Positions 1-32,000 of a stretch of DNA of 32,000 bases are shown one piece after another. The position numbers were made by a program, and so were the translations under genes. The notes beneath the pieces were generated by a model that saw only the letters and a list, made by a program, of their open reading frames with translations, made no database searches and had not been told where the DNA came from. Numbering within the stretch: the stretch's first letter is position 1; each line of letters opens with the position of its first letter. Source of the stretch: an uncultured Candidatus Saccharibacteria bacterium (GTDB lineage: Bacteria; Patescibacteriota; Minisyncoccia; JAHISW01; Tagabacteraceae); NCBI GenBank assembly GCA_964636095.1, contig CAZWRF010000002.1, positions 1-32,000 on the forward strand, read 5' to 3'.

Positions 1-4
1 CTTG

Positions 5-78
5 TACCCCCAGCAGGACTCGAACCTACAGCCTGCTCCTTAGAAGGGAGCTGCTCTATCCAGTTGAGCTATGGGGGC
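5..78 (-). tRNA. tRNA-Arg (anticodon UCU)
   Basis: The reverse complement folds as a 74-nt cloverleaf. Acceptor GCCCCCA/TGGGGGT, D arm GCTC-AACTGGATA-GAGC, anticodon arm GCTCC-CTTCTAA-GGAGC (TCT), T arm GTAGG-TTCGAGT-CCTGC. No encoded CCA. Confidence 0.9.
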
Positions 79-82
79 GTAG

Positions 83-385
83 TTAAAAGGCGTTTTGGAC
101 TTTTTCAATGGCGTTGCCGGGTATATCTTTTATGGCTTTGGTCCTTTCGCTTATTGTCGCAGCATCGTCTTTTATCTTGTTTATGGAATCTGAAAACGAA
201 TTCACAACAGGCTGCACATAATAATAAGCGCCCAAGACCGCCAGCACAATGACAGCCCAATACAGTATTTTAAAGGTCAGGGCCCATTTTTTTGCCCTGT
301 AAAGTCTTTTTAGAATTCTATTCGATTCCCTGGAAATTTCAAGGTTTTGCTTCAAAAGTTTTTTTAATTCTTCACTGTCTTCCAT
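83..385 (-). CDS. Hypothetical small membrane protein (100 aa), one TM helix flanked by charged helical segments
   Basis: The ATG directly abuts the hsp20 stop (385/386), suggesting translational coupling. Hydrophobic helix WALTFKILYWAVIVLAVLGAYYYV. No family recognised. Confidence 0.55.
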   Translation of the reverse strand: MEDSEELKKLLKQNLEISRESNRILKRLYRAKKWALTFKILYWAVIVLAVLGAYYYVQPVVNSFSDSINKIKDDAATISERTKAIKDIPGNAIEKVQNAF

Positions 386-901
386 TTAGTCTGTTTTTAT
401 TTCCAGTTTTTGCGATTTACTTTTGTTCTTTTTGGGAAGTTTTATCCTGAGAAGTCCGTTTTTGAGGGAAGCTTCCGCTTTGTCGGTGTCCACCTCCTGC
501 GGTAAAAGGATTGACCTTGAAAAACTTCCCCAATAAAGCTCGCTGTAGTAATAGTTGTCTTCTTCCACTTCCTTTGATTTTTTACGGCTTCCTTTTATGG
601 TAACCATGTCTTGCGCCAAAGAAATATCCAAATTTTCCGACTTCACTCCCGCCAGCATGGCCTCAATAAATATTTCCGAAGAAGTTTGAAACATGTCCAC
701 GGTAAGTTGTCCGCCCTCATCGTCTTCAAGCCAGCTCGATTCGTTTTCTACCGGGGTCTCTTTTTCTTCCGGCTTTTTTTTCTCTTCTTCAATTTTTATG
801 GATTTTTCTTCAAGATTGTTCTCTTCGTCGTAGTCTGCGCTATCGTGCAGAGCAGAGCTGCCTGTTAATCTTTCAAAAAATGATTGTGAATTTTTTGGCA
901 T
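386..901 (-). CDS. Hsp20/alpha-crystallin family small heat-shock protein
   Basis: Alpha-crystallin domain pattern: GQLTVDMFQT...FIEAMLAGVK..NLDISL..DMVTIKG...E..Y.GSFSRSILLPQEVD..KAEASLKNGLLRIKLPK. Confidence 0.85.
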   Translation of the reverse strand: MPKNSQSFFERLTGSSALHDSADYDEENNLEEKSIKIEEEKKKPEEKETPVENESSWLEDDEGGQLTVDMFQTSSEIFIEAMLAGVKSENLDISLAQDMVTIKGSRKKSKEVEEDNYYYSELYWGSFSRSILLPQEVDTDKAEASLKNGLLRIKLPKKNKSKSQKLEIKTD

Positions 902-929
902 GGTGTGTTTTATTATTTTTTATAATTTT

Positions 930-1673
930 TTATTGATTTTTCTCTTGTATTTTTTCTCTTCGTACTGCGCCCATTTTCTTAACTCTGTCAAAAACTACAA
1001 GGAGGGCTATTACCAAAACCCAGAAAGGCAGAAACACCCGGAAGATATCATCCCCTCCTCCTTTAATTATAAAATAATTAAAAATCGCATGCAATAAGGT
1101 GGCGAAAAACAGTCCAAAAATAACGTTTCTGTGGTATTTTTCCTTATGAAAAAAGCAGAAAGCGATAGAGCTCCCCACCGTCGCCGAGCTTAAAATATGT
1201 ATGAGGGTGGCTCCCACAAACCGCAAGTTGCTTGTAACAAAGCCTGCCATAAAACCGTAGTTCCCTACTATCTCTACAAGAAAAATAACATTTTCCATGG
1301 CGGCGAAGCCCAATGCCGCGGTAATAAGATAAATGATTGCGTCTACCGGCTCATCAAACGCTTTTTTGTTTAAAGCTATTTTTTTGGCGGCAATATATTT
1401 TGAAAATTCTTCGGCCAGGGCCCACACGAAAAGTATTAAAAATCCTCCCCACGTGGCGGCCAGTCCGGCCTTGTCTAAAATAAAATAAGACGCCTGCTCA
1501 AGAGGAAGCGCCAAAGCCACAATAGCCATGCCTCCAAGAAATGTAAGCACAAGGAGTCTCCGGGGCTCGGGGTGGAGCCTGTCTTCTTTCAGCCAAAACC
1601 AAAGCCACAAAAGTGGCGGAAGTATGCCACCCGCCAGGGCGAATGCTATAGATGTCCAGGTCATCGGGGCCAT
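930..1673 (-). CDS. PrsW-family intramembrane metalloprotease-like protein
   Basis: Polytopic membrane protein with PrsW-type motifs EEFSKY (EExxK), AAMEN and HAIFN (HxxxN). Overlaps the valS 3' end by 13 nt. Confidence 0.7.
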   Translation of the reverse strand: MAPMTWTSIAFALAGGILPPLLWLWFWLKEDRLHPEPRRLLVLTFLGGMAIVALALPLEQASYFILDKAGLAATWGGFLILFVWALAEEFSKYIAAKKIALNKKAFDEPVDAIIYLITAALGFAAMENVIFLVEIVGNYGFMAGFVTSNLRFVGATLIHILSSATVGSSIAFCFFHKEKYHRNVIFGLFFATLLHAIFNYFIIKGGGDDIFRVFLPFWVLVIALLVVFDRVKKMGAVRREKIQEKNQ

Positions 1674-3736
1674 GTTTCAACAATAAGAAGTTTTTTATCT
1701 TTCAGTTCGTCCTCGGTTTTGCCGAAGGAGATTTTTGACCAAATTTCTTCGGTAACAAACGGCATAAAAGGGTGAAGGAGTTTTAGTGTGTCTGCAAGAA
1801 CATAGGCGAGAACTTTTTTTGCCTCGTCATCATCTCTTGTTTTTGCGTGCTCAATGTATTTGTCCGCAAATTCGTGCCAGGTAAAATCGTAAATGTCGTG
1901 AAGGGCCTGCCCCAACCTGTATTTTTCGATGTTTTTGTCGGTTTCTTTCATAAGTTTTTCCAGCTTCTTCAAAATATTCTTGTCCTCTTTTTGTAATTTT
2001 GAATTTGTCCCGATTTTGCTTTGCAAAATCGAGGATCCTCGATTTCCCTCGGAAATCGGGAGAAATTGATTGTTTCCGTTTTGTTGTAAAACAAAACGAG
2101 CAATGTTCCAAAGCTTGTTGCAGAATTTTTTACCCGCCAAAACATGTTCTTCGGCCCAGTGAATATCTTGGGCGCCCATCATCTGCCAAATAAGGCCAAA
2201 GCGCGTGGCATCCGCGCCGTATTTTTCCACGTAGTTCATGGGGTCTACTCCGGTGCCCAAAGACTTGGACATGCGCTTCCCCTCTCTGTTCAAAATCGTG
2301 GGGTGTATTACCACGTCTTTGAAAGGCTCCTCGTCCATAAATTCAATTCCTGAAAAAACCATTCTTGCCACCCAAAGATTTATTATGTCGCGGGCGGTTG
2401 AAAGCATGTTTGTGGGATAAAATTCTTTTCTGTCCTTGTCGTTCATGGTGGCAAAAGGCCACAGTGCCGAAGAAAACCAGGTGTCCAGTACATCTTCTGA
2501 ATCATCGGCCGGAATTTTGTGCCCCCACCATATTTGGCGCGATATACACCAGTCTTTTATGTTTGAAAGCCAATCAAGATATATCTTTTCCCACTTTTTG
2601 GGATGAAATTTTACTTTGCCCGACTTTACAGCTTTTACCGCCATTTCGGCCAACTCGTCCATTTTAAGAAACCACTGCATGCTGGGGATGTTTTCTATTG
2701 TGTTTCCACAACGGTAGCAGGTGGCAAGGTTGTGAGTGTAGTCCTCTATTTTTTCTATCAGCCCCATTTTTTGCATGTCTTCAACGATTTTTTCCCGAGC
2801 TTCTTTTGTTTTCATGCCGGCGTATTTACCGCAGTTTTCCATCATTCTTCCATATTCGTCGATTATTTTTTTGGAAGGAAGGCCGTGCCTTTCTGCAATT
2901 TCCGAGTCGATGATGCTGTGGGCCGGTGTTACTTTTACCGCTCCCGAACCAAATTCCGGGTCCACCGCTCTGTCGGCAACGACTTTTATCTTGAATTTGC
3001 CCAAAACTCCCGGAATCTCGTACTCCTTGCCTATCATGTCCTTGTATCTTTTGTCTTTCGGGTTTACCGCTACGGCCGTGTCTCCAAGTTTTGTTTCGGG
3101 GCGGGTGGTGGCTAAAGTAAACGGACCGTATTTGAGCCAATAGAGCTTTCCTTTTTCTTCTTTGTATTCAAGCTCCAGATCGGAAAGGCTTGTTTGGCAC
3201 CGGGTGCACCAGTTTATTACTCTTTCCGCCCGGTATATCCATCCTTTTTTCTGGTAGTGAAGAAAAACTTTCTTTACCCATTCCCGATAATCTTTGTCCA
3301 TGGTGAAGGCGGTTCTTGACCAGTCGCAGGAAGCTCCAATTTTTCTAAGCTGGTCCAAAATTTTGTTTCCGTATTCTTCTTTCCATTCCCACACTCTTTC
3401 AATAAATTTTTCCCTACCCAAATCGTGCCGACTTTTTCCTTCTTTTTTGAGCTGTTTTTCAACTACATTTTGGGTGGCAATGCCGGCATGGTCGGTGCCC
3501 GGAAGCCACAATGTTTTCCGCCCCTCCATTCTTTTTTTGCGTATCAAAATATCTTGGATAGTGGCATTTAGGGCGTGGCCCATGTGAAGGGAGCCGGTAA
3601 TATTTGGCGGAGGAATAACTATTGTATATGGCTTGCCTTTTCCTTGCGGCTTGAAATAGTCTCCTTTTTCCCAGGTTTCGTATATTTTTTCTTCAACTTT
3701 TTTCGGGTCGTAAGGACCTTCTATCTTTGCCGTCAT
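1661..3736 (-). CDS. valS: Valine--tRNA ligase (compact, 691 aa)
   Basis: Class I motifs PPPNITGSLHMGHAL (HIGH) and KRMSKSLG (KMSKS). CP1 editing-domain signatures TTRPETKLGDTAVAVNP and GSGAVKVTPAHS. DWCISRQIWWGHKIP motif. Confidence 0.9.
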   Translation of the reverse strand: MTAKIEGPYDPKKVEEKIYETWEKGDYFKPQGKGKPYTIVIPPPNITGSLHMGHALNATIQDILIRKKRMEGRKTLWLPGTDHAGIATQNVVEKQLKKEGKSRHDLGREKFIERVWEWKEEYGNKILDQLRKIGASCDWSRTAFTMDKDYREWVKKVFLHYQKKGWIYRAERVINWCTRCQTSLSDLELEYKEEKGKLYWLKYGPFTLATTRPETKLGDTAVAVNPKDKRYKDMIGKEYEIPGVLGKFKIKVVADRAVDPEFGSGAVKVTPAHSIIDSEIAERHGLPSKKIIDEYGRMMENCGKYAGMKTKEAREKIVEDMQKMGLIEKIEDYTHNLATCYRCGNTIENIPSMQWFLKMDELAEMAVKAVKSGKVKFHPKKWEKIYLDWLSNIKDWCISRQIWWGHKIPADDSEDVLDTWFSSALWPFATMNDKDRKEFYPTNMLSTARDIINLWVARMVFSGIEFMDEEPFKDVVIHPTILNREGKRMSKSLGTGVDPMNYVEKYGADATRFGLIWQMMGAQDIHWAEEHVLAGKKFCNKLWNIARFVLQQNGNNQFLPISEGNRGSSILQSKIGTNSKLQKEDKNILKKLEKLMKETDKNIEKYRLGQALHDIYDFTWHEFADKYIEHAKTRDDDEAKKVLAYVLADTLKLLHPFMPFVTEEIWSKISFGKTEDELKDKKLLIVETWPR

Positions 3737-3755
3737 AGATTAATTTTACTATATT

Positions 3756-4913
3756 TTAAGCCAATTTTAAATTACCGTCGGCCTTCAGGTCTTTTGCCGG
3801 CTTTTTTTCTTTGCTCCACCTAAAATATGCGGCCAGAGCCATCATGGCGGCGTTGTCGCCGGTAAAACTTGAATATGGAACGAGGAATGTTGAATGTGGA
3901 ATATTTTTTTTGACCTCTTTCTCTATTTGACGGCGGAGTTCTTTGTTTGCTGATACTCCGCCGGCCAAAATAACCGTTTTGGCCTTGTATTCTTTTGCCG
4001 CGCGGATAGTTTTTGATATTAGTACGTCAATTACCGCCTGCTGAAACTCATAGCAAATTTCTTCTTTTATTTTTGGGGTTAGTTTTTTGAGTTCTTTTGT
4101 TTTGTAGAGCACGGCGGTCTTTAGTCCGGAAAAAGAAAAATCATAATCTTTTGAATTTATCATCGGACGGGGAAATTGGAAGTTTTGAGCTTCGGAAACA
4201 AAATTTTGAAAACCGCTTATCCCTTTTTTCTTGCTTCGCTCGAAAAGCGCGCCCACACCTATGGTTTTCAAAATTTGTTTCCTGCGCTTTTCTGCGAGTC
4301 GTGAAATTTCGGGACCGCCGGGATATCCGAGCCCCAGCATTTTTGCCACCTTATCAAACGCTTCTCCGGCCGCGTCGTCTCTTGTTTCTCCCAAAATTTT
4401 ATATTTAAGAAAACCTTTCACCAATACAATCTGTGTATGCCCCCCGCTTACCAGAAGAGCAATAATTGGAAATTGAAAATTGGAAATTGAAAATTCTCCG
4501 TTTTTTTGCAAAAAAACGGAGTAGAGATGTCCCTCCAGGTGATTGATCGGTATCAGCGGCTTGTTCCATTTCGCTGCCAGCTCTCCGGCAAAGTTTATCC
4601 CTGTCCAAAGTGCCGGCTCCAGTCCCGGCCCGTTCACCACGGCGATCAGGTCTATTTTTGGAATTTGTTTGGAATTTGTGTTTTGTAATTTGTAATTTCC
4701 CAATTTGGCCTGCTTCAGAGCCCTGTTTAGTACTAGCGGTAGGTTTTTAATGTGTTCGCGCTTTGCCAGCATGGGCACTACCCCGCCCCACTTGGCGTGT
4801 ATTTTTACCTGAGAAGAAACCACGCTGGATAAAATGCGGAAACTGTTTTTCTTGCGCTCTAATATGGCAATGGCCGTCTCGTCGCAAGATGTCTCAATTG
4901 CTAAAATTCGCAT
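3756..4913 (-). CDS. tsaD: tRNA N6-adenosine threonylcarbamoyltransferase TsaD (Kae1/Gcp family), with low-complexity insertions
   Basis: ILAIETSCDETA N-terminus, metal-binding HLEGHL, LLVSGGHTQI, FSFSGLKTA, GGVSAN and GDNAAMMA motifs. Confidence 0.9.
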   Translation of the reverse strand: MRILAIETSCDETAIAILERKKNSFRILSSVVSSQVKIHAKWGGVVPMLAKREHIKNLPLVLNRALKQAKLGNYKLQNTNSKQIPKIDLIAVVNGPGLEPALWTGINFAGELAAKWNKPLIPINHLEGHLYSVFLQKNGEFSISNFQFPIIALLVSGGHTQIVLVKGFLKYKILGETRDDAAGEAFDKVAKMLGLGYPGGPEISRLAEKRRKQILKTIGVGALFERSKKKGISGFQNFVSEAQNFQFPRPMINSKDYDFSFSGLKTAVLYKTKELKKLTPKIKEEICYEFQQAVIDVLISKTIRAAKEYKAKTVILAGGVSANKELRRQIEKEVKKNIPHSTFLVPYSSFTGDNAAMMALAAYFRWSKEKKPAKDLKADGNLKLA

Positions 4914-4984
4914 AATTTTAATTTTACTCTTTTATAGTTATAATAGTATACAGAATCGTTTGATTTTTAACAGGAGGAAGAAAA

Positions 4985-5458
4985 GTGACGAAGGAAGAGT
5001 TTGTTTTGCTAGCCTTGAAATATTTGGATTATCCAAGCGTAAAATATACAAAGCCCGAAGAAGGGTGCGGTCCGTGCTATTTTGACTGCTCCGGTTTTGC
5101 AAATTTTTTGTTTAAGAAAATAAACTATCTTGGTCATATTCCCCGCCACTGCAATGAATTTTTTGATTCGTTTGGTATATTTGTGCACAATCGCCGGCCC
5201 GGAGATCTTGTTTTTTTCAGCAAAACAAGCAAAGGGGAAAAACCCGACCACATGGGCATTATGATATCGAGCACCCACTACATACACGCGCCCGGAAAGT
5301 ACGACACGGTTGTCGGCATAAAGAGAGCGGCAAGGACAAAGATAGAGCCTATAAATACAGGATACGAAAACCAGCTTTATTTTGTAAATCCCATAGGTTT
5401 TAAGAGGCCGATGTTAAAAAAAGGAAGATACCACAGAGAATTTTTTGAAGAAAAATAA
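4985..5458 (+). CDS. NlpC/P60 (C40) family cysteine peptidase/amidase-like protein, no signal peptide
   Basis: Catalytic-type context DCSGFANFLF (Cys), GDLVFF, DHMGIM (His) and YIHAP. GTG start preceded by AGGAGG (4972-4977) at 7 nt. Confidence 0.8.
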   Translation: MTKEEFVLLALKYLDYPSVKYTKPEEGCGPCYFDCSGFANFLFKKINYLGHIPRHCNEFFDSFGIFVHNRRPGDLVFFSKTSKGEKPDHMGIMISSTHYIHAPGKYDTVVGIKRAARTKIEPINTGYENQLYFVNPIGFKRPMLKKGRYHREFFEEK

Positions 5459-5464
5459 TTCAAG

Positions 5465-5494
5465 CCCCGTTTTTGTCAACGGGGATTTTTGTTT
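5465..5494 (+). terminator. Intrinsic terminator after the NlpC/P60 gene
   Basis: Hairpin CCCCG-TTTTTGTCAA-CGGGG followed by ATTTTTGTTT. Confidence 0.7.
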
Positions 5495-5521
5495 GAAATT
5501 TTGCCGGAAATAAAATATAAA
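5493..5521 (+). promoter_or_regulatory. Candidate sigma70-type promoter of the activase/hydrogenase operon
   Basis: TTGAAA (5493-5498), 17-nt spacer, TATAAA (5516-5521). Only 11 nt separate it from the ATG at 5533, and there is no SD. Confidence 0.45.
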
Positions 5522-5532
5522 GATAATACAAC

Positions 5533-6486
5533 ATGAAAAAAGCAACATTCCCGAGAATGGGAAAATACACAGAGGCGCTGGAGTTTTTTGCGTCAGAACT
5601 GGGGTTTGAACCAATAGTACCGCCCAAAACAACCCAGGAAACAATAAAACTTGGCGTAAGGCATAGTTCGGACATGGTTTGCTTCCCTTTCAAATCTACC
5701 CTGGGAAATTTGATACAAGGGCTTGAACGAGGAGCAGAGGTTATTATAGCCACGGGCGTAAATCCGTCCGACAAGCTTAGGGAAACTTGTCGGTTTGCCT
5801 TTTATTACCATATTCAAGAACAAATACTGAGGCGAATGGGGTATGATTTTGAAATGGCCTATATGAATGTGTATCTGAACGGAGGAGGACGGAAGATTTT
5901 GAATATTTTAAAAAAGACAAATCCCAAGCTTACATATTTTGATATAGCAAAAGCGGTAAAGAGATCTTTTGACAAGGTAAAGGAAATAGAAGAGCGTGAA
6001 TACAAATTTGAGAAGAAGGAAATAAATGTGGGGTTGGTGGGAGAAGTTTATACTCTTTGGGAAGAAGCCATCAACTACAATATTATAGACAAGCTTAGAA
6101 AGATGGGCGTTGGCGTTCATCTCTCGGTGAAGCTTTCCTGGTTTCTTAAAGAACAAATAGGCCGGGCCGATAAAAAAAAGGAGCTCCACGAAGAAGTGAA
6201 AAAATATTTTCCCAAAAAAACGGGAGGCCACGGCTTTGAAACTCTGTGCAACAGTATTTGGTACGCGAAAAACAACTTTGACGGCATCATTCATCTTCTT
6301 CCGTTATCGTGCATGCCGGAAACCTTGGTGGAAATGCCCCTAAACTTTATTTCCGAGGACTACAAAATACCCGTTTACAGATTTTCCATAGACGAAAACA
6401 GGTTTGAGGCGGGGTTTGATACCCGTCTGGAAACATTTATAAAGCTGTTAAAAAGAAATAAAAATGGATTATTGGCTGGGAATTGA
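5533..6486 (+). CDS. Acyl-CoA dehydratase activase-related protein (DUF2229-like)
   Basis: The N-terminal pattern FPRMGKYTEALEFFASELGFEPIVPP...DMVCFPFKSTLGNL resembles the CoA-enzyme-activase-associated DUF2229 domain (recognised from memory). Overlaps the downstream activase gene by 23 nt. Confidence 0.65.
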   Translation: MKKATFPRMGKYTEALEFFASELGFEPIVPPKTTQETIKLGVRHSSDMVCFPFKSTLGNLIQGLERGAEVIIATGVNPSDKLRETCRFAFYYHIQEQILRRMGYDFEMAYMNVYLNGGGRKILNILKKTNPKLTYFDIAKAVKRSFDKVKEIEEREYKFEKKEINVGLVGEVYTLWEEAINYNIIDKLRKMGVGVHLSVKLSWFLKEQIGRADKKKELHEEVKKYFPKKTGGHGFETLCNSIWYAKNNFDGIIHLLPLSCMPETLVEMPLNFISEDYKIPVYRFSIDENRFEAGFDTRLETFIKLLKRNKNGLLAGN

Positions 6487-7393
6487 TTGCGGAAGCGTAA
6501 GCGTAAAAGGAGTTGTTGTTGACGAGTATAACAATATTGTAAATTCGTATTACACGAGAAATTTTGGACTTGTGGATACCATAAAAGAGGTTATGGGAGG
6601 CCTCTCTTCGGAAAGGAAAATAAAAGGAGTAGGCATAACGGGAAGCGGAAGAAGATTTATTTCACTGCTTGTCGGAGGCGATATCGTGGAAAGCGAAATA
6701 ATAGCCCACTATGTCGCCGCAACGAATTTTTATCCCGAAGTTTCCACCATATTTGATATAGGCGGTGAAGACTGCAAACTGATGATGGTAAACGGCGGCA
6801 ACCTTGTCTCTTTTCAGATGAACCGCGATTGTGGAGGAGGTACGGGAGCTATGATAGAATCCATTGCCAAGCGAATGAACGTATCTTTGGATCAAATAGG
6901 CCCCACGGCCCTGAAAAGCAAAACAAAGGTTGTTGTTCCGAGCAAATGCGGTATTTTTGCCCAGTCGGCGGTTGTAAGCAAGCTGAACAAAGGGGTGCCC
7001 AAAGAGGATATACTTATGGGCGTTTGCAAGGGGCTTGTGGGAAATTATTTTGCCATGCTGGCCAAAGGACAGAGGTTGAAGGGTCCATATGTATTTCAGG
7101 GCGCTACGGCCAAAAACGAAGCATTGGTAAAATGCTTTGAAGAAGAAACGGGTGAAAAAATAATAGTGCCGGAGCACCCCGACCTTATGGGTGCCATAGG
7201 CATAGCCATGCTTGCGAGAGAAGATTTCAAAGGTGAAACCCGGTTCAAGGGCTTTGACAACGTGAACAACGATTTTACAACAGAAACTTACTATGGCACC
7301 GGTTGTTCTAATGAATGTGAGATAACGAAAATATTTAAAAATGGAAAGCTTGTAGGATATGTAGGCAACAGATGCGCGAATTGTCTGAAATAA
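6464..7393 (+). CDS. BadF/BadG/BcrA/BcrD-type ATPase (HgdC-like 2-hydroxyacyl-CoA dehydratase activase family) with a Cys-rich C-terminal extension
   Basis: ASKHA-fold motifs GIDCGSVSVKGVV, GITGSGR and DIGGEDCKLM. Candidate cluster cysteines lie in NRDCGGGTGAMIE and PSKCGIFAQS. C-terminal tail is GTGCSNECEITKIFKNGKLVGYVGNRCANC (CX3C...CX2C). Confidence 0.85.
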   Translation: MDYWLGIDCGSVSVKGVVVDEYNNIVNSYYTRNFGLVDTIKEVMGGLSSERKIKGVGITGSGRRFISLLVGGDIVESEIIAHYVAATNFYPEVSTIFDIGGEDCKLMMVNGGNLVSFQMNRDCGGGTGAMIESIAKRMNVSLDQIGPTALKSKTKVVVPSKCGIFAQSAVVSKLNKGVPKEDILMGVCKGLVGNYFAMLAKGQRLKGPYVFQGATAKNEALVKCFEEETGEKIIVPEHPDLMGAIGIAMLAREDFKGETRFKGFDNVNNDFTTETYYGTGCSNECEITKIFKNGKLVGYVGNRCANCLK

Positions 7394-7405
7394 TATCTGA
7401 TAATG

Positions 7406-7414
7406 TGGTACAAT
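7406..7414 (+). promoter_or_regulatory. Candidate internal extended -10 promoter (TGGTACAAT) 7 nt upstream of the DUF192 ATG
   Basis: TGGTACAAT at 7406-7414, ATG at 7422, no SD in between. Confidence 0.35.
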
Positions 7415-7421
7415 ATGGATA

Positions 7422-7892
7422 ATGAAAAGATTATTTTTAAGTTCGGCTGTTTTTTCGGTGATTCTTTTGGTTTTTTTGGCTATGTGGTTTTTATTGCGGA
7501 AAAACCAGCCGGAAAATCCGCTCTTGCCTCAGGTTTGCTTCAATACACGCTGTTTTTCCGTAGAGATTGCCTCTACTTCATTTGAACGCGAATTAGGCCT
7601 AATGTTCAGAAACGAACTGCCCATTGACAGAGGCATGCTTTTTACCTTCAAGGGCGAAGGCATTCATTCTTTCTGGATGAAAAATACCTATATTTCTCTT
7701 GATATGATATGGCTAAATAAAGACAAGGAGGTTGTTTATATTGAAAAAAACGCTCTCCCTTGCGAGGATGAATGCTCCGACATTATTCCGGACAAAGCCG
7801 CCCTTTATGTATTGGAGATAAACGGGGGAATGGCCGACCAAATAGGCCTTAAAGTGGGCGACAAAATGGATTTTTACGTAAATCAGGACTAG
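7422..7892 (+). CDS. DUF192 family protein with N-terminal signal/anchor helix
   Basis: N-terminal hydrophobic segment LFLSSAVFSVILLVFLAMWFLL. DUF192-like core ELGLMFR...DRGMLFTF......FWMKNTYISLDMIW. Confidence 0.75.
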   Translation: MKRLFLSSAVFSVILLVFLAMWFLLRKNQPENPLLPQVCFNTRCFSVEIASTSFERELGLMFRNELPIDRGMLFTFKGEGIHSFWMKNTYISLDMIWLNKDKEVVYIEKNALPCEDECSDIIPDKAALYVLEINGGMADQIGLKVGDKMDFYVNQD

Positions 7893-7895
7893 GGT

Positions 7896-8114
7896 ATGAA
7901 GTTTTTCGTGCGGGTAAAGGCCGGAGCAAAATCGGAAAAAATAGAGCAAATAGACGAATACCATTTTTTAATTTGGACAAAAGAGCCGGCTAAAGAGGAC
8001 AAGGCCAACAAAAGCGCGGCAAAAATGTTAGCCGATTTTCTGGGTATTCCTCCGTCTTCTCTTGCCTTGAGGCAGGGCCGGCATTTCCAAGAAAAAGTTT
8101 TTGAGTTAAAATAA
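7896..8114 (+). CDS. DUF167 (YggU/UPF0235) family protein
   Basis: VRVKAGAKSEKI ... EPAKEDKANKSAAKMLADFLGIP...L.L.QG....K pattern. 3-nt gap from the upstream gene. Confidence 0.65.
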   Translation: MKFFVRVKAGAKSEKIEQIDEYHFLIWTKEPAKEDKANKSAAKMLADFLGIPPSSLALRQGRHFQEKVFELK

Positions 8115-8121
8115 AAATATT

Positions 8122-9123
8122 GTGAAAGTTATTGAGAAAAAAAATCTGGAAAATTTGACCAAGGAATTGGCCAAAAAATTTTCCGTTGTAGCCCCCGTTA
8201 GAAGAGAAGACGGGGAATATGTTTTTTCAAAACTTGGCGAAGACTCTTCGCCCGATTTCAACTACCGCCCTACTGTTCTCTCGATAAAGCAGTTTTTCTT
8301 TCCTGCCAAGGAAGAGACCTTTGCTTTCGATACAAAAAAGAAAAAAGTTTTGCCTCAGGCAAGGCCTGAAAAAATTGTTTTATTTGGCCTCAATCTTCGC
8401 GATACGGAGGCCCTCGTTCAGCTTGACGAGATAATGAAAAAACCGAAGCCGGATTATTTTTATTTTCAGAAAAGAAATCTGGCCACGGTTGTTTCCATAA
8501 TAAACGTCACCGATTCCCTGCCCCATGTAGGCGTTGATCTTATTCTTGAAAAAGTAAACGACAAGGAATATAAGGCTACGCCGCTGACAAAAGAAGGGAG
8601 AAAAATTTTGGAAAGCAGGTATTTTAAAAATACAAAAAAAATAAAAATAAAAGTAAATCCGAAATCCAAAAAAATGGCCAAGCTTAGAGAGCTTCTTCTC
8701 GACCCGGAGCTTCTTAAAGACGCCGTTGAATGGTCATGGGAAGGTATACCTGAAATTTGGGACGATCTGGCGAAACAATGCCTCGGTTGCGGTATATGCA
8801 CTTATGTCTGTCCGTTATGTCATTGTTTTTCCGTTGAAGACAGGTGCGCGCTTAGCGGAGAAAAATGCACAAAAACAAGAGAGTGGGATGCGTGCACTCT
8901 TCCCGGTTTTGCTCAAATTACCGGCGGACACAATTTTCACCGCACCATTAAAGAAAGATACTACAACTGGTTTTTCCACAAGTTTGTCCGGGCCTACAAA
9001 GAATTCGGTAAATCGCAGTGTGTGGCTTGCGGAAGGTGCGCTATGTATTGCCCTGCCAGAATAGATATCGAAAAGGTTTTGGTTGACATTGTAAAAAAGT
9101 ACCAGTCAAAAGTAAAATTTTAA
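8122..9123 (+). CDS. hydB: Group 3b [NiFe]-hydrogenase (sulfhydrogenase-type) beta subunit, AsrA-like Fe-S protein
   Basis: Two ferredoxin-type Cys clusters, CLGCGICTYVCPLCHC and CVACGRCAMYCP. First gene in the beta-gamma-delta-alpha order typical of Pyrococcus-type sulfhydrogenase. GTG start. Confidence 0.8.
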   Translation: MKVIEKKNLENLTKELAKKFSVVAPVRREDGEYVFSKLGEDSSPDFNYRPTVLSIKQFFFPAKEETFAFDTKKKKVLPQARPEKIVLFGLNLRDTEALVQLDEIMKKPKPDYFYFQKRNLATVVSIINVTDSLPHVGVDLILEKVNDKEYKATPLTKEGRKILESRYFKNTKKIKIKVNPKSKKMAKLRELLLDPELLKDAVEWSWEGIPEIWDDLAKQCLGCGICTYVCPLCHCFSVEDRCALSGEKCTKTREWDACTLPGFAQITGGHNFHRTIKERYYNWFFHKFVRAYKEFGKSQCVACGRCAMYCPARIDIEKVLVDIVKKYQSKVKF

Positions 9124-9126
9124 AAA

Positions 9127-9957
9127 ATGAACAATATATATCTTCCCGAACAAGTAAAAGTGGCCGATATAAAACAGCTTTCGCGTGATGTGAAGCTTTT
9201 TCGCCTTAAGAAAAAGATAGGAAAGTTCAAAGCCGGCAGAAATAAGCTTGTTTTTACACCGGCCCAGTTTTTGCTTGTAGGTGTGTGGGGATACGGAGAA
9301 TCTCCGTTTGGCTGCGCTTCTTCGCCTTATGAAAAATCTTTTATTGACGTAGTAGTAAGAAATACCGGAGGCAAGGTCACTTCCGCTCTGCACAACAATG
9401 TTAAGAAAGGCGATGAAATTTCAATAAGAGGCCCTTTCGGCAATGGTTTTCCTCTTGAATTTTTTGAAGGCAAGGACATTGTTATGGCTACCGGGGGGTG
9501 CGGCATACCGCCCATAGCTGCTTTTATAGAATATGTAATAAAAAACAGGGAGAAGTTCGGCGAAGTCTACCTGCTTTACGGCGCGCGTACGCCCGCGGAT
9601 ATTTTAATGAAAGAAGACCTTAAAAGATGGGAAAAAAACATAAAAATAATTCTTACCATCGACAAGCCTCATCCGGAATGGAATGGGTGCGTAGGTTTTG
9701 TCACCGACATGGTGGATCAGATAAAAATAGACTCAAGAAGGGCCGTGGCTACCATGTGCGGACCCGGGCCGATGACGAACGCCCTGGAAAAAGTTTTGCG
9801 TCCGCTGGGTATTTCGGACAGAAGGATATTTGTTTCGGCAGAAAGAAAAATGCAGTGCGGAGTGGGAAGGTGCCAGCACTGTACCACGGGCGACAAATAC
9901 GTTTGCATGGACGGCCCTGTGTTTAATTTTGACGAAATAGATAAAAATTGGGATTAA
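9127..9957 (+). CDS. hydG: Group 3b hydrogenase gamma subunit (FAD/NAD(P)-binding oxidoreductase with C-terminal [2Fe-2S] motif)
   Basis: FNR-like fold motifs (GPFGNGF, ATGGCGIPP) and C-terminal CGVGRCQHCTTGDKYVCMDGPVF. Confidence 0.85.
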   Translation: MNNIYLPEQVKVADIKQLSRDVKLFRLKKKIGKFKAGRNKLVFTPAQFLLVGVWGYGESPFGCASSPYEKSFIDVVVRNTGGKVTSALHNNVKKGDEISIRGPFGNGFPLEFFEGKDIVMATGGCGIPPIAAFIEYVIKNREKFGEVYLLYGARTPADILMKEDLKRWEKNIKIILTIDKPHPEWNGCVGFVTDMVDQIKIDSRRAVATMCGPGPMTNALEKVLRPLGISDRRIFVSAERKMQCGVGRCQHCTTGDKYVCMDGPVFNFDEIDKNWD

Positions 9958-9958
9958 C

Positions 9959-10729
9959 ATGACAAAAAAAGAACTGCCAAAAGTAGCAATTTATGATTTT
10001 ACAGACTGTGAGGGGTGCGAAGTGAAGCTTGTTTCCCTTCGTGACAAGCTTCTTCCTCTTTTGAATCTTGTTGATATTGCCGACTGGCGCCTTGGGCAAG
10101 AAAGAAAAGACAAGGGGCCTTTTCTTGTTTCAATTATTGAAGGGACGCCCATTACTCAGCACGAGATAGACACGCTGAAACATCTTAGGGAAAATTCTAC
10201 TTACATTGTAGCTTTAGGCGCTTGCGCCTCTTTGGCCGGTATTCCCGGAATTATGAATAAAAAAGACAGAGAAAAGTGGCGAAAGAAAATTTATGGAAAA
10301 AACTACAAGGGAAAGGATATTGACGCTCTTCCCCTTCAGGCCTATGTAAAAGTGGATTTTTTCATTCACGGCTGTCCGGTGGATGAAGGCCAGCTTGAAA
10401 GAGTTTTGGAAGAGCTTCTTTCCGGAAAAACTCCTTCCTACAGGGGATATTCCGTTTGCTTTGAATGCAAGTTGGCGGGAAACAAATGCCGAATTGTAAA
10501 CGGTAAGCCGTGCCTGGGGCCCATAACTCAGGGCGGGTGCGGAGCTATCTGTGTTTCCGGCGGTTCACCCTGTTACGGCTGTTTTGGCCTGAGGGAAGAT
10601 GCCAATGTTGAAGGGCTTGTTAAAAGGCTGAAGAAAATCACCAATAAAAAGGAAATTGAAAGATACTTCACCATGTTCCACAATCAAATGCCCGAGTGGA
10701 AAGATAGGGTTAAAAAACTTCTCAAATAG
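9959..10729 (+). CDS. hydD: Group 3b [NiFe]-hydrogenase small (delta) subunit
   Basis: N-terminal DCEGCEV proximal-cluster motif, GACA, HGCP and a C-terminal Cys-rich region (CFECK...C...CLGPITQGGCGAICVSGGSPCYGCFG). 1-nt gap from hydG. Confidence 0.85.
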   Translation: MTKKELPKVAIYDFTDCEGCEVKLVSLRDKLLPLLNLVDIADWRLGQERKDKGPFLVSIIEGTPITQHEIDTLKHLRENSTYIVALGACASLAGIPGIMNKKDREKWRKKIYGKNYKGKDIDALPLQAYVKVDFFIHGCPVDEGQLERVLEELLSGKTPSYRGYSVCFECKLAGNKCRIVNGKPCLGPITQGGCGAICVSGGSPCYGCFGLREDANVEGLVKRLKKITNKKEIERYFTMFHNQMPEWKDRVKKLLK

Positions 10730-10746
10730 TTCAACAAACTTACTGT

Positions 10747-10786
10747 AAATAAAAAATGCCGGCCTGGTCCACGACCAAACCGGCAT
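10747..10786 (-). terminator. Strong intrinsic terminator, functional orientation on the minus strand
   Basis: Minus-strand hairpin ATGCCGG-TT-TGGTC-GTG-GACCA-GG-CCGGCAT followed by TTTTTTATTT. On the plus strand no T-run follows. Confidence 0.75.
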
Positions 10787-11030
10787 GTTGAAGGGCTCTG
10801 CTTCCCCTCTCTTCTTGGCTCCAGTGTGTGGCTTTTTATTTTTGTGGGTGCCTTCCCTTTGTGAGGTACACAAGACCGGACAAGTTGATTTAACAATCAA
10901 CGGATACACCTTCCCACGCTTTCGGGCTCGCCAGCTTTTGATTCGAATGTGTTTTAAAGTAGCGTCATAGCATGGCTTTTCTCTGGCTCCTTTGGTTTTT
11001 TGTTTTTGTCAAAAGGCCGTTTTTGACCTT
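10748..11030 (-). ncRNA. Candidate unclassified non-coding RNA (about 280 nt) in the hydD-hydA spacer
   Basis: Bounded by a near-consensus promoter (11038-11066) and the terminator at 10747-10786. No credible ORF. Local perfect hairpins at 11008-11027 and 10884-10901. GC-richer than the flanks by eye. Confidence 0.5.
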
Positions 11031-11037
11031 AGTTTGC

Positions 11038-11066
11038 ATTCTATATCAAAAAATGTTTCTTGTCAA
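11038..11066 (-). promoter_or_regulatory. Near-consensus sigma70-type promoter driving the candidate ncRNA
   Basis: Minus strand reads TTGACA (11066-11061), exactly 17 nt, TAGAAT (11043-11038). Confidence 0.6.
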
Positions 11067-11097
11067 TAGATAGTAATTTTTAAATTTTTTGGAATTT

Positions 11098-11106
11098 TGG
11101 TAGAAT
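11098..11106 (+). promoter_or_regulatory. Candidate extended -10 promoter for hydA (TGGTAGAAT)
   Basis: TGGTAGAAT lies 15 nt upstream of the hydA ATG, back-to-back with the minus-strand promoter. Confidence 0.4.
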
Positions 11107-11121
11107 AGAGATACATAAAAA

Positions 11122-12327
11122 ATGGCAAATATTACCGACAAATACATTACAAAGATTGAAGGGCATGGGAGCCTGGATGTTGATTGGGGAAAAAATAAAG
11201 TAAAGCTCAATATTCACGAAGGAGAACGCCTTTTTGAAGGGCTTCTCGTGGGCAGAAGCATAGGAGAAGCCTACTGGATTACTCCGAGGATTTGCGGGGT
11301 GTGCCCTATTGCCCACAACCTGGCTTCCGTCCGGGCTTGCGAGGACGGTTACGAGGTAAAAGTAAGTCCGAAAACTGAGCTTTTGCGCCAGCTTATGGAT
11401 TGCGGGCAAATGATACAAAGCCACGTTTTGCACATGGCATTTCTTGCGCTTCCCGACTATTTGGGAATTGACCGAGCTACCGAACTGGCAAAAAAGAATC
11501 CGAAAGTTTTTAAAGTAGTTTTGGATCTCAAAGAAGTTTCCGATGATATTGCTTATGTTGTGGCCGGGAGGAACGTTCACCCTACTACTATCACAATCGG
11601 AGGTTTTCACAAAATTCCCGAAAGAAAAGAGCTTGAAAACTTGCTTAAAAAAATAAAGAATACAAAAAAGGCGGCGAAGATCTTTATGAAGCTTTGCATT
11701 GGTGTAAAATACCCCGCCCTTAAGGCCGATTTTGAGCTTGTAGCTCAGAACGGGAAAAATATTTTATCGAGCAAAGACAAAAAAGTTTCCATAAAAGATT
11801 ACAAAAAAACCATTACGGAAGAAATTAAGACCTACTCAACGGCCAAGTTCGGCACCTACAAGCACCGCGAGATGATGGTGGGCGCTCTTGCCAGAATGTA
11901 TTTTGAGCTCAAAGACAAAAAAATGCGCTCTCTTCTGGATTTTGAAAATCCCTTCTACAACAACATGGCCCAGGGAATAGAAATATATCTTTACCACAAG
12001 AAGGCGGAGGAAATTCTTGAAAAGTTTTTGGGCGGCAATTTGAGCTTTCCCGTTGCCGAACCGAAGAAAAAGAAAGGGCCATACGAAGGAATAGGGGCAC
12101 ACGAAGCTCCCAGGGGAGGGCTTTACCACGAGTATCATTTCAACAGCAAGGGAGATATTACCTACGCTAATATTATTACCCCTACCGTTCAAAACCTCAC
12201 CTCAATAGAAAACTGCGCCAACAGGCTGATGAAGCAGTACGGGGACAAATCCCAAAAAGAAAAAGAGCACCTCATGGAGATGCTCGTCCGGGCCTACGAT
12301 CCGTGCATTACTTGTTCGGTTCACTAA
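11122..12327 (+). CDS. hydA: Group 3b [NiFe]-hydrogenase large (alpha) subunit, ending exactly at the C-terminal His
   Basis: N-terminal Ni-Fe ligand motif RICGVCPIAH and C-terminal DPCITCSVH followed directly by TAA. Confidence 0.9.
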   Translation: MANITDKYITKIEGHGSLDVDWGKNKVKLNIHEGERLFEGLLVGRSIGEAYWITPRICGVCPIAHNLASVRACEDGYEVKVSPKTELLRQLMDCGQMIQSHVLHMAFLALPDYLGIDRATELAKKNPKVFKVVLDLKEVSDDIAYVVAGRNVHPTTITIGGFHKIPERKELENLLKKIKNTKKAAKIFMKLCIGVKYPALKADFELVAQNGKNILSSKDKKVSIKDYKKTITEEIKTYSTAKFGTYKHREMMVGALARMYFELKDKKMRSLLDFENPFYNNMAQGIEIYLYHKKAEEILEKFLGGNLSFPVAEPKKKKGPYEGIGAHEAPRGGLYHEYHFNSKGDITYANIITPTVQNLTSIENCANRLMKQYGDKSQKEKEHLMEMLVRAYDPCITCSVH

Positions 12328-12364
12328 TTTTTTCCAACAAAATCATCTTTTTGTCTCCGGGCAA

Positions 12365-12392
12365 GGGGAAGTCCTTACATCCCCTCTATTTT
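12365..12392 (+). terminator. Weak candidate terminator after hydA
   Basis: GGGGA-10 nt-TCCCC followed by TCTATTTT. A second imperfect long hairpin follows at about 12385-12423. Confidence 0.3.
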
Positions 12393-12456
12393 AAATGGGC
12401 TCGCTAAGCTCGCCCAAAATAGTCTCCCTTTGGAGTCGTCAAAAAGTCGATTTTGT

Positions 12457-13200
12457 TTACAAAGTTACGTTAGTCAAATCCAGATGGAACTTGGTCCAAA
12501 AGGCCAGGTTGTTTTTTTGTCTTTCGGTTATTTTGTCGCAAACATAATCCCAGTGGAGGGACACATTGTCTCCCATTTTTATTGAAGGGTCAAGCAGAAA
12601 ATACCCTCTAGTTTCTTTTTTTCCGAATTGCAGTTTTTTGTTTTTGAATTCAATTGGCGTATACTCTACCAAAGCTATACCCGAGCCAGGATTTTTCTGC
12701 CCACTAATAAAATCGGTGGTTAACACCCGGCCTCCCTTTATACTGCAGTTGTTTATTGTTTCAATGAGCTTGTCTTTTGCTCCCGATCTTAAAAATCCGG
12801 TCCGCCTGTAAATATCCAGGGCGTGAAATGCGTGAAAAGGCTTTGCTTTCGGCACCGAACCCGATATAAGCCAAGACCAATCTTTTTTTTTCATTCTGTC
12901 TTTGAATCTGTTTTCCAGATGACTGTAAAAATCTTTCATCTCAACTTTTTCAAGAAGCTCGTTTCCGAGCCAGTAAGCTTCAACCACTCTGTAGTCAAAA
13001 ATATCTTTTATCCCGCTGCTAAAGGCTATAAGCCGAAGGTAAGGAACCGCTCCTTCAAATTGAAGAAGCAGATTTTTCAGCTCAACGGATTTTTCCTTTT
13101 CGCTTAACGCACCAAACAATGCGGCATTATCTTCAGGCCCGCAATATTTGAGCAAATTTGGCGGAAAGGCGTATTTTGCGCAGGTTAAGAGCCCGTCCAT
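12457..13200 (-). CDS. Conserved-looking hypothetical protein (247 aa), last gene of the hypC-eamA operon
   Basis: Long ORF with non-repetitive composition. N-terminal CAKYAFPPNLLKYCGPE motif. Its start overlaps the eamA stop by 16 nt. No family confidently recognised. Confidence 0.6.
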   Translation of the reverse strand: MDGLLTCAKYAFPPNLLKYCGPEDNAALFGALSEKEKSVELKNLLLQFEGAVPYLRLIAFSSGIKDIFDYRVVEAYWLGNELLEKVEMKDFYSHLENRFKDRMKKKDWSWLISGSVPKAKPFHAFHALDIYRRTGFLRSGAKDKLIETINNCSIKGGRVLTTDFISGQKNPGSGIALVEYTPIEFKNKKLQFGKKETRGYFLLDPSIKMGDNVSLHWDYVCDKITERQKNNLAFWTKFHLDLTNVTL

Positions 13201-14114
13201 AATAATCCCCCCGTTTTTTTGAATGAATTTGCAATTTTTGCTGACTTAACAAACAATACTATACCGACAGCTATCAGTGCAACAGGAAGCACCAGCGCTT
13301 TGTTGAAAGTGTGGCTGACAAAAACAGAATTCAAAACTGCGGTAATAGGCGCGGCTATTACAAGTATGGAGCTTACAATTGTAGCAGGAGCTAGTTTTAG
13401 CGCTTTATACCAGGTAATTACATATCCGAACAGCATTAGACTGCCGAAAATAAGCCAGCTTATTTTCGCCGTGGAAAAATATAAAAGTTCTCCAATTCCG
13501 CCGGTGACGCAGATAAAAACAAGCAAAAACAAAGAGCCAAAAAACATTCTTCCACATGCTACCGTAATTGGAGAGACGGTTTTTAAAACAACTTTTGCGA
13601 TTATACTTTCAATTGCCCAAAGGAAGGTTGCCAAAAAAACCAGCATTTCTCCATAGCCGAATCTAATCTCGTTTGGGGCCGAAAACAAATATACGCCGGC
13701 AAAAAGAATTGCTAATCCAAAAAATTGGACCCATGATATTTTTTCCTTTAAAACGGGAACAGCCAGTAAAGCTATCCAAACAAAAAGGGTCTTGTGGATA
13801 AAAGCTGCGCCGGATGACGATGACAAGGAAAGGCCCTTGAAAAACAAAAGAAAAGGAATGGATCCGCCCACAAGTCCTATGGATACTAGCATAAGCAATT
13901 GTTTTTTTGAAAGTTTCTTCAGTTCTTTATGCTTTTTTAAAATTGCCATAATGGACAAAAAAAGAATTGCCACAGACAAGTTTTTTGCCGTAGTGAAAAT
14001 AGAAGAATCCGACCAAAAAGACAAAGCGAATTTATTGAAAAACACGGAGAACCCGCTTATGAAGGCTGTCGCAAGGGCCAAATATATACCTTTGTTTTTT
14101 AGTGAGTTGTGCAT
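13185..14114 (-). CDS. EamA/DMT-superfamily transporter (10 TM)
   Basis: Two repeated 5-TM halves typical of EamA domains. Its start overlaps the hypC stop by 16 nt. Confidence 0.8.
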   Translation of the reverse strand: MHNSLKNKGIYLALATAFISGFSVFFNKFALSFWSDSSIFTTAKNLSVAILFLSIMAILKKHKELKKLSKKQLLMLVSIGLVGGSIPFLLFFKGLSLSSSSGAAFIHKTLFVWIALLAVPVLKEKISWVQFFGLAILFAGVYLFSAPNEIRFGYGEMLVFLATFLWAIESIIAKVVLKTVSPITVACGRMFFGSLFLLVFICVTGGIGELLYFSTAKISWLIFGSLMLFGYVITWYKALKLAPATIVSSILVIAAPITAVLNSVFVSHTFNKALVLPVALIAVGIVLFVKSAKIANSFKKTGGLLWTGS

Positions 14115-14335
14115 GTTTCTGAATTGTGATTTATATTTTTAATCATTTTTAATATTTTTTTGGCTTCTTCTTTTTCAATTTTATTAAGTGCCAAGTCAGC
14201 ATGAACCAAAATGTAGTCTCCTATCTTGGCGTTTTTAATTAGCGATAAGTTTGCTTTATGTGTGTGGTCGCCCGATTGAACAATGGCCCAATCTTTCTCT
14301 ATTTTTATTATTTTGCTTGGTGTAGCTAAGCACAT
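14099..14335 (-). CDS. hypC: Hydrogenase maturation chaperone HypC/HybG/HupF family
   Basis: Diagnostic N-terminus MCLATPSKII and GDYILVHADLALNKIEKEEA core. 78 aa. Confidence 0.85.
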   Translation of the reverse strand: MCLATPSKIIKIEKDWAIVQSGDHTHKANLSLIKNAKIGDYILVHADLALNKIEKEEAKKILKMIKNINHNSETCTTH

Positions 14336-14345
14336 ATTTTAAAAA

Positions 14346-14365
14346 TTAATGAATATTAATGAATA
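14346..14365. repeat. Tandem 10-mer TTAATGAATA x2 immediately upstream of hypC
   Basis: 14346-14355 and 14356-14365 are identical. They lie in the 45-bp gap between the 7-TM gene and hypC. Confidence 0.8.
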
Positions 14366-14380
14366 TAATTGCAAATTTTT

Positions 14381-15088
14381 TTATATTTCGTAAATATTTT
14401 CTTTTTTATTTGGTCTTTCTTGGTAAGCCAAAAAGCACAAAAGTATAAAGGCCGTCATTAGTATTCTTGACAAGGCTAGCCGCCAGCCCGTTATGAGTCT
14501 TCCGGCGTCCAAGTATCCGGAAAACAAATAACCTATCAAGGATATGGAGGAAAAAAGCAGATATCCCTCCGAAAGCTTCTTGTTTTTTATCCAGAAAAAG
14601 ATCCTCTTTAGGGCGTCGTATAAAGCTACAATGAATCCCAGAGCCAGCTCTACTTCAAATATAAAAAACGCATTGGATGTAAGCCCGTATTTTACTCCCC
14701 ATTCTGAAAAATTTGGAGCAAGAAGCCCGCCGCTTAAAAGGAAATAAACAAAAAAGGAAGAGGATAAAATATAAATGCCGTAAAAAAACCTTGCAACCCA
14801 CATTTTGCCGGTTGCTCTTAGAAATACGCAATAAACGAGAAGAATGGCGCTAATTATTACAAAAACATAGCTTAAGTAGGCCAATATTTTGGAATAATCC
14901 AATTTGTTCATGTAGCCCATAAAGGAAGAAAGACCGGTTGTAAGCCAAACTATAGCAGTTGCCAGCCAAAACCATCCCAAACGAAGAGCTTCTTTATCGT
15001 CTCTCCACTTTTTTAATATAACGAAAAATGTGGCGAAAGAAACAAATGATATAACCCACGAAGTTAAAGGTATATAGATTTCTGACAT
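14381..15088 (-). CDS. Hypothetical polytopic (about 7 TM) membrane protein
   Basis: 235-aa ORF made of serial hydrophobic helices. TATAAT (15100-15095) lies 6 nt upstream of the ATG. The topology loosely resembles sensor-kinase 7TM modules, but there is no kinase domain. Confidence 0.6.
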   Translation of the reverse strand: MSEIYIPLTSWVISFVSFATFFVILKKWRDDKEALRLGWFWLATAIVWLTTGLSSFMGYMNKLDYSKILAYLSYVFVIISAILLVYCVFLRATGKMWVARFFYGIYILSSSFFVYFLLSGGLLAPNFSEWGVKYGLTSNAFFIFEVELALGFIVALYDALKRIFFWIKNKKLSEGYLLFSSISLIGYLFSGYLDAGRLITGWRLALSRILMTAFILLCFLAYQERPNKKENIYEI

Positions 15089-15112
15089 GGTTTTATTATA
15101 CTATAAACAAGC

Positions 15113-15787
15113 ATGTTGCTGAAAGTGAACTTTCATATGCACACCCGGGAAGACCCGATAGACAAGGTGCCTTATACTATTTATGAGGCTGTTGACTGCG
15201 CCGCAAAAAATAATTTTGATGTTTTGGCCCTTACTTCCCATAGAAGATTTATTTGTAAAAATGAGTACGTTGATTATGCCGCCCAAAAAGGTATTTTGCT
15301 TGTTCCCGGCGTGGAAGCAATGATAGAAAAAAAGGAAGTAATTATTTTAAATTGCGATGAGTCAATAAACGAAATAAAAACCTTCAATGGCTTGAAAGTT
15401 TATAGAGAAAAAAATCCCGATATTTTTGTTTTTGCTCCCCATCCTTTTGTTTTTCACAAAAAAAGTTTGGGTAGAAAACTTCTGGAGAATATAAATTTGT
15501 TTGATGCCGTTGAATTATCCGTTTTTTCAAATTGTATTTTTAATTTCAACAAAAAAGCCTCCGAAGTGGCGAAAAAACACAACAAGCCGCTGATGGCGAC
15601 TTCAGACACTCATTTTTTGGAGGACATAAGGCGCGGGTATATTTTGGCTGACGCAAAAGAAAAAACCGCGGCTGCCGTATTTGAAGCTATAAAAAATAAA
15701 AATTTTGAAAACAGGTTAAACTCCATGGGCGTCTGGTCCATGTTGGAGTTTCGTGCCAAGGCGGGAATAAGAAAATTTTTCAGTTGA
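15113..15787 (+). CDS. PHP-domain metal-dependent phosphoesterase
   Basis: N-terminal FHMHT(R)ED His motif, LTSH, APHPF and C-terminal SDTH motif typical of the PHP fold. Confidence 0.75.
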   Translation: MLLKVNFHMHTREDPIDKVPYTIYEAVDCAAKNNFDVLALTSHRRFICKNEYVDYAAQKGILLVPGVEAMIEKKEVIILNCDESINEIKTFNGLKVYREKNPDIFVFAPHPFVFHKKSLGRKLLENINLFDAVELSVFSNCIFNFNKKASEVAKKHNKPLMATSDTHFLEDIRRGYILADAKEKTAAAVFEAIKNKNFENRLNSMGVWSMLEFRAKAGIRKFFS

Positions 15788-15789
15788 AA

Positions 15790-17217
15790 CTATTCAATCT
15801 CTGTCCATTTGATGGTTTTAAACTCGTCGTCTGAAAACGGCGTTAGCGGCGGCGGGTCAGTCATCAGTTTTCTGTCATAGGAGTTTTGCCTGTCCGCGTA
15901 CCCTCCCACGAAAGTACCGCCGGACGTCCATTTTGTACCGACTCTTTTGTTGCTCACCACCGAGCCGTGCATCTCCAGCGAAGTTTTCTTGCAGTCTGCC
16001 GGATAGTCTGAACACGTGTAATAGTTTCTGCCGAAGTTCCCTTTTTGGGCTATAAAAATTCCGTATAATTTCATTTGATTGGGAGAATAAAGCGGAATAA
16101 GTACGTTGTTTTCTCCTACCGCCAGAAGACCGTCCGATCCGTCCGAGTTGGCGTACGTTATGTTTCCGTTGAGAATAATATCGGTGTCCGTATTCGGGTC
16201 TACAAGGTTGGCGGAAATTACCGACAGCTTTCCTTTGACCGTGCCCTCTATCCATAAATTTGATTCGGCAAAAATCAAACTGCAGTCCTGTGGAGGTGTA
16301 TAATTTTGCAGAAAGTCCTCGCTTTTTATGACGTGATAATCCCAATGCCAGCCCCTATCCGTGTCGTATCCGTAAACTGCGTCTACGGATTTTACAAGAT
16401 AGACATCAAGAGTACCGTCATCCTTAAAGATTATGTGATATCCTTTGCCGTTTGAAGGCTTATCCAAAAATATGCTGTATTTTTTGGCCATTGTTTTCAT
16501 TTGGGCGAGGTCGAGAGATATTCCGTTGAAGTCTATCTGCTGTACGGGAAACTGCCAGAGGCTTTTATCTCCTCCGTCTCCGAATACGCCCGGTTTTACT
16601 TCATAGGGAGACGAGCACCCAAAAGAAGATGTGCAGTTCCAGGTCGGCTGGGCGCTTGTCACAAGAGAATCGCTTTGGCCGTCCATTCTTATTCCTCCGT
16701 TTGAATGGTATTTTCCCTGGATTACTCTGTCTGCTCCAGCCCAAACGCTGTCATTTATGATGTAGGCGTAATCTGCCACAGAAGGTCTGGAGTAACGTAT
16801 TTCTATCTGCCTTGTTACTTTAGGGTCTTCGTAGGTCCATCCTGTCGAGGTGATGTCTATGGCCGTAACAGAATGGCACTGCGTTACTCCGCTGACTTGC
16901 AGGCTGAATTTTCCAATTGCTCCTCCCTCGGGATCCGAGTACTCGTGTTCATAAGAACCGGATTCTCCCGTTCCATCCGTTAAGTCATCGGGATAGTGAG
17001 ACAAAAACCAGCGGTAGTAATTTATGCCTGCTTCCGATATTTGAAGCGCCCTTTCCTTTTCCGTTTTTACCTTTTGAAGATTGTGCTGGGTAAAGACAAA
17101 ACCGAAAGTTCCACCCAGAAGTATCATGAAAATCGCGCCGAAGACCAAAACGAGCAAAACAATAGAACCGTTATTTTTTAGATTTGATTTCTGAGATTTT
17201 ATTTTTTCAATATTCAT
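15790..17217 (-). CDS. Pilus-associated protein with PilX-N-like membrane anchor (475 aa)
   Basis: N-terminal NGSIVLLVLVFGAIFMILLGGTFGF anchor without a prepilin cleavage motif. Large Gly/Ser/Thr-rich extracellular part. Overlaps the upstream pilin gene by 11 nt. Confidence 0.65.
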   Translation of the reverse strand: MNIEKIKSQKSNLKNNGSIVLLVLVFGAIFMILLGGTFGFVFTQHNLQKVKTEKERALQISEAGINYYRWFLSHYPDDLTDGTGESGSYEHEYSDPEGGAIGKFSLQVSGVTQCHSVTAIDITSTGWTYEDPKVTRQIEIRYSRPSVADYAYIINDSVWAGADRVIQGKYHSNGGIRMDGQSDSLVTSAQPTWNCTSSFGCSSPYEVKPGVFGDGGDKSLWQFPVQQIDFNGISLDLAQMKTMAKKYSIFLDKPSNGKGYHIIFKDDGTLDVYLVKSVDAVYGYDTDRGWHWDYHVIKSEDFLQNYTPPQDCSLIFAESNLWIEGTVKGKLSVISANLVDPNTDTDIILNGNITYANSDGSDGLLAVGENNVLIPLYSPNQMKLYGIFIAQKGNFGRNYYTCSDYPADCKKTSLEMHGSVVSNKRVGTKWTSGGTFVGGYADRQNSYDRKLMTDPPPLTPFSDDEFKTIKWTEIE

Positions 17218-17785
17218 ATAAATTTCTTATTTGCGAGCTTGATCTTAAAGTAAACTCTTCTGGCGGTCTTGCCGGGTCTATGTTTACTATAATATTAACC
17301 TTTACCAGGCGTATGTCAGTGAGATTGCTAAGGTCGGTTACTTCGGTGCTTGAGGCATTGTAGTAGGTAAAAACATGCATATCTCCATTTCTAACATTGT
17401 CTGAGATTATATTTATATCTTCGTTTGCGTTGTTGTACTCCGGAGGGTCGCCAATAGCCTTTGTTACACCCTTTTTTAAATTATATCCGTCTAAAAAATA
17501 GCGGACTTTTTCTATATTTTTGTCCTTGTCAATGTCGCTGTAAAAACTGAAACTTTGCGGCGCGGAGCTTATTACAGGATACGCACCTGTGTCCGAATAA
17601 GTGGCTTCTCTTATTTCTCTCGTCATAATTTCCACTCCTTTTCTGGCGCTGTTTACGGCATAAGCTTGCTCAATGGTGTACGCATTACTTCTGTAGAGAT
17701 GTATTATAAAACCCGAAATAACTCCTATGGCCAATGCAAATATGGAAATGTAAACGAGTGTTTCTATAATAGTTAGGCCTTTCAT
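17207..17785 (-). CDS. Type IV pilin-like (minor pilin/pseudopilin) protein
   Basis: Prepilin-type N-terminus MKG/LTIIETLVYISIFALAIGV, with Glu at +5 after the Gly. Confidence 0.8.
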   Translation of the reverse strand: MKGLTIIETLVYISIFALAIGVISGFIIHLYRSNAYTIEQAYAVNSARKGVEIMTREIREATYSDTGAYPVISSAPQSFSFYSDIDKDKNIEKVRYFLDGYNLKKGVTKAIGDPPEYNNANEDINIISDNVRNGDMHVFTYYNASSTEVTDLSNLTDIRLVKVNIIVNIDPARPPEEFTLRSSSQIRNLYEY

Positions 17786-17794
17786 GTTTATAGT

Positions 17795-19546
17795 TTATAG
17801 TGGCGACAAAACAATGTTCATTTTTGTTTGTCCGCTGACGTTCACGTTGGACAAACTGAAATCTTGGTATCCAGCCTTTGTTGCTTCAATCGTGTAGTTT
17901 GCAGATGCGGAAAGTGGGGAGAAAAAAGTTTGGCCGCAGCTGTATGATGTTTCCAGCGTTTTGTCGTAACCAGTTTTTTGAAGTCTTACCAATACGCCCG
18001 GTACAAAATTTCCGCTGTTGTCTTCCACCGAAACCAAAAAGGTGTTGTTGGTGTGAGGAACCAAGACTATATCGGTTGTGGCATCGGTTCCTGGAGGTAA
18101 GCTAGCCGGTTGAAACGGGCATATCTCGGAAATGTCATAGCCTGTGGCGGCCCCATTCACCGTTATAAGATAATTATCCCACTCAAGCTCGGCAACATCA
18201 ATAACTCCTTCGCTGTCGGTTGTAAGATCTTCGGAATATTTGTAAATGGGGTTTGAGGATTCATCGGTTCCGGTTATTTTATCCCCTCTCATACTGAAAG
18301 ATAACGATGGCAGTGGAACTCGTCCCGATTCCCAGCTGACCTGCCAGTCGGAAAGAGCAGGCGTCTCGCTGGCGTCAATTGTTGAAAAATCCGCCTTTAG
18401 CCTTATTTCCGGATAGGTCGTTGAAGCCAAACTGGTTAGGTTCACGGGGGAAGTCTCAAATTCCGAGGAATTTCCCGGAAGGTCCGAGTCGGGAACAGCC
18501 TGCCAGCTTGATGAGTAAAAGTAAAGGACCTGGTATTTTATTGTAGTGCTGGCATCTTTTGAGTCGCTCCAGGAAAATTCCGTCCATTGATTCAGTTCCG
18601 AAGGAGTAATGGTTTTTGAAATAATATAGCCGGAAGAAGGATATCCTTCTTCCGGCGTTGATTTCAGAACTGCTTCTCCGCCGGTAATTTCGGTACTGGA
18701 GGTGGCTGAGATTTTACTTTCGTTTGAAAAAGAATCCGTCCATGTGTATGAATCGGCCGGAACGTAAGTTTTTATGGTATCGGATGATAAAAGATCTATT
18801 GAAAAACTTGCTTCGGCAGTTTCCCCCTCAATAATAGTGAGGTTTCCAGGTTGAGGATTGGGATTTTCCGGTGTGGCATCATATGTTTGCGTTGTGCTGT
18901 ATCCTGTTTTACTTACGGTAATTTTGTAGTTTGAGCCGGCTGGAGCACCCGGGAGAATAACTTTTCCGTTGAAGTTGGTTAAAATGAAGATGGAAACGGC
19001 GGGGTCAACGGAATCATTTTCAATCTCAACGATTGCTCCGGCTACGGGCAAGATAGAAGCGTCGAAAACATTTATTTTTAGAGTACCTCCTCCTGCTGTT
19101 GTTTCCATGCTTTTGGGTACAATATCGGAAACAAAAACAACTGATTCGGCGGTATTTTTGTTCTCCCAGCCTATTTCCACCCTTACTCTTTTGTAGTCTG
19201 CCGTAATACCGTTTTCGTCGTCATCACCCTCGCCGTCTGCGGGGTCGTCTATATATTGAATTAATGTGTCGCACGTATAGTCCACGCCGTTTAGATGCAT
19301 GATTTCCGATTGAGGAATGTTGCCGGTCGGAATACCGCCCAACGTACCCACGTCATCGTAGGGAAGGTTTTTTATGGATTCCATTTTATCGTTTGCCAAA
19401 GCGACTGCTCCGGCGCGAAGCCTGGATATCCCCGCCACATTAACGGCGACGCTGAAAGCGGCCGATATTCCTACAAAGACAATAAGCATTAGAGCTACGC
19501 CCACCAAAACGTCTATAAGGGAAAAACCGCTGTTTTTTTTAAACAT
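17795..19546 (-). CDS. Giant type IV pilin-like protein with two CarboxypepD_reg-like beta-sandwich domains
   Basis: Prepilin N-terminus MFKKNSG/FSLIDVLVGVALMLIVF. Ig-like segments (KINVFDASILPVAGAIVEI...YKITVSKTGY; FLVSVEDNSGNFVPGVLVRLQKTGY...YTIEATKAGY). I prefer ATG 19546, 1 nt after the pilC stop, over GTG 19558. Confidence 0.8.
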   Translation of the reverse strand: MFKKNSGFSLIDVLVGVALMLIVFVGISAAFSVAVNVAGISRLRAGAVALANDKMESIKNLPYDDVGTLGGIPTGNIPQSEIMHLNGVDYTCDTLIQYIDDPADGEGDDDENGITADYKRVRVEIGWENKNTAESVVFVSDIVPKSMETTAGGGTLKINVFDASILPVAGAIVEIENDSVDPAVSIFILTNFNGKVILPGAPAGSNYKITVSKTGYSTTQTYDATPENPNPQPGNLTIIEGETAEASFSIDLLSSDTIKTYVPADSYTWTDSFSNESKISATSSTEITGGEAVLKSTPEEGYPSSGYIISKTITPSELNQWTEFSWSDSKDASTTIKYQVLYFYSSSWQAVPDSDLPGNSSEFETSPVNLTSLASTTYPEIRLKADFSTIDASETPALSDWQVSWESGRVPLPSLSFSMRGDKITGTDESSNPIYKYSEDLTTDSEGVIDVAELEWDNYLITVNGAATGYDISEICPFQPASLPPGTDATTDIVLVPHTNNTFLVSVEDNSGNFVPGVLVRLQKTGYDKTLETSYSCGQTFFSPLSASANYTIEATKAGYQDFSLSNVNVSGQTKMNIVLSPL

Positions 19547-19547
19547 T

Positions 19548-20765
19548 TTAGATTCCACTCATTACGCTATACATCGGTGTTATCATTGATACCGCGAAAA
19601 AGCCCACAACTGTTCCTATCACTATCATGAGAATAGGTTCAATGATAACAGTAAGATTTTTTGTTGTCTCCGAAACTTCTCCTTCGTAGAAAAGAGCAAG
19701 CTTCAAAAGCATATCTGAAAGTTTCCCCGTTTCTTCTCCTACCGCTATCATTTCCCCCACCAGAGGCGGGTATATTTTTTCGTATTTTTTGAATACTGAT
19801 GATATTTTTTCTCCTTTTTTAATTTCTTCTTTTGCCTTTTGAAGGACTCTTTTGTAATGAAAATTCTGAACTACGTCGGTTGTTACGTCCATCGCTTCCA
19901 GTATTTCCACGCCGGAATTGGAAAGCGAAGATAGGGTTCTTGCTGTTCGGGCGGAGTTTATTTTCTGAACCAGAGCCGCTGTTATTGGTAGATGCATGAG
20001 TGCGGTGCCTAGTATTCTTTTGAATCTCTCCGTTCGCCAAACCGATATTAGGGAAAATATCAAAACAATAAAAATCACGATTACCAAAACAAAATTGTGC
20101 AGTATAAAATCGCTGGCTCCTATTATTATTTTTGTACCCAGCGGAAGATCAACCCCCAGCTCCGTAAAAGTGGCGGTAAGTGTGGGTACCACGTAAATCA
20201 GCATCAAAATTCCTATTCCTATCATTGCCATGAAGACGATGCAGGGATATATCATTGCTCCTCTGACTTTTTTTATGAGCTGATACTCTTTGTCCATTTG
20301 GTCGGCTACAAGATTTAGGGATTCGTCCATTTTTCCGCTTTTTTCGCCCGCTTCTACCATGGCTATGGCGAATTTTGGGAAAACTTTTTTATGAACGGCC
20401 ATGCTTGAGCTTATGCTATTTCCCTTAATTATGTTTGAGTGCACTTCCTCAATGACTTTTTGCAAGTTTTTATTTTTTGTTTGCCGTATAAGGACTTCCA
20501 TGGCTCTTGAAGTGGTTAGCCCGGCGTTTATCATTATAGACAGGTTTCTGAAAAAGAGCATTTTTTCGGAGAGTTTTATTCGGCCGATAAAACTATCAAG
20601 AAAGCCAAGCTTGGTTTTCAGCCCCTCTTTCTTCGCGTGGACAATAATGTAACCCTCTCTTTTAAGATCGGCGGCCAGGGCCAGTTCGTTTTCCGCTTCT
20701 CGTGTTTCTTCTATTTCTCCCCCGCTTCCGTCAATTTTTTGCGCTTTAAATTTATAAATAGGCAT
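19548..20765 (-). CDS. pilC: Type IV pilus platform protein PilC (GspF family)
   Basis: Two T2SSF repeats, three TM segments and typical motifs (GLTTSRAMEVL; GEETGKLSDML). Confidence 0.9.
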   Translation of the reverse strand: MPIYKFKAQKIDGSGGEIEETREAENELALAADLKREGYIIVHAKKEGLKTKLGFLDSFIGRIKLSEKMLFFRNLSIMINAGLTTSRAMEVLIRQTKNKNLQKVIEEVHSNIIKGNSISSSMAVHKKVFPKFAIAMVEAGEKSGKMDESLNLVADQMDKEYQLIKKVRGAMIYPCIVFMAMIGIGILMLIYVVPTLTATFTELGVDLPLGTKIIIGASDFILHNFVLVIVIFIVLIFSLISVWRTERFKRILGTALMHLPITAALVQKINSARTARTLSSLSNSGVEILEAMDVTTDVVQNFHYKRVLQKAKEEIKKGEKISSVFKKYEKIYPPLVGEMIAVGEETGKLSDMLLKLALFYEGEVSETTKNLTVIIEPILMIVIGTVVGFFAVSMITPMYSVMSGI

Positions 20766-20766
20766 A

Positions 20767-22521
20767 TTATTCCCTTGTTACCCTAAACACTTCTTCCAGC
20801 GAGGTGAGTCCCTGGGCGGCCTTGAGAATGCCATCTTCAAACATGGTTATCATTCCATCTTTTTTTGCCTGTTCCTCTATCCGGTCGGAAGTAGCGTTTC
20901 CTATTATGAGGTTTTTTATTGTTTCCGTCACCAAAAGAATTTCGTGTATCCCCACGCGCTCTTTGTATCCGTCCGGGCTTTCCGGAGACGGCTCCGGCTT
21001 GTAAAAATTGATATCTTTCCATTCCGTATCCGGTTTTATGATTTTTTCTTTTCTTAAAATCTGAAGCATTCTTTTAAGGTCTACTTCCTCTCCCAGCTCG
21101 GCCAGGTCGTCTTTTGAAAGCTTGTATGCTTTTTTGCTTGAGCACAACACACGGACAAGTCTTTGGGCTACGGCCACGTTTATGGTGGAAGCCAGAAGAA
21201 ACGGCTCTACCTTCATGTCCAAAAGACGCGGTATAGAGCCGGCGGCGGAATTTGTGTGAAGAGTGGACAAAACAAGATGGCCGGTTAGAGCCGCGTTAAC
21301 GGCCAAAGATGCCGTTTCGCTGTCTCTTATCTCGCCTACCATAATAACGTCCGGATCCTGCCTAACTAAAGACCTCAATCCTTTTGCAAAAGTAAAGCCT
21401 ATGTCCGTTTTTACTTGGGTTTGGTTTATTCTTGGCATTTGGTATTCTATAGGGTCTTCTATCGTGGAAATATTAACCTCAGGGGTGTTTATAATATCCA
21501 AAATGGTGTAGAGGGTTGTTGTTTTTCCGCAGCCCGTGGGACCTGTGGCAAGTATCATGCCGTGCGGTCTTCTTATAGCTTTTTGCATTGTCTCCACCTG
21601 CTCGCCGGTGAATCCTAAAGTTTCCAGGTTGAAACCTTTTGAGTCTTCTCGCAAAAGACGCAGTACGGCTTTTTCTCCGTTGTAAACAGGAAGAATGGAT
21701 ACTCGGAAAGAAACTTTTTCTTCAGGTGTCTCTATTTTAAATCTTCCATCTTGCGGAAGTCTTTTTTCGTCAAGCCTCAAATTGGAAAGTATTTTTATTC
21801 GCGCTATTACGGCATCGGAAATATTTTTGGGTAGATCCATTGCGTCGTGAAGAATACCGTCCACCCGGTAACGCACCAAAAGTTCTTTTTCCATGGGTTC
21901 TATGTGTATATCACTTGCTCTTTGAAGGATGGCATGCTGTACAAGAGTGTCCACTATGCGGACTACCGGAAGCTCCTCAGCCATTTTTTTCAACTCCTCT
22001 GCTTTTTTTTCTGTTTTTCCTCCTTCGGCGGCAAGTGTTTTTATGGAAACGGAATCCTTTTTTATGATGTCGCCAAATTCCGCTTCAAGGCTTTTATGGT
22101 ATTGTCGAAGCGCGTTTTTTATGGATTCTTCTGTTGTAAGTCTGGGCAAAATTCTTAGATTGGACCTCTTTTTTATAAAGTCAATGGTTTCAATATCGTT
22201 CGGGTCCAGCATGGCTACTTCCAAATTGTCGCCGTTTTTTCTGTAGGCGATTATGTTGTGAGACCTTGCCGTTGGTTCCGGGATAAAAGAAAGAATTTCA
22301 AAATCAATCTTCTCTTTTTCCAAATTTACGAAAGGAATACCCAAAATATAGGCTTCAAGCCTTCTAAGGTCTTCTACGGAAATTTTTCCTTCTTTTATCA
22401 AAAGATCTCCCAGATCTTGTTTTTTTTCAGCCGCTTCTTTACTTGCTTTTTCTATGTCTTCTGCCGGAACAAGGCCCGAATCCAAAAGAAAAGCTTTAAG
22501 TTGTTCTCGTTCTACGCTCAT
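20767..22521 (-). CDS. pilB: Type IV pilus assembly ATPase PilB (GspE family) with N-terminal GSPII_E_N/MshEN-like domain
   Basis: Walker A GPTGCGKTT, Asp box, Walker B DPDVIMVGEIRD, His box LSTLHTN. The N-terminal DLGDLLIKEGKISVEDL repeat is typical of the N1 domain. Confidence 0.9.
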   Translation of the reverse strand: MSVEREQLKAFLLDSGLVPAEDIEKASKEAAEKKQDLGDLLIKEGKISVEDLRRLEAYILGIPFVNLEKEKIDFEILSFIPEPTARSHNIIAYRKNGDNLEVAMLDPNDIETIDFIKKRSNLRILPRLTTEESIKNALRQYHKSLEAEFGDIIKKDSVSIKTLAAEGGKTEKKAEELKKMAEELPVVRIVDTLVQHAILQRASDIHIEPMEKELLVRYRVDGILHDAMDLPKNISDAVIARIKILSNLRLDEKRLPQDGRFKIETPEEKVSFRVSILPVYNGEKAVLRLLREDSKGFNLETLGFTGEQVETMQKAIRRPHGMILATGPTGCGKTTTLYTILDIINTPEVNISTIEDPIEYQMPRINQTQVKTDIGFTFAKGLRSLVRQDPDVIMVGEIRDSETASLAVNAALTGHLVLSTLHTNSAAGSIPRLLDMKVEPFLLASTINVAVAQRLVRVLCSSKKAYKLSKDDLAELGEEVDLKRMLQILRKEKIIKPDTEWKDINFYKPEPSPESPDGYKERVGIHEILLVTETIKNLIIGNATSDRIEEQAKKDGMITMFEDGILKAAQGLTSLEEVFRVTRE

Positions 22522-22536
22522 GTCAAAAAATTAAAA

Positions 22537-22908
22537 TTACTTGAGTATTTCGCCTATTTTCTCAACTATCTCCGTGGGCCTATAGTTTGTTTTTACAAGG
22601 TAGGCTCTTACTCCGTAAGACAGAGCTTTTTCAATGTCGTATTTTTCTTCAAGGTTGCTCAGTATAATAACGGGGACATCCCTCTTCTCTTCCATGGTTT
22701 TCATTTTTTCCAAAAAATCGTACCCGTCTTTTTTGGGTAAAATCAAATCCAGTAAAATCAAGTCGGGTTTTTTTTCTTCAAGAATTTTTAGTCCTATTTC
22801 TCCGTCGTAAGCATTAAAAATTTCATAGCCTGCTTTCTCAAGAAGAGGAGACAATATGTTGTGTAGGCGTTTTTCGTCTTCAACGAAAAGTATTTGTTTT
22901 TTTTTCAT
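22537..22908 (-). CDS. Single-domain (CheY-like) response regulator
   Basis: Receiver motifs FVEDE, DLILLDLILP (phospho-Asp), ILSN and LVK. No output domain. Confidence 0.85.
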   Translation of the reverse strand: MKKKQILFVEDEKRLHNILSPLLEKAGYEIFNAYDGEIGLKILEEKKPDLILLDLILPKKDGYDFLEKMKTMEEKRDVPVIILSNLEEKYDIEKALSYGVRAYLVKTNYRPTEIVEKIGEILK

Positions 22909-22919
22909 GTTATTGTCGG

Positions 22920-23882
22920 TTATTGTTTAATGGGCAAGGTAAACCAAAAAGTTGAGCCCTTGCCTTCTATGCTTGTAAAACCAACCTGTCCTCCGAGGGT
23001 TGTGATTACGGATTTTATGAGGTAAAGACCTATGCCCAGGCCGTCGCTTTTATATTTTTTTGATTCAGCACCGCGGAAAAATTTGTGAAAAATCATTTTT
23101 TTATCTTCTTCGGAAATTCCAACCCCTTCGTCAGTTATTGAAAATTTTATTTTCTTGTCTTTGTTGTCGAGGGACATATCTATTTTTCCTCCATTCGGGC
23201 TGTATCGAATTGAATTGTCTATGAGGTGGCTAATTACTGCAGTTACCTTATTTTTATCGGAGTAAATTGTTATCTCGTCGTCTGATGGAGAAAAAGTAAA
23301 CTCCAAGTTTAGGGAGGCCGCCTTATCTGCATACTTTGCCATGACATCTTTTACCAGAGAAACAAGAGGAAATTCCGTCTTCATTATTACCATCGAATCA
23401 TTTTCCATTCGACTTATCTCGAGCAAGTCGTTTACAATCATAATCATACGCTCGTTTTGATCGTTGATGGCAGAAAGAGATTGTTTCCCGGCTTCGCCCA
23501 TAGGACTTAAGTCTTTGTTCAAAAGAGAATCCATTTGCCATTTTATTGCTGAAAGAGGGTTTCTCAATTGGTGCGACATAATGCCGATGAATTCGGACTT
23601 GTCTTTTGATGTTTGAGCCACCTTTTCAAACGAACTTAAAATAATGTAAGACAAAATAAAAAGCACCGCTGTTACCACGCATACTATAAGAGCAACGACA
23701 AGTGGGTCAACATATGTGCGGCTTACAAAATAAGTAATTATTATTGATGCTATAATAATCCCCCCCATTATCGTAAAAATAACGGGCGGGCACTCCCACA
23801 TCCCCACCTTGTATTCACGACAGTATCTCCTGAAGCTAAAAAGCTCTAGAAATTGCTTGAGACTATTTTTTTTCTTCGGCAT
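22920..23882 (-). CDS. Membrane histidine kinase (2 TM, minimal extracytoplasmic loop)
   Basis: H-box IGIMSHQLRNPL, N-box DNSIRYS, G1 DEGVGI, G2 GLGIGL. The start is set at MPKKK (ATG 23882) rather than the track start at 24011. Confidence 0.85.
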   Translation of the reverse strand: MPKKKNSLKQFLELFSFRRYCREYKVGMWECPPVIFTIMGGIIIASIIITYFVSRTYVDPLVVALIVCVVTAVLFILSYIILSSFEKVAQTSKDKSEFIGIMSHQLRNPLSAIKWQMDSLLNKDLSPMGEAGKQSLSAINDQNERMIMIVNDLLEISRMENDSMVIMKTEFPLVSLVKDVMAKYADKAASLNLEFTFSPSDDEITIYSDKNKVTAVISHLIDNSIRYSPNGGKIDMSLDNKDKKIKFSITDEGVGISEEDKKMIFHKFFRGAESKKYKSDGLGIGLYLIKSVITTLGGQVGFTSIEGKGSTFWFTLPIKQ

Positions 23883-23888
23883 GTTTTT

Positions 23889-23897
23889 ATTATACCA
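23889..23897 (-). promoter_or_regulatory. Extended -10 promoter TGGTATAAT 6 nt upstream of the kinase ATG (leaderless-type)
   Basis: Minus strand reads TTTGGTATAATAAAAACATG. No SD. Confidence 0.5.
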
Positions 23898-23954
23898 AAT
23901 TTTGACAAAATATAATAAGTTTGTGAAAAAAATATGTGTAAAACTTTTTATGAT

Positions 23955-23983
23955 TTGACAAATTCTAAAAATAGATATATCCT
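23955..23983 (+). promoter_or_regulatory. Candidate nusA promoter
   Basis: TTGACA (23955-23960), 17 nt, TATCCT (23978-23983). Confidence 0.4.
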
Positions 23984-23992
23984 TAAACGTAG

Positions 23993-24021
23993 AGCCTTGT
24001 GGAGTCCCCACGGGCTTTTTT
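23993..24021 (+). terminator. Terminator-like hairpin plus U6 tract in the nusA leader (possible attenuator)
   Basis: AGCC-TT-GTGG-AGTCC-CCAC-G-GGCT followed by TTTTTT, 43 nt before the nusA ATG. Confidence 0.5.
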
Positions 24022-24063
24022 ACTGGAAACTTAATTTTGTAATTAGTAATCTAAAAATATATC

Positions 24064-25281
24064 ATGATCGATTTAAAAGCATTAAACTCAACTTTGGAAC
24101 AGTTGGAAACAGAACGAGGTATTTCTCGTGAAACTATCCTTGAAACCATCGAAGACGCAATGGCGGCTGCCTATAAGCGCGATTATGGCAAAAAAGGACA
24201 AATAATAAGGGCAAAATTTGACCCAAAAACGGGAAAAGCCGAATTTAGCCAGGTAAAAATTGTAGTTGATGATTCTATGCTTAAACCGGAAAGCGACGAC
24301 GAAGAGGCTGCCGCTGAAGGCGGTGAGTTTCGCGCAGAAAATTCTGGGCGGGAAGAGCCGGAAGAAGGGGGAGAAGAACGTAAGATAAGATTCAACCCCG
24401 AGCGCCACATAATGATTAACGAAGCCAAAAAGATAAAGAAAGAAGTTGAAGTGAGTGAAGAGATGGTCTTTCCCTTGGACTCCAAGGAAGATTACGGACG
24501 CATTGCCGCCCAAACAGGGAAACAGGTTATTATCCAGCGTATCAGAGAAGCAGAAAGAAATTCAATTTATGAAGAATTTAAAAACAAGGAAGGTGAGGTA
24601 GTAAGCGGTATTATTCAAAGAATAGAAGGAGGAAATATTTTTCTTGACCTGGGAAGGACAACTGCCATTATGCCGCGGGATGAACAGGTTTGGGGCGAAC
24701 GTTACAGAATAGGAGAGCGGATAAAAGCACTTATTTTCCTTATTGAACAAACACCGCGGGGAATAAACATATATTTATCAAGGTCTCATCCCAGATTTTT
24801 AACTAAGCTTTTTGAGATGGAGGTGCCCGAAATAAACGCCGGAACGGTTGAAATTAAGAGTGTGGCCAGAGAAGCGGGTTCTCGATCAAAAATTGCCGTT
24901 TTGTCCAATAAGGAGGAAATTGACCCTGTCGGTTCTTGCGTAGGGCAAAAAGGAGTACGAGTAGGTACCGTTATATCCGAATTGGGGGGAGAAAAAATCG
25001 ATATTATAGAATGGTCCGATGAGTCGGAAAGATTCATAATCAATGCCCTTTCCCCTGCCAAGGTTATAGAGGTTGACATAAAACCGAAAGGCAAAGAAGC
25101 TGTGGTAACGGTGGACGAGGATCAGGTGTCTCTGGCTATAGGAAAAAGAGGTCAAAATGTACGGCTGGCGGCTAAATTAACAGGCTGGAAGTTGGATATA
25201 CGTTCAAGAAGCGGTGAATCAATTGCCCAAGTGACGGAGGAAGGAAAAGTAACGGGGAAAGGTATAGAACCGACCAATTAG
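24064..25281 (+). CDS. nusA: Transcription termination/antitermination factor NusA (with an acidic insertion in the N-terminal region)
   Basis: NusA N-terminal domain, S1 domain (GEVVSGIIQRIEGGNIFLDLG) and two KH domains (GSCVGQKGVRV; AIGKRGQNVRLAAKLTGWKLDI). Acidic insert ESDDEEAAAEGGEFRAENSGREEPEEGGEE. Confidence 0.9.
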   Translation: MIDLKALNSTLEQLETERGISRETILETIEDAMAAAYKRDYGKKGQIIRAKFDPKTGKAEFSQVKIVVDDSMLKPESDDEEAAAEGGEFRAENSGREEPEEGGEERKIRFNPERHIMINEAKKIKKEVEVSEEMVFPLDSKEDYGRIAAQTGKQVIIQRIREAERNSIYEEFKNKEGEVVSGIIQRIEGGNIFLDLGRTTAIMPRDEQVWGERYRIGERIKALIFLIEQTPRGINIYLSRSHPRFLTKLFEMEVPEINAGTVEIKSVAREAGSRSKIAVLSNKEEIDPVGSCVGQKGVRVGTVISELGGEKIDIIEWSDESERFIINALSPAKVIEVDIKPKGKEAVVTVDEDQVSLAIGKRGQNVRLAAKLTGWKLDIRSRSGESIAQVTEEGKVTGKGIEPTN

Positions 25282-25294
25282 TTTCATATGAAAC
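25281..25294. promoter_or_regulatory. parS-like perfect palindrome GTTTCATATGAAAC (site 1)
   Basis: Starts on the last base of the nusA stop codon. With flanks it matches TGTTNCACGTGAAACA at 13/16. Confidence 0.5.
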
Positions 25295-25425
25295 AAAGAT
25301 TTCAGGTTTTTTGACAAATTAAATTTTTTACAGACCCTTTATTCCCCGTAATATTCCATTCGGGCTTACTAAGATGTTATAAAGTAAAAAATTTGATTTG
25401 CAAAAAACGAAAAAGATATAGAAAG

Positions 25426-25800
25426 ATGGCCAGACATAACAAAATCGGTTCTGTTGGAGAAGACATTGCTGTGAAACATTTAGTGAAACAGGGGTATAAG
25501 ATTTTAGATAAAAATTACAGAAAGAAATGGGGCGAGATTGATATAGTTGCAGAGAAGAAGAAAATTCTTCATTTTGTTGAGGTAAAAACTGTTTCATGTG
25601 TAACAAAATTTGATGAGTATTATCCGGAAGAGAACGTTCACTACTTTAAAAAACAAAGATTGGCTAGGGCTATAAATACATATTTGGCCGAGAAAAGAGT
25701 TTCATATGAAACAGAGTTCGTAGTAGATGTTGTGGCGGTATTTTATAATCCCGATACGGGAGATAATAAAATAAGGATAACAGGGAATATCATTCTTTGA
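25426..25800 (+). CDS. yraN: YraN family (UPF0102) endonuclease-like protein
   Basis: G..GE..A..YL...GY.IL..N.R...GEIDIVA......L.FVEVKT pattern. The start is set at ATG 25426 (MARHNKIG) instead of TTG 25393. Confidence 0.8.
   Translation: MARHNKIGSVGEDIAVKHLVKQGYKILDKNYRKKWGEIDIVAEKKKILHFVEVKTVSCVTKFDEYYPEENVHYFKKQRLARAINTYLAEKRVSYETEFVVDVVAVFYNPDTGDNKIRITGNIIL
25591..25604. promoter_or_regulatory. parS-like site GTTTCATGTGTAAC (site 2, hybrid half-sites)
   Basis: Inside yraN. With flanks, TGTTTCATGTGTAACA matches the parS consensus at 14/16. Confidence 0.45.
25699..25712. promoter_or_regulatory. parS-like perfect palindrome GTTTCATATGAAAC (site 3, identical to site 1)
   Basis: Inside yraN, 418 bp from the identical site 1. 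Confidence 0.5.
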
Positions 25801-25930
25801 AAACTAAATTTTTTGCAAAATCCTTTCTTTTGTCTTTTTGTCTTAGTTTAAGGTTGCTTTTTGTTTCATTCGCTATTTAAGTATTTTGACAAAACCGGGG
25901 TCCTTCGGACAAAAGCAAAAAATTTAGTTT
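25801..25930. repeat. Perfect 16-bp inverted repeat enclosing 98 bp, directly after the yraN stop
   Basis: AAACTAAATTTTTTGC (25801-25816) is the exact reverse complement of GCAAAAAATTTAGTTT (25915-25930). Nested TTTGACAAA/TTTGTCAAA repeat and a GTCC-TTC-GGAC hairpin lie inside or nearby. Confidence 0.7.
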
Positions 25931-25984
25931 GTCAAAGAATGTTTAGAGATTAGGTTAATTAGGTGAATTAGAAATTCTTTTTTG

Positions 25985-25998
25985 GTTACACGTGTAAC
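25985..25998. promoter_or_regulatory. parS-like perfect palindrome GTTACACGTGTAAC (site 4)
   Basis: 12 nt upstream of the tRNA-Pro 5' end. Canonical CACGTG centre but symmetric T->A change in both half-sites. Confidence 0.45.
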
Positions 25999-26009
25999 TA
26001 AAAAAGCGG

Positions 26010-26083
26010 CGGGGATTGGCCCAATTGGCTAGGGCACTCGCTTTGGGAGCGAGAGGTTGCCGGTTCAAGTCCGGCATCCCCGA
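26010..26083 (+). tRNA. tRNA-Pro (anticodon UGG)
   Basis: Acceptor CGGGGAT/ATCCCCG (C1-G72, as in bacterial tRNA-Pro), D arm GCCC-AATTGGCTA-GGGC, anticodon arm CTCGC-TTTGGGA-GCGAG, T arm GCCGG-TTCAAGT-CCGGC. No encoded CCA. Confidence 0.9.
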
Positions 26084-26107
26084 TAACTAAGTGGGGACAA
26101 ATAAGCC

Positions 26108-26130
26108 ATCAGACATTTCTATCAGACATT
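26108..26130. repeat. Direct repeat ATCAGACATT x2 (13-bp period) downstream of tRNA-Pro
   Basis: 26108-26117 and 26121-26130 are identical, separated by TCT. Confidence 0.7.
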
Positions 26131-26167
26131 ATTGTAAAATAAGGCTTTTTGTCCGATAGAGTAAAAA

Positions 26168-26209
26168 TTATTCACAATTAATCTGCCGGTTGTGCACATC
26201 TTGTGCACA
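26168..26209 (+). repeat. Three co-oriented DnaA-box-like 9-mers phased at 22 and 11 bp
   Basis: TTATTCACA (26168-26176), TTGTGCACA (26190-26198) and TTGTGCACA (26201-26209). The latter two contain the palindrome TGTGCACA. Confidence 0.6.
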
Positions 26210-26216
26210 CAAAAAA

Positions 26217-26242
26217 CACCGTCCTTTGGACGGCGTTTTTTT
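26217..26242. terminator. Bidirectional intrinsic terminator
   Basis: CCGTCC-TTT-GGACGG is flanked by an A-run upstream and a T-run downstream, so U-tails are available on both strands. It ends the tRNA-Pro unit (+) and the small membrane protein operon (-). Confidence 0.7.
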
Positions 26243-26246
26243 GTTT

Positions 26247-26639
26247 TTATTTTTTTTGGCGGGGAATTGCCAATGCCCCCGATAAAAGGAAAAGACAATC
26301 TTCCAACAAGATTATTGCAATACTTATAACAAAAGCGGAGATAGGGGCGGGGTAAATAAAAAACAAAACGGACGCGAGCATATTCAGCAGAATAAAAATA
26401 CCGATAATAGCCAAGGAAACTGCCCACATAAAAAAACTTGCTCCATCATCGTGATGTTTCGGATTGCCGCAAAGGAAAAAACTTACCACGGATACGGATA
26501 TGCCGAACAAAACAAGGAAAATGGTGGCATCGTGTATTGTCTTTATTTCTCCATACCAGTGACCGATGGCGAAATACAAGAGAACAACAAGAAAAGCACC
26601 AATGATACCTCTAAAAGGACTTTTAAGTATATTTTTCAT
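26247..26639 (-). CDS. Hypothetical small membrane protein (130 aa, about 4 TM)
   Basis: SD AAGGAG (26650-26645) 5 nt upstream of the ATG. Serial hydrophobic helices. No family recognised. Confidence 0.65.
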   Translation of the reverse strand: MKNILKSPFRGIIGAFLVVLLYFAIGHWYGEIKTIHDATIFLVLFGISVSVVSFFLCGNPKHHDDGASFFMWAVSLAIIGIFILLNMLASVLFFIYPAPISAFVISIAIILLEDCLFLLSGALAIPRQKK

Positions 26640-26652
26640 TCACTCTCCTTTC

Positions 26653-26856
26653 CTACAAGCTCGGGAAAAGAATAAATAAAAGATAGCACCAAAGGGATAA
26701 GCATGCGGCATCGAAAAGCGATCTTAGAAATGACTTTAATCCCCAGGAAACTTTCTCTCTTTTTGCGAATTGGTAGCCTGCCGCGATTATATTAATCATA
26801 GCAGTGACAAAACAAACCCATGCGGCAAAAAATACGAATATTTTTAGAATAATCAT
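26653..26856 (-). CDS. Hypothetical small membrane protein (67 aa, 2 TM)
   Basis: Strong SD GGAGGAGGAG (26872-26863) 6 nt upstream of the ATG. Two hydrophobic helices. Confidence 0.55.
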   Translation of the reverse strand: MIILKIFVFFAAWVCFVTAMINIIAAGYQFAKREKVSWGLKSFLRSLFDAACLSLWCYLLFILFPSL

Positions 26857-26940
26857 AACAATCTCCTCCTCCTTTTATTTGTCAAAGATTTCTCTATTTT
26901 GTAGCATTTATTTACCAAAAGGACAACAAAAACAAACCAT

Positions 26941-26960
26941 GAACATACCATGGTATGTTC
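26941..26960 (-). terminator. 20-bp perfect palindrome GAACATACCATGGTATGTTC with a T-rich tail on the minus strand
   Basis: On the minus strand the hairpin is followed by ATGGTTTGTTTTTGTTG. It lies just downstream of the duplicated tRNA-Gly 3' segment. Confidence 0.55.
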
Positions 26961-26981
26961 AATGAACATTCATCAAAGCAT

Positions 26982-27012
26982 TTTTTGTCTTGTGCGGGAT
27001 AAGGGAGTCGAA
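26982..27012 (-). repeat. Perfect 31-nt duplicate of the tRNA-Gly 3' end (T-loop to discriminator plus 11 nt of 3' flank)
   Basis: 26982-27012 is identical to 27123-27153. Identity starts exactly at the first T-loop nucleotide. The upstream sequence cannot form D or anticodon arms. Confidence 0.85.
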
Positions 27013-27091
27013 TCTTACAGATTCTGTGCAGCGTTTGGCCCGCCATTGGCGGGCTCAAACCGCTTTTCGACTCTCTTTCTAACATATCAAG

Positions 27092-27120
27092 AACAAAAAC
27101 AGAGCAACATTAGGTTGCTC
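27092..27120 (-). terminator. Intrinsic terminator after tRNA-Gly
   Basis: GAGCAAC-loop-GTTGCTC (27102-27120). On the minus strand it is followed by TGTTTTTGTTC. Confidence 0.7.
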
Positions 27121-27133
27121 CATTTTTGTCTTG

Positions 27134-27204
27134 TGCGGGATAAGGGAGTCGAACCCTTCACCTCAGTTTGGAAAACTGATATTATACCGATTAACTAATC
27201 CCGC
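27134..27204 (-). tRNA. tRNA-Gly (anticodon UCC)
   Basis: 71-nt cloverleaf on the minus strand. Acceptor GCGGGAT/ATCCCGC, D arm GTTA-ATCGGTA-TAAT, anticodon arm TCAGT-TTTCCAA-ACTGA, T arm AAGGG-TTCGACT-CCCTT. No encoded CCA. Confidence 0.9.
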
Positions 27205-27209
27205 TCGTA

Positions 27210-27270
27210 AAACCCCCGCCTACATCTTTAACAAAGTTGTGGCGGGGGTTTCATCTTTCGCGAAAGATGA
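27210..27270 (-). terminator. Structured region/terminator between hup and tRNA-Gly
   Basis: 20-nt perfect palindrome TCATCTTTCGCGAAAGATGA (27251-27270), then an 11-bp GC-rich stem AAACCCCCGCC/GGCGGGGGTTT (27210-27220 / 27241-27251) with a TTTT tail on the minus strand. Confidence 0.5.
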
Positions 27271-27274
27271 ATAC

Positions 27275-27550
27275 TTATGGTTTTACCGCATCTTTCAAGG
27301 TCTTTGATGCCTTAAACTTCGGCACCTTTGTTGCCGCAACTTGGATGGTTTCTCCGGTTCGGGGGTTGCGCGCCTGGCGGGCGGCCCTGTCCTTTACGGA
27401 AAAGATTCCGAAACCTGCGATTGAGACCTCCTCACCTTTTTTAAGAGCGTCAACAATGTCATCGAAAATGCCGTTTACCATTCTTTCGGCTTCCGCCTTG
27501 CTTCCGCCCATTTTTTCGTGGACATTGTCCACCAATGAGGCTTTGTTCAT
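27275..27550 (-). CDS. hup: DNA-binding protein HU
   Basis: 91 aa. MNKASLV...FGIFSVKDRAARQARNPRTGETIQVAATKVPKFKASKTLKDAV matches the HU/IHF fold signature. Confidence 0.9.
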   Translation of the reverse strand: MNKASLVDNVHEKMGGSKAEAERMVNGIFDDIVDALKKGEEVSIAGFGIFSVKDRAARQARNPRTGETIQVAATKVPKFKASKTLKDAVKP

Positions 27551-27557
27551 GTTTTTT

Positions 27558-27589
27558 GAATTATGAATTACGAATTATGAATTACGAAT
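27558..27589. repeat. Tandem heptamer GAATTAY x4.5 immediately upstream of the hup start codon
   Basis: GAATTAT GAATTAC GAATTAT GAATTAC GAAT, starting 8 nt from the hup ATG (27550, minus). Confidence 0.85.
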
Positions 27590-27702
27590 GTCTTCTGGTT
27601 CTTGAATCGTAAATTCTAATTCTAGTCTGATAAAATTTAATTATCGACCAACATTAATATTATACAGGTTATTATAGTTTTTTATAGCTTTTGTGCCAAT
27701 AG

Positions 27703-29232
27703 CTATCTGGCATACTCAACAACCCTGGATTCTCTTATCACGTTTACTTTTATTTCGCCGGGGAATTTTACTTCCTCTTCTATTTTGTTGGCAATGTCTC
27801 TGGCCAGCTGTTTGGCCTGCAAATCGGATACCTTTTCGGGAGTTACAAACACGCGAATTTCTCTTCCTGCCTGTATGGCATAAGTTTTTTCAACCCCCTC
27901 AAAAGAATTTGATATTCCTTCAAGCTCTTCAAGGCGCTTAAGGTAATTTTCAAGAGTGTCTCTTCTGGCGCCCGGCCTTGAGGCGGAAATGGCATCTGCT
28001 GCCTGGACTATAATGGATTCCAGGCTGGTATATGGATATTCTTCATGATGCGCTTCCATGGCCCGTATTATTTTTTCATCCACATTGAACTTTTGGAGAA
28101 TCCTTCTTCCTATTTCAACATGCGTTCCCTGGATCTCGTGATCTACGGCCTTGCCTATGTCGTGTAGAAGGGCCGCTTTTTTGGTAAGCTGAACGTCTAC
28201 CCCGAGCTCGGAAGCTATCATTCCGGCCAGGTGAGTTGTTTCAACCGTGTGTTGGAGTACATTTTGTCCGTAACTTGTCCTAAAATGAAGCCGTCCTAAA
28301 AGCATCAAAAGCCGGGGGTCTATGTCAAATATTCCTACCTCATAAGCTGCCGCTTCGCCTTTGTCTTTGGCTATTTTTTCAACTTCTATTTTTGCCTTGG
28401 CTACCATTTCTTCTATTCGGGCAGGCTGAATGCGTCCATCCAGAATGAGATTTTCCAAAGCTATTTTCGCTATCTGGCGCCTCATGGGGTCGAAACTTGA
28501 AATTACAACCGAGCCGGGAGTGTCGTCCACAATGATTTCCACTCCGGATGCTCTTTCCAGGGCGCGGATATTCCGGCCTTCTTTTCCGATAATTTTACCT
28601 TTTAGGTCATCGGATGATATGGAAACGGTACTTGTGGTTATTTCTGATGCCGTCGAAGAAGCCAGCCGTTGAATGGCGCCGGTTAGAATTTCCTGGGCTT
28701 TTTGCTCAATTTTTTCCTGGCCCGTTGCTTCTATTTTTTTAATTTTTGTAAGTATGTCCGCGTCGTATTTCTTTTCTATTTCCTTGAAAAGTTCTTCTTT
28801 GGCTTCGGACTCGGACAGCTTGGCTATATTTTGAAGCTCTTCTTTCTTTTTCTCGTCCAGAAACTTTAACTGTTCCTGAACCTTTTTAATGTCGTTGGCT
28901 TTGGCTTTTATTTTTTTGATCTCTTTTTCAACATCAACATGTTTCTTTTCCAAAAGCTCCTCTTTTCTGCCAAGACGGTCTTCCCTTGTTCTTATTTGAG
29001 AAGTGGTGGTGCGTTCTTCTTCCTTGGCTTTCTCAACAATTGATTCTGCCTTTTTGGAAGCTTCTTCGAGAGTGGATTGCGCTTTTTCCTTAGCGTCGAC
29101 TAAAAGCTGTTTTATTCTTAATTCTATTGAACTTTTTCTCTGAAGGACAATAAGGTGCCTTAGAAAATAGCCAAGAATCCCACCCAGAATCACCGAAGCC
29201 CCCACTACCCCAAGTAGTGTGGTTAAACTCAT
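27703..29232 (-). CDS. rny: Ribonuclease Y
   Basis: N-terminal TM helix, long Lys/Glu coiled coil, KH domain (GKIIGKEGRNIRALE) and HD domain (LLHDIGKAVDHE). Confidence 0.9.
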   Translation of the reverse strand: MSLTTLLGVVGASVILGGILGYFLRHLIVLQRKSSIELRIKQLLVDAKEKAQSTLEEASKKAESIVEKAKEEERTTTSQIRTREDRLGRKEELLEKKHVDVEKEIKKIKAKANDIKKVQEQLKFLDEKKKEELQNIAKLSESEAKEELFKEIEKKYDADILTKIKKIEATGQEKIEQKAQEILTGAIQRLASSTASEITTSTVSISSDDLKGKIIGKEGRNIRALERASGVEIIVDDTPGSVVISSFDPMRRQIAKIALENLILDGRIQPARIEEMVAKAKIEVEKIAKDKGEAAAYEVGIFDIDPRLLMLLGRLHFRTSYGQNVLQHTVETTHLAGMIASELGVDVQLTKKAALLHDIGKAVDHEIQGTHVEIGRRILQKFNVDEKIIRAMEAHHEEYPYTSLESIIVQAADAISASRPGARRDTLENYLKRLEELEGISNSFEGVEKTYAIQAGREIRVFVTPEKVSDLQAKQLARDIANKIEEEVKFPGEIKVNVIRESRVVEYAR

Positions 29233-29377
29233 GATAATTTTTCGGCATTCCGTTAAAAACCATTAGATTTTAAGCTAAAATAACGGATTCGCTCGTGTTA
29301 AATTTGATAAAATTCCAATTTTTACAACCTAAAGTACTTTAACTTTATCAGATTTACCTTTTTTTGTAAAGGCGGGA

Positions 29378-29406
29378 TTGACAGATTTATGCTATATATG
29401 TATAAT
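29378..29406 (+). promoter_or_regulatory. Perfect-consensus sigma70-type promoter for orf187
   Basis: TTGACA (29378-29383), exactly 17 nt, TATAAT (29401-29406). A downstream 5' UTR of about 40 nt ends in SD AGGAGG (29443-29448). Confidence 0.65.
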
Positions 29407-29454
29407 CAGCACAAACTTGGTTTTTGAAAAATAAATAAAAATAGGAGGTGCTGG

Positions 29455-30018
29455 ATGGGAAAATTCAAAACGATTTGCGCCAAGCTTGTTTTTTATCGGC
29501 TTAAGTATGTAAAATTTGCTCTTCCGTTTTCCGGCGCGATTACCATTGTTTCTGCTGTTGTGGGGGTTGTTTTGAGCGAATATCTTCGGCCTTACTATGG
29601 CTTTATTATTCCTTGTGTAGGCATGTTGCAGTTTGCGATTCTTATTGTGCTTTATGTTCATTCTCTTGAAACTTGGCAGAAAGAGCTTCCCGAATACCAC
29701 ATAAAAGAAGCCTGGGACATGTGGCCCGAGCTGAACAAAAAAGAGCCGGAGTTGGCCGATATGATGGACAGAATCGCCTGCGTTGCCGAAAGGGACATGA
29801 ATACGGAAAAATTGACGGCCTGGATGAAAGAGGTTGATGTCCTTTCATCTTTCAAATCAGAGCTTGCCGGTTTGCACGAGAGAAAAAAACAAGTATCAAA
29901 AGAACTTCAAGAACTGCAAAATGAATGGAAAACCTTTCCGTCGAAGGAGCAGGTTTTTCAGAAAAAAATTTACGAGGCAAAGATGAAGCTTCTGGACGAA
30001 AAAGAATTTTTGTCCTAA
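29455..30018 (+). CDS. Hypothetical membrane-anchored coiled-coil protein (187 aa)
   Basis: Two N-terminal TM helices, then a charged heptad-like C-terminal region (ELAGLHERKKQVSKELQELQNEWK...). Canonical SD 6 nt upstream of the ATG. No family recognised. Confidence 0.65.
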   Translation: MGKFKTICAKLVFYRLKYVKFALPFSGAITIVSAVVGVVLSEYLRPYYGFIIPCVGMLQFAILIVLYVHSLETWQKELPEYHIKEAWDMWPELNKKEPELADMMDRIACVAERDMNTEKLTAWMKEVDVLSSFKSELAGLHERKKQVSKELQELQNEWKTFPSKEQVFQKKIYEAKMKLLDEKEFLS

Positions 30019-30046
30019 CTAACCTGGGTGTTTCGCCTCCAAGTAG

Positions 30047-30080
30047 AAAAGCCCCGTTTTAAAACACGGGGCTTTTTATT
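30047..30080 (+). terminator. Intrinsic terminator after orf187
   Basis: AAAAGCCCCG-TTTTAAAACA-CGGGGCTTTT followed by TATT. The symmetric A/T flanks could allow bidirectional function. Confidence 0.8.
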
Positions 30081-30116
30081 ATGCAGGGGTAATTTTTGTG
30101 GTAAAATAAAAGTAAG

Positions 30117-31673
30117 ATGACAAAACCTTTGGCTTTAATAATTTTGGACGGATTCGGCTACGACAGCCATGCCACGGAATCGCCATGGCAGCTGGCCGAA
30201 CACCCTAATTTTTCCGAAATAGAAAAAAATTTTCCTTTTACCACCCTTCAGGCCTCAGGCCTGGCGGTGGGTCTTCCCTGGGGAAAAGCGGGAAACAGCG
30301 AGGTGGGCCACCTTACTATGGGTGCGGGGAGAATTATTTACAATCACCTGCCAAGAATTATCATGGCTATCCACGATGGGAGCTTCATGAAAAACAAGGC
30401 TTTCCTTGAAGCAGCGGACCATGTCAAAAAAAACAAAAGCAGGCTGCACCTTATGGGCCTTTTTTCTTCCGGCTCTGTTCACGCTTATGCCGATCACTTG
30501 TATGCTCTTATGGATTTTGCCAAAGAGCAGGGCGTAGAAAAGACTTATTTGCATCTTTTTACCGACGGCAGGGATTGCCCGCCTTATGAAGGAGCAAAGT
30601 TTGTGAAACAGTTTGAAGAACGGCTTCAAAAATATCCCAATATTAAAATAGCTTCGGTTATAGGCAGGCGTTTTTCCATGGACAGGGACGACAATTGGGA
30701 TCGCACGGAAAAGGCCTACAATCTAATGGTTGAAGGCAAAGGCAAAGAGTTCAAATTTGCTTCTCAGTTTATTGACGAAAACTACAAAAACGGCGTTTCG
30801 GACGAATTTGTGGAAGCCGGCTTTTCTTCCGAAGGCGAGCCTATTCAAAACGGAGACGCGGCAATATTTTTTAATTACAGAGAAGATAGCGCCAGACAAA
30901 TTACCAAGTCTTTTGTGGAAACAAGCTTTGAAAAATTTTCCCGCAAAAAAGTTGCCGACCTTTTGTTTGTAACAATGACTCAATACGAAGACGACTTGTC
31001 TACCCTTGTTGCTTTTTCTCCCCTCAAAGTGGAAAATCCGTTGGCAAAAGTTGTTTCCATGGCCGGTTTAAAGCAACTCCACATAGCGGAAACCGAAAAA
31101 TACGCGCACGTTACTTACTTTTTCAATGGAGGCAGAGAAGAGCCTTTTGCCGGCGAAGAAAGAATTCTTGTGCCTTCTTTGCAAATTCCCCACTACGACG
31201 ATAATCCGGAAATGTCGGCTCGGAAAATAACGGAGAAAGTTTTAACAGCGATTGATGAATACGATTTTTTGGTAATAAATTTTGCCAACGCGGATATGGT
31301 GGGGCACACCGGCAACCTCAATGCCTGCGTTAAAGCTATTGAAGTTTTGGATGAATGCGTGGGGAAAATAATCCCAAAAATCATTGGGAAAAACGGGGCA
31401 GTTATTATTACTGCCGACCATGGTAACGTAGAAGAAAAAATGTATAAGCTTACGGGAGAGAGAAGAACGAATCACACGATAAATCCGGTGCCTCTTTATT
31501 TGATAGGGGAGAAGTGGAAAAGAGAAAAACCCCTTGAAGAGAAAGAAATTTCAGCATGTTACAAAAGAACAGAAGGTGTTCTTTCTGACGTGGCTCCTAC
31601 AATTATTGAAATTCTTGGCCTTGAAAAGCCGGCAGAAATGACGGGAGGCACCTTGCTTCCGAAGTTAAAATAG
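30117..31673 (+). CDS. gpmI: 2,3-bisphosphoglycerate-independent phosphoglycerate mutase
   Basis: LIILDGFG, AGNSEVGHLTMGAGR, TDGRD, ADMVGHTG and ITADHGN motifs. TGGTAAAAT (30099-30107) lies 9 nt upstream of the ATG. Confidence 0.9.
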   Translation: MTKPLALIILDGFGYDSHATESPWQLAEHPNFSEIEKNFPFTTLQASGLAVGLPWGKAGNSEVGHLTMGAGRIIYNHLPRIIMAIHDGSFMKNKAFLEAADHVKKNKSRLHLMGLFSSGSVHAYADHLYALMDFAKEQGVEKTYLHLFTDGRDCPPYEGAKFVKQFEERLQKYPNIKIASVIGRRFSMDRDDNWDRTEKAYNLMVEGKGKEFKFASQFIDENYKNGVSDEFVEAGFSSEGEPIQNGDAAIFFNYREDSARQITKSFVETSFEKFSRKKVADLLFVTMTQYEDDLSTLVAFSPLKVENPLAKVVSMAGLKQLHIAETEKYAHVTYFFNGGREEPFAGEERILVPSLQIPHYDDNPEMSARKITEKVLTAIDEYDFLVINFANADMVGHTGNLNACVKAIEVLDECVGKIIPKIIGKNGAVIITADHGNVEEKMYKLTGERRTNHTINPVPLYLIGEKWKREKPLEEKEISACYKRTEGVLSDVAPTIIEILGLEKPAEMTGGTLLPKLK

Positions 31674-31725
31674 TGCATAGTATAAAAAGTCTTTGGCTTT
31701 GCCCTTCGAAGCTTTAGCGAAGTAG

Positions 31726-31797
31726 GGCCCCATCGTCTAACGGCCAGGACGCCACTCTTTCAAGGTGGAAATCGGGGTTCGATTCCCCGTGGGGCCA
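31726..31797 (+). tRNA. tRNA-Glu (anticodon UUC)
   Basis: Acceptor GGCCCCA/TGGGGCC, D arm GTCT-AACGGCCA-GGAC, anticodon arm CCACT-CTTTCAA-GGTGG, T arm CGGGG-TTCGATT-CCCCG. No encoded CCA. Confidence 0.9.
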
Positions 31798-31824
31798 CAA
31801 TTTACTATTATCCTGAGTAGTTTT

Positions 31825-31912
31825 GGAGGATTGGCCGAGTGGTTTAAGGCGCCGCTCTCGAAAAGCGGTTGGGGGAAACCCCTCACAGGTTCAAATCCTG
31901 TATCCTCCGCCA
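31825..31912 (+). tRNA. tRNA-Ser (anticodon CGA), class II with long variable arm, CCA encoded
   Basis: Acceptor GGAGGAT/ATCCTCC, anticodon arm CCGCT-CTCGAAA-AGCGG, variable arm GGGG-GAAA-CCCC, T arm ACAGG-TTCAAAT-CCTGT, then GCCA. Confidence 0.9.
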
Positions 31913-32000
31913 TGAACAATTCAAGAAAAGTTTTAATTGTAAGTGAATCTTCAAGCGATGCTTTTGCCTTTGAAGAAATTTTGCGCAAAAAGGGCCTGTC
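31912..32000 (+). CDS. Partial ORF, receiver-domain-like N-terminus (truncated by the window end)
   Basis: ATG shares its A with the tRNA-Ser CCA end. It translates as MNNSRKVLIVSESSSDAFAFEEILRKKGL, which resembles the beta1-alpha1 start of response-regulator receivers. Only 29 codons are visible. Confidence 0.35.
   Translation, partial: MNNSRKVLIVSESSSDAFAFEEILRKKGL

Follow-up and report, generated by a model that had tools for sequence, protein, structure and literature searches.

We propose that two overlapping genes, here called D and A, in the 32,000-nucleotide stretch of DNA that was analyzed (the window) probably encode a complete and autonomous two-component, ATP-dependent Fe-S reductase, which would represent a minimal version, split over two genes, of the enzymes in the DUF2229 branch (PlsA/PlsR and Ger) of the archerase-dependent superfamily. 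Both genes lie on the plus strand:

5533..6486, + strand: gene D, predicted 317-residue DUF2229-type acceptor/catalytic subunit (open reading frame list, Pfam DUF2229)
6464..7393, + strand: gene A, predicted 309-residue archerase-type ATPase with a C-terminal extension (BcrAD_BadFG/acyl-CoA dehydratase activase match)

The two open reading frames and their 23-nt overlap are as first described. For D, the start at 5533 is preferable to the database start at Met9, since three conserved residues (F6, P7, and G10) are located ahead of or close to the latter.

The initial annotation placed A among the archerase-type ATPases (HgdC/HadI/BcrAD), predicted ATP-dependent electron donors, and this placement is borne out by profile scores, fold, and both cluster cysteines. 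The protein matches BcrAD_BadFG (PF01869; E = 1e-39, 137 bits against a cut-off of 31.5) and the TIGR00241 acyl-CoA dehydratase activase model (166 bits, cut-off 125), and a phmmer search of the PDB retrieves HadI (1e-34) along with MbdQ, HgdC, and DCCP-R. Its AF2 model (pLDDT 92.2) is matched by Foldseek to MbdQ, HadI, HgdC, and DCCP-R over ~260 columns (E values of 3e-27 to 7e-18, rmsd 1.7-2.8 Å), with target-normalized TM scores of 0.86-0.91 against the archerases, pointing to the ASKHA fold; the ASKHA ATPase motifs are likewise as described. Two cysteines had been picked out by eye as cluster ligands, and an ungapped HMMER alignment to 1HUX indeed sets C123 and C162 of A against C127 and C166 of HgdC. 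All 63 partner ATPases encoded at related loci, and all 41 database homologues, retain both:

6830..6832, + strand: Cys123 codon, predicted inter-subunit [4Fe-4S] ligand equivalent to HgdC Cys127 (HMMER alignment, invariance)
6947..6949, + strand: Cys162 codon, predicted inter-subunit [4Fe-4S] ligand equivalent to HgdC Cys166 (HMMER alignment, invariance)

The second component, D, is, as judged from its structure model and family profile, a compact homologue of the catalytic/acceptor subunits (FldB/C family, IPR010327) of 2-hydroxyacyl-CoA dehydratases (HAD), benzoyl-CoA reductases (BCR), and the double-cubane cluster protein (DCCP). It scores 50.9 bits against Pfam DUF2229 (gathering score 29.4) and 17.9 bits against HGD-D, the latter below the gathering score of 28.4 and confined to the C-terminal 60 residues; a family member of 371 residues (P0160) matches HGD-D over its full length with 35.6 bits. 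A phmmer search of the PDB with D alone returned nothing and NCBIfam yielded only noise, so that the homology becomes visible only through the structure model and the family profile. With the AF2 model of D (pLDDT 89.8), Foldseek recovers 15 PDB matches at E ≤ 0.001, all of them HadB/C, BzdN/O, MbdN/O, or DCCP chains (query-normalized TM scores of 0.47-0.56), and the D-family profile reaches HadC at 1.4e-7 and DCCP at 8.6e-6. Residue-level alignment to HadB/C or DCCP, made with two profiles (A1 and A2) and with the single sequence P0160, is significant only over the C-terminal 60 residues. Three of the four cysteines of D (positions 50, 86, 239, and 260) are conserved: C50, C86, and C260 belong to the only six columns that are invariant across 60 D sequences reaching down to ~30% identity, and they are also invariant in a 36-sequence alignment. 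The conserved positions are encoded as follows:

5680..5682, + strand: Cys50 codon in the motif DMVC-FPFK, proposed [4Fe-4S] ligand 1 (invariance, model, inteins)
5788..5790, + strand: Cys86 codon in the motif TCRF, proposed [4Fe-4S] ligand 2 (invariance; pattern only)
6040..6054, + strand: conserved motif GEVYT, with invariant G170 and almost invariant E171
6310..6312, + strand: Cys260 codon in the motif LPLSC-MPE, proposed [4Fe-4S] ligand 3 (invariance, profile alignment)

The profile alignment sets Cys260 against HadC Cys325, DCCP Cys374, and BzdN Cys327, the last of which is a published [8Fe-9S] ligand (PMC11971306). For C50 and C86 we propose equivalence to known ligands from their spacing, fold, invariance, placement at helix N termini, and intein sites. 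The 36 residues that separate them resemble the spacing of Cys95 and Cys128 in BzdO (PMC11971306), and Cys50 stands at the N terminus of helix 51-65 in the AF2 model. The inteins of P0123 and P0332 are inserted exactly 5' of the Cys50 equivalent and those of P0125 and P0132 exactly 5' of the Cys260 equivalent, with that of P0140 falling inside the GEVYT/GEIYT motif. The initial annotation had regarded A as an orphan whose catalytic subunit is absent nearby. It was correct in that the 32-kb window contains no canonical dehydratase or reductase gene elsewhere (full-length HGD-D, HgdAB, and BcrBC were looked for and not found), but the orphan status itself falls away, as D has the acceptor fold, three invariant cysteines, and, in C260, the counterpart of BzdN Cys327.

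Protein A further possesses a C-terminal extension:

7235..7390, + strand: predicted three-stranded Cys mini-domain of A, residues ~258-309 (AF2 model, invariance)

Its strands are modeled at residues 271-277, 286-292, and 295-301, within a block of pLDDT 82-93 over residues 261-300 (AF2), and in the Foldseek comparison it has no counterpart in the solved archerases. Described earlier as an extra CX3C-X19-CX2C tail, it is real, but it is not a four-cysteine oddity of this protein: every one of the 63 partner ATPases has it, and the residues invariant in these and in the 41 homologues are C281, N283, C285, E286, and C304. The fourth cysteine, C307, is found in 21 of the 63, with Trp at this position in another 35. 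A matching motif, CxNxCE-x17-YG[GS]RC, recurs in 35 fused proteins of PlsA/Ger architecture, where it sits at the junction of the final ATPase domain with the first D domain; these proteins have either a single ATPase domain or two, and in the latter case the BBD core known from Ger. The fused proteins are uncharacterized and served as proxies for PlsA, PlsR, and Ger throughout our comparison, in place of Q8XL48, Q8XL47, Q835P9, and Tmari_0479; A is 32-37% identical to their tail-bearing ATPase domain over its full length. The tail is a family hallmark of the DUF2229-partner ATPases, and its use as a marker of the PlsA/Ger architecture is our own, previously unpublished observation on proteins of such architecture.

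The coupling of the activase to a DUF2229 protein, noted at the outset for this locus, extends to most of 88 related loci and to natural fusions. Gene A adjoins D in 72 of the 88 and is separated from it by one small open reading frame in 2 more; loci at least 35% identical to D all carry A, except where the contig stops at D; and in P0121 and P0127 the two are fused. The D family comprises 2692 representative relatives/clusters, and the single-D pair is spread over CPR bacteria, DPANN archaea, Planctomycetota, Acidobacteriota, Chloroflexota, and Clostridia. The idea of a conserved operon partner is rejected, given the heterogeneity of the immediate neighbors in 20 loci. At most loci the neighbors are unrelated (IS200 transposase, homing endonuclease, ribosomal protein S13, AsnA, GH92, and others), and lipid-related ones are confined to two or three lineages. 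In planctomycete loci the pair is flanked by genes for a B12-radical-SAM protein, an alpha/beta hydrolase, and an LplT/Aas-like protein (MFS-acyltransferase-AMP-binding); at L086 and L088 (61% identical), there is an overlapping SAM methyltransferase, followed by a pair of CMAS-family and FAD_binding_4 genes. The closest homologues sit in runs of tiny unannotated open reading frames. A virus origin was considered but gained no support: the IMG/VR scan gave no relative, PHROGs has no D or A family, and the large neighboring open reading frames matched nothing beyond a transposase and a helicase. A search of plasmids returned a single case, the D-D'-A triad of Monoglobus.

By analogy with HgdC, HadI, and DCCP-R, A would form a dimer around a [4Fe-4S] cluster held by the aligned ligands Cys123 and Cys162 of each monomer. 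This cluster would be reduced by ferredoxin or flavodoxin, and ATP binding and hydrolysis would then lead A to dock on D and to deliver an electron of very low potential to a [4Fe-4S] cluster of the latter. The cluster of D may be held by C50, C86, and C260, with one iron left free for the substrate. Given the single D gene, D presumably acts as a DCCP-like homodimer, where the fused relatives use two different acceptor halves. The three-Cys mini-domain of A would be the counterpart of the connector that follows the second ATPase domain and precedes the first acceptor domain of the fused proteins, and is probably a metal-stabilized docking element.

As to the substrate, our leading and still tentative guess is a membrane glycerolipid, whose ester carbonyl would be reduced toward an alkenyl/alkyl ether in the manner of PlsA/PlsR and Ger. 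In Ger, which has been confirmed by experiment, DUF2229 makes up the "reduction" domain (PMC13159169); Ger-like matches are reported from Woesearchaeia and Pacearchaeota (PMC13159169, PMC11868695), and lipid modification has been proposed for those in Woesearchaeia (PMC11868695). The lipid-related neighbors at the planctomycete, L086, and L088 loci also count in favor of this guess. D is only 18-25% identical (BLAST) to either acceptor domain of the fused-architecture proteins, so that function may not carry over; the D-family HMM aligns over its full length with their second acceptor domain and by its termini only with the first. One might speculate further, with more doubt, that the pair moves horizontally as a minimal enzyme for lipid ester-to-ether conversion, by which genome-reduced CPR/DPANN episymbionts, and possibly uncharacterized mobile elements or viruses, remodel membrane lipids that they cannot make.

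The best solved-structure matches of D, HadC/HadB and BzdN/O, raise the alternative that the pair is instead a minimal CoA-ester radical enzyme of the 2-hydroxyacyl-CoA dehydratase/acyl-CoA reductase type, acting on a soluble thioester rather than a lipid. A three-Cys cluster with an open iron is indeed the arrangement of HadB/BzdO (PMC7317905, PMC11971306), and a more distant, 30% identical homologue bears the NCBI label "2-hydroxyacyl-CoA dehydratase." However, genes for a CoA-transferase, a 2-hydroxyacid dehydrogenase, or an acyl-CoA pathway are conserved beside the pair in no lineage examined, and D is ~60-120 residues shorter than HadB/C or BzdN/O. Moreover, the tail of A ties it to the DUF2229/PlsA-type fusions, whereas HgdC, HadI, and BcrAD lack one, and the pair occurs in DPANN archaea, which are described as metabolically restricted (PMC11868695). 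We therefore consider a CoA-ester substrate unlikely.

The same two-gene layout, with a single acceptor and a single ATPase, is found in DCCP/DCCP-R, DCCP chains rank high among the fold matches of D, and DCCP-R matches A; the pair could, in this light, comprise a homodimeric acceptor that reduces small molecules (acetylene-like or other) at an unusual cluster. The DCCP motif is CX19CX18-19CX29CX166-170CX32-34CX32C, with seven cysteines of which six are ligands (PMC7317905). This 6/7-Cys motif is missing from D, which has four cysteines, three of them conserved, and DCCP-R has no tail, making a DCCP-like activity quite improbable.

Downstream of the pair, the window encodes DUF192 and DUF167 proteins and then four hydrogenase-subunit homologues (profile matches), with gaps of exactly 28, 3, 7, 3, and 1 nt, all as reported initially. 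The best NCBIfam matches of the four are sulfhydrogenase beta, gamma, delta, and alpha, each below its equivalog cut-off, and the 392-nt spacer between hydD and hydA has zero Rfam matches even at E ≤ 1. Two candidate transcription signals flank the pair:

5465..5484, + strand: terminator-like hairpin 3' of the upstream NlpC/P60 gene (consensus scan only)
7385..7414, + strand: promoter-like CTGAAA-18-TACAAT with TG, in/around the 28-nt gap 5' of DUF192 (consensus, 9/12, weak)

The hairpin is likely to be the 5' limit of the transcription unit of the pair, and the promoter-like site may give the downstream genes a transcription start of their own. As the consensus scan detected no terminator-like site between A and DUF192, read-through and co-transcription with the DUF192/hydrogenase genes are possible in this organism. 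From the shared strand and tight gaps the initial annotation drew a functional link to a group-3b hydrogenase, either through ATP-boosted electrons from H2 or NAD(P)H or through reactivation of the hydrogenase or of Fe-S clusters. We abandon this link: HydA, B, G, or D is encoded in 0 of the 88 related loci (within ~10 kb flanks), including relatives at 58-67% identity, while the D-A pair stays conserved, and no hydrogenase Pfam family appears in the neighborhood tables of relatives. The absence of the hydrogenase adjacency in relatives is the very observation that the initial annotation had named as refuting its own reading. Further, the ATPase has in D a dedicated, co-conserved, and sometimes fused acceptor; the promoter-like site with its TG extension lies just 5' of DUF192; the N terminus of the DUF192 protein is hydrophobic and signal/TM-like, which suggests an unrelated envelope role; and the consensus scan places a minus-strand promoter and terminator between hydD and hydA. 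Literature searches for an activase together with a hydrogenase gave nothing relevant, and those for "activase-related protein" gave nothing. Coupling of the pair to the hydrogenase is highly improbable, and the adjacency seems accidental and particular to this one genome, with the group-3b-like hydrogenase a neighbor and not a partner.

Archerase-dependent Fe-S enzymes catalyze reactions that are among the most strongly reducing in biology, and, to our knowledge, only a few types of acceptor have been characterized, namely, HAD, BCR, DCCP, and PlsAR/Ger; we know of no characterized example of the minimal split DUF2229 plus activase form. The small D-A pair could hence serve as a tractable model in which to study how ATP hydrolysis gates the injection of electrons and what the family-specific Cys3 mini-domain does. 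Should the lipid reading be true, ~630 residues in two proteins would suffice for PlsA/PlsR- or Ger-type chemistry; such ester-to-ether conversion is otherwise known to us only from the PlsA/PlsR- and Ger-type enzymes, with their two ATPase and two acceptor domains. Organisms presumed to depend on host lipids could then make ether lipids, with consequences for the "lipid divide" and for where environmental ether-lipid biomarkers come from. Annotators should probably treat a "DUF2229 + activase" pair as a complete enzyme and not as an orphan activase, and should give the hydrogenase adjacency at this locus no functional weight.

Several parallels are offered by the known systems. Class I benzoyl-CoA reductases (BzdNOPQ, MbdONPQ) use ATP-dependent electron injection into N/O-type subunits, to which we liken D, and the three-Cys pattern of D resembles BzdO Cys95/128/380 (PMC11971306); they differ in having four subunits, the [8Fe-9S] cluster of BzdN, and a location among aromatic-degradation genes, unlike the present pair. 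HadBC/HadI and HgdAB/HgdC are like the pair in the ATPase ligands (C127/C166 in HgdC) and in the HadB/C acceptor fold, and the C-terminal DG-x-I-H...C-x-P-E motif of D aligns to HadC. In contrast, 2-hydroxyacyl-CoA dehydratases are heterodimers of two ~375-400-residue subunits served by an ATPase without the tail, and D stays below the HGD-D gathering score; their CoA substrate is bound by HadB and not by HadC (PMC7317905). The DCCP/DCCP-R system of Carboxydothermus hydrogenoformans likewise has one acceptor gene and one archerase gene, whose folds are both matched here, and the acceptor homodimer known for DCCP is predicted for D; compared with it, D has three conserved cysteines and is ~100 residues shorter, and A has the extra ~50-residue three-Cys mini-domain.

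A parallel in domain composition comes from PlsA/PlsR and Ger, the characterization of which (PMC13159169, PMC8788747, PMC12838417) makes the initial statement that the function of DUF2229-activase modules is unestablished out of date for the family. The plasmalogen synthase PlsA/PlsR of Clostridium perfringens (CPE1194/1195) and the glycerol ester reductase Ger of Thermotoga maritima (Tmari_0479) likewise combine DUF2229-type acceptor and BcrAD_BadFG ATPase domains, and are oxygen-sensitive Fe-S enzymes of anaerobes that form self-sufficient modules without obligate neighbors. Proteins of PlsA/Ger architecture have, like A, a CxNxCE...G-x-[RK]-C element on the ATPase domain beside the acceptor. 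Whereas the BBD core unites two ATPase domains and DUF2229 in one polypeptide (PMC13159169), the single ATPase here is encoded by a separate gene 3' of D; and whereas PlsA/PlsR and Ger have two acceptor halves (Red1 and Red2/PlsR), the window has one 317-residue D, in the gene order acceptor to ATPase. Ger-like matches are reported from Woesearchaeota and Pacearchaeota (PMC13159169, PMC11868695), in which the present pair occurs as well.

The gene pair encodes a DUF2229 protein (D) and an ATPase of the archerase family of ATP-dependent electron donors (A):

5533-6486, plus strand, ORF for D, 317 aa
6464-7393, plus strand, ORF for A, 309 aa

The two ORFs lie on the same strand and overlap by 23 nt; those 3' of A follow at gaps of 28, 3, 7, 3, and 1 nt, with the final gene placed after a 392-nt spacer. 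On rederivation of the ORFs, gaps, and family matches, the description of this layout in the initial annotation proved accurate. D matches the Pfam DUF2229 model with 50.9 bits (gathering score, 29.4), and its match to HGD-D is below threshold and confined to the C-terminal part; A matches BcrAD_BadFG at 1e-39 and TIGR00241 (“acyl-CoA dehydratase activase”) with 166 bits (cutoff, 125). In the public annotation, D (P0001, 309 aa) begins at Met9 (window position 5557 versus 5533); conservation of residues F6, P7, and G10 marks the ATG at 5533 as the preferable start. The genes downstream of A code for DUF192, DUF167, and then four hydrogenase-type proteins; in NCBIfam, these best match NAD(P)-dependent sulfhydrogenase subunits (beta, gamma, delta, and alpha), in every case with scores under the equivalog cutoffs. 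No further HGD-D-type gene occurs elsewhere in the window, and its remaining genes are of the housekeeping kind, including those for TsaD, a class I tRNA synthetase, NusA, RNase Y, iPGM, and the type IV pilus.

The functional link to the hydrogenase suggested earlier from this arrangement is not sustained, as the synteny is not conserved: no homologue of HydA, HydB, HydG, or HydD is found within about 10 kb in any of 88 related loci around D homologues (80 from species-representative genomes, 1 from a plasmid, and 7 from contigs, with a few duplicates among them). DUF192 is present in a single one of these, and the Pfam tables of the closest relatives (58 to 67% identity) contain no hydrogenase families. 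The immediate neighbors vary by lineage, among them IS200 transposase, LAGLIDADG endonuclease, ribosomal protein S13, AsnA, dNK, and GH92. A homologue of A is encoded in 74 of the 88 loci, adjoining D in 72 and separated from it by one small ORF in 2; all loci at least 35% identical to D carry A, save where the contig stops at D. Natural D-A fusion proteins also exist (the D homologues P0121, 625 aa, and P0127, 606 aa). A terminator-like hairpin lies 5' of D, and a promoter-like site, weak but TG-extended, directly precedes DUF192; transcription may nevertheless read through from the pair into the hydrogenase genes. Taking these findings together, we consider it likely that the pair is independent of the hydrogenase.

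The sole interruption of the pair seen is a 136-aa ORF with no Pfam match (10356-10766 in locus L084 and 10924-11334 in L085). In the window, the DUF192 protein directly 3' of the pair (7422-7892) has a hydrophobic signal- or TM-like N-terminal segment, MKRLFLSSAVFSVILLVFLAMWFLL, which suggests an envelope protein that has no relation to the cytoplasmic hydrogenase or to the pair. The hydA product (gene end at 12208-12327) stops at ...DPCITCSVH, with nothing beyond the distal Ni-Fe ligand motif. The hydD-hydA spacer (10730-11121) bears on its minus strand the region's strongest match to a sigma70-like promoter (TTGACA-17-TAGAAT, 11066-11038) and, about 250 nt past it, a GC-rich 14-bp hairpin with a T-run (10786-10756). 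RNA folding of the spacer gives a z of -2.3 for the minus strand and -0.5 for the plus strand, and no Rfam family matches it even at an E value of ≤1. This strand may encode a candidate, unannotated small RNA of about 280 nt, antisense within the hydrogenase cluster.

Homologues of D number 236 by word-index search and 2,692 representative clusters by exhaustive profile search. Only six columns are invariant, namely, C50, P52, C86, G170, P257, and C260, in alignments of 36 and then 60 sequences reaching down to about 30% identity. The AlphaFold2 model built from the alignment is of high confidence, with a mean pLDDT of 89.8, and every one of its 15 PDB fold matches at an E value of ≤0.001 is a chain of HadB/C, BzdN/O, MbdN/O, or DCCP, acceptor proteins of archerases. 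At the level of the family profile, the C-terminal motif DG-x-IH-x-x-P-x-x-C-x-PE matches HadC (1.4e-7), DCCP (8.6e-6), and BzdN, all significantly; the profile alignment places C260 on BzdN Cys327, which is among the cluster ligands listed for the BzdNO structure (PMC11971306). In their spacing, C50, C86, and C260 resemble the three-Cys sites of the superfamily, such as Cys95, Cys128, and Cys380 of BzdO (PMC11971306; PMC7317905). Independent support comes from inteins, which enter D homologues at three sites:

directly before C50, intein in P0123 and P0332
directly before C260, intein in P0125 and P0132
within the GEIYT motif, between Y and T, intein in P0140

These sites coincide with the three most conserved motifs of D, and at C50 and C260 it is the conserved Cys that forms extein residue +1. 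The inteins are of the LAGLIDADG type and were seen in loci L065 and L077 (about 10750-11840). Based on the fold matches, the motif alignment, the three-Cys pattern, and the intein sites, D is predicted to belong to the archerase-dependent family as a compact subunit of the acceptor or catalytic type. Hence, A is not the orphan activase it had been taken for, as its catalytic partner is an acceptor-fold homologue. The three Cys of D probably bind a [4Fe-4S] cluster that leaves one iron open, in which C50 and C86 would be equivalent to known cluster ligands.

The earlier recognition of A as an archerase with cluster cysteines was right: Cys123 and Cys162 align without gaps, by HMMER, with Cys127 and Cys166 of HgdC (1HUX), the ligands of the bridging cluster in the HgdC structure. 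Its C-terminal tail, previously regarded as an oddity, is a standard feature of its relatives; C281, N283, C285, E286, and C304 are kept in all 63 partner ATPases of the loci and in 41/41 aligned database homologues, and C307 is present in 21 of the 63 (Trp in 35). The tail is confidently predicted as a three-stranded mini-domain that has no counterpart in the solved archerases, whose structural match stops at the first ~260 residues of A (rmsd, 1.7 to 2.8 Å). Its motif, CxNxCE-x17-YG[GS]RC, recurs in 35 large fused proteins that combine one or two ATPase domains with D-type domains in one chain, where it falls after the tail-bearing ATPase domain and ahead of the first D domain; in two-ATPase fusions, the first ATPase domain is without it. 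Because of this position at the fusion junction and because A is 32 to 37% identical over its full length to the tail-bearing domain, the tail is, by sequence comparison, a defining feature of the ATPases associated with DUF2229. Its probable role is that of a docking or tether element stabilized at a putative metal site.

Given the well-supported homology of both components, we propose with considerable confidence that D and A work as a two-component reductase. ATP would drive an electron from the [4Fe-4S] cluster of A2 to the three-Cys cluster on D, whose open iron would then act on a carbonyl-type substrate. One possibility, which we favor only tentatively, is that this substrate is a membrane-lipid ester, since the sole characterized DUF2229 enzymes are lipid ester reductases and lipid-related genes surround the pair in six planctomycete loci (L025, L026, L029, L030, L034, and L054). 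Their conserved cluster runs sigma54 activator, B12-binding radical SAM protein, D, A, TPR protein, alpha/beta hydrolase, unknown protein, and an MFS-acyltransferase-AMP-binding protein resembling LplT/Aas of lysophospholipid recycling. The B12-binding radical SAM gene is also close to D or D-A in one archaeal locus (L001) and one further bacterial locus (L004). In the same direction, a SAM methyltransferase gene overlaps the end of A in L086 (the same as L008; 9613-14277) and L088 (5590-13218) (61% identical), and a few kilobases downstream a CMAS-family methyltransferase is paired with an FAD_binding_4 oxidoreductase, which suggests putative acyl-chain modification. However, D is only remotely similar to the fused proteins, the lipid gene context is confined to a few lineages, and the comparison is with fused proteins of like architecture rather than with the characterized PlsA, PlsR, and Ger sequences. 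L086 additionally has a flavodoxin gene 4 kb upstream.

The pair is widespread in anaerobes, CPR bacteria and DPANN archaea among them. Woesearchaeia and Pacearchaeota also carry it, and Ger-like matches have been published for both (PMC13159169; PMC11868695), with modification of host-derived lipids proposed for Woesearchaeia (PMC11868695). Were the minimal pair shown to make ether lipids, its significance would rise. It also appears to be horizontally mobile. Its closest homologues (58 to 67% identity) are in L082 (P0014), L083 (P0015), L084/L085 (P0031), and L087 (the same as L001; P0005), where it is embedded in long same-strand runs of tiny ORFs that match neither Pfam nor PHROG families, near a resolvase, a transposase, IS605 OrfB, and a large helicase. 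These surroundings look like a mobile element or virus; no relatives of D or A are found in IMG/VR or PHROGs.

The earlier statement that DUF2229-activase modules lack an established function is outdated for the family, because the glycerol ester reductase Ger of Thermotoga maritima and the plasmalogen synthase PlsA/PlsR of Clostridium perfringens convert the sn-1 ester to an ether in Escherichia coli (PMC13159169; PMC8788747; PMC12838417). Ger, which has a conserved “BBD” core, comprises two PF01869 domains, PF09989, and then PF06050 fragments, an architecture shared by the two-ATPase fused proteins, and PlsA/PlsR has been similarly modeled with Act1/Act2 activation and Red1/Red2 reduction/dehydration domains (same references). 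The window pair, in contrast, consists of a single ATPase domain and a single acceptor protein, encoded by separate genes. D shares only 18 to 25% identity with each of the two acceptor domains in the fused proteins, and the D-family HMM aligns end to end with the second (PlsR/Red2 position) but only by its termini with the first. An intermediate D-D'-A form is found in Clostridia. Such triads of D (~320 aa), D' (~370 aa), and A occur in Clostridia and other Bacillota (L035-L080 and L081) and are duplicated in L063, L066, L067, L070, and L074; some Bacillota D-D' genes are without an adjoining A. D-D' fusion proteins of ~750 aa occur as well (P0145, P0155, and P0161). In PGAP annotation, the members of the Monoglobus triad are called “activase-related protein,” “2-hydroxyacyl-CoA dehydratase,” and “activase.” By layout, the nearest system is DCCP/DCCP-R, which likewise has one acceptor and one ATPase, but the 6/7-Cys double-cubane motif of DCCP (PMC7317905) is absent from D. 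The window pair is clearly a variant distinct from PlsA/PlsR and Ger, a minimal form of an enzyme type already known.

Follow-up and report, generated by a model that had tools for sequence, protein, structure and literature searches.

The spacer between hydD and hydA in a hydrogenase gene cluster of a Candidatus Saccharibacteria bacterium holds a non-coding minus-strand unit lying between a predicted promoter and a predicted terminator, both of which are conserved in a relative. On comparative grounds, the 3' half of its predicted RNA (10790-10917) is one instance of a conserved core of structured RNA which has so far been found almost exclusively in CPR (Patescibacteria), and judged by sequence this RNA family is new and missing from Rfam 15. 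The best explanation is considered to be a structured RNA that belongs to a new family, stands alone, acts in trans and was inserted at a variable junction; it is given slightly less than an even chance. Coordinates refer to the window, the whole stretch of 32,000 nucleotides that was analysed.

Hydrogenase locus and RNA transcription unit

The gene order hydB-G-D-A was confirmed by Pfam (Fer4, FAD-NAD, Oxidored_q6 and NiFeSe_Hases, respectively), and the spacer between the last two genes, 10730-11121, is without a conserved ORF. The following features were recognized at the locus:

9959-10729, plus strand: hydD (Oxidored_q6, small subunit), transcribed towards the RNA gene
10746-10758, strand not applicable: direct repeat TAAATAAAAAATG with its partner TACATAAAAAATG at 11112-11124, 12/13 identical, the pair bracketing the whole unit
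10746-10786, minus strand: intrinsic terminator, a 14-bp stem (10786-10756, 8 G-C) followed by the U-run TTTTTATTTA
10746-11031, minus strand: predicted non-coding transcript of about 286 nt, bounded by promoter and terminator, which aligns with the spacer of the relative L001
10981-11030, minus strand: 5' domain, hairpin AAGGUC/GGCCUU (11013-11030) or alternatively GGCCUUUUG with CAAAGGAGCC (10981-10993)
11038-11066, minus strand: sigma-70-type promoter, TTGACA (11066-11061), 17-nt spacer, TAGAAT (11043-11038), 11/12 consensus matches
11079-11106, plus strand: hydA promoter-like site with the extended -10 TGGTAGAAT (11098-11106), back to back with the RNA promoter
11122-12327, plus strand: hydA (large NiFe subunit), transcribed away from the RNA gene

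The promoter of the RNA gene is the best of six promoter-like sites within 9500-12500, and its terminator has by far the longest stem found. The initial annotation had proposed a near-consensus minus-strand promoter, a strong terminator with a U-tail in that orientation alone and a unit of about 280 nt; promoter and terminator were confirmed in the sequence, and a start inferred near 11031 places the unit from there to 10746, in agreement with the length. The extended -10 of hydA was likewise found where it had been described. A sigma-70 -35/-10 pair followed on the same strand by a GC-rich hairpin and a U-run constitutes a predicted intrinsic (Rho-independent) unit. From the near-consensus promoter and strong terminator we infer that the RNA, which would be made as a discrete molecule, is probably abundant and stable. 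In comparison to shuffled sequences the minus strand folds better (z = -2.3), which is not the case for the plus strand (z = -0.8). The body had been described as GC-richer than its flanks, which holds for the promoter-side flank (0.22-0.36) but not for coding DNA, to which the body (0.46-0.51) is similar.

The whole unit, including promoter and terminator, is also carried by the hydD-hydA spacer of L001 (ENA ERZ23498388), whose HydA is 77% identical. L001 keeps TTGACA plus a -10 (TATACAAT), a terminator with G-U/A-U changes, and TGGTAAAAT at the place matching the hydA extended -10. Mismatches between the two spacers fall on the three codon positions as 26/20/20, the indels (2, 8, 3, 6, 3, 1, 6 and 1 nt) are frame-breaking, and a six-frame comparison gave no conserved frame, so that the earlier statement that the spacer holds no credible ORF stands. 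Alignment with a relative's spacer had been suggested as a check, and that with L001 displays compensatory changes and no codon-like conservation. In the 5' domain there is one such change, G-C to U-A, between the window and L001. Two local hairpins had been pointed out in the body: the one at 10884-10901 is real and present in the minimum-free-energy fold, while GTCAAAA/TTTTGAC (11008-11027) exists in the sequence but is unconserved in L001, which keeps AAGGYY/GGCCUU, or GGCCUUUU with AAAGGAGCC, in its place. The pairing of the 5' domain would mask a Shine-Dalgarno-like AAAGGAG.

The reading of the spacer as a decayed gene, a gene for a small protein or an inert mobile-element scar is hardly credible. 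It could be argued from the 13-nt direct repeat which brackets the unit, from AAAGGAG and a following AUG-CUN-UGA kept in both the window and L001, and from short ORFs in the 5' parts of some family members; however, the conserved "ORF" amounts to two codons, the comparison with L001 reveals no periodicity, indels break the frame, promoter and terminator are retained in L001, and compensatory changes keep the core across distant CPR lineages. The direct repeat is kept weakly in L001 and may be an insertion scar or a chance occurrence in AT-rich DNA. As mobile-element ends, just this AT-rich 12/13 repeat was found, which is not convincing.

Conserved pseudoknotted core

The 3' half of the RNA is the conserved core of a family with 16 further distinct copies in metagenomes and genomes. 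In the window it comprises, in the 5' to 3' direction of the RNA:

10913-10917, minus strand: 5' strand of stem A, GUGGG, partner 10844-10848 (GUGAG/CUCAC in L001)
10902-10907, minus strand: near-invariant GUAUCC, its UCC being the start of helix P4
10859-10901, minus strand: 43-nt insertion with two hairpins, splitting the consensus GUAUCC/AGGG; lineage-specific, in the window and L001 alone
10855-10858, minus strand: near-invariant AGGG, its AG completing the P4 5' strand
10850-10852, minus strand: P2 5' strand GGC, inside the stem A loop, partner 10830-10832
10844-10848, minus strand: 3' strand of stem A, CCCAC
10833-10843, minus strand: A-rich linker, loop 3 of the H-type pseudoknot, A-rich and 3-14 nt long in all members
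10817-10832, minus strand: P2 3' strand GCC (10830-10832), then ACACACUGGAGCC (10817-10829), whose CUGGA is the P4 3' strand
10790-10809, minus strand: hairpin P3, GAGG-GG-AAGCAGAG-CC-CUUC, with a nearly invariant loop and four covarying pairs

The core is an H-type pseudoknot in which stem A closes a loop holding GUAUCC-AGGG and the P2 5' strand, followed by the A-rich linker, the P2 3' strand, ACACACUGGAGCC and hairpin P3 with its loop GG-AAGCAGAG-CC. In addition, CUGGA of ACACACUGGAGCC can pair back with UCCAG in the stem A loop, forming P4. The invariant strands are GUAUCCAGGG, ACACACUGGAGCC and GGAAGCAGAGCC. Across the family the core measures 65-85 nt, and members together with their peripheral domains about 170-400 nt.

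Pattern scans recovered 12 metagenome and 6 genome loci (L019, L023 and L039 are duplicate loci), all of which share the upstream GUAUCCAGGG that was absent from the pattern. Genome-derived copies come from CPR/Patescibacteria MAGs with one exception, labelled Bathyarchaeia. Counting true matches, the motif is present in 6 of 185,579 species genomes, across distant CPR lineages. Conservation is near letter-for-letter over Saccharibacteria, Parcubacteria-type lineages and Kerfeldbacteria, though this overstates the true conservation because the search patterns fixed 20 of about 27 invariant core positions and the family was sampled where the patterns hold. Scans of viral contigs with the motif gave chance coding matches or none, and GenBank phages and plasmids had no BLAST match.

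On 18 copies, stem A, P2 and P3 covary, with changes on both sides in 15 of 25 pairs and with 99.4% of cells paired, a percentage inflated because the structural alignment was built manually so as to fit the structure proposed. The covariation score was 0.432 versus 0.106 in shuffles and was reached by none of 500. When the partners were slid by 1-3 columns, pairing dropped to 20-48%. P2 covaries at four pairs across the family, and P4 (UCCAG/CUGGA) has one compensatory change. Since five G-U cells and no A-C cells occur, the structure fits the transcribed strand. A covariance model, R1, found two copies beyond the reach of the search pattern, at L039 24-98 and L059 4224-4300; these untrained copies scored 31.8 and 28.5 bits, and that of L059, the second on its contig, has a G-C to A-U swap in P4. 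Concern about alignment bias is eased, though not fully removed, by the slid-partner control and by the two copies found independently. As the core is kept over distant CPR lineages by compensatory changes, selection on the RNA structure is indicated.

The window copy has stem A enclosing GUAUCC-AGGG, P2 across the A-rich linker, and ACACACUGGAGCC followed by P3. R1 aligns across the 43-nt insertion with 52.3 bits (10790-10920), the window copy being within the training set. Because its core is interrupted by this insertion, as in L001, and P2 has just 3 bp, the window copy could be an altered or weakened version of the core.

Gene neighbourhoods and the antisense reading

Copies of the core away from the window and L001 lie beside unrelated genes without any hydrogenase. 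The neighbours include ThiF-like, HNH endonuclease and RecG genes, many proteins of unknown family, and apparent toxin-antitoxin genes, named from sequence and unsearched. All-against-all BLASTP of neighbouring ORFs detected no protein family common to the lineages and no gene that co-occurs with the RNA, and the ThiF-like gene found beside Kerfeldbacteria-type copies was traced into four other loci, none of which holds the RNA. By our own ORF calls, 7 of 17 copies, including those of the window and L001, are without a co-oriented downstream gene, and one more is cut by the contig end. A hairpin or terminator of their own closes most copies. The terminator stem and the conserved GCAGAGCC of the P3 loop overlap in L013, whose copy (955-1036) is a canonical member, and in L055 a type III hammerhead lies directly 3' of the copy and would trim the RNA 3' end. 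Both L039 and L059 have two copies per contig, flanking same-strand genes. In L059 each of the two is placed about 100 nt ahead of an ORF that has a Shine-Dalgarno sequence, and mutually exclusive hairpins follow them.

The hydrogenase junction itself is variable. The unit is kept there in L001, but it is missing from the junction in L005 and L006, and hydA is elsewhere in L003 and L007; in relatives beyond L001 hydA is already apart from hydD, or different genes occupy the junction. An unfiltered R1 search revealed no second copy in the window and none in the hyd loci L003 and L005-L007. A first scan of genome contigs with HydA peptides gave no match.

These data bear on the function first suggested for the unit, antisense control or processing at the hydD-hydA junction. 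In such a case a cis-antisense RNA would pair with read-through hydBGD-hydA transcripts, uncoupling or processing the expression of the catalytic subunit. The unit does lie antisense between the two genes and is retained there in L001, convergent transcription could interfere with hydD, and plus-strand read-through of the operon is possible because the terminator has its U-tail on the minus strand alone. The likeness to cis-antisense operon RNAs extends to the orientation opposite to the flanking operon and to full complementarity to a read-through transcript. Nevertheless the proposal is quite improbable. In contrast to those RNAs, conservation is here intramolecular and context-independent, and the compensatory changes point to selection on internal pairs which antisense action does not need. 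With the hydD stop at 10729 and the hydA start at 11122, the predicted transcript (10746-11031) is confined to the spacer and overlaps neither coding sequence nor a ribosome-binding site. hydA has its own conserved predicted promoter, both closer and more distant relatives are without the unit at the junction or have hydA elsewhere, and the core is a motif that the family also carries where no hydrogenase is near. Antisense control is incidental at most, because the neighbourhoods vary, about half of the copies are without a downstream co-oriented gene, two contigs carry a pair of copies and a hammerhead follows one copy. The complementarity to read-through RNA is trivial; a side effect could exist, with no sign of being the selected function, and the RNA probably does not work by antisense pairing.

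Comparison with known RNA classes

Gathering and E-value scans with Rfam 15 (4227 models) gave nothing at the RNA in the window, in the hyd relatives or in 15 member loci, a number that counts the duplicates L019, L023 and L039 separately. The covariance scan proposed in the initial annotation thus assigns the RNA to no family. The matches obtained in member loci were tRNAs and one hammerhead, beside the RNA and outside the core. No SRP, 6S, RNase P or tmRNA model matched at E <= 10 in the window, L059 and nine other member loci, and ARAGORN reported five tRNAs in the window, none of them in the spacer, and no tmRNA. Full-text literature searches (sequence strings; CPR non-coding RNA, ribozyme, 6S, SRP and RNase P; new ribozyme classes) gave no account of the motif.

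A highly divergent housekeeping RNA (6S, SRP, RNase P or tmRNA) which in CPR escapes recognition by Rfam models is very improbable. Length and the strong promoter are compatible with it, 6S RNA had been left as a candidate by the initial annotation, and the SRP helix-8 strand, GGAAGCAGCC, looks similar to the loop of P3, GGAAGCAG(A)GCC. In SRP RNA, helix 8 has a tetraloop as its cap, along with symmetric and asymmetric internal loops. However, the supposed SRP tetraloop covaries as a stem, because the 4 nt before GGAAGCAG covary with the 3-4 nt that follow AGAGCC, giving four covarying pairs, and in the window this segment is 11 nt long; together with the missing model match this excludes SRP RNA. 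6S RNA, which shares the own promoter and terminator, the overall length and the character of a small, abundant-type RNA gene, differs in forming an extended irregular hairpin whose ends are paired and whose centre is a bubble, and in being near-universal and single-copy. Here the core is pseudoknotted, which suits neither 6S nor SRP, and has unpaired ends, and the motif is neither universal nor single-copy, as it is present in six genomes of 185,579 and two contigs have two copies; with no 6S match, this candidate is also excluded. RNase P RNA is 330-400 nt long with conserved P4 helix strands, and these strands, AGGAAAGUCC / ACAGAANNCGGCUUA, are missing from the sequence. tmRNA, which combines a tRNA-like domain with a reading frame for a tag peptide, was not found by ARAGORN. 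The earlier impression that hallmarks of tmRNA, RNase P RNA and SRP RNA are lacking was thus borne out. The cobalamin riboswitch, hairpin ribozyme loop B, twister and RNase P P4 were also compared by eye: short motifs are alike, while order and topology differ and none of the models matches.

Proposed function

The RNA is akin to the orphan "ornate" bacterial ncRNAs raiA motif RNA, OLE, HEARO and ROOL/GOLLD: a stand-alone gene with strong conservation of sequence and structure including pseudoknots, restriction to one lineage, variable peripheral domains and neighbours uninformative on function. It differs from these in having no Rfam 15 match to any of them, in its smaller size, in its near-exclusive occurrence in CPR among the copies recovered and in being much rarer among genomes. 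The RNA would act in trans through its invariant purine-rich strands, held by the pseudoknots, and these strands would most likely be a specific binding platform for a partner protein, as in other small scaffold RNAs of RNA-protein complexes, a role that we propose tentatively. After a protein scaffold, catalysis or the sensing of a small ligand would be the next options. The position in the hyd cluster would be an accident of insertion at a variable junction, which would leave hydBGD and hydA as separate transcription units, any antisense effect being secondary.

Such conservation usually marks a demanding job, i.e. catalysis, specific ligand binding or protein assembly. It is unlikely, though worth consideration, that the core is the catalytic or ligand-binding centre of a so far unrecognized, near-exclusively CPR RNA class, the striking version being a self-cleaving ribozyme in the CPR accessory genome. 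As a putative ribozyme, to which we give a similarly low probability, the pseudoknotted core of 65-85 nt would cleave the transcript that contains it. In size and style it is comparable to the small nucleolytic ribozymes: like pistol, twister, twister-sister and hatchet it has a compact core, a hairpin loop that pairs downstream over an A-rich linker, a second hairpin, invariant junctions and a patchy occurrence, being sparse among species genomes yet present in distant CPR lineages. Paired copies flank same-strand genes in L039 and L059, and the hammerhead adjoins the L055 copy; Weinberg and co-workers are said to have found twister-sister, hatchet and pistol in 2015 by searching near hammerhead and twister ribozymes. 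On the other hand, no cleavage site can be assigned in the core, no Rfam ribozyme model matches even weakly, the conserved sequences are other than those of the pistol-type ribozymes, and a neighbouring hammerhead for setting the end would not obviously be needed. The family also has large lineage-specific 5'/3' domains, and self-cleaving motifs do not usually come, as the window copy does, with a strong promoter dedicated to them, a 5' domain of 110 nt and a terminator.

An aptamer in a small RNA, or an orphan riboswitch, whose ligand would decide on termination or on the availability of the RNA, is improbable. Small aptamers such as SAM-II and preQ1-II typically form an H-type pseudoknot whose third loop is A-rich and whose junctions are invariant, and the RNA shares these features as well as a terminator immediately 3' of the core in the window. 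The terminator overlap in L013 and the mutually exclusive hairpins ahead of an ORF in L059 also fit, and Listeria SreA and Enterococcus EutX, riboswitch-bearing sRNAs, are likewise able to exist without a downstream gene. Unlike SAM-II and preQ1-II, the RNA has a long first loop of about 15 nt that itself engages in downstream pairing (P4), and it matches no Rfam riboswitch. The seven copies without a co-oriented downstream gene also speak against ligand sensing; where downstream genes are present they share no family and form no coherent set, and the overlap of terminator and core occurs in L013 alone, the two being separate in the window. The trans-acting, protein-binding RNA remains our preferred reading.

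Significance

CPR/Patescibacteria make up a large share of bacterial diversity and have tiny genomes, and to our knowledge very little has been reported about their non-coding RNAs. The 65-85-nt core is small enough for direct testing at the bench, with the window copy as a natural expression unit. Should it turn out to be merely a lineage-specific small RNA, it would still add a new RNA family and correct how the locus is read. In terms of annotation, the 3b hydrogenase cluster of the lineage would also not be a single operon: a promoter of its own is predicted for hydA, and insertions collect at the junction between hydD and hydA.

The predicted transcription unit between hydD and hydA

The window carries a hydrogenase cluster of the group 3b type, and an ORF map combined with a Pfam scan places a 392-bp gap before hydA. 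The relatives of HydA are CPR/Patescibacteria proteins. The genes, and the signals detected by a consensus scan, are as follows:

8122-9123: hydB (Pfam Fer4)
9127-9957: hydG (Pfam FAD/NAD-binding)
9959-10729: hydD (Pfam Oxidored_q6)
11122-12327: hydA (Pfam NiFeSe_Hases)
11079-11106, plus strand: hydA promoter-like site (TTTAAA-16-TGgTAGAAT)
11066-11038, minus strand: predicted promoter (TTGACA-17-TAGAAT), 11 of 12 positions matched
10786-10746, minus strand: predicted terminator, a T-run after a 14-bp stem (8 of its pairs G-C)

The minus-strand promoter is the best promoter-like site within 3 kb, and for the predicted minus-strand RNA (287 nt) a folding energy of -81.6 kcal/mol was computed (z = -2.3); the fold of the plus strand of the spacer is not distinct from background (z = -0.8). 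The coordinates and features of the initial annotation were reproduced by scan and folding with two qualifications. The RNA body is GC-richer only when compared with the AT-rich promoter flank (body G+C 0.46-0.51), and the hairpin GTCAAAA/TTTTGAC exists but another pairing is the conserved one.

A direct repeat matching at 12 of 13 positions (TAAATAAAAAATG / TACATAAAAAATG, 10746-10758 and 11112-11124) encloses the entire unit, its second copy terminating in the hydA start codon; the repeat is kept only weakly in the related hyd locus L001, and either an insertion scar or mere chance in AT-rich DNA could account for it. The extended -10 of hydA (TGGTAGAAT in the window, region 11098-11124; TGGTAAAAT in L001, about 3975-4003) lies 15 nt from the ATG in the window and 10 nt in L001, with no Shine-Dalgarno sequence, hence the mRNA from which hydA is translated may be leaderless or nearly so.

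The spacer in relatives

L001 is the closest foreign locus with context (HydA 77% identical), and its hydD-hydA spacer of 349 bp aligns to that of the window on the minus strand, the alignment taking in TTGACA, a -10 and the terminator. Mismatches are distributed over codon positions as 26/20/20, indels measure 2, 8, 3, 6, 3, 1, 6 and 1 nt, and no preserved reading frame was found between the two spacers, which makes a decayed or coding sequence a highly improbable reading. RNAalifold applied to the pair gives stem A of the core described below, in which A-U replaces G-C as a compensatory change, and also recovers the first hairpin of an insertion, hairpin P3 and the terminator. Such an alignment had been suggested in the initial annotation, and both the compensatory change and the loss of frame agree with its proposal of a non-coding RNA gene, as do promoter and terminator. 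By sequence comparison, the spacer unit is a gene and not a leftover.

In the window (10965-10993) and its L001 equivalent AAAGGAG is followed 13-14 nt on by AUG-CUN-UGA (Met-Leu-stop). RNAalifold pairs AAAGGAGCC with GGCCUUUU instead, with one compensatory change, so this Shine-Dalgarno-like block may be structural; GGAGG is also seen close to the 5' end in several further family members.

The hyd clusters of relatives have picked up insertions (L001, L005). L001 has two additional genes between hydG and hydD (1806-2842; a 222-aa gene and a PF05635, 23S_rRNA_IVP, gene), in L005 a HisKA_7TM gene of 468 aa separates hydD from hydA (2410-3816), the L006 junction is 53 bp, and in L003 and L007 hydA comes after cdaA or murC-like genes. 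These differing arrangements indicate that the junction is variable and that hydA is regularly an independent unit. Immediately 5' of hydA, and on the strand opposite to it, L003 (2440-2630, minus) and L007 (1480-1700, minus) carry ORF-free promoter-to-terminator units which are related in sequence neither to the window RNA nor to one another, and which gave no match to Rfam or to R1, the covariance model of the RNA family made in this analysis.

Members and distribution of the RNA family

Metagenomes were scanned with the pattern CACTGGAGCC N2-20 GGAAGCAGAGCC, which joins two blocks kept in both the window and L001. Eighteen loci were obtained; 12 have the unrequested motif GUAUCCAGGG about 30-45 nt upstream, and the other six were rejected as chance matches in high-GC coding DNA. 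The same approach applied to one genome per species (185,579 species genomes) returned 30 loci, six of them true, all in MAGs: Vogelbacteria, Kerfeldbacteria, Saccharibacteria (two), Parcubacteria and Bathyarchaeia (one). The family is therefore rare; GTDB contains thousands of CPR species. Nevertheless, the core is nearly unchanged across distant CPR lineages. No copy was found among viral contigs, GenBank phages and plasmids. The sampling relied on strict sequence patterns, and the breadth and variability observed are limited to what these admit.

A canonical copy lies on a contig labelled Candidatus Bathyarchaeia (L058, DATGZC010000036.1), although the RNA was otherwise observed in CPR genomes only; mis-binning or horizontal transfer is the likely cause. 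A match in a Bradyrhizobium MAG (L048) was rejected: an unrelated hairpin repeat in two copies (4456-4550 and 6841-6874) contains CUGGAGCC...GGAAGCAGAGCC by chance and accounts for one false pattern match.

Structure of the core

The core comprises, in order, the 5' strand of stem A; 1-5 nt and GUAUCC-AGGG; 1-2 nt and the 5' strand of P2; the 3' strand of stem A; an A-rich linker of 3-14 nt; the 3' strand of P2; (A)CACACUGGAGCC; and the P3 5' strand, GG-AAGCAGAG-CC and the P3 3' strand. As P2 crosses stem A, an H-type pseudoknot is formed, and the stem-A loop UCCAG can pair with downstream CUGGA (P4). In the window the elements lie on the minus strand:

10913-10917 with 10844-10848, minus: stem A
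10902-10907, minus: GUAUCC
10859-10901, minus: 43-nt insertion of two hairpins, separating GUAUCC from AGGG
10855-10858, minus: AGGG
10850-10852 with 10830-10832, minus: P2
10817-10829, minus: ACACACUGGAGCC
10790-10809, minus: P3

The insertion is common to the window and L001 only, and the window RNA is, judged by these elements, a family member with a lineage-specific insertion.

Pairs were counted over 18 distinct copies in a hand-made alignment (N for gaps) which was itself fitted to the proposed structure. Standard pairs fill 99.4% of cells (shuffles: 73.9%), both partners have changed in 15 of 25 pairs, and the alignment has a covariation score of 0.432 (shuffles: 0.106), which none of 500 shuffles attains. 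Partners shifted by 1-3 columns pair in 20-48% of cells. The strand is fixed by the presence of G-U in five cells and of A-C in none. The search patterns themselves dictated 20 of the invariant positions.

R1, for which the first 16 copies were the input, found two more outside those patterns, L039 24-98 (31.8 bits) and L059 4224-4300 (28.5 bits), which provide a partly independent check on the structure. The latter reads GUGUCC-AAGG ... CACAUUGGAGCC, so that the terminal G-C of P4 becomes A-U. In the P3 loop both differ at position 10 alone, save that in L039 position 11 is changed too, giving a G-U wobble. Downstream of the core, L057 (about 6130-6260, minus) and L058 (about 3590-3720) have another conserved element in common, made up of CCUCAUCCGAGU, a long hairpin that covaries, and then AUUCAGA(U/G)GAGGG; it may belong to the same RNA as a 3' domain.

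Comparison with known RNAs

The Rfam scan proposed in the initial annotation matched no known family: Rfam 15 gave neither a gathering-level match nor a recurring weak match at the RNA in the window, L059 and the other scanned member loci. ARAGORN finds no tmRNA in the window, the rod-like architecture of 6S RNA is absent, and so are the P4 motifs of RNase P RNA. SRP RNA was also rejected: the GGAAGCAGAGCC loop (SRP-like segment of 11 nt in the window) resembles a helix-8 strand, but the four bases preceding it covary with those following and are thus stem, not tetraloop. A divergent housekeeping RNA is a very remote prospect. As neither Rfam 15 nor the searchable literature yielded a description of the motif, the RNA is rated new at family level.

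The window also holds five tRNA genes (Arg-TCT, Pro-TGG, Gly-TCC, Glu-TTC, Ser-CGA; 4-78, 26010-26083, 27133-27204, 31726-31798, 31825-31912) with G+C-rich stems, the genome having about 43% G+C.

Genomic context and possible function

No protein family shared by neighbouring ORFs across lineages was found. Identifiable neighbours are ThiF-like, HNH endonuclease, RecG and apparent toxin-antitoxin genes, the last so called from their sequence alone. Beside the Kerfeldbacteria-type copies lies a ThiF-like gene whose family is very conserved; four other loci with this gene do not contain the RNA. By our own ORF calls, a co-oriented downstream gene follows 9 of 17 copies and is missing in seven, one being lost at a contig end; this frequency is about that of chance. 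Most copies are closed by a hairpin or terminator of their own, and large subfamily-specific 5' and 3' domains are added around the core: the L059 copies share about 330 nt, these domains included, and a 3' domain is common to L012, L015 and L016. Two loci have paired copies on the same strand:

L039, 24-98 and 1486-1560: enclosing a ThiF-like gene
L059, 4224-4300 and 6252-6317: enclosing 450-aa and 92-aa ORFs

Across more than 120 clusters the 227-aa ThiF-like protein is 67-91% identical. Its operons are flanked by gene-free gaps of 1-1.9 kb (L062, 1356-3217 and 6942-7895; L064, 1360-2889 and 6669-7660), in which neither an Rfam nor an R1 match, a long ORF nor mutual similarity was found.

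In L055 a type III hammerhead, partial at the contig end (1-54, minus; Rfam Hammerhead_3, 38.4 bits, E = 8e-5), starts directly 3' of the RNA core and hairpin; predicted cleavage after ...GACCCACUGUC would take over from a terminator in setting the 3' end of the RNA.

This context speaks against a cis-regulator of any particular gene. The initial annotation had suggested that the RNA might allow antisense control or processing at the hydD-hydA junction; given the unrelated neighbours, the family context points away from regulation of hydrogenase genes, and such an effect is improbable and conceivable as a side effect only. Slightly less improbable is a ligand-sensing RNA, for which one could quote a pseudoknot like those of aptamers, the overlap with a terminator in the family locus L013 and alternative hairpins in L059, but many copies have no downstream gene. 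A self-cleaving ribozyme, though unlikely, would suit the patchy distribution, the copies duplicated around genes, the hammerhead neighbour and a core that is both compact and pseudoknotted. The reading to which we tentatively incline is a stable trans-acting RNA with a partner protein, which would bind the invariant purine-rich strands displayed by the pseudoknots; a promoter this close to consensus and a terminator this strong are in keeping with an abundant RNA. Taken together, the context facts argue for a self-contained element of the accessory genome.

Follow-up and report, generated by a model that had tools for sequence, protein, structure and literature searches.

Clustered parS-like palindromes around yraN in Patescibacteria, a probable origin-proximal centromere

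The four palindromes clustered around yraN in the window (the whole stretch of 32,000 nucleotides analysed here) are probably chromosomal parS-type centromere sites, which would form an origin-proximal ParB-loading cluster kept around yraN beside DnaA boxes. The cluster is kept by a large Patescibacteria clade of the Paceibacteria/Parcubacteria type, and the window contains one organism's copy. The centromere would thus be of a known type, its embedding in coding sequence being unusual.

Results

Four parS-like palindromes within 718 bp

The pattern GTTWCANNTGWAAC has exactly four matches in the 32-kb window, all inside 718 bp, and the other 31.3 kb contain none. Its chance expectation, estimated from 100 dinucleotide-preserving shuffles of the window, is 0.01, and no shuffle reached four matches (0/100). 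A sequence-only reading of this DNA had reported the four 14-mers, the rarity of the motif, three perfect palindromes among the four sites and the overlap of site 1 with the final base of the nusA stop codon (TAG, 25279–25281), all of which were reproduced. Of its scores against parS, 13, 14 and 13 out of 16 were right for sites 1 to 3, but site 4 matches at 13/16 positions, not 12/16. None of the four sites (0/4) is CG-centred and fully matching the canonical 16-mer. The features of the region are:

24064..25281, + strand, nusA (Pfam NusA_N and KH_5), upstream neighbour in the window's subgroup only
25281..25294, parS-like site 1, GTTTCATATGAAAC (16-mer AGTTTCATATGAAACA), 13/16 to parS
25426..25800, + strand, yraN (UPF0102, PD-(D/E)xK nuclease; Pfam PF02021, E = 4e-21), conserved anchor of the cluster
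25471..25489, - strand, pair of GTGAAAC half-parS heptamers in direct repeat, 12 bp apart, within yraN close to +50
25591..25604, parS-like site 2, GTTTCATGTGTAAC (16-mer TGTTTCATGTGTAACA), 14/16, yraN +165
25699..25712, parS-like site 3, GTTTCATATGAAAC, 13/16, yraN +273
25863..25869, + strand, lone half-site GTTTCAT in the spacer between yraN and tRNA-Pro
25985..25998, parS-like site 4, GTTACACGTGTAAC, 13/16, ending 11 nt upstream of tRNA-Pro
26010..26083, + strand, tRNA-Pro (UGG), flanked by site 4 and the DnaA-box module
26092..26209, conserved non-coding module with DnaA-box-like elements, invariant islands in the alignment with L169, L168 and L084
26092, module element TGGGGACAA
26108 and 26121, module element ATCAGACAT, twice
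26168, module element TTATTCACA
26190 and 26201, module element TTGTGCACA, twice, 11 bp apart

The yraN gene (ATG at 25426, stop at 25798–25800) contains sites 2 and 3, read in frame as V-S-C-V-T and V-S-Y-E-T, respectively. Site 4 is the centre of a 30-bp near-palindrome (25977–26006).

Comparison with related loci shows that sites are kept in position while their sequence changes within the motif. The position of site 4 is occupied by GTTTCATATGAAAC in loci L169, L168 and L084, which indicates sequence turnover within the motif. Site 1 has a counterpart overlapping or abutting the nusA stop in L169 (-43) and L084 (-10), and the yraN +165 position of site 2 recurs in most yraN loci. Near yraN +50, where the window has half-sites only, relatives carry a full site, GTTTCTYRTGAAAC, with one mismatch.

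The conserved anchor is yraN

Whereas the earlier reading linked the cluster with nusA and tRNA-Pro, its conserved anchor is the yraN gene. In most of the clade the neighbour of yraN is a divergent cca, not nusA. An element linked to nusA or to the tRNA was ruled out, as the neighbour is mostly cca or mpl and yraN alone is constant. The window and 80 nusA-anchored loci together comprise 1.30 Mb. They contain 13 exact and 74 one-mismatch sites, of which 8 and 10, respectively, were located at most 700 bp from yraN, a zone that makes up 1.6% of the sequence.

Sites were present in 74 of 91 Patescibacteria yraN loci, a typical locus having three to eight of them across 1–3 kb. Over these 91 loci, site density rises from a background of ~0.02/kb to 1.4/kb at -2000 to -600 of yraN, 5.4/kb at -150 to 0 and 3.6/kb inside the gene, which is a 200- to 800-fold enrichment at yraN relative to flanks more than 5 kb away. 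Further in-frame intragenic copies were found in the cca, mpl-like and jag genes of relatives. In ~2 Mb of partial genomes, none of them complete, sites are limited to the yraN locus, with one locus per sampled genome region. Few copies, gathered in one region and rare elsewhere, are what parS sites display, and this is what the sampled partial genomes contain. A restriction-site or uptake-sequence reading was ruled out, because the sites are restricted to one locus and not dispersed.

The clade consensus is canonical parS and is selected as DNA

A matrix of 351 unique clade sites gave tGTTtCA-YR-TGaAACa, with T/A flanks in 54%. This consensus equals the canonical parS 16-mer, down to the same degenerate position (the canonical consensus and its variants are described in PMC7022226). 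The clade motif therefore has the appearance expected of parS, that is, a 16-bp inverted repeat matching TGTTNCACGTGAAACA. Perfect canonical sites are found in relatives L043 (TGTTTCACGTGAAACA) and L023. Across the clade the centres CG, TG/CA and TA are interchangeable, and the half-sites vary independently (219 symmetric sites observed versus 208.8 expected). The shifted specificity proposed earlier for the window sites is unnecessary, given these interchangeable centres and the canonical sites of relatives.

The general intragenic reading, GTT-TCA-YRT-GAA-ACA, encodes V-S-x-E-T, and 99 of 120 YraN homologs carry this pentapeptide at one or two fixed positions. Palindromes, moreover, can fold, the context of site 4 reaching -12.7 kcal/mol. 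The motif might then be a by-product of the YraN peptide, or an RNA hairpin in the yraN/cca transcripts, and we regard this as highly improbable. The choice among synonymous codons is far narrower than the amino acids require: within VSxET, Val is GTT in 47/49 cases (37% elsewhere), TCA is used in 36/49 (23% elsewhere), GAA in 48/49 (68%) and ACA in 36/49 (41%). Such forced codon usage implies that selection works on the DNA. In the middle, Y, C, H or R is found, so that this residue tracks the YRT codons and not amino-acid chemistry. Many sites are non-coding or located in unrelated genes, and within other genes only two stop-free frames are used (94, 34 and 6). As to the hairpin, positions 4 and 11 do not covary, sites 1–3 fold weakly (-1.1 to -3.8 kcal/mol), and conservation is lacking for the longer stem around site 4. 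The codon test led to rejection of a protein-level VSxET motif, and an RNA hairpin or terminator was rejected since the arms have no compensatory covariation, the fold is weak and the palindromes match no Rfam family. The codon and covariation tests thus leave little room for the peptide and hairpin readings.

DnaA boxes and proximity to the origin

Beyond tRNA-Pro, the sites are followed by the DnaA-box module, which the earlier reading had overlooked. The order sites, tRNA-Pro, module is common to L084, L168, L169, L163 and L149. Relatives have perfect TTATCCACA boxes within the module, and those of the window are degenerate, with one or two mismatches. Across the clade, DnaA boxes are 12-fold enriched beside yraN; at least one box was counted in 72 of the 91 yraN loci, and at least two in 40.

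Proximity to dnaA and to a skew switch, which the earlier reading had proposed as a check, was seen in relatives; the window by itself did not display it. In L149 and L170, which belong to one subclade, yraN and its sites lie 3–4 kb from dnaA. In GCA_018819015.1, a relative of the window organism (NusA 80% identical), dnaA and yraN are 38 kb apart on one contig. In clade loci, but not in controls, the skew switches with origin polarity, most strongly ~1 kb upstream of yraN, and the GC3-skew change-point coincides with the yraN cluster in 9 of 21 long loci. The 32-kb window contains no dnaA gene, and neither raw skew nor per-ORF regression revealed an origin-type switch at its yraN. Its best skew breakpoint, at 26–27 kb, has the opposite sign, involves five ORFs and was treated as uninformative; a local rearrangement at tRNA-Gly may have disturbed the skew signal there.

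The palindromes could be architectural elements in a replication origin at yraN, or in a secondary cluster of DnaA boxes there, and be read by an origin-specific factor other than ParB (for instance an initiation regulator or an SMC loader). The box enrichment beside yraN, the conservation of the module in the window's subgroup and the skew switch mapping to yraN in relatives all argue for this reading. However, DnaA boxes are present at the dnaA loci of the same clade and parS-like sites are absent there, so that the sites do not belong to origin DNA in general. The clade has a classical dnaA-dnaN box cluster too, which in the relative just mentioned is 38 kb away. Adding to this the window's own lack of a switch, and a motif equal to parS, whose known reader is ParB, we consider an origin part unlikely.

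Search for the reader protein

As the sequence-only reading had noted, the window contains neither parA nor parB, as determined by Pfam scans. The search was extended by regular expressions and tblastn to 2.17 Mb (171 Patescibacteria loci, partial genomes), among them the 10 kb on either side of dnaA (six genomes) and of yraN (~24 genomes), and no ParB or ParA/Soj homolog was detected. A cognate ParB would combine an N-terminal CTPase domain, marked by GERRxRA, with an HTH. With approximate tblastn queries (Spo0J, Soj and E. coli DnaA), the same search found DnaA nine times and ParB/Soj never. Since a cognate ParB was found nowhere in the DNA examined, ParB loading at these sites is something that we infer. 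A literature search found no published ParABS or parS in Patescibacteria. One candidate for the reader, an HTH ORF located between cca and yraN, was rejected: only 8 of 87 loci have it, and it resembles a LAGLIDADG-type mobile gene.

The empty ParB search also suits an operator array, in which a dimer unrelated to ParB would repress or time yraN, encoding a transformation D-loop nuclease, and its neighbours (cca, tRNA genes). Sites are densest in the last 150 bp before the yraN start, where they often form pairs 16–27 bp apart, and site 4 is 11 nt before tRNA-Pro. A dedicated yraN regulator is plausible, given the defined function of YraN in transformation (bioRxiv 10.1101/2024.02.06.579203). 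Close spacing (16–27 bp) and location inside promoters, which would also fit a repressor, count against a centromere. The sites are nevertheless not confined to the promoters of a regulon: they are mostly intragenic and in frame (yraN, cca, mpl-like, jag), which is atypical for operators, and the motif is in no other promoter across ~2 Mb, implying a regulon of a single locus. The identity with the 16 bp of parS, including the N position, would need to be a coincidence, and the only HTH gene between cca and yraN is the rare, LAGLIDADG-like one. The numerous in-frame intragenic sites and the exact parS consensus therefore speak against an operator array, already put forward as the alternative in the earlier reading, and such an array appears to us an unlikely explanation.

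Discussion

The parS likeness noticed at the outset has stood, in that the consensus of relatives is canonical parS, the sites occupy one locus per sampled region and they are origin-proximal where this can be measured; its cognate ParB was not found. A centromere would work as follows. ParB-family HTH/CTPase dimers would recognise each 16-bp palindrome and become CTP-bound sliding clamps, spreading over a few kb. Several close sites (four in the window, three to eight in relatives) would raise the rate of clamp loading. Each origin region would end up with one partition complex, able to recruit SMC and, where ParA exists, to drive segregation. As two sites are built into the yraN frame, the gene would carry the centromere along when gene order changes.

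A variant of this scheme is possible, though rather unlikely: canonical ParAB would be missing or encoded far away, the reader of the parS words would be another protein or a highly divergent one, and sites and DnaA boxes would make up a composite origin-centromere module, moved from dnaA and carried by yraN. With such a reader, selection for the DNA word would have been strong enough to write V-S-x-E-T into most YraN proteins of the clade, and extra in-frame copies into essential neighbours such as cca.

If the centromere reading is true, the cluster would be the first concrete centromere and origin-region marker for a huge uncultured radiation whose cell cycle is essentially unknown. Being linked to yraN, it can be found in fragmentary MAGs by a simple pattern search. 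With parS sites so closely coupled to DnaA boxes, a compact module joining replication initiation to segregation is suggested for minimal genomes. Should ParB prove absent, the conservation of the parS word would imply a new kind of reader. The 14-bp word also makes an unusually clean case of a DNA-binding site constraining a protein, as it fixes codons and creates the V-S-x-E-T signature in YraN.

The nearest known system is chromosomal parS/ParB (Bacillus subtilis, Corynebacterium glutamicum, Mycobacterium; TGTTNCACGTGAAACA). It has the same 16-bp consensus and degenerate position, its copies are few, clustered and, like those of the clade where this is measurable, origin-proximal, and sites are tolerated in coding sequence. 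The parS internal to B. subtilis spo0J is read in the same frame, as V-P-R-E-T. In contrast to this system, the yraN cluster has no nearby parAB operon, none having been found so far, and the central dinucleotide of its sites is freely CG, TG/CA or TA. It is also very dense (three to eight sites in 1–3 kb, some 16–27 bp apart), two of its sites are fixed at set yraN codons clade-wide, and it adjoins a DnaA-box module.

Streptococcus pneumoniae, which has ParB and no ParA, offers a second parallel. Its parS (AGTTTCACGTGAAACT) has flanks A...T or A...A instead of T...A, as do window sites 1 and 3, and it has four origin-proximal sites. Pneumococcal ParB spreading from one parS affects a competence operon (PMC4488948; PMC7022226); similarly, the yraN cluster covers a natural-transformation gene. 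The pneumococcal sites are, however, kilobases apart and not at conserved codons, and their ParB is known, whereas none was found for the yraN cluster.

DnaA-box clusters of the oriC type share with the yraN locus TTATCCACA-type boxes, in clusters of two to five next to the sites, and the skew switch, which falls at yraN in about half of the long loci. The palindromes themselves are no DnaA boxes, and the dnaA-flanking clusters of the clade are without them. Noc-binding sites (NBS, ATTTCCCGGGAAAT), finally, are likewise palindromic and read by a ParB-family protein, but they differ at the specificity positions and are scattered genome-wide, whereas the sites described here gather at one yraN locus.

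Four palindromes in the window

The sequence-only reading had placed a cluster of four palindromes resembling parS, the DNA centromere site read by ParB, around yraN. Inspection of the window confirmed their coordinates exactly:

25281–25294, site 1, first base being the G of the nusA TAG stop codon
25426–25800 (+), yraN (ATG 25426, stop 25798–25800), UPF0102 PD-(D/E)xK nuclease
25591–25604, site 2, within yraN
25699–25712, site 3, within yraN
25985–25998, site 4, ending 11 nt short of tRNA-Pro
26010–26083 (+), tRNA-Pro

A scan of the 32-kb window with the pattern GTTWCANNTGWAAC gave exactly four matches, all in the cluster, versus 0.01 expected, as the claim of chance rarity had it. None of 100 dinucleotide-preserving shuffles attained four matches (mean expectation 0.01), and the extra matches found when two mismatches were allowed were weak and scattered. 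With flanks counted, sites 1 to 4 match the published parS consensus TGTTNCACGTGAAACA (PMC7022226) at 13, 14, 13 and 13 of 16 positions; the first three scores are those claimed earlier, and the fourth corrects a value of 12. The reported absence of parA and parB from the window was borne out by the Pfam annotation of its 30 ORFs. The window belongs to a Patescibacteria (CPR) MAG, and relatives are annotated as Patescibacteria or Parcubacteria groups.

The sites are conserved in the closest relatives. In L169, a numbered Patescibacteria locus whose YraN is 85% identical to that of the window, all four have orthologs (across the nusA stop, at +165 and +273 of yraN, and directly before tRNA-Pro). 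At site 4, L169 has GTTTCATATGAAAC and the window GTTACACGTGTAAC, a difference of four substitutions, all symmetric and all inside the motif. Loci L168 and L084 have the same site layout.

Site 4 is also the core of a 30-bp near-perfect palindrome (25977–26006, CTTTTTTG-GTTACACGTGTAAC-TAAAAAAG, one G/T mismatch), and in locus L043 a canonical parS is enclosed by a perfect 30-bp palindrome; among relatives, such extensions show no conservation. Half-parS heptamers (GTTWCAY) occur 17 times in the window, 11 of them within 25281–25998. The other 6, in the remaining 31.3 kb, compare with about 13 expected, which hints at half-site avoidance outside the cluster.

Association of the sites with yraN

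Among 80 nusA-anchored Patescibacteria loci, the first sample, the motif was scarce, yet clustered wherever present. The clusters of L023 (four sites in 260 bp) and L043 (two sites, 27 bp apart) adjoin yraN, not nusA. The zone within 700 bp of a yraN gene, only 1.6% of the 1.30 Mb made up by these loci and the window, held 8 of the 13 exact and 10 of the 74 one-mismatch sites. A second, independent sample consisted of 80 YraN-anchored metagenome loci, collected with peptide patterns that exclude the motif.

Site density was profiled on all 91 yraN loci pooled. It amounted to 5.4/kb in the 150 bp upstream of yraN, 3.6/kb within the gene and 1.4/kb at −600 to −2000, versus about 0.02/kb beyond 5 kb. 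Sites were present in 74 of the 91 loci, usually three to eight spread over 1–3 kb. The upstream hotspot falls within the neighbour gene of yraN, whichever gene that is. Most often (51 of 87 loci) it is the divergent CCA-adding enzyme gene (cca); other loci have a gene for an Mpl-like ligase there, and in the window's subgroup the hotspot falls within the 3′ end of nusA.

Selection on the DNA word

All yraN-internal sites are read in frame 0, as V-S-x-E-T. A pentapeptide of this type was found in 99 of 120 YraN homologs, at one or two fixed positions (VSYET 70, VSCET 37, VSHET 24, VSCVT 11, VTHET 8, VSRET 5). Its variable position holds Y, C, H or R, precisely the residues that YRT codons specify. 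Codon usage within VSxET was compared with that elsewhere in the same genes: valine is GTT in 47/49 cases (37% elsewhere), serine TCA in 36/49 (23%), glutamate GAA in 48/49 (68%) and threonine ACA in 36/49 (41%). Within other genes, sites were read in frame 0 (n = 94), frame 2 (n = 34, x-F-H-V/M-K-x) or, almost never, frame 1 (n = 6), which would create a TGA stop. The cca ORF of L023 (18596–20191) contains an in-frame insert, VTHVTEEIVSRETIDSVTHVT, at 18857–18918, made of three parS-like sites at an exact 24-bp spacing.

Selection therefore acts on the DNA word, and the codon fixation, the use of frames and the L023 insert make the peptide its consequence, not its cause. An origin of the motif at the level of peptide or RNA is largely refuted and highly improbable, the former by codon fixation beyond the usage elsewhere. 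The RNA hairpins that sites 1–3 could form are weak (−1.1 to −3.8 kcal/mol), relatives do not retain the longer stem of site 4, and no Rfam family matched.

Pairs of sites spaced by 24 bp also occur in other loci, within yraN (+165, +189) and upstream of it.

Identity of the motif with parS

The frequency matrix built from 351 unique sites gave the consensus t-GTTtCA-YR-TGaAAC-a; the two outer bases of the parS 16-mer, T and A, each occur in 54% of sites. The core has a single degenerate position (T 75%, A 16%, C 5%, G 3%), which coincides with the 'N' of TGTTNCACGTGAAACA. Half-sites are independent (219 symmetric sites observed versus 208.8 expected), which fits a dimeric protein on two half-sites, not a hairpin. 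As central dinucleotide, 35% of sites have CG, 44% TG/CA and 14% TA, and some relatives, such as L043, have perfect canonical 16-mers. The TA- and TG-centred sites of the window are thus nothing unusual in this family, and the shifted specificity invoked earlier is unneeded.

No ParB or Soj (ParA) homolog was detected by motif regex or tblastn in 2.17 Mb from 171 loci, including ±10 kb around dnaA (six genomes) and around yraN (about 24); the same method recovered DnaA nine times. ParA and ParB were likewise missing from the Pfam tables of seven fetched loci. The consensus supports the parS-like reading; with no ParB in the sampled loci, the reader protein is one that we infer. According to a recent survey, which makes no statement specific to Patescibacteria (PMC12704722), 84% of bacterial orders have chromosomal parB and its losses are sporadic, and no description of parS or ParABS in Patescibacteria was found in the searchable literature. 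We consider it rather unlikely that the sites are read without any ParB, or that they belong to an origin-centromere module that has been relocated.

DnaA boxes and proximity to the origin

DnaA boxes (TTATCCACA, at most one mismatch) are 12-fold enriched in the 300 bp upstream of yraN (116 boxes, 52 perfect); of the 91 yraN loci, 72 contain one or more and 40 at least two. The window's subgroup differs in having its boxes downstream of yraN, just past tRNA-Pro. L084 presents AGTGGATAA, then TTATCCACA-ta-TTATTCACA, then another parS-like site, and the window contains these DnaA-box-like elements:

26092, TGGGGACAA
ATCAGACAT, twice
26168, TTATTCACA
26190 and 26201, TTGTGCACA, twice, 11 bp apart

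In a four-way alignment, the box elements are invariant islands amid diverging non-coding DNA.

GC skew was analysed by a per-ORF regression splitting the gene-strand effect from the replication-side effect. The side effect was +0.032 (95% CI 0.022–0.043), of origin polarity, maximal about 1 kb upstream of yraN and gone by ±8 kb; it was not found in nusA-anchored controls. At third codon positions the gene-strand term was about zero and the side term reached 0.055. The best change-point lay 0.5–1.5 kb upstream of yraN in 9 of 21 long loci (right-minus-left skew +0.10 to +0.41).

L149 and L170 have the order dnaA, then rnpA-yidC-jag-sigma-...-yraN-tRNA-Pro, with six to eight parS-like sites 3–4 kb from dnaA. 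In GCA_018819015.1, whose NusA is 80% identical to that of the window, a single contig carries both yraN and dnaA, 38 kb from each other, and the dnaA-dnaN spacer contains four DnaA boxes. Nearness to dnaA or to a skew switch, the check suggested earlier, was thus found in relatives; the window taken alone has no origin-type skew switch at yraN, a signal that local rearrangement at tRNA-Gly may blur.

At four diverse dnaA loci of the clade, dnaA is surrounded by DnaA boxes and by no parS-like sites, so that the palindromes are specific to the yraN locus and not a general origin feature. The same loci argue against an origin-architecture factor other than ParB, to which we assign a low probability.

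Neighbouring features

The window also contains:

8122–12327, group-3-type NiFe hydrogenase-like set (Fer4_22, FAD/NAD-binding subunit, Oxidored_q6, NiFeSe_Hases)
19548–24011, type IV pilus PilB/PilC with adjacent histidine kinase and response regulator, directly upstream of nusA
26247–26639 (−) and 26653–26856 (−), two small membrane-protein-like ORFs with no Pfam match, between the DnaA-box module and tRNA-Gly
26989–27012 and 27130–27153, exact 24-bp direct repeat of the 3′ end of tRNA-Gly
27133–27204 (−), tRNA-Gly
27250–27271, perfect 22-bp palindrome TTCATCTTTCGCGAAAGATGAA, just past the 5′ end of tRNA-Gly, not parS-like

The pilus/two-component block beside nusA-yraN is common to L168, L169 and L171. 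In L084, L083 and L163, tRNA-Pro and tRNA-Gly share one orientation and are separated by 65–140 bp; in the window, by comparison, tRNA-Gly has the opposite orientation and its position is shifted by about 1 kb. Repeat and inversion together look like a rearrangement or integration scar beside the DnaA-box module.

Between cca and yraN, 8 of 87 loci have an ORF of ~220 aa that combines an HTH at its N terminus with a LAGLIDADG-like motif, 'GLYWAEGSK'. This ORF may represent the insertion of a mobile homing-endonuclease gene into the site/DnaA-box region. The eight loci are:

L104, 5562–6224
L113, 2392–3054
L131, 8855–9538
five other loci

All four dnaA loci of the clade (L161, L165, L166, L167) have a conserved block of T4SS-like genes at about 1–8200 (TrbL, PrgI, TraC-like, VirB4/TraG-like ATPase, T4SS pilin), directly past jag-yidC-rnpA. 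In Firmicutes, gidA/gidB/parA/parB occupy that position.

A probable origin-proximal centromere

The most likely explanation, which we consider probable, is that the four palindromes are an origin-proximal parS centromere. Each palindrome would be bound by a putative ParB dimer, which would then close into a CTP-dependent clamp and spread; several adjacent sites would ensure robust loading of one partition complex beside the DnaA-box module, and this complex would recruit SMC and, if a ParA exists, promote segregation. Because two sites lie within the yraN reading frame, gene and centromere would travel together, explaining their odd linkage.

A non-ParB repressor array controlling yraN, cca and tRNA genes is improbable. 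It would suit YraN being a transformation D-loop nuclease (bioRxiv 10.1101/2024.02.06.579203), and in pneumococcus ParB spreading from parS modulates competence (PMC4488948), so that regulation could be a secondary effect even of a centromere.

The proposed centromere is like known chromosomal parS in its sequence, in the number and clustering of its copies and, as shown in relatives, in its nearness to the origin. It differs from them in having no nearby parAB operon, a free YR centre, a very high local density and, clade-wide, a fixed in-frame embedding in one gene family.
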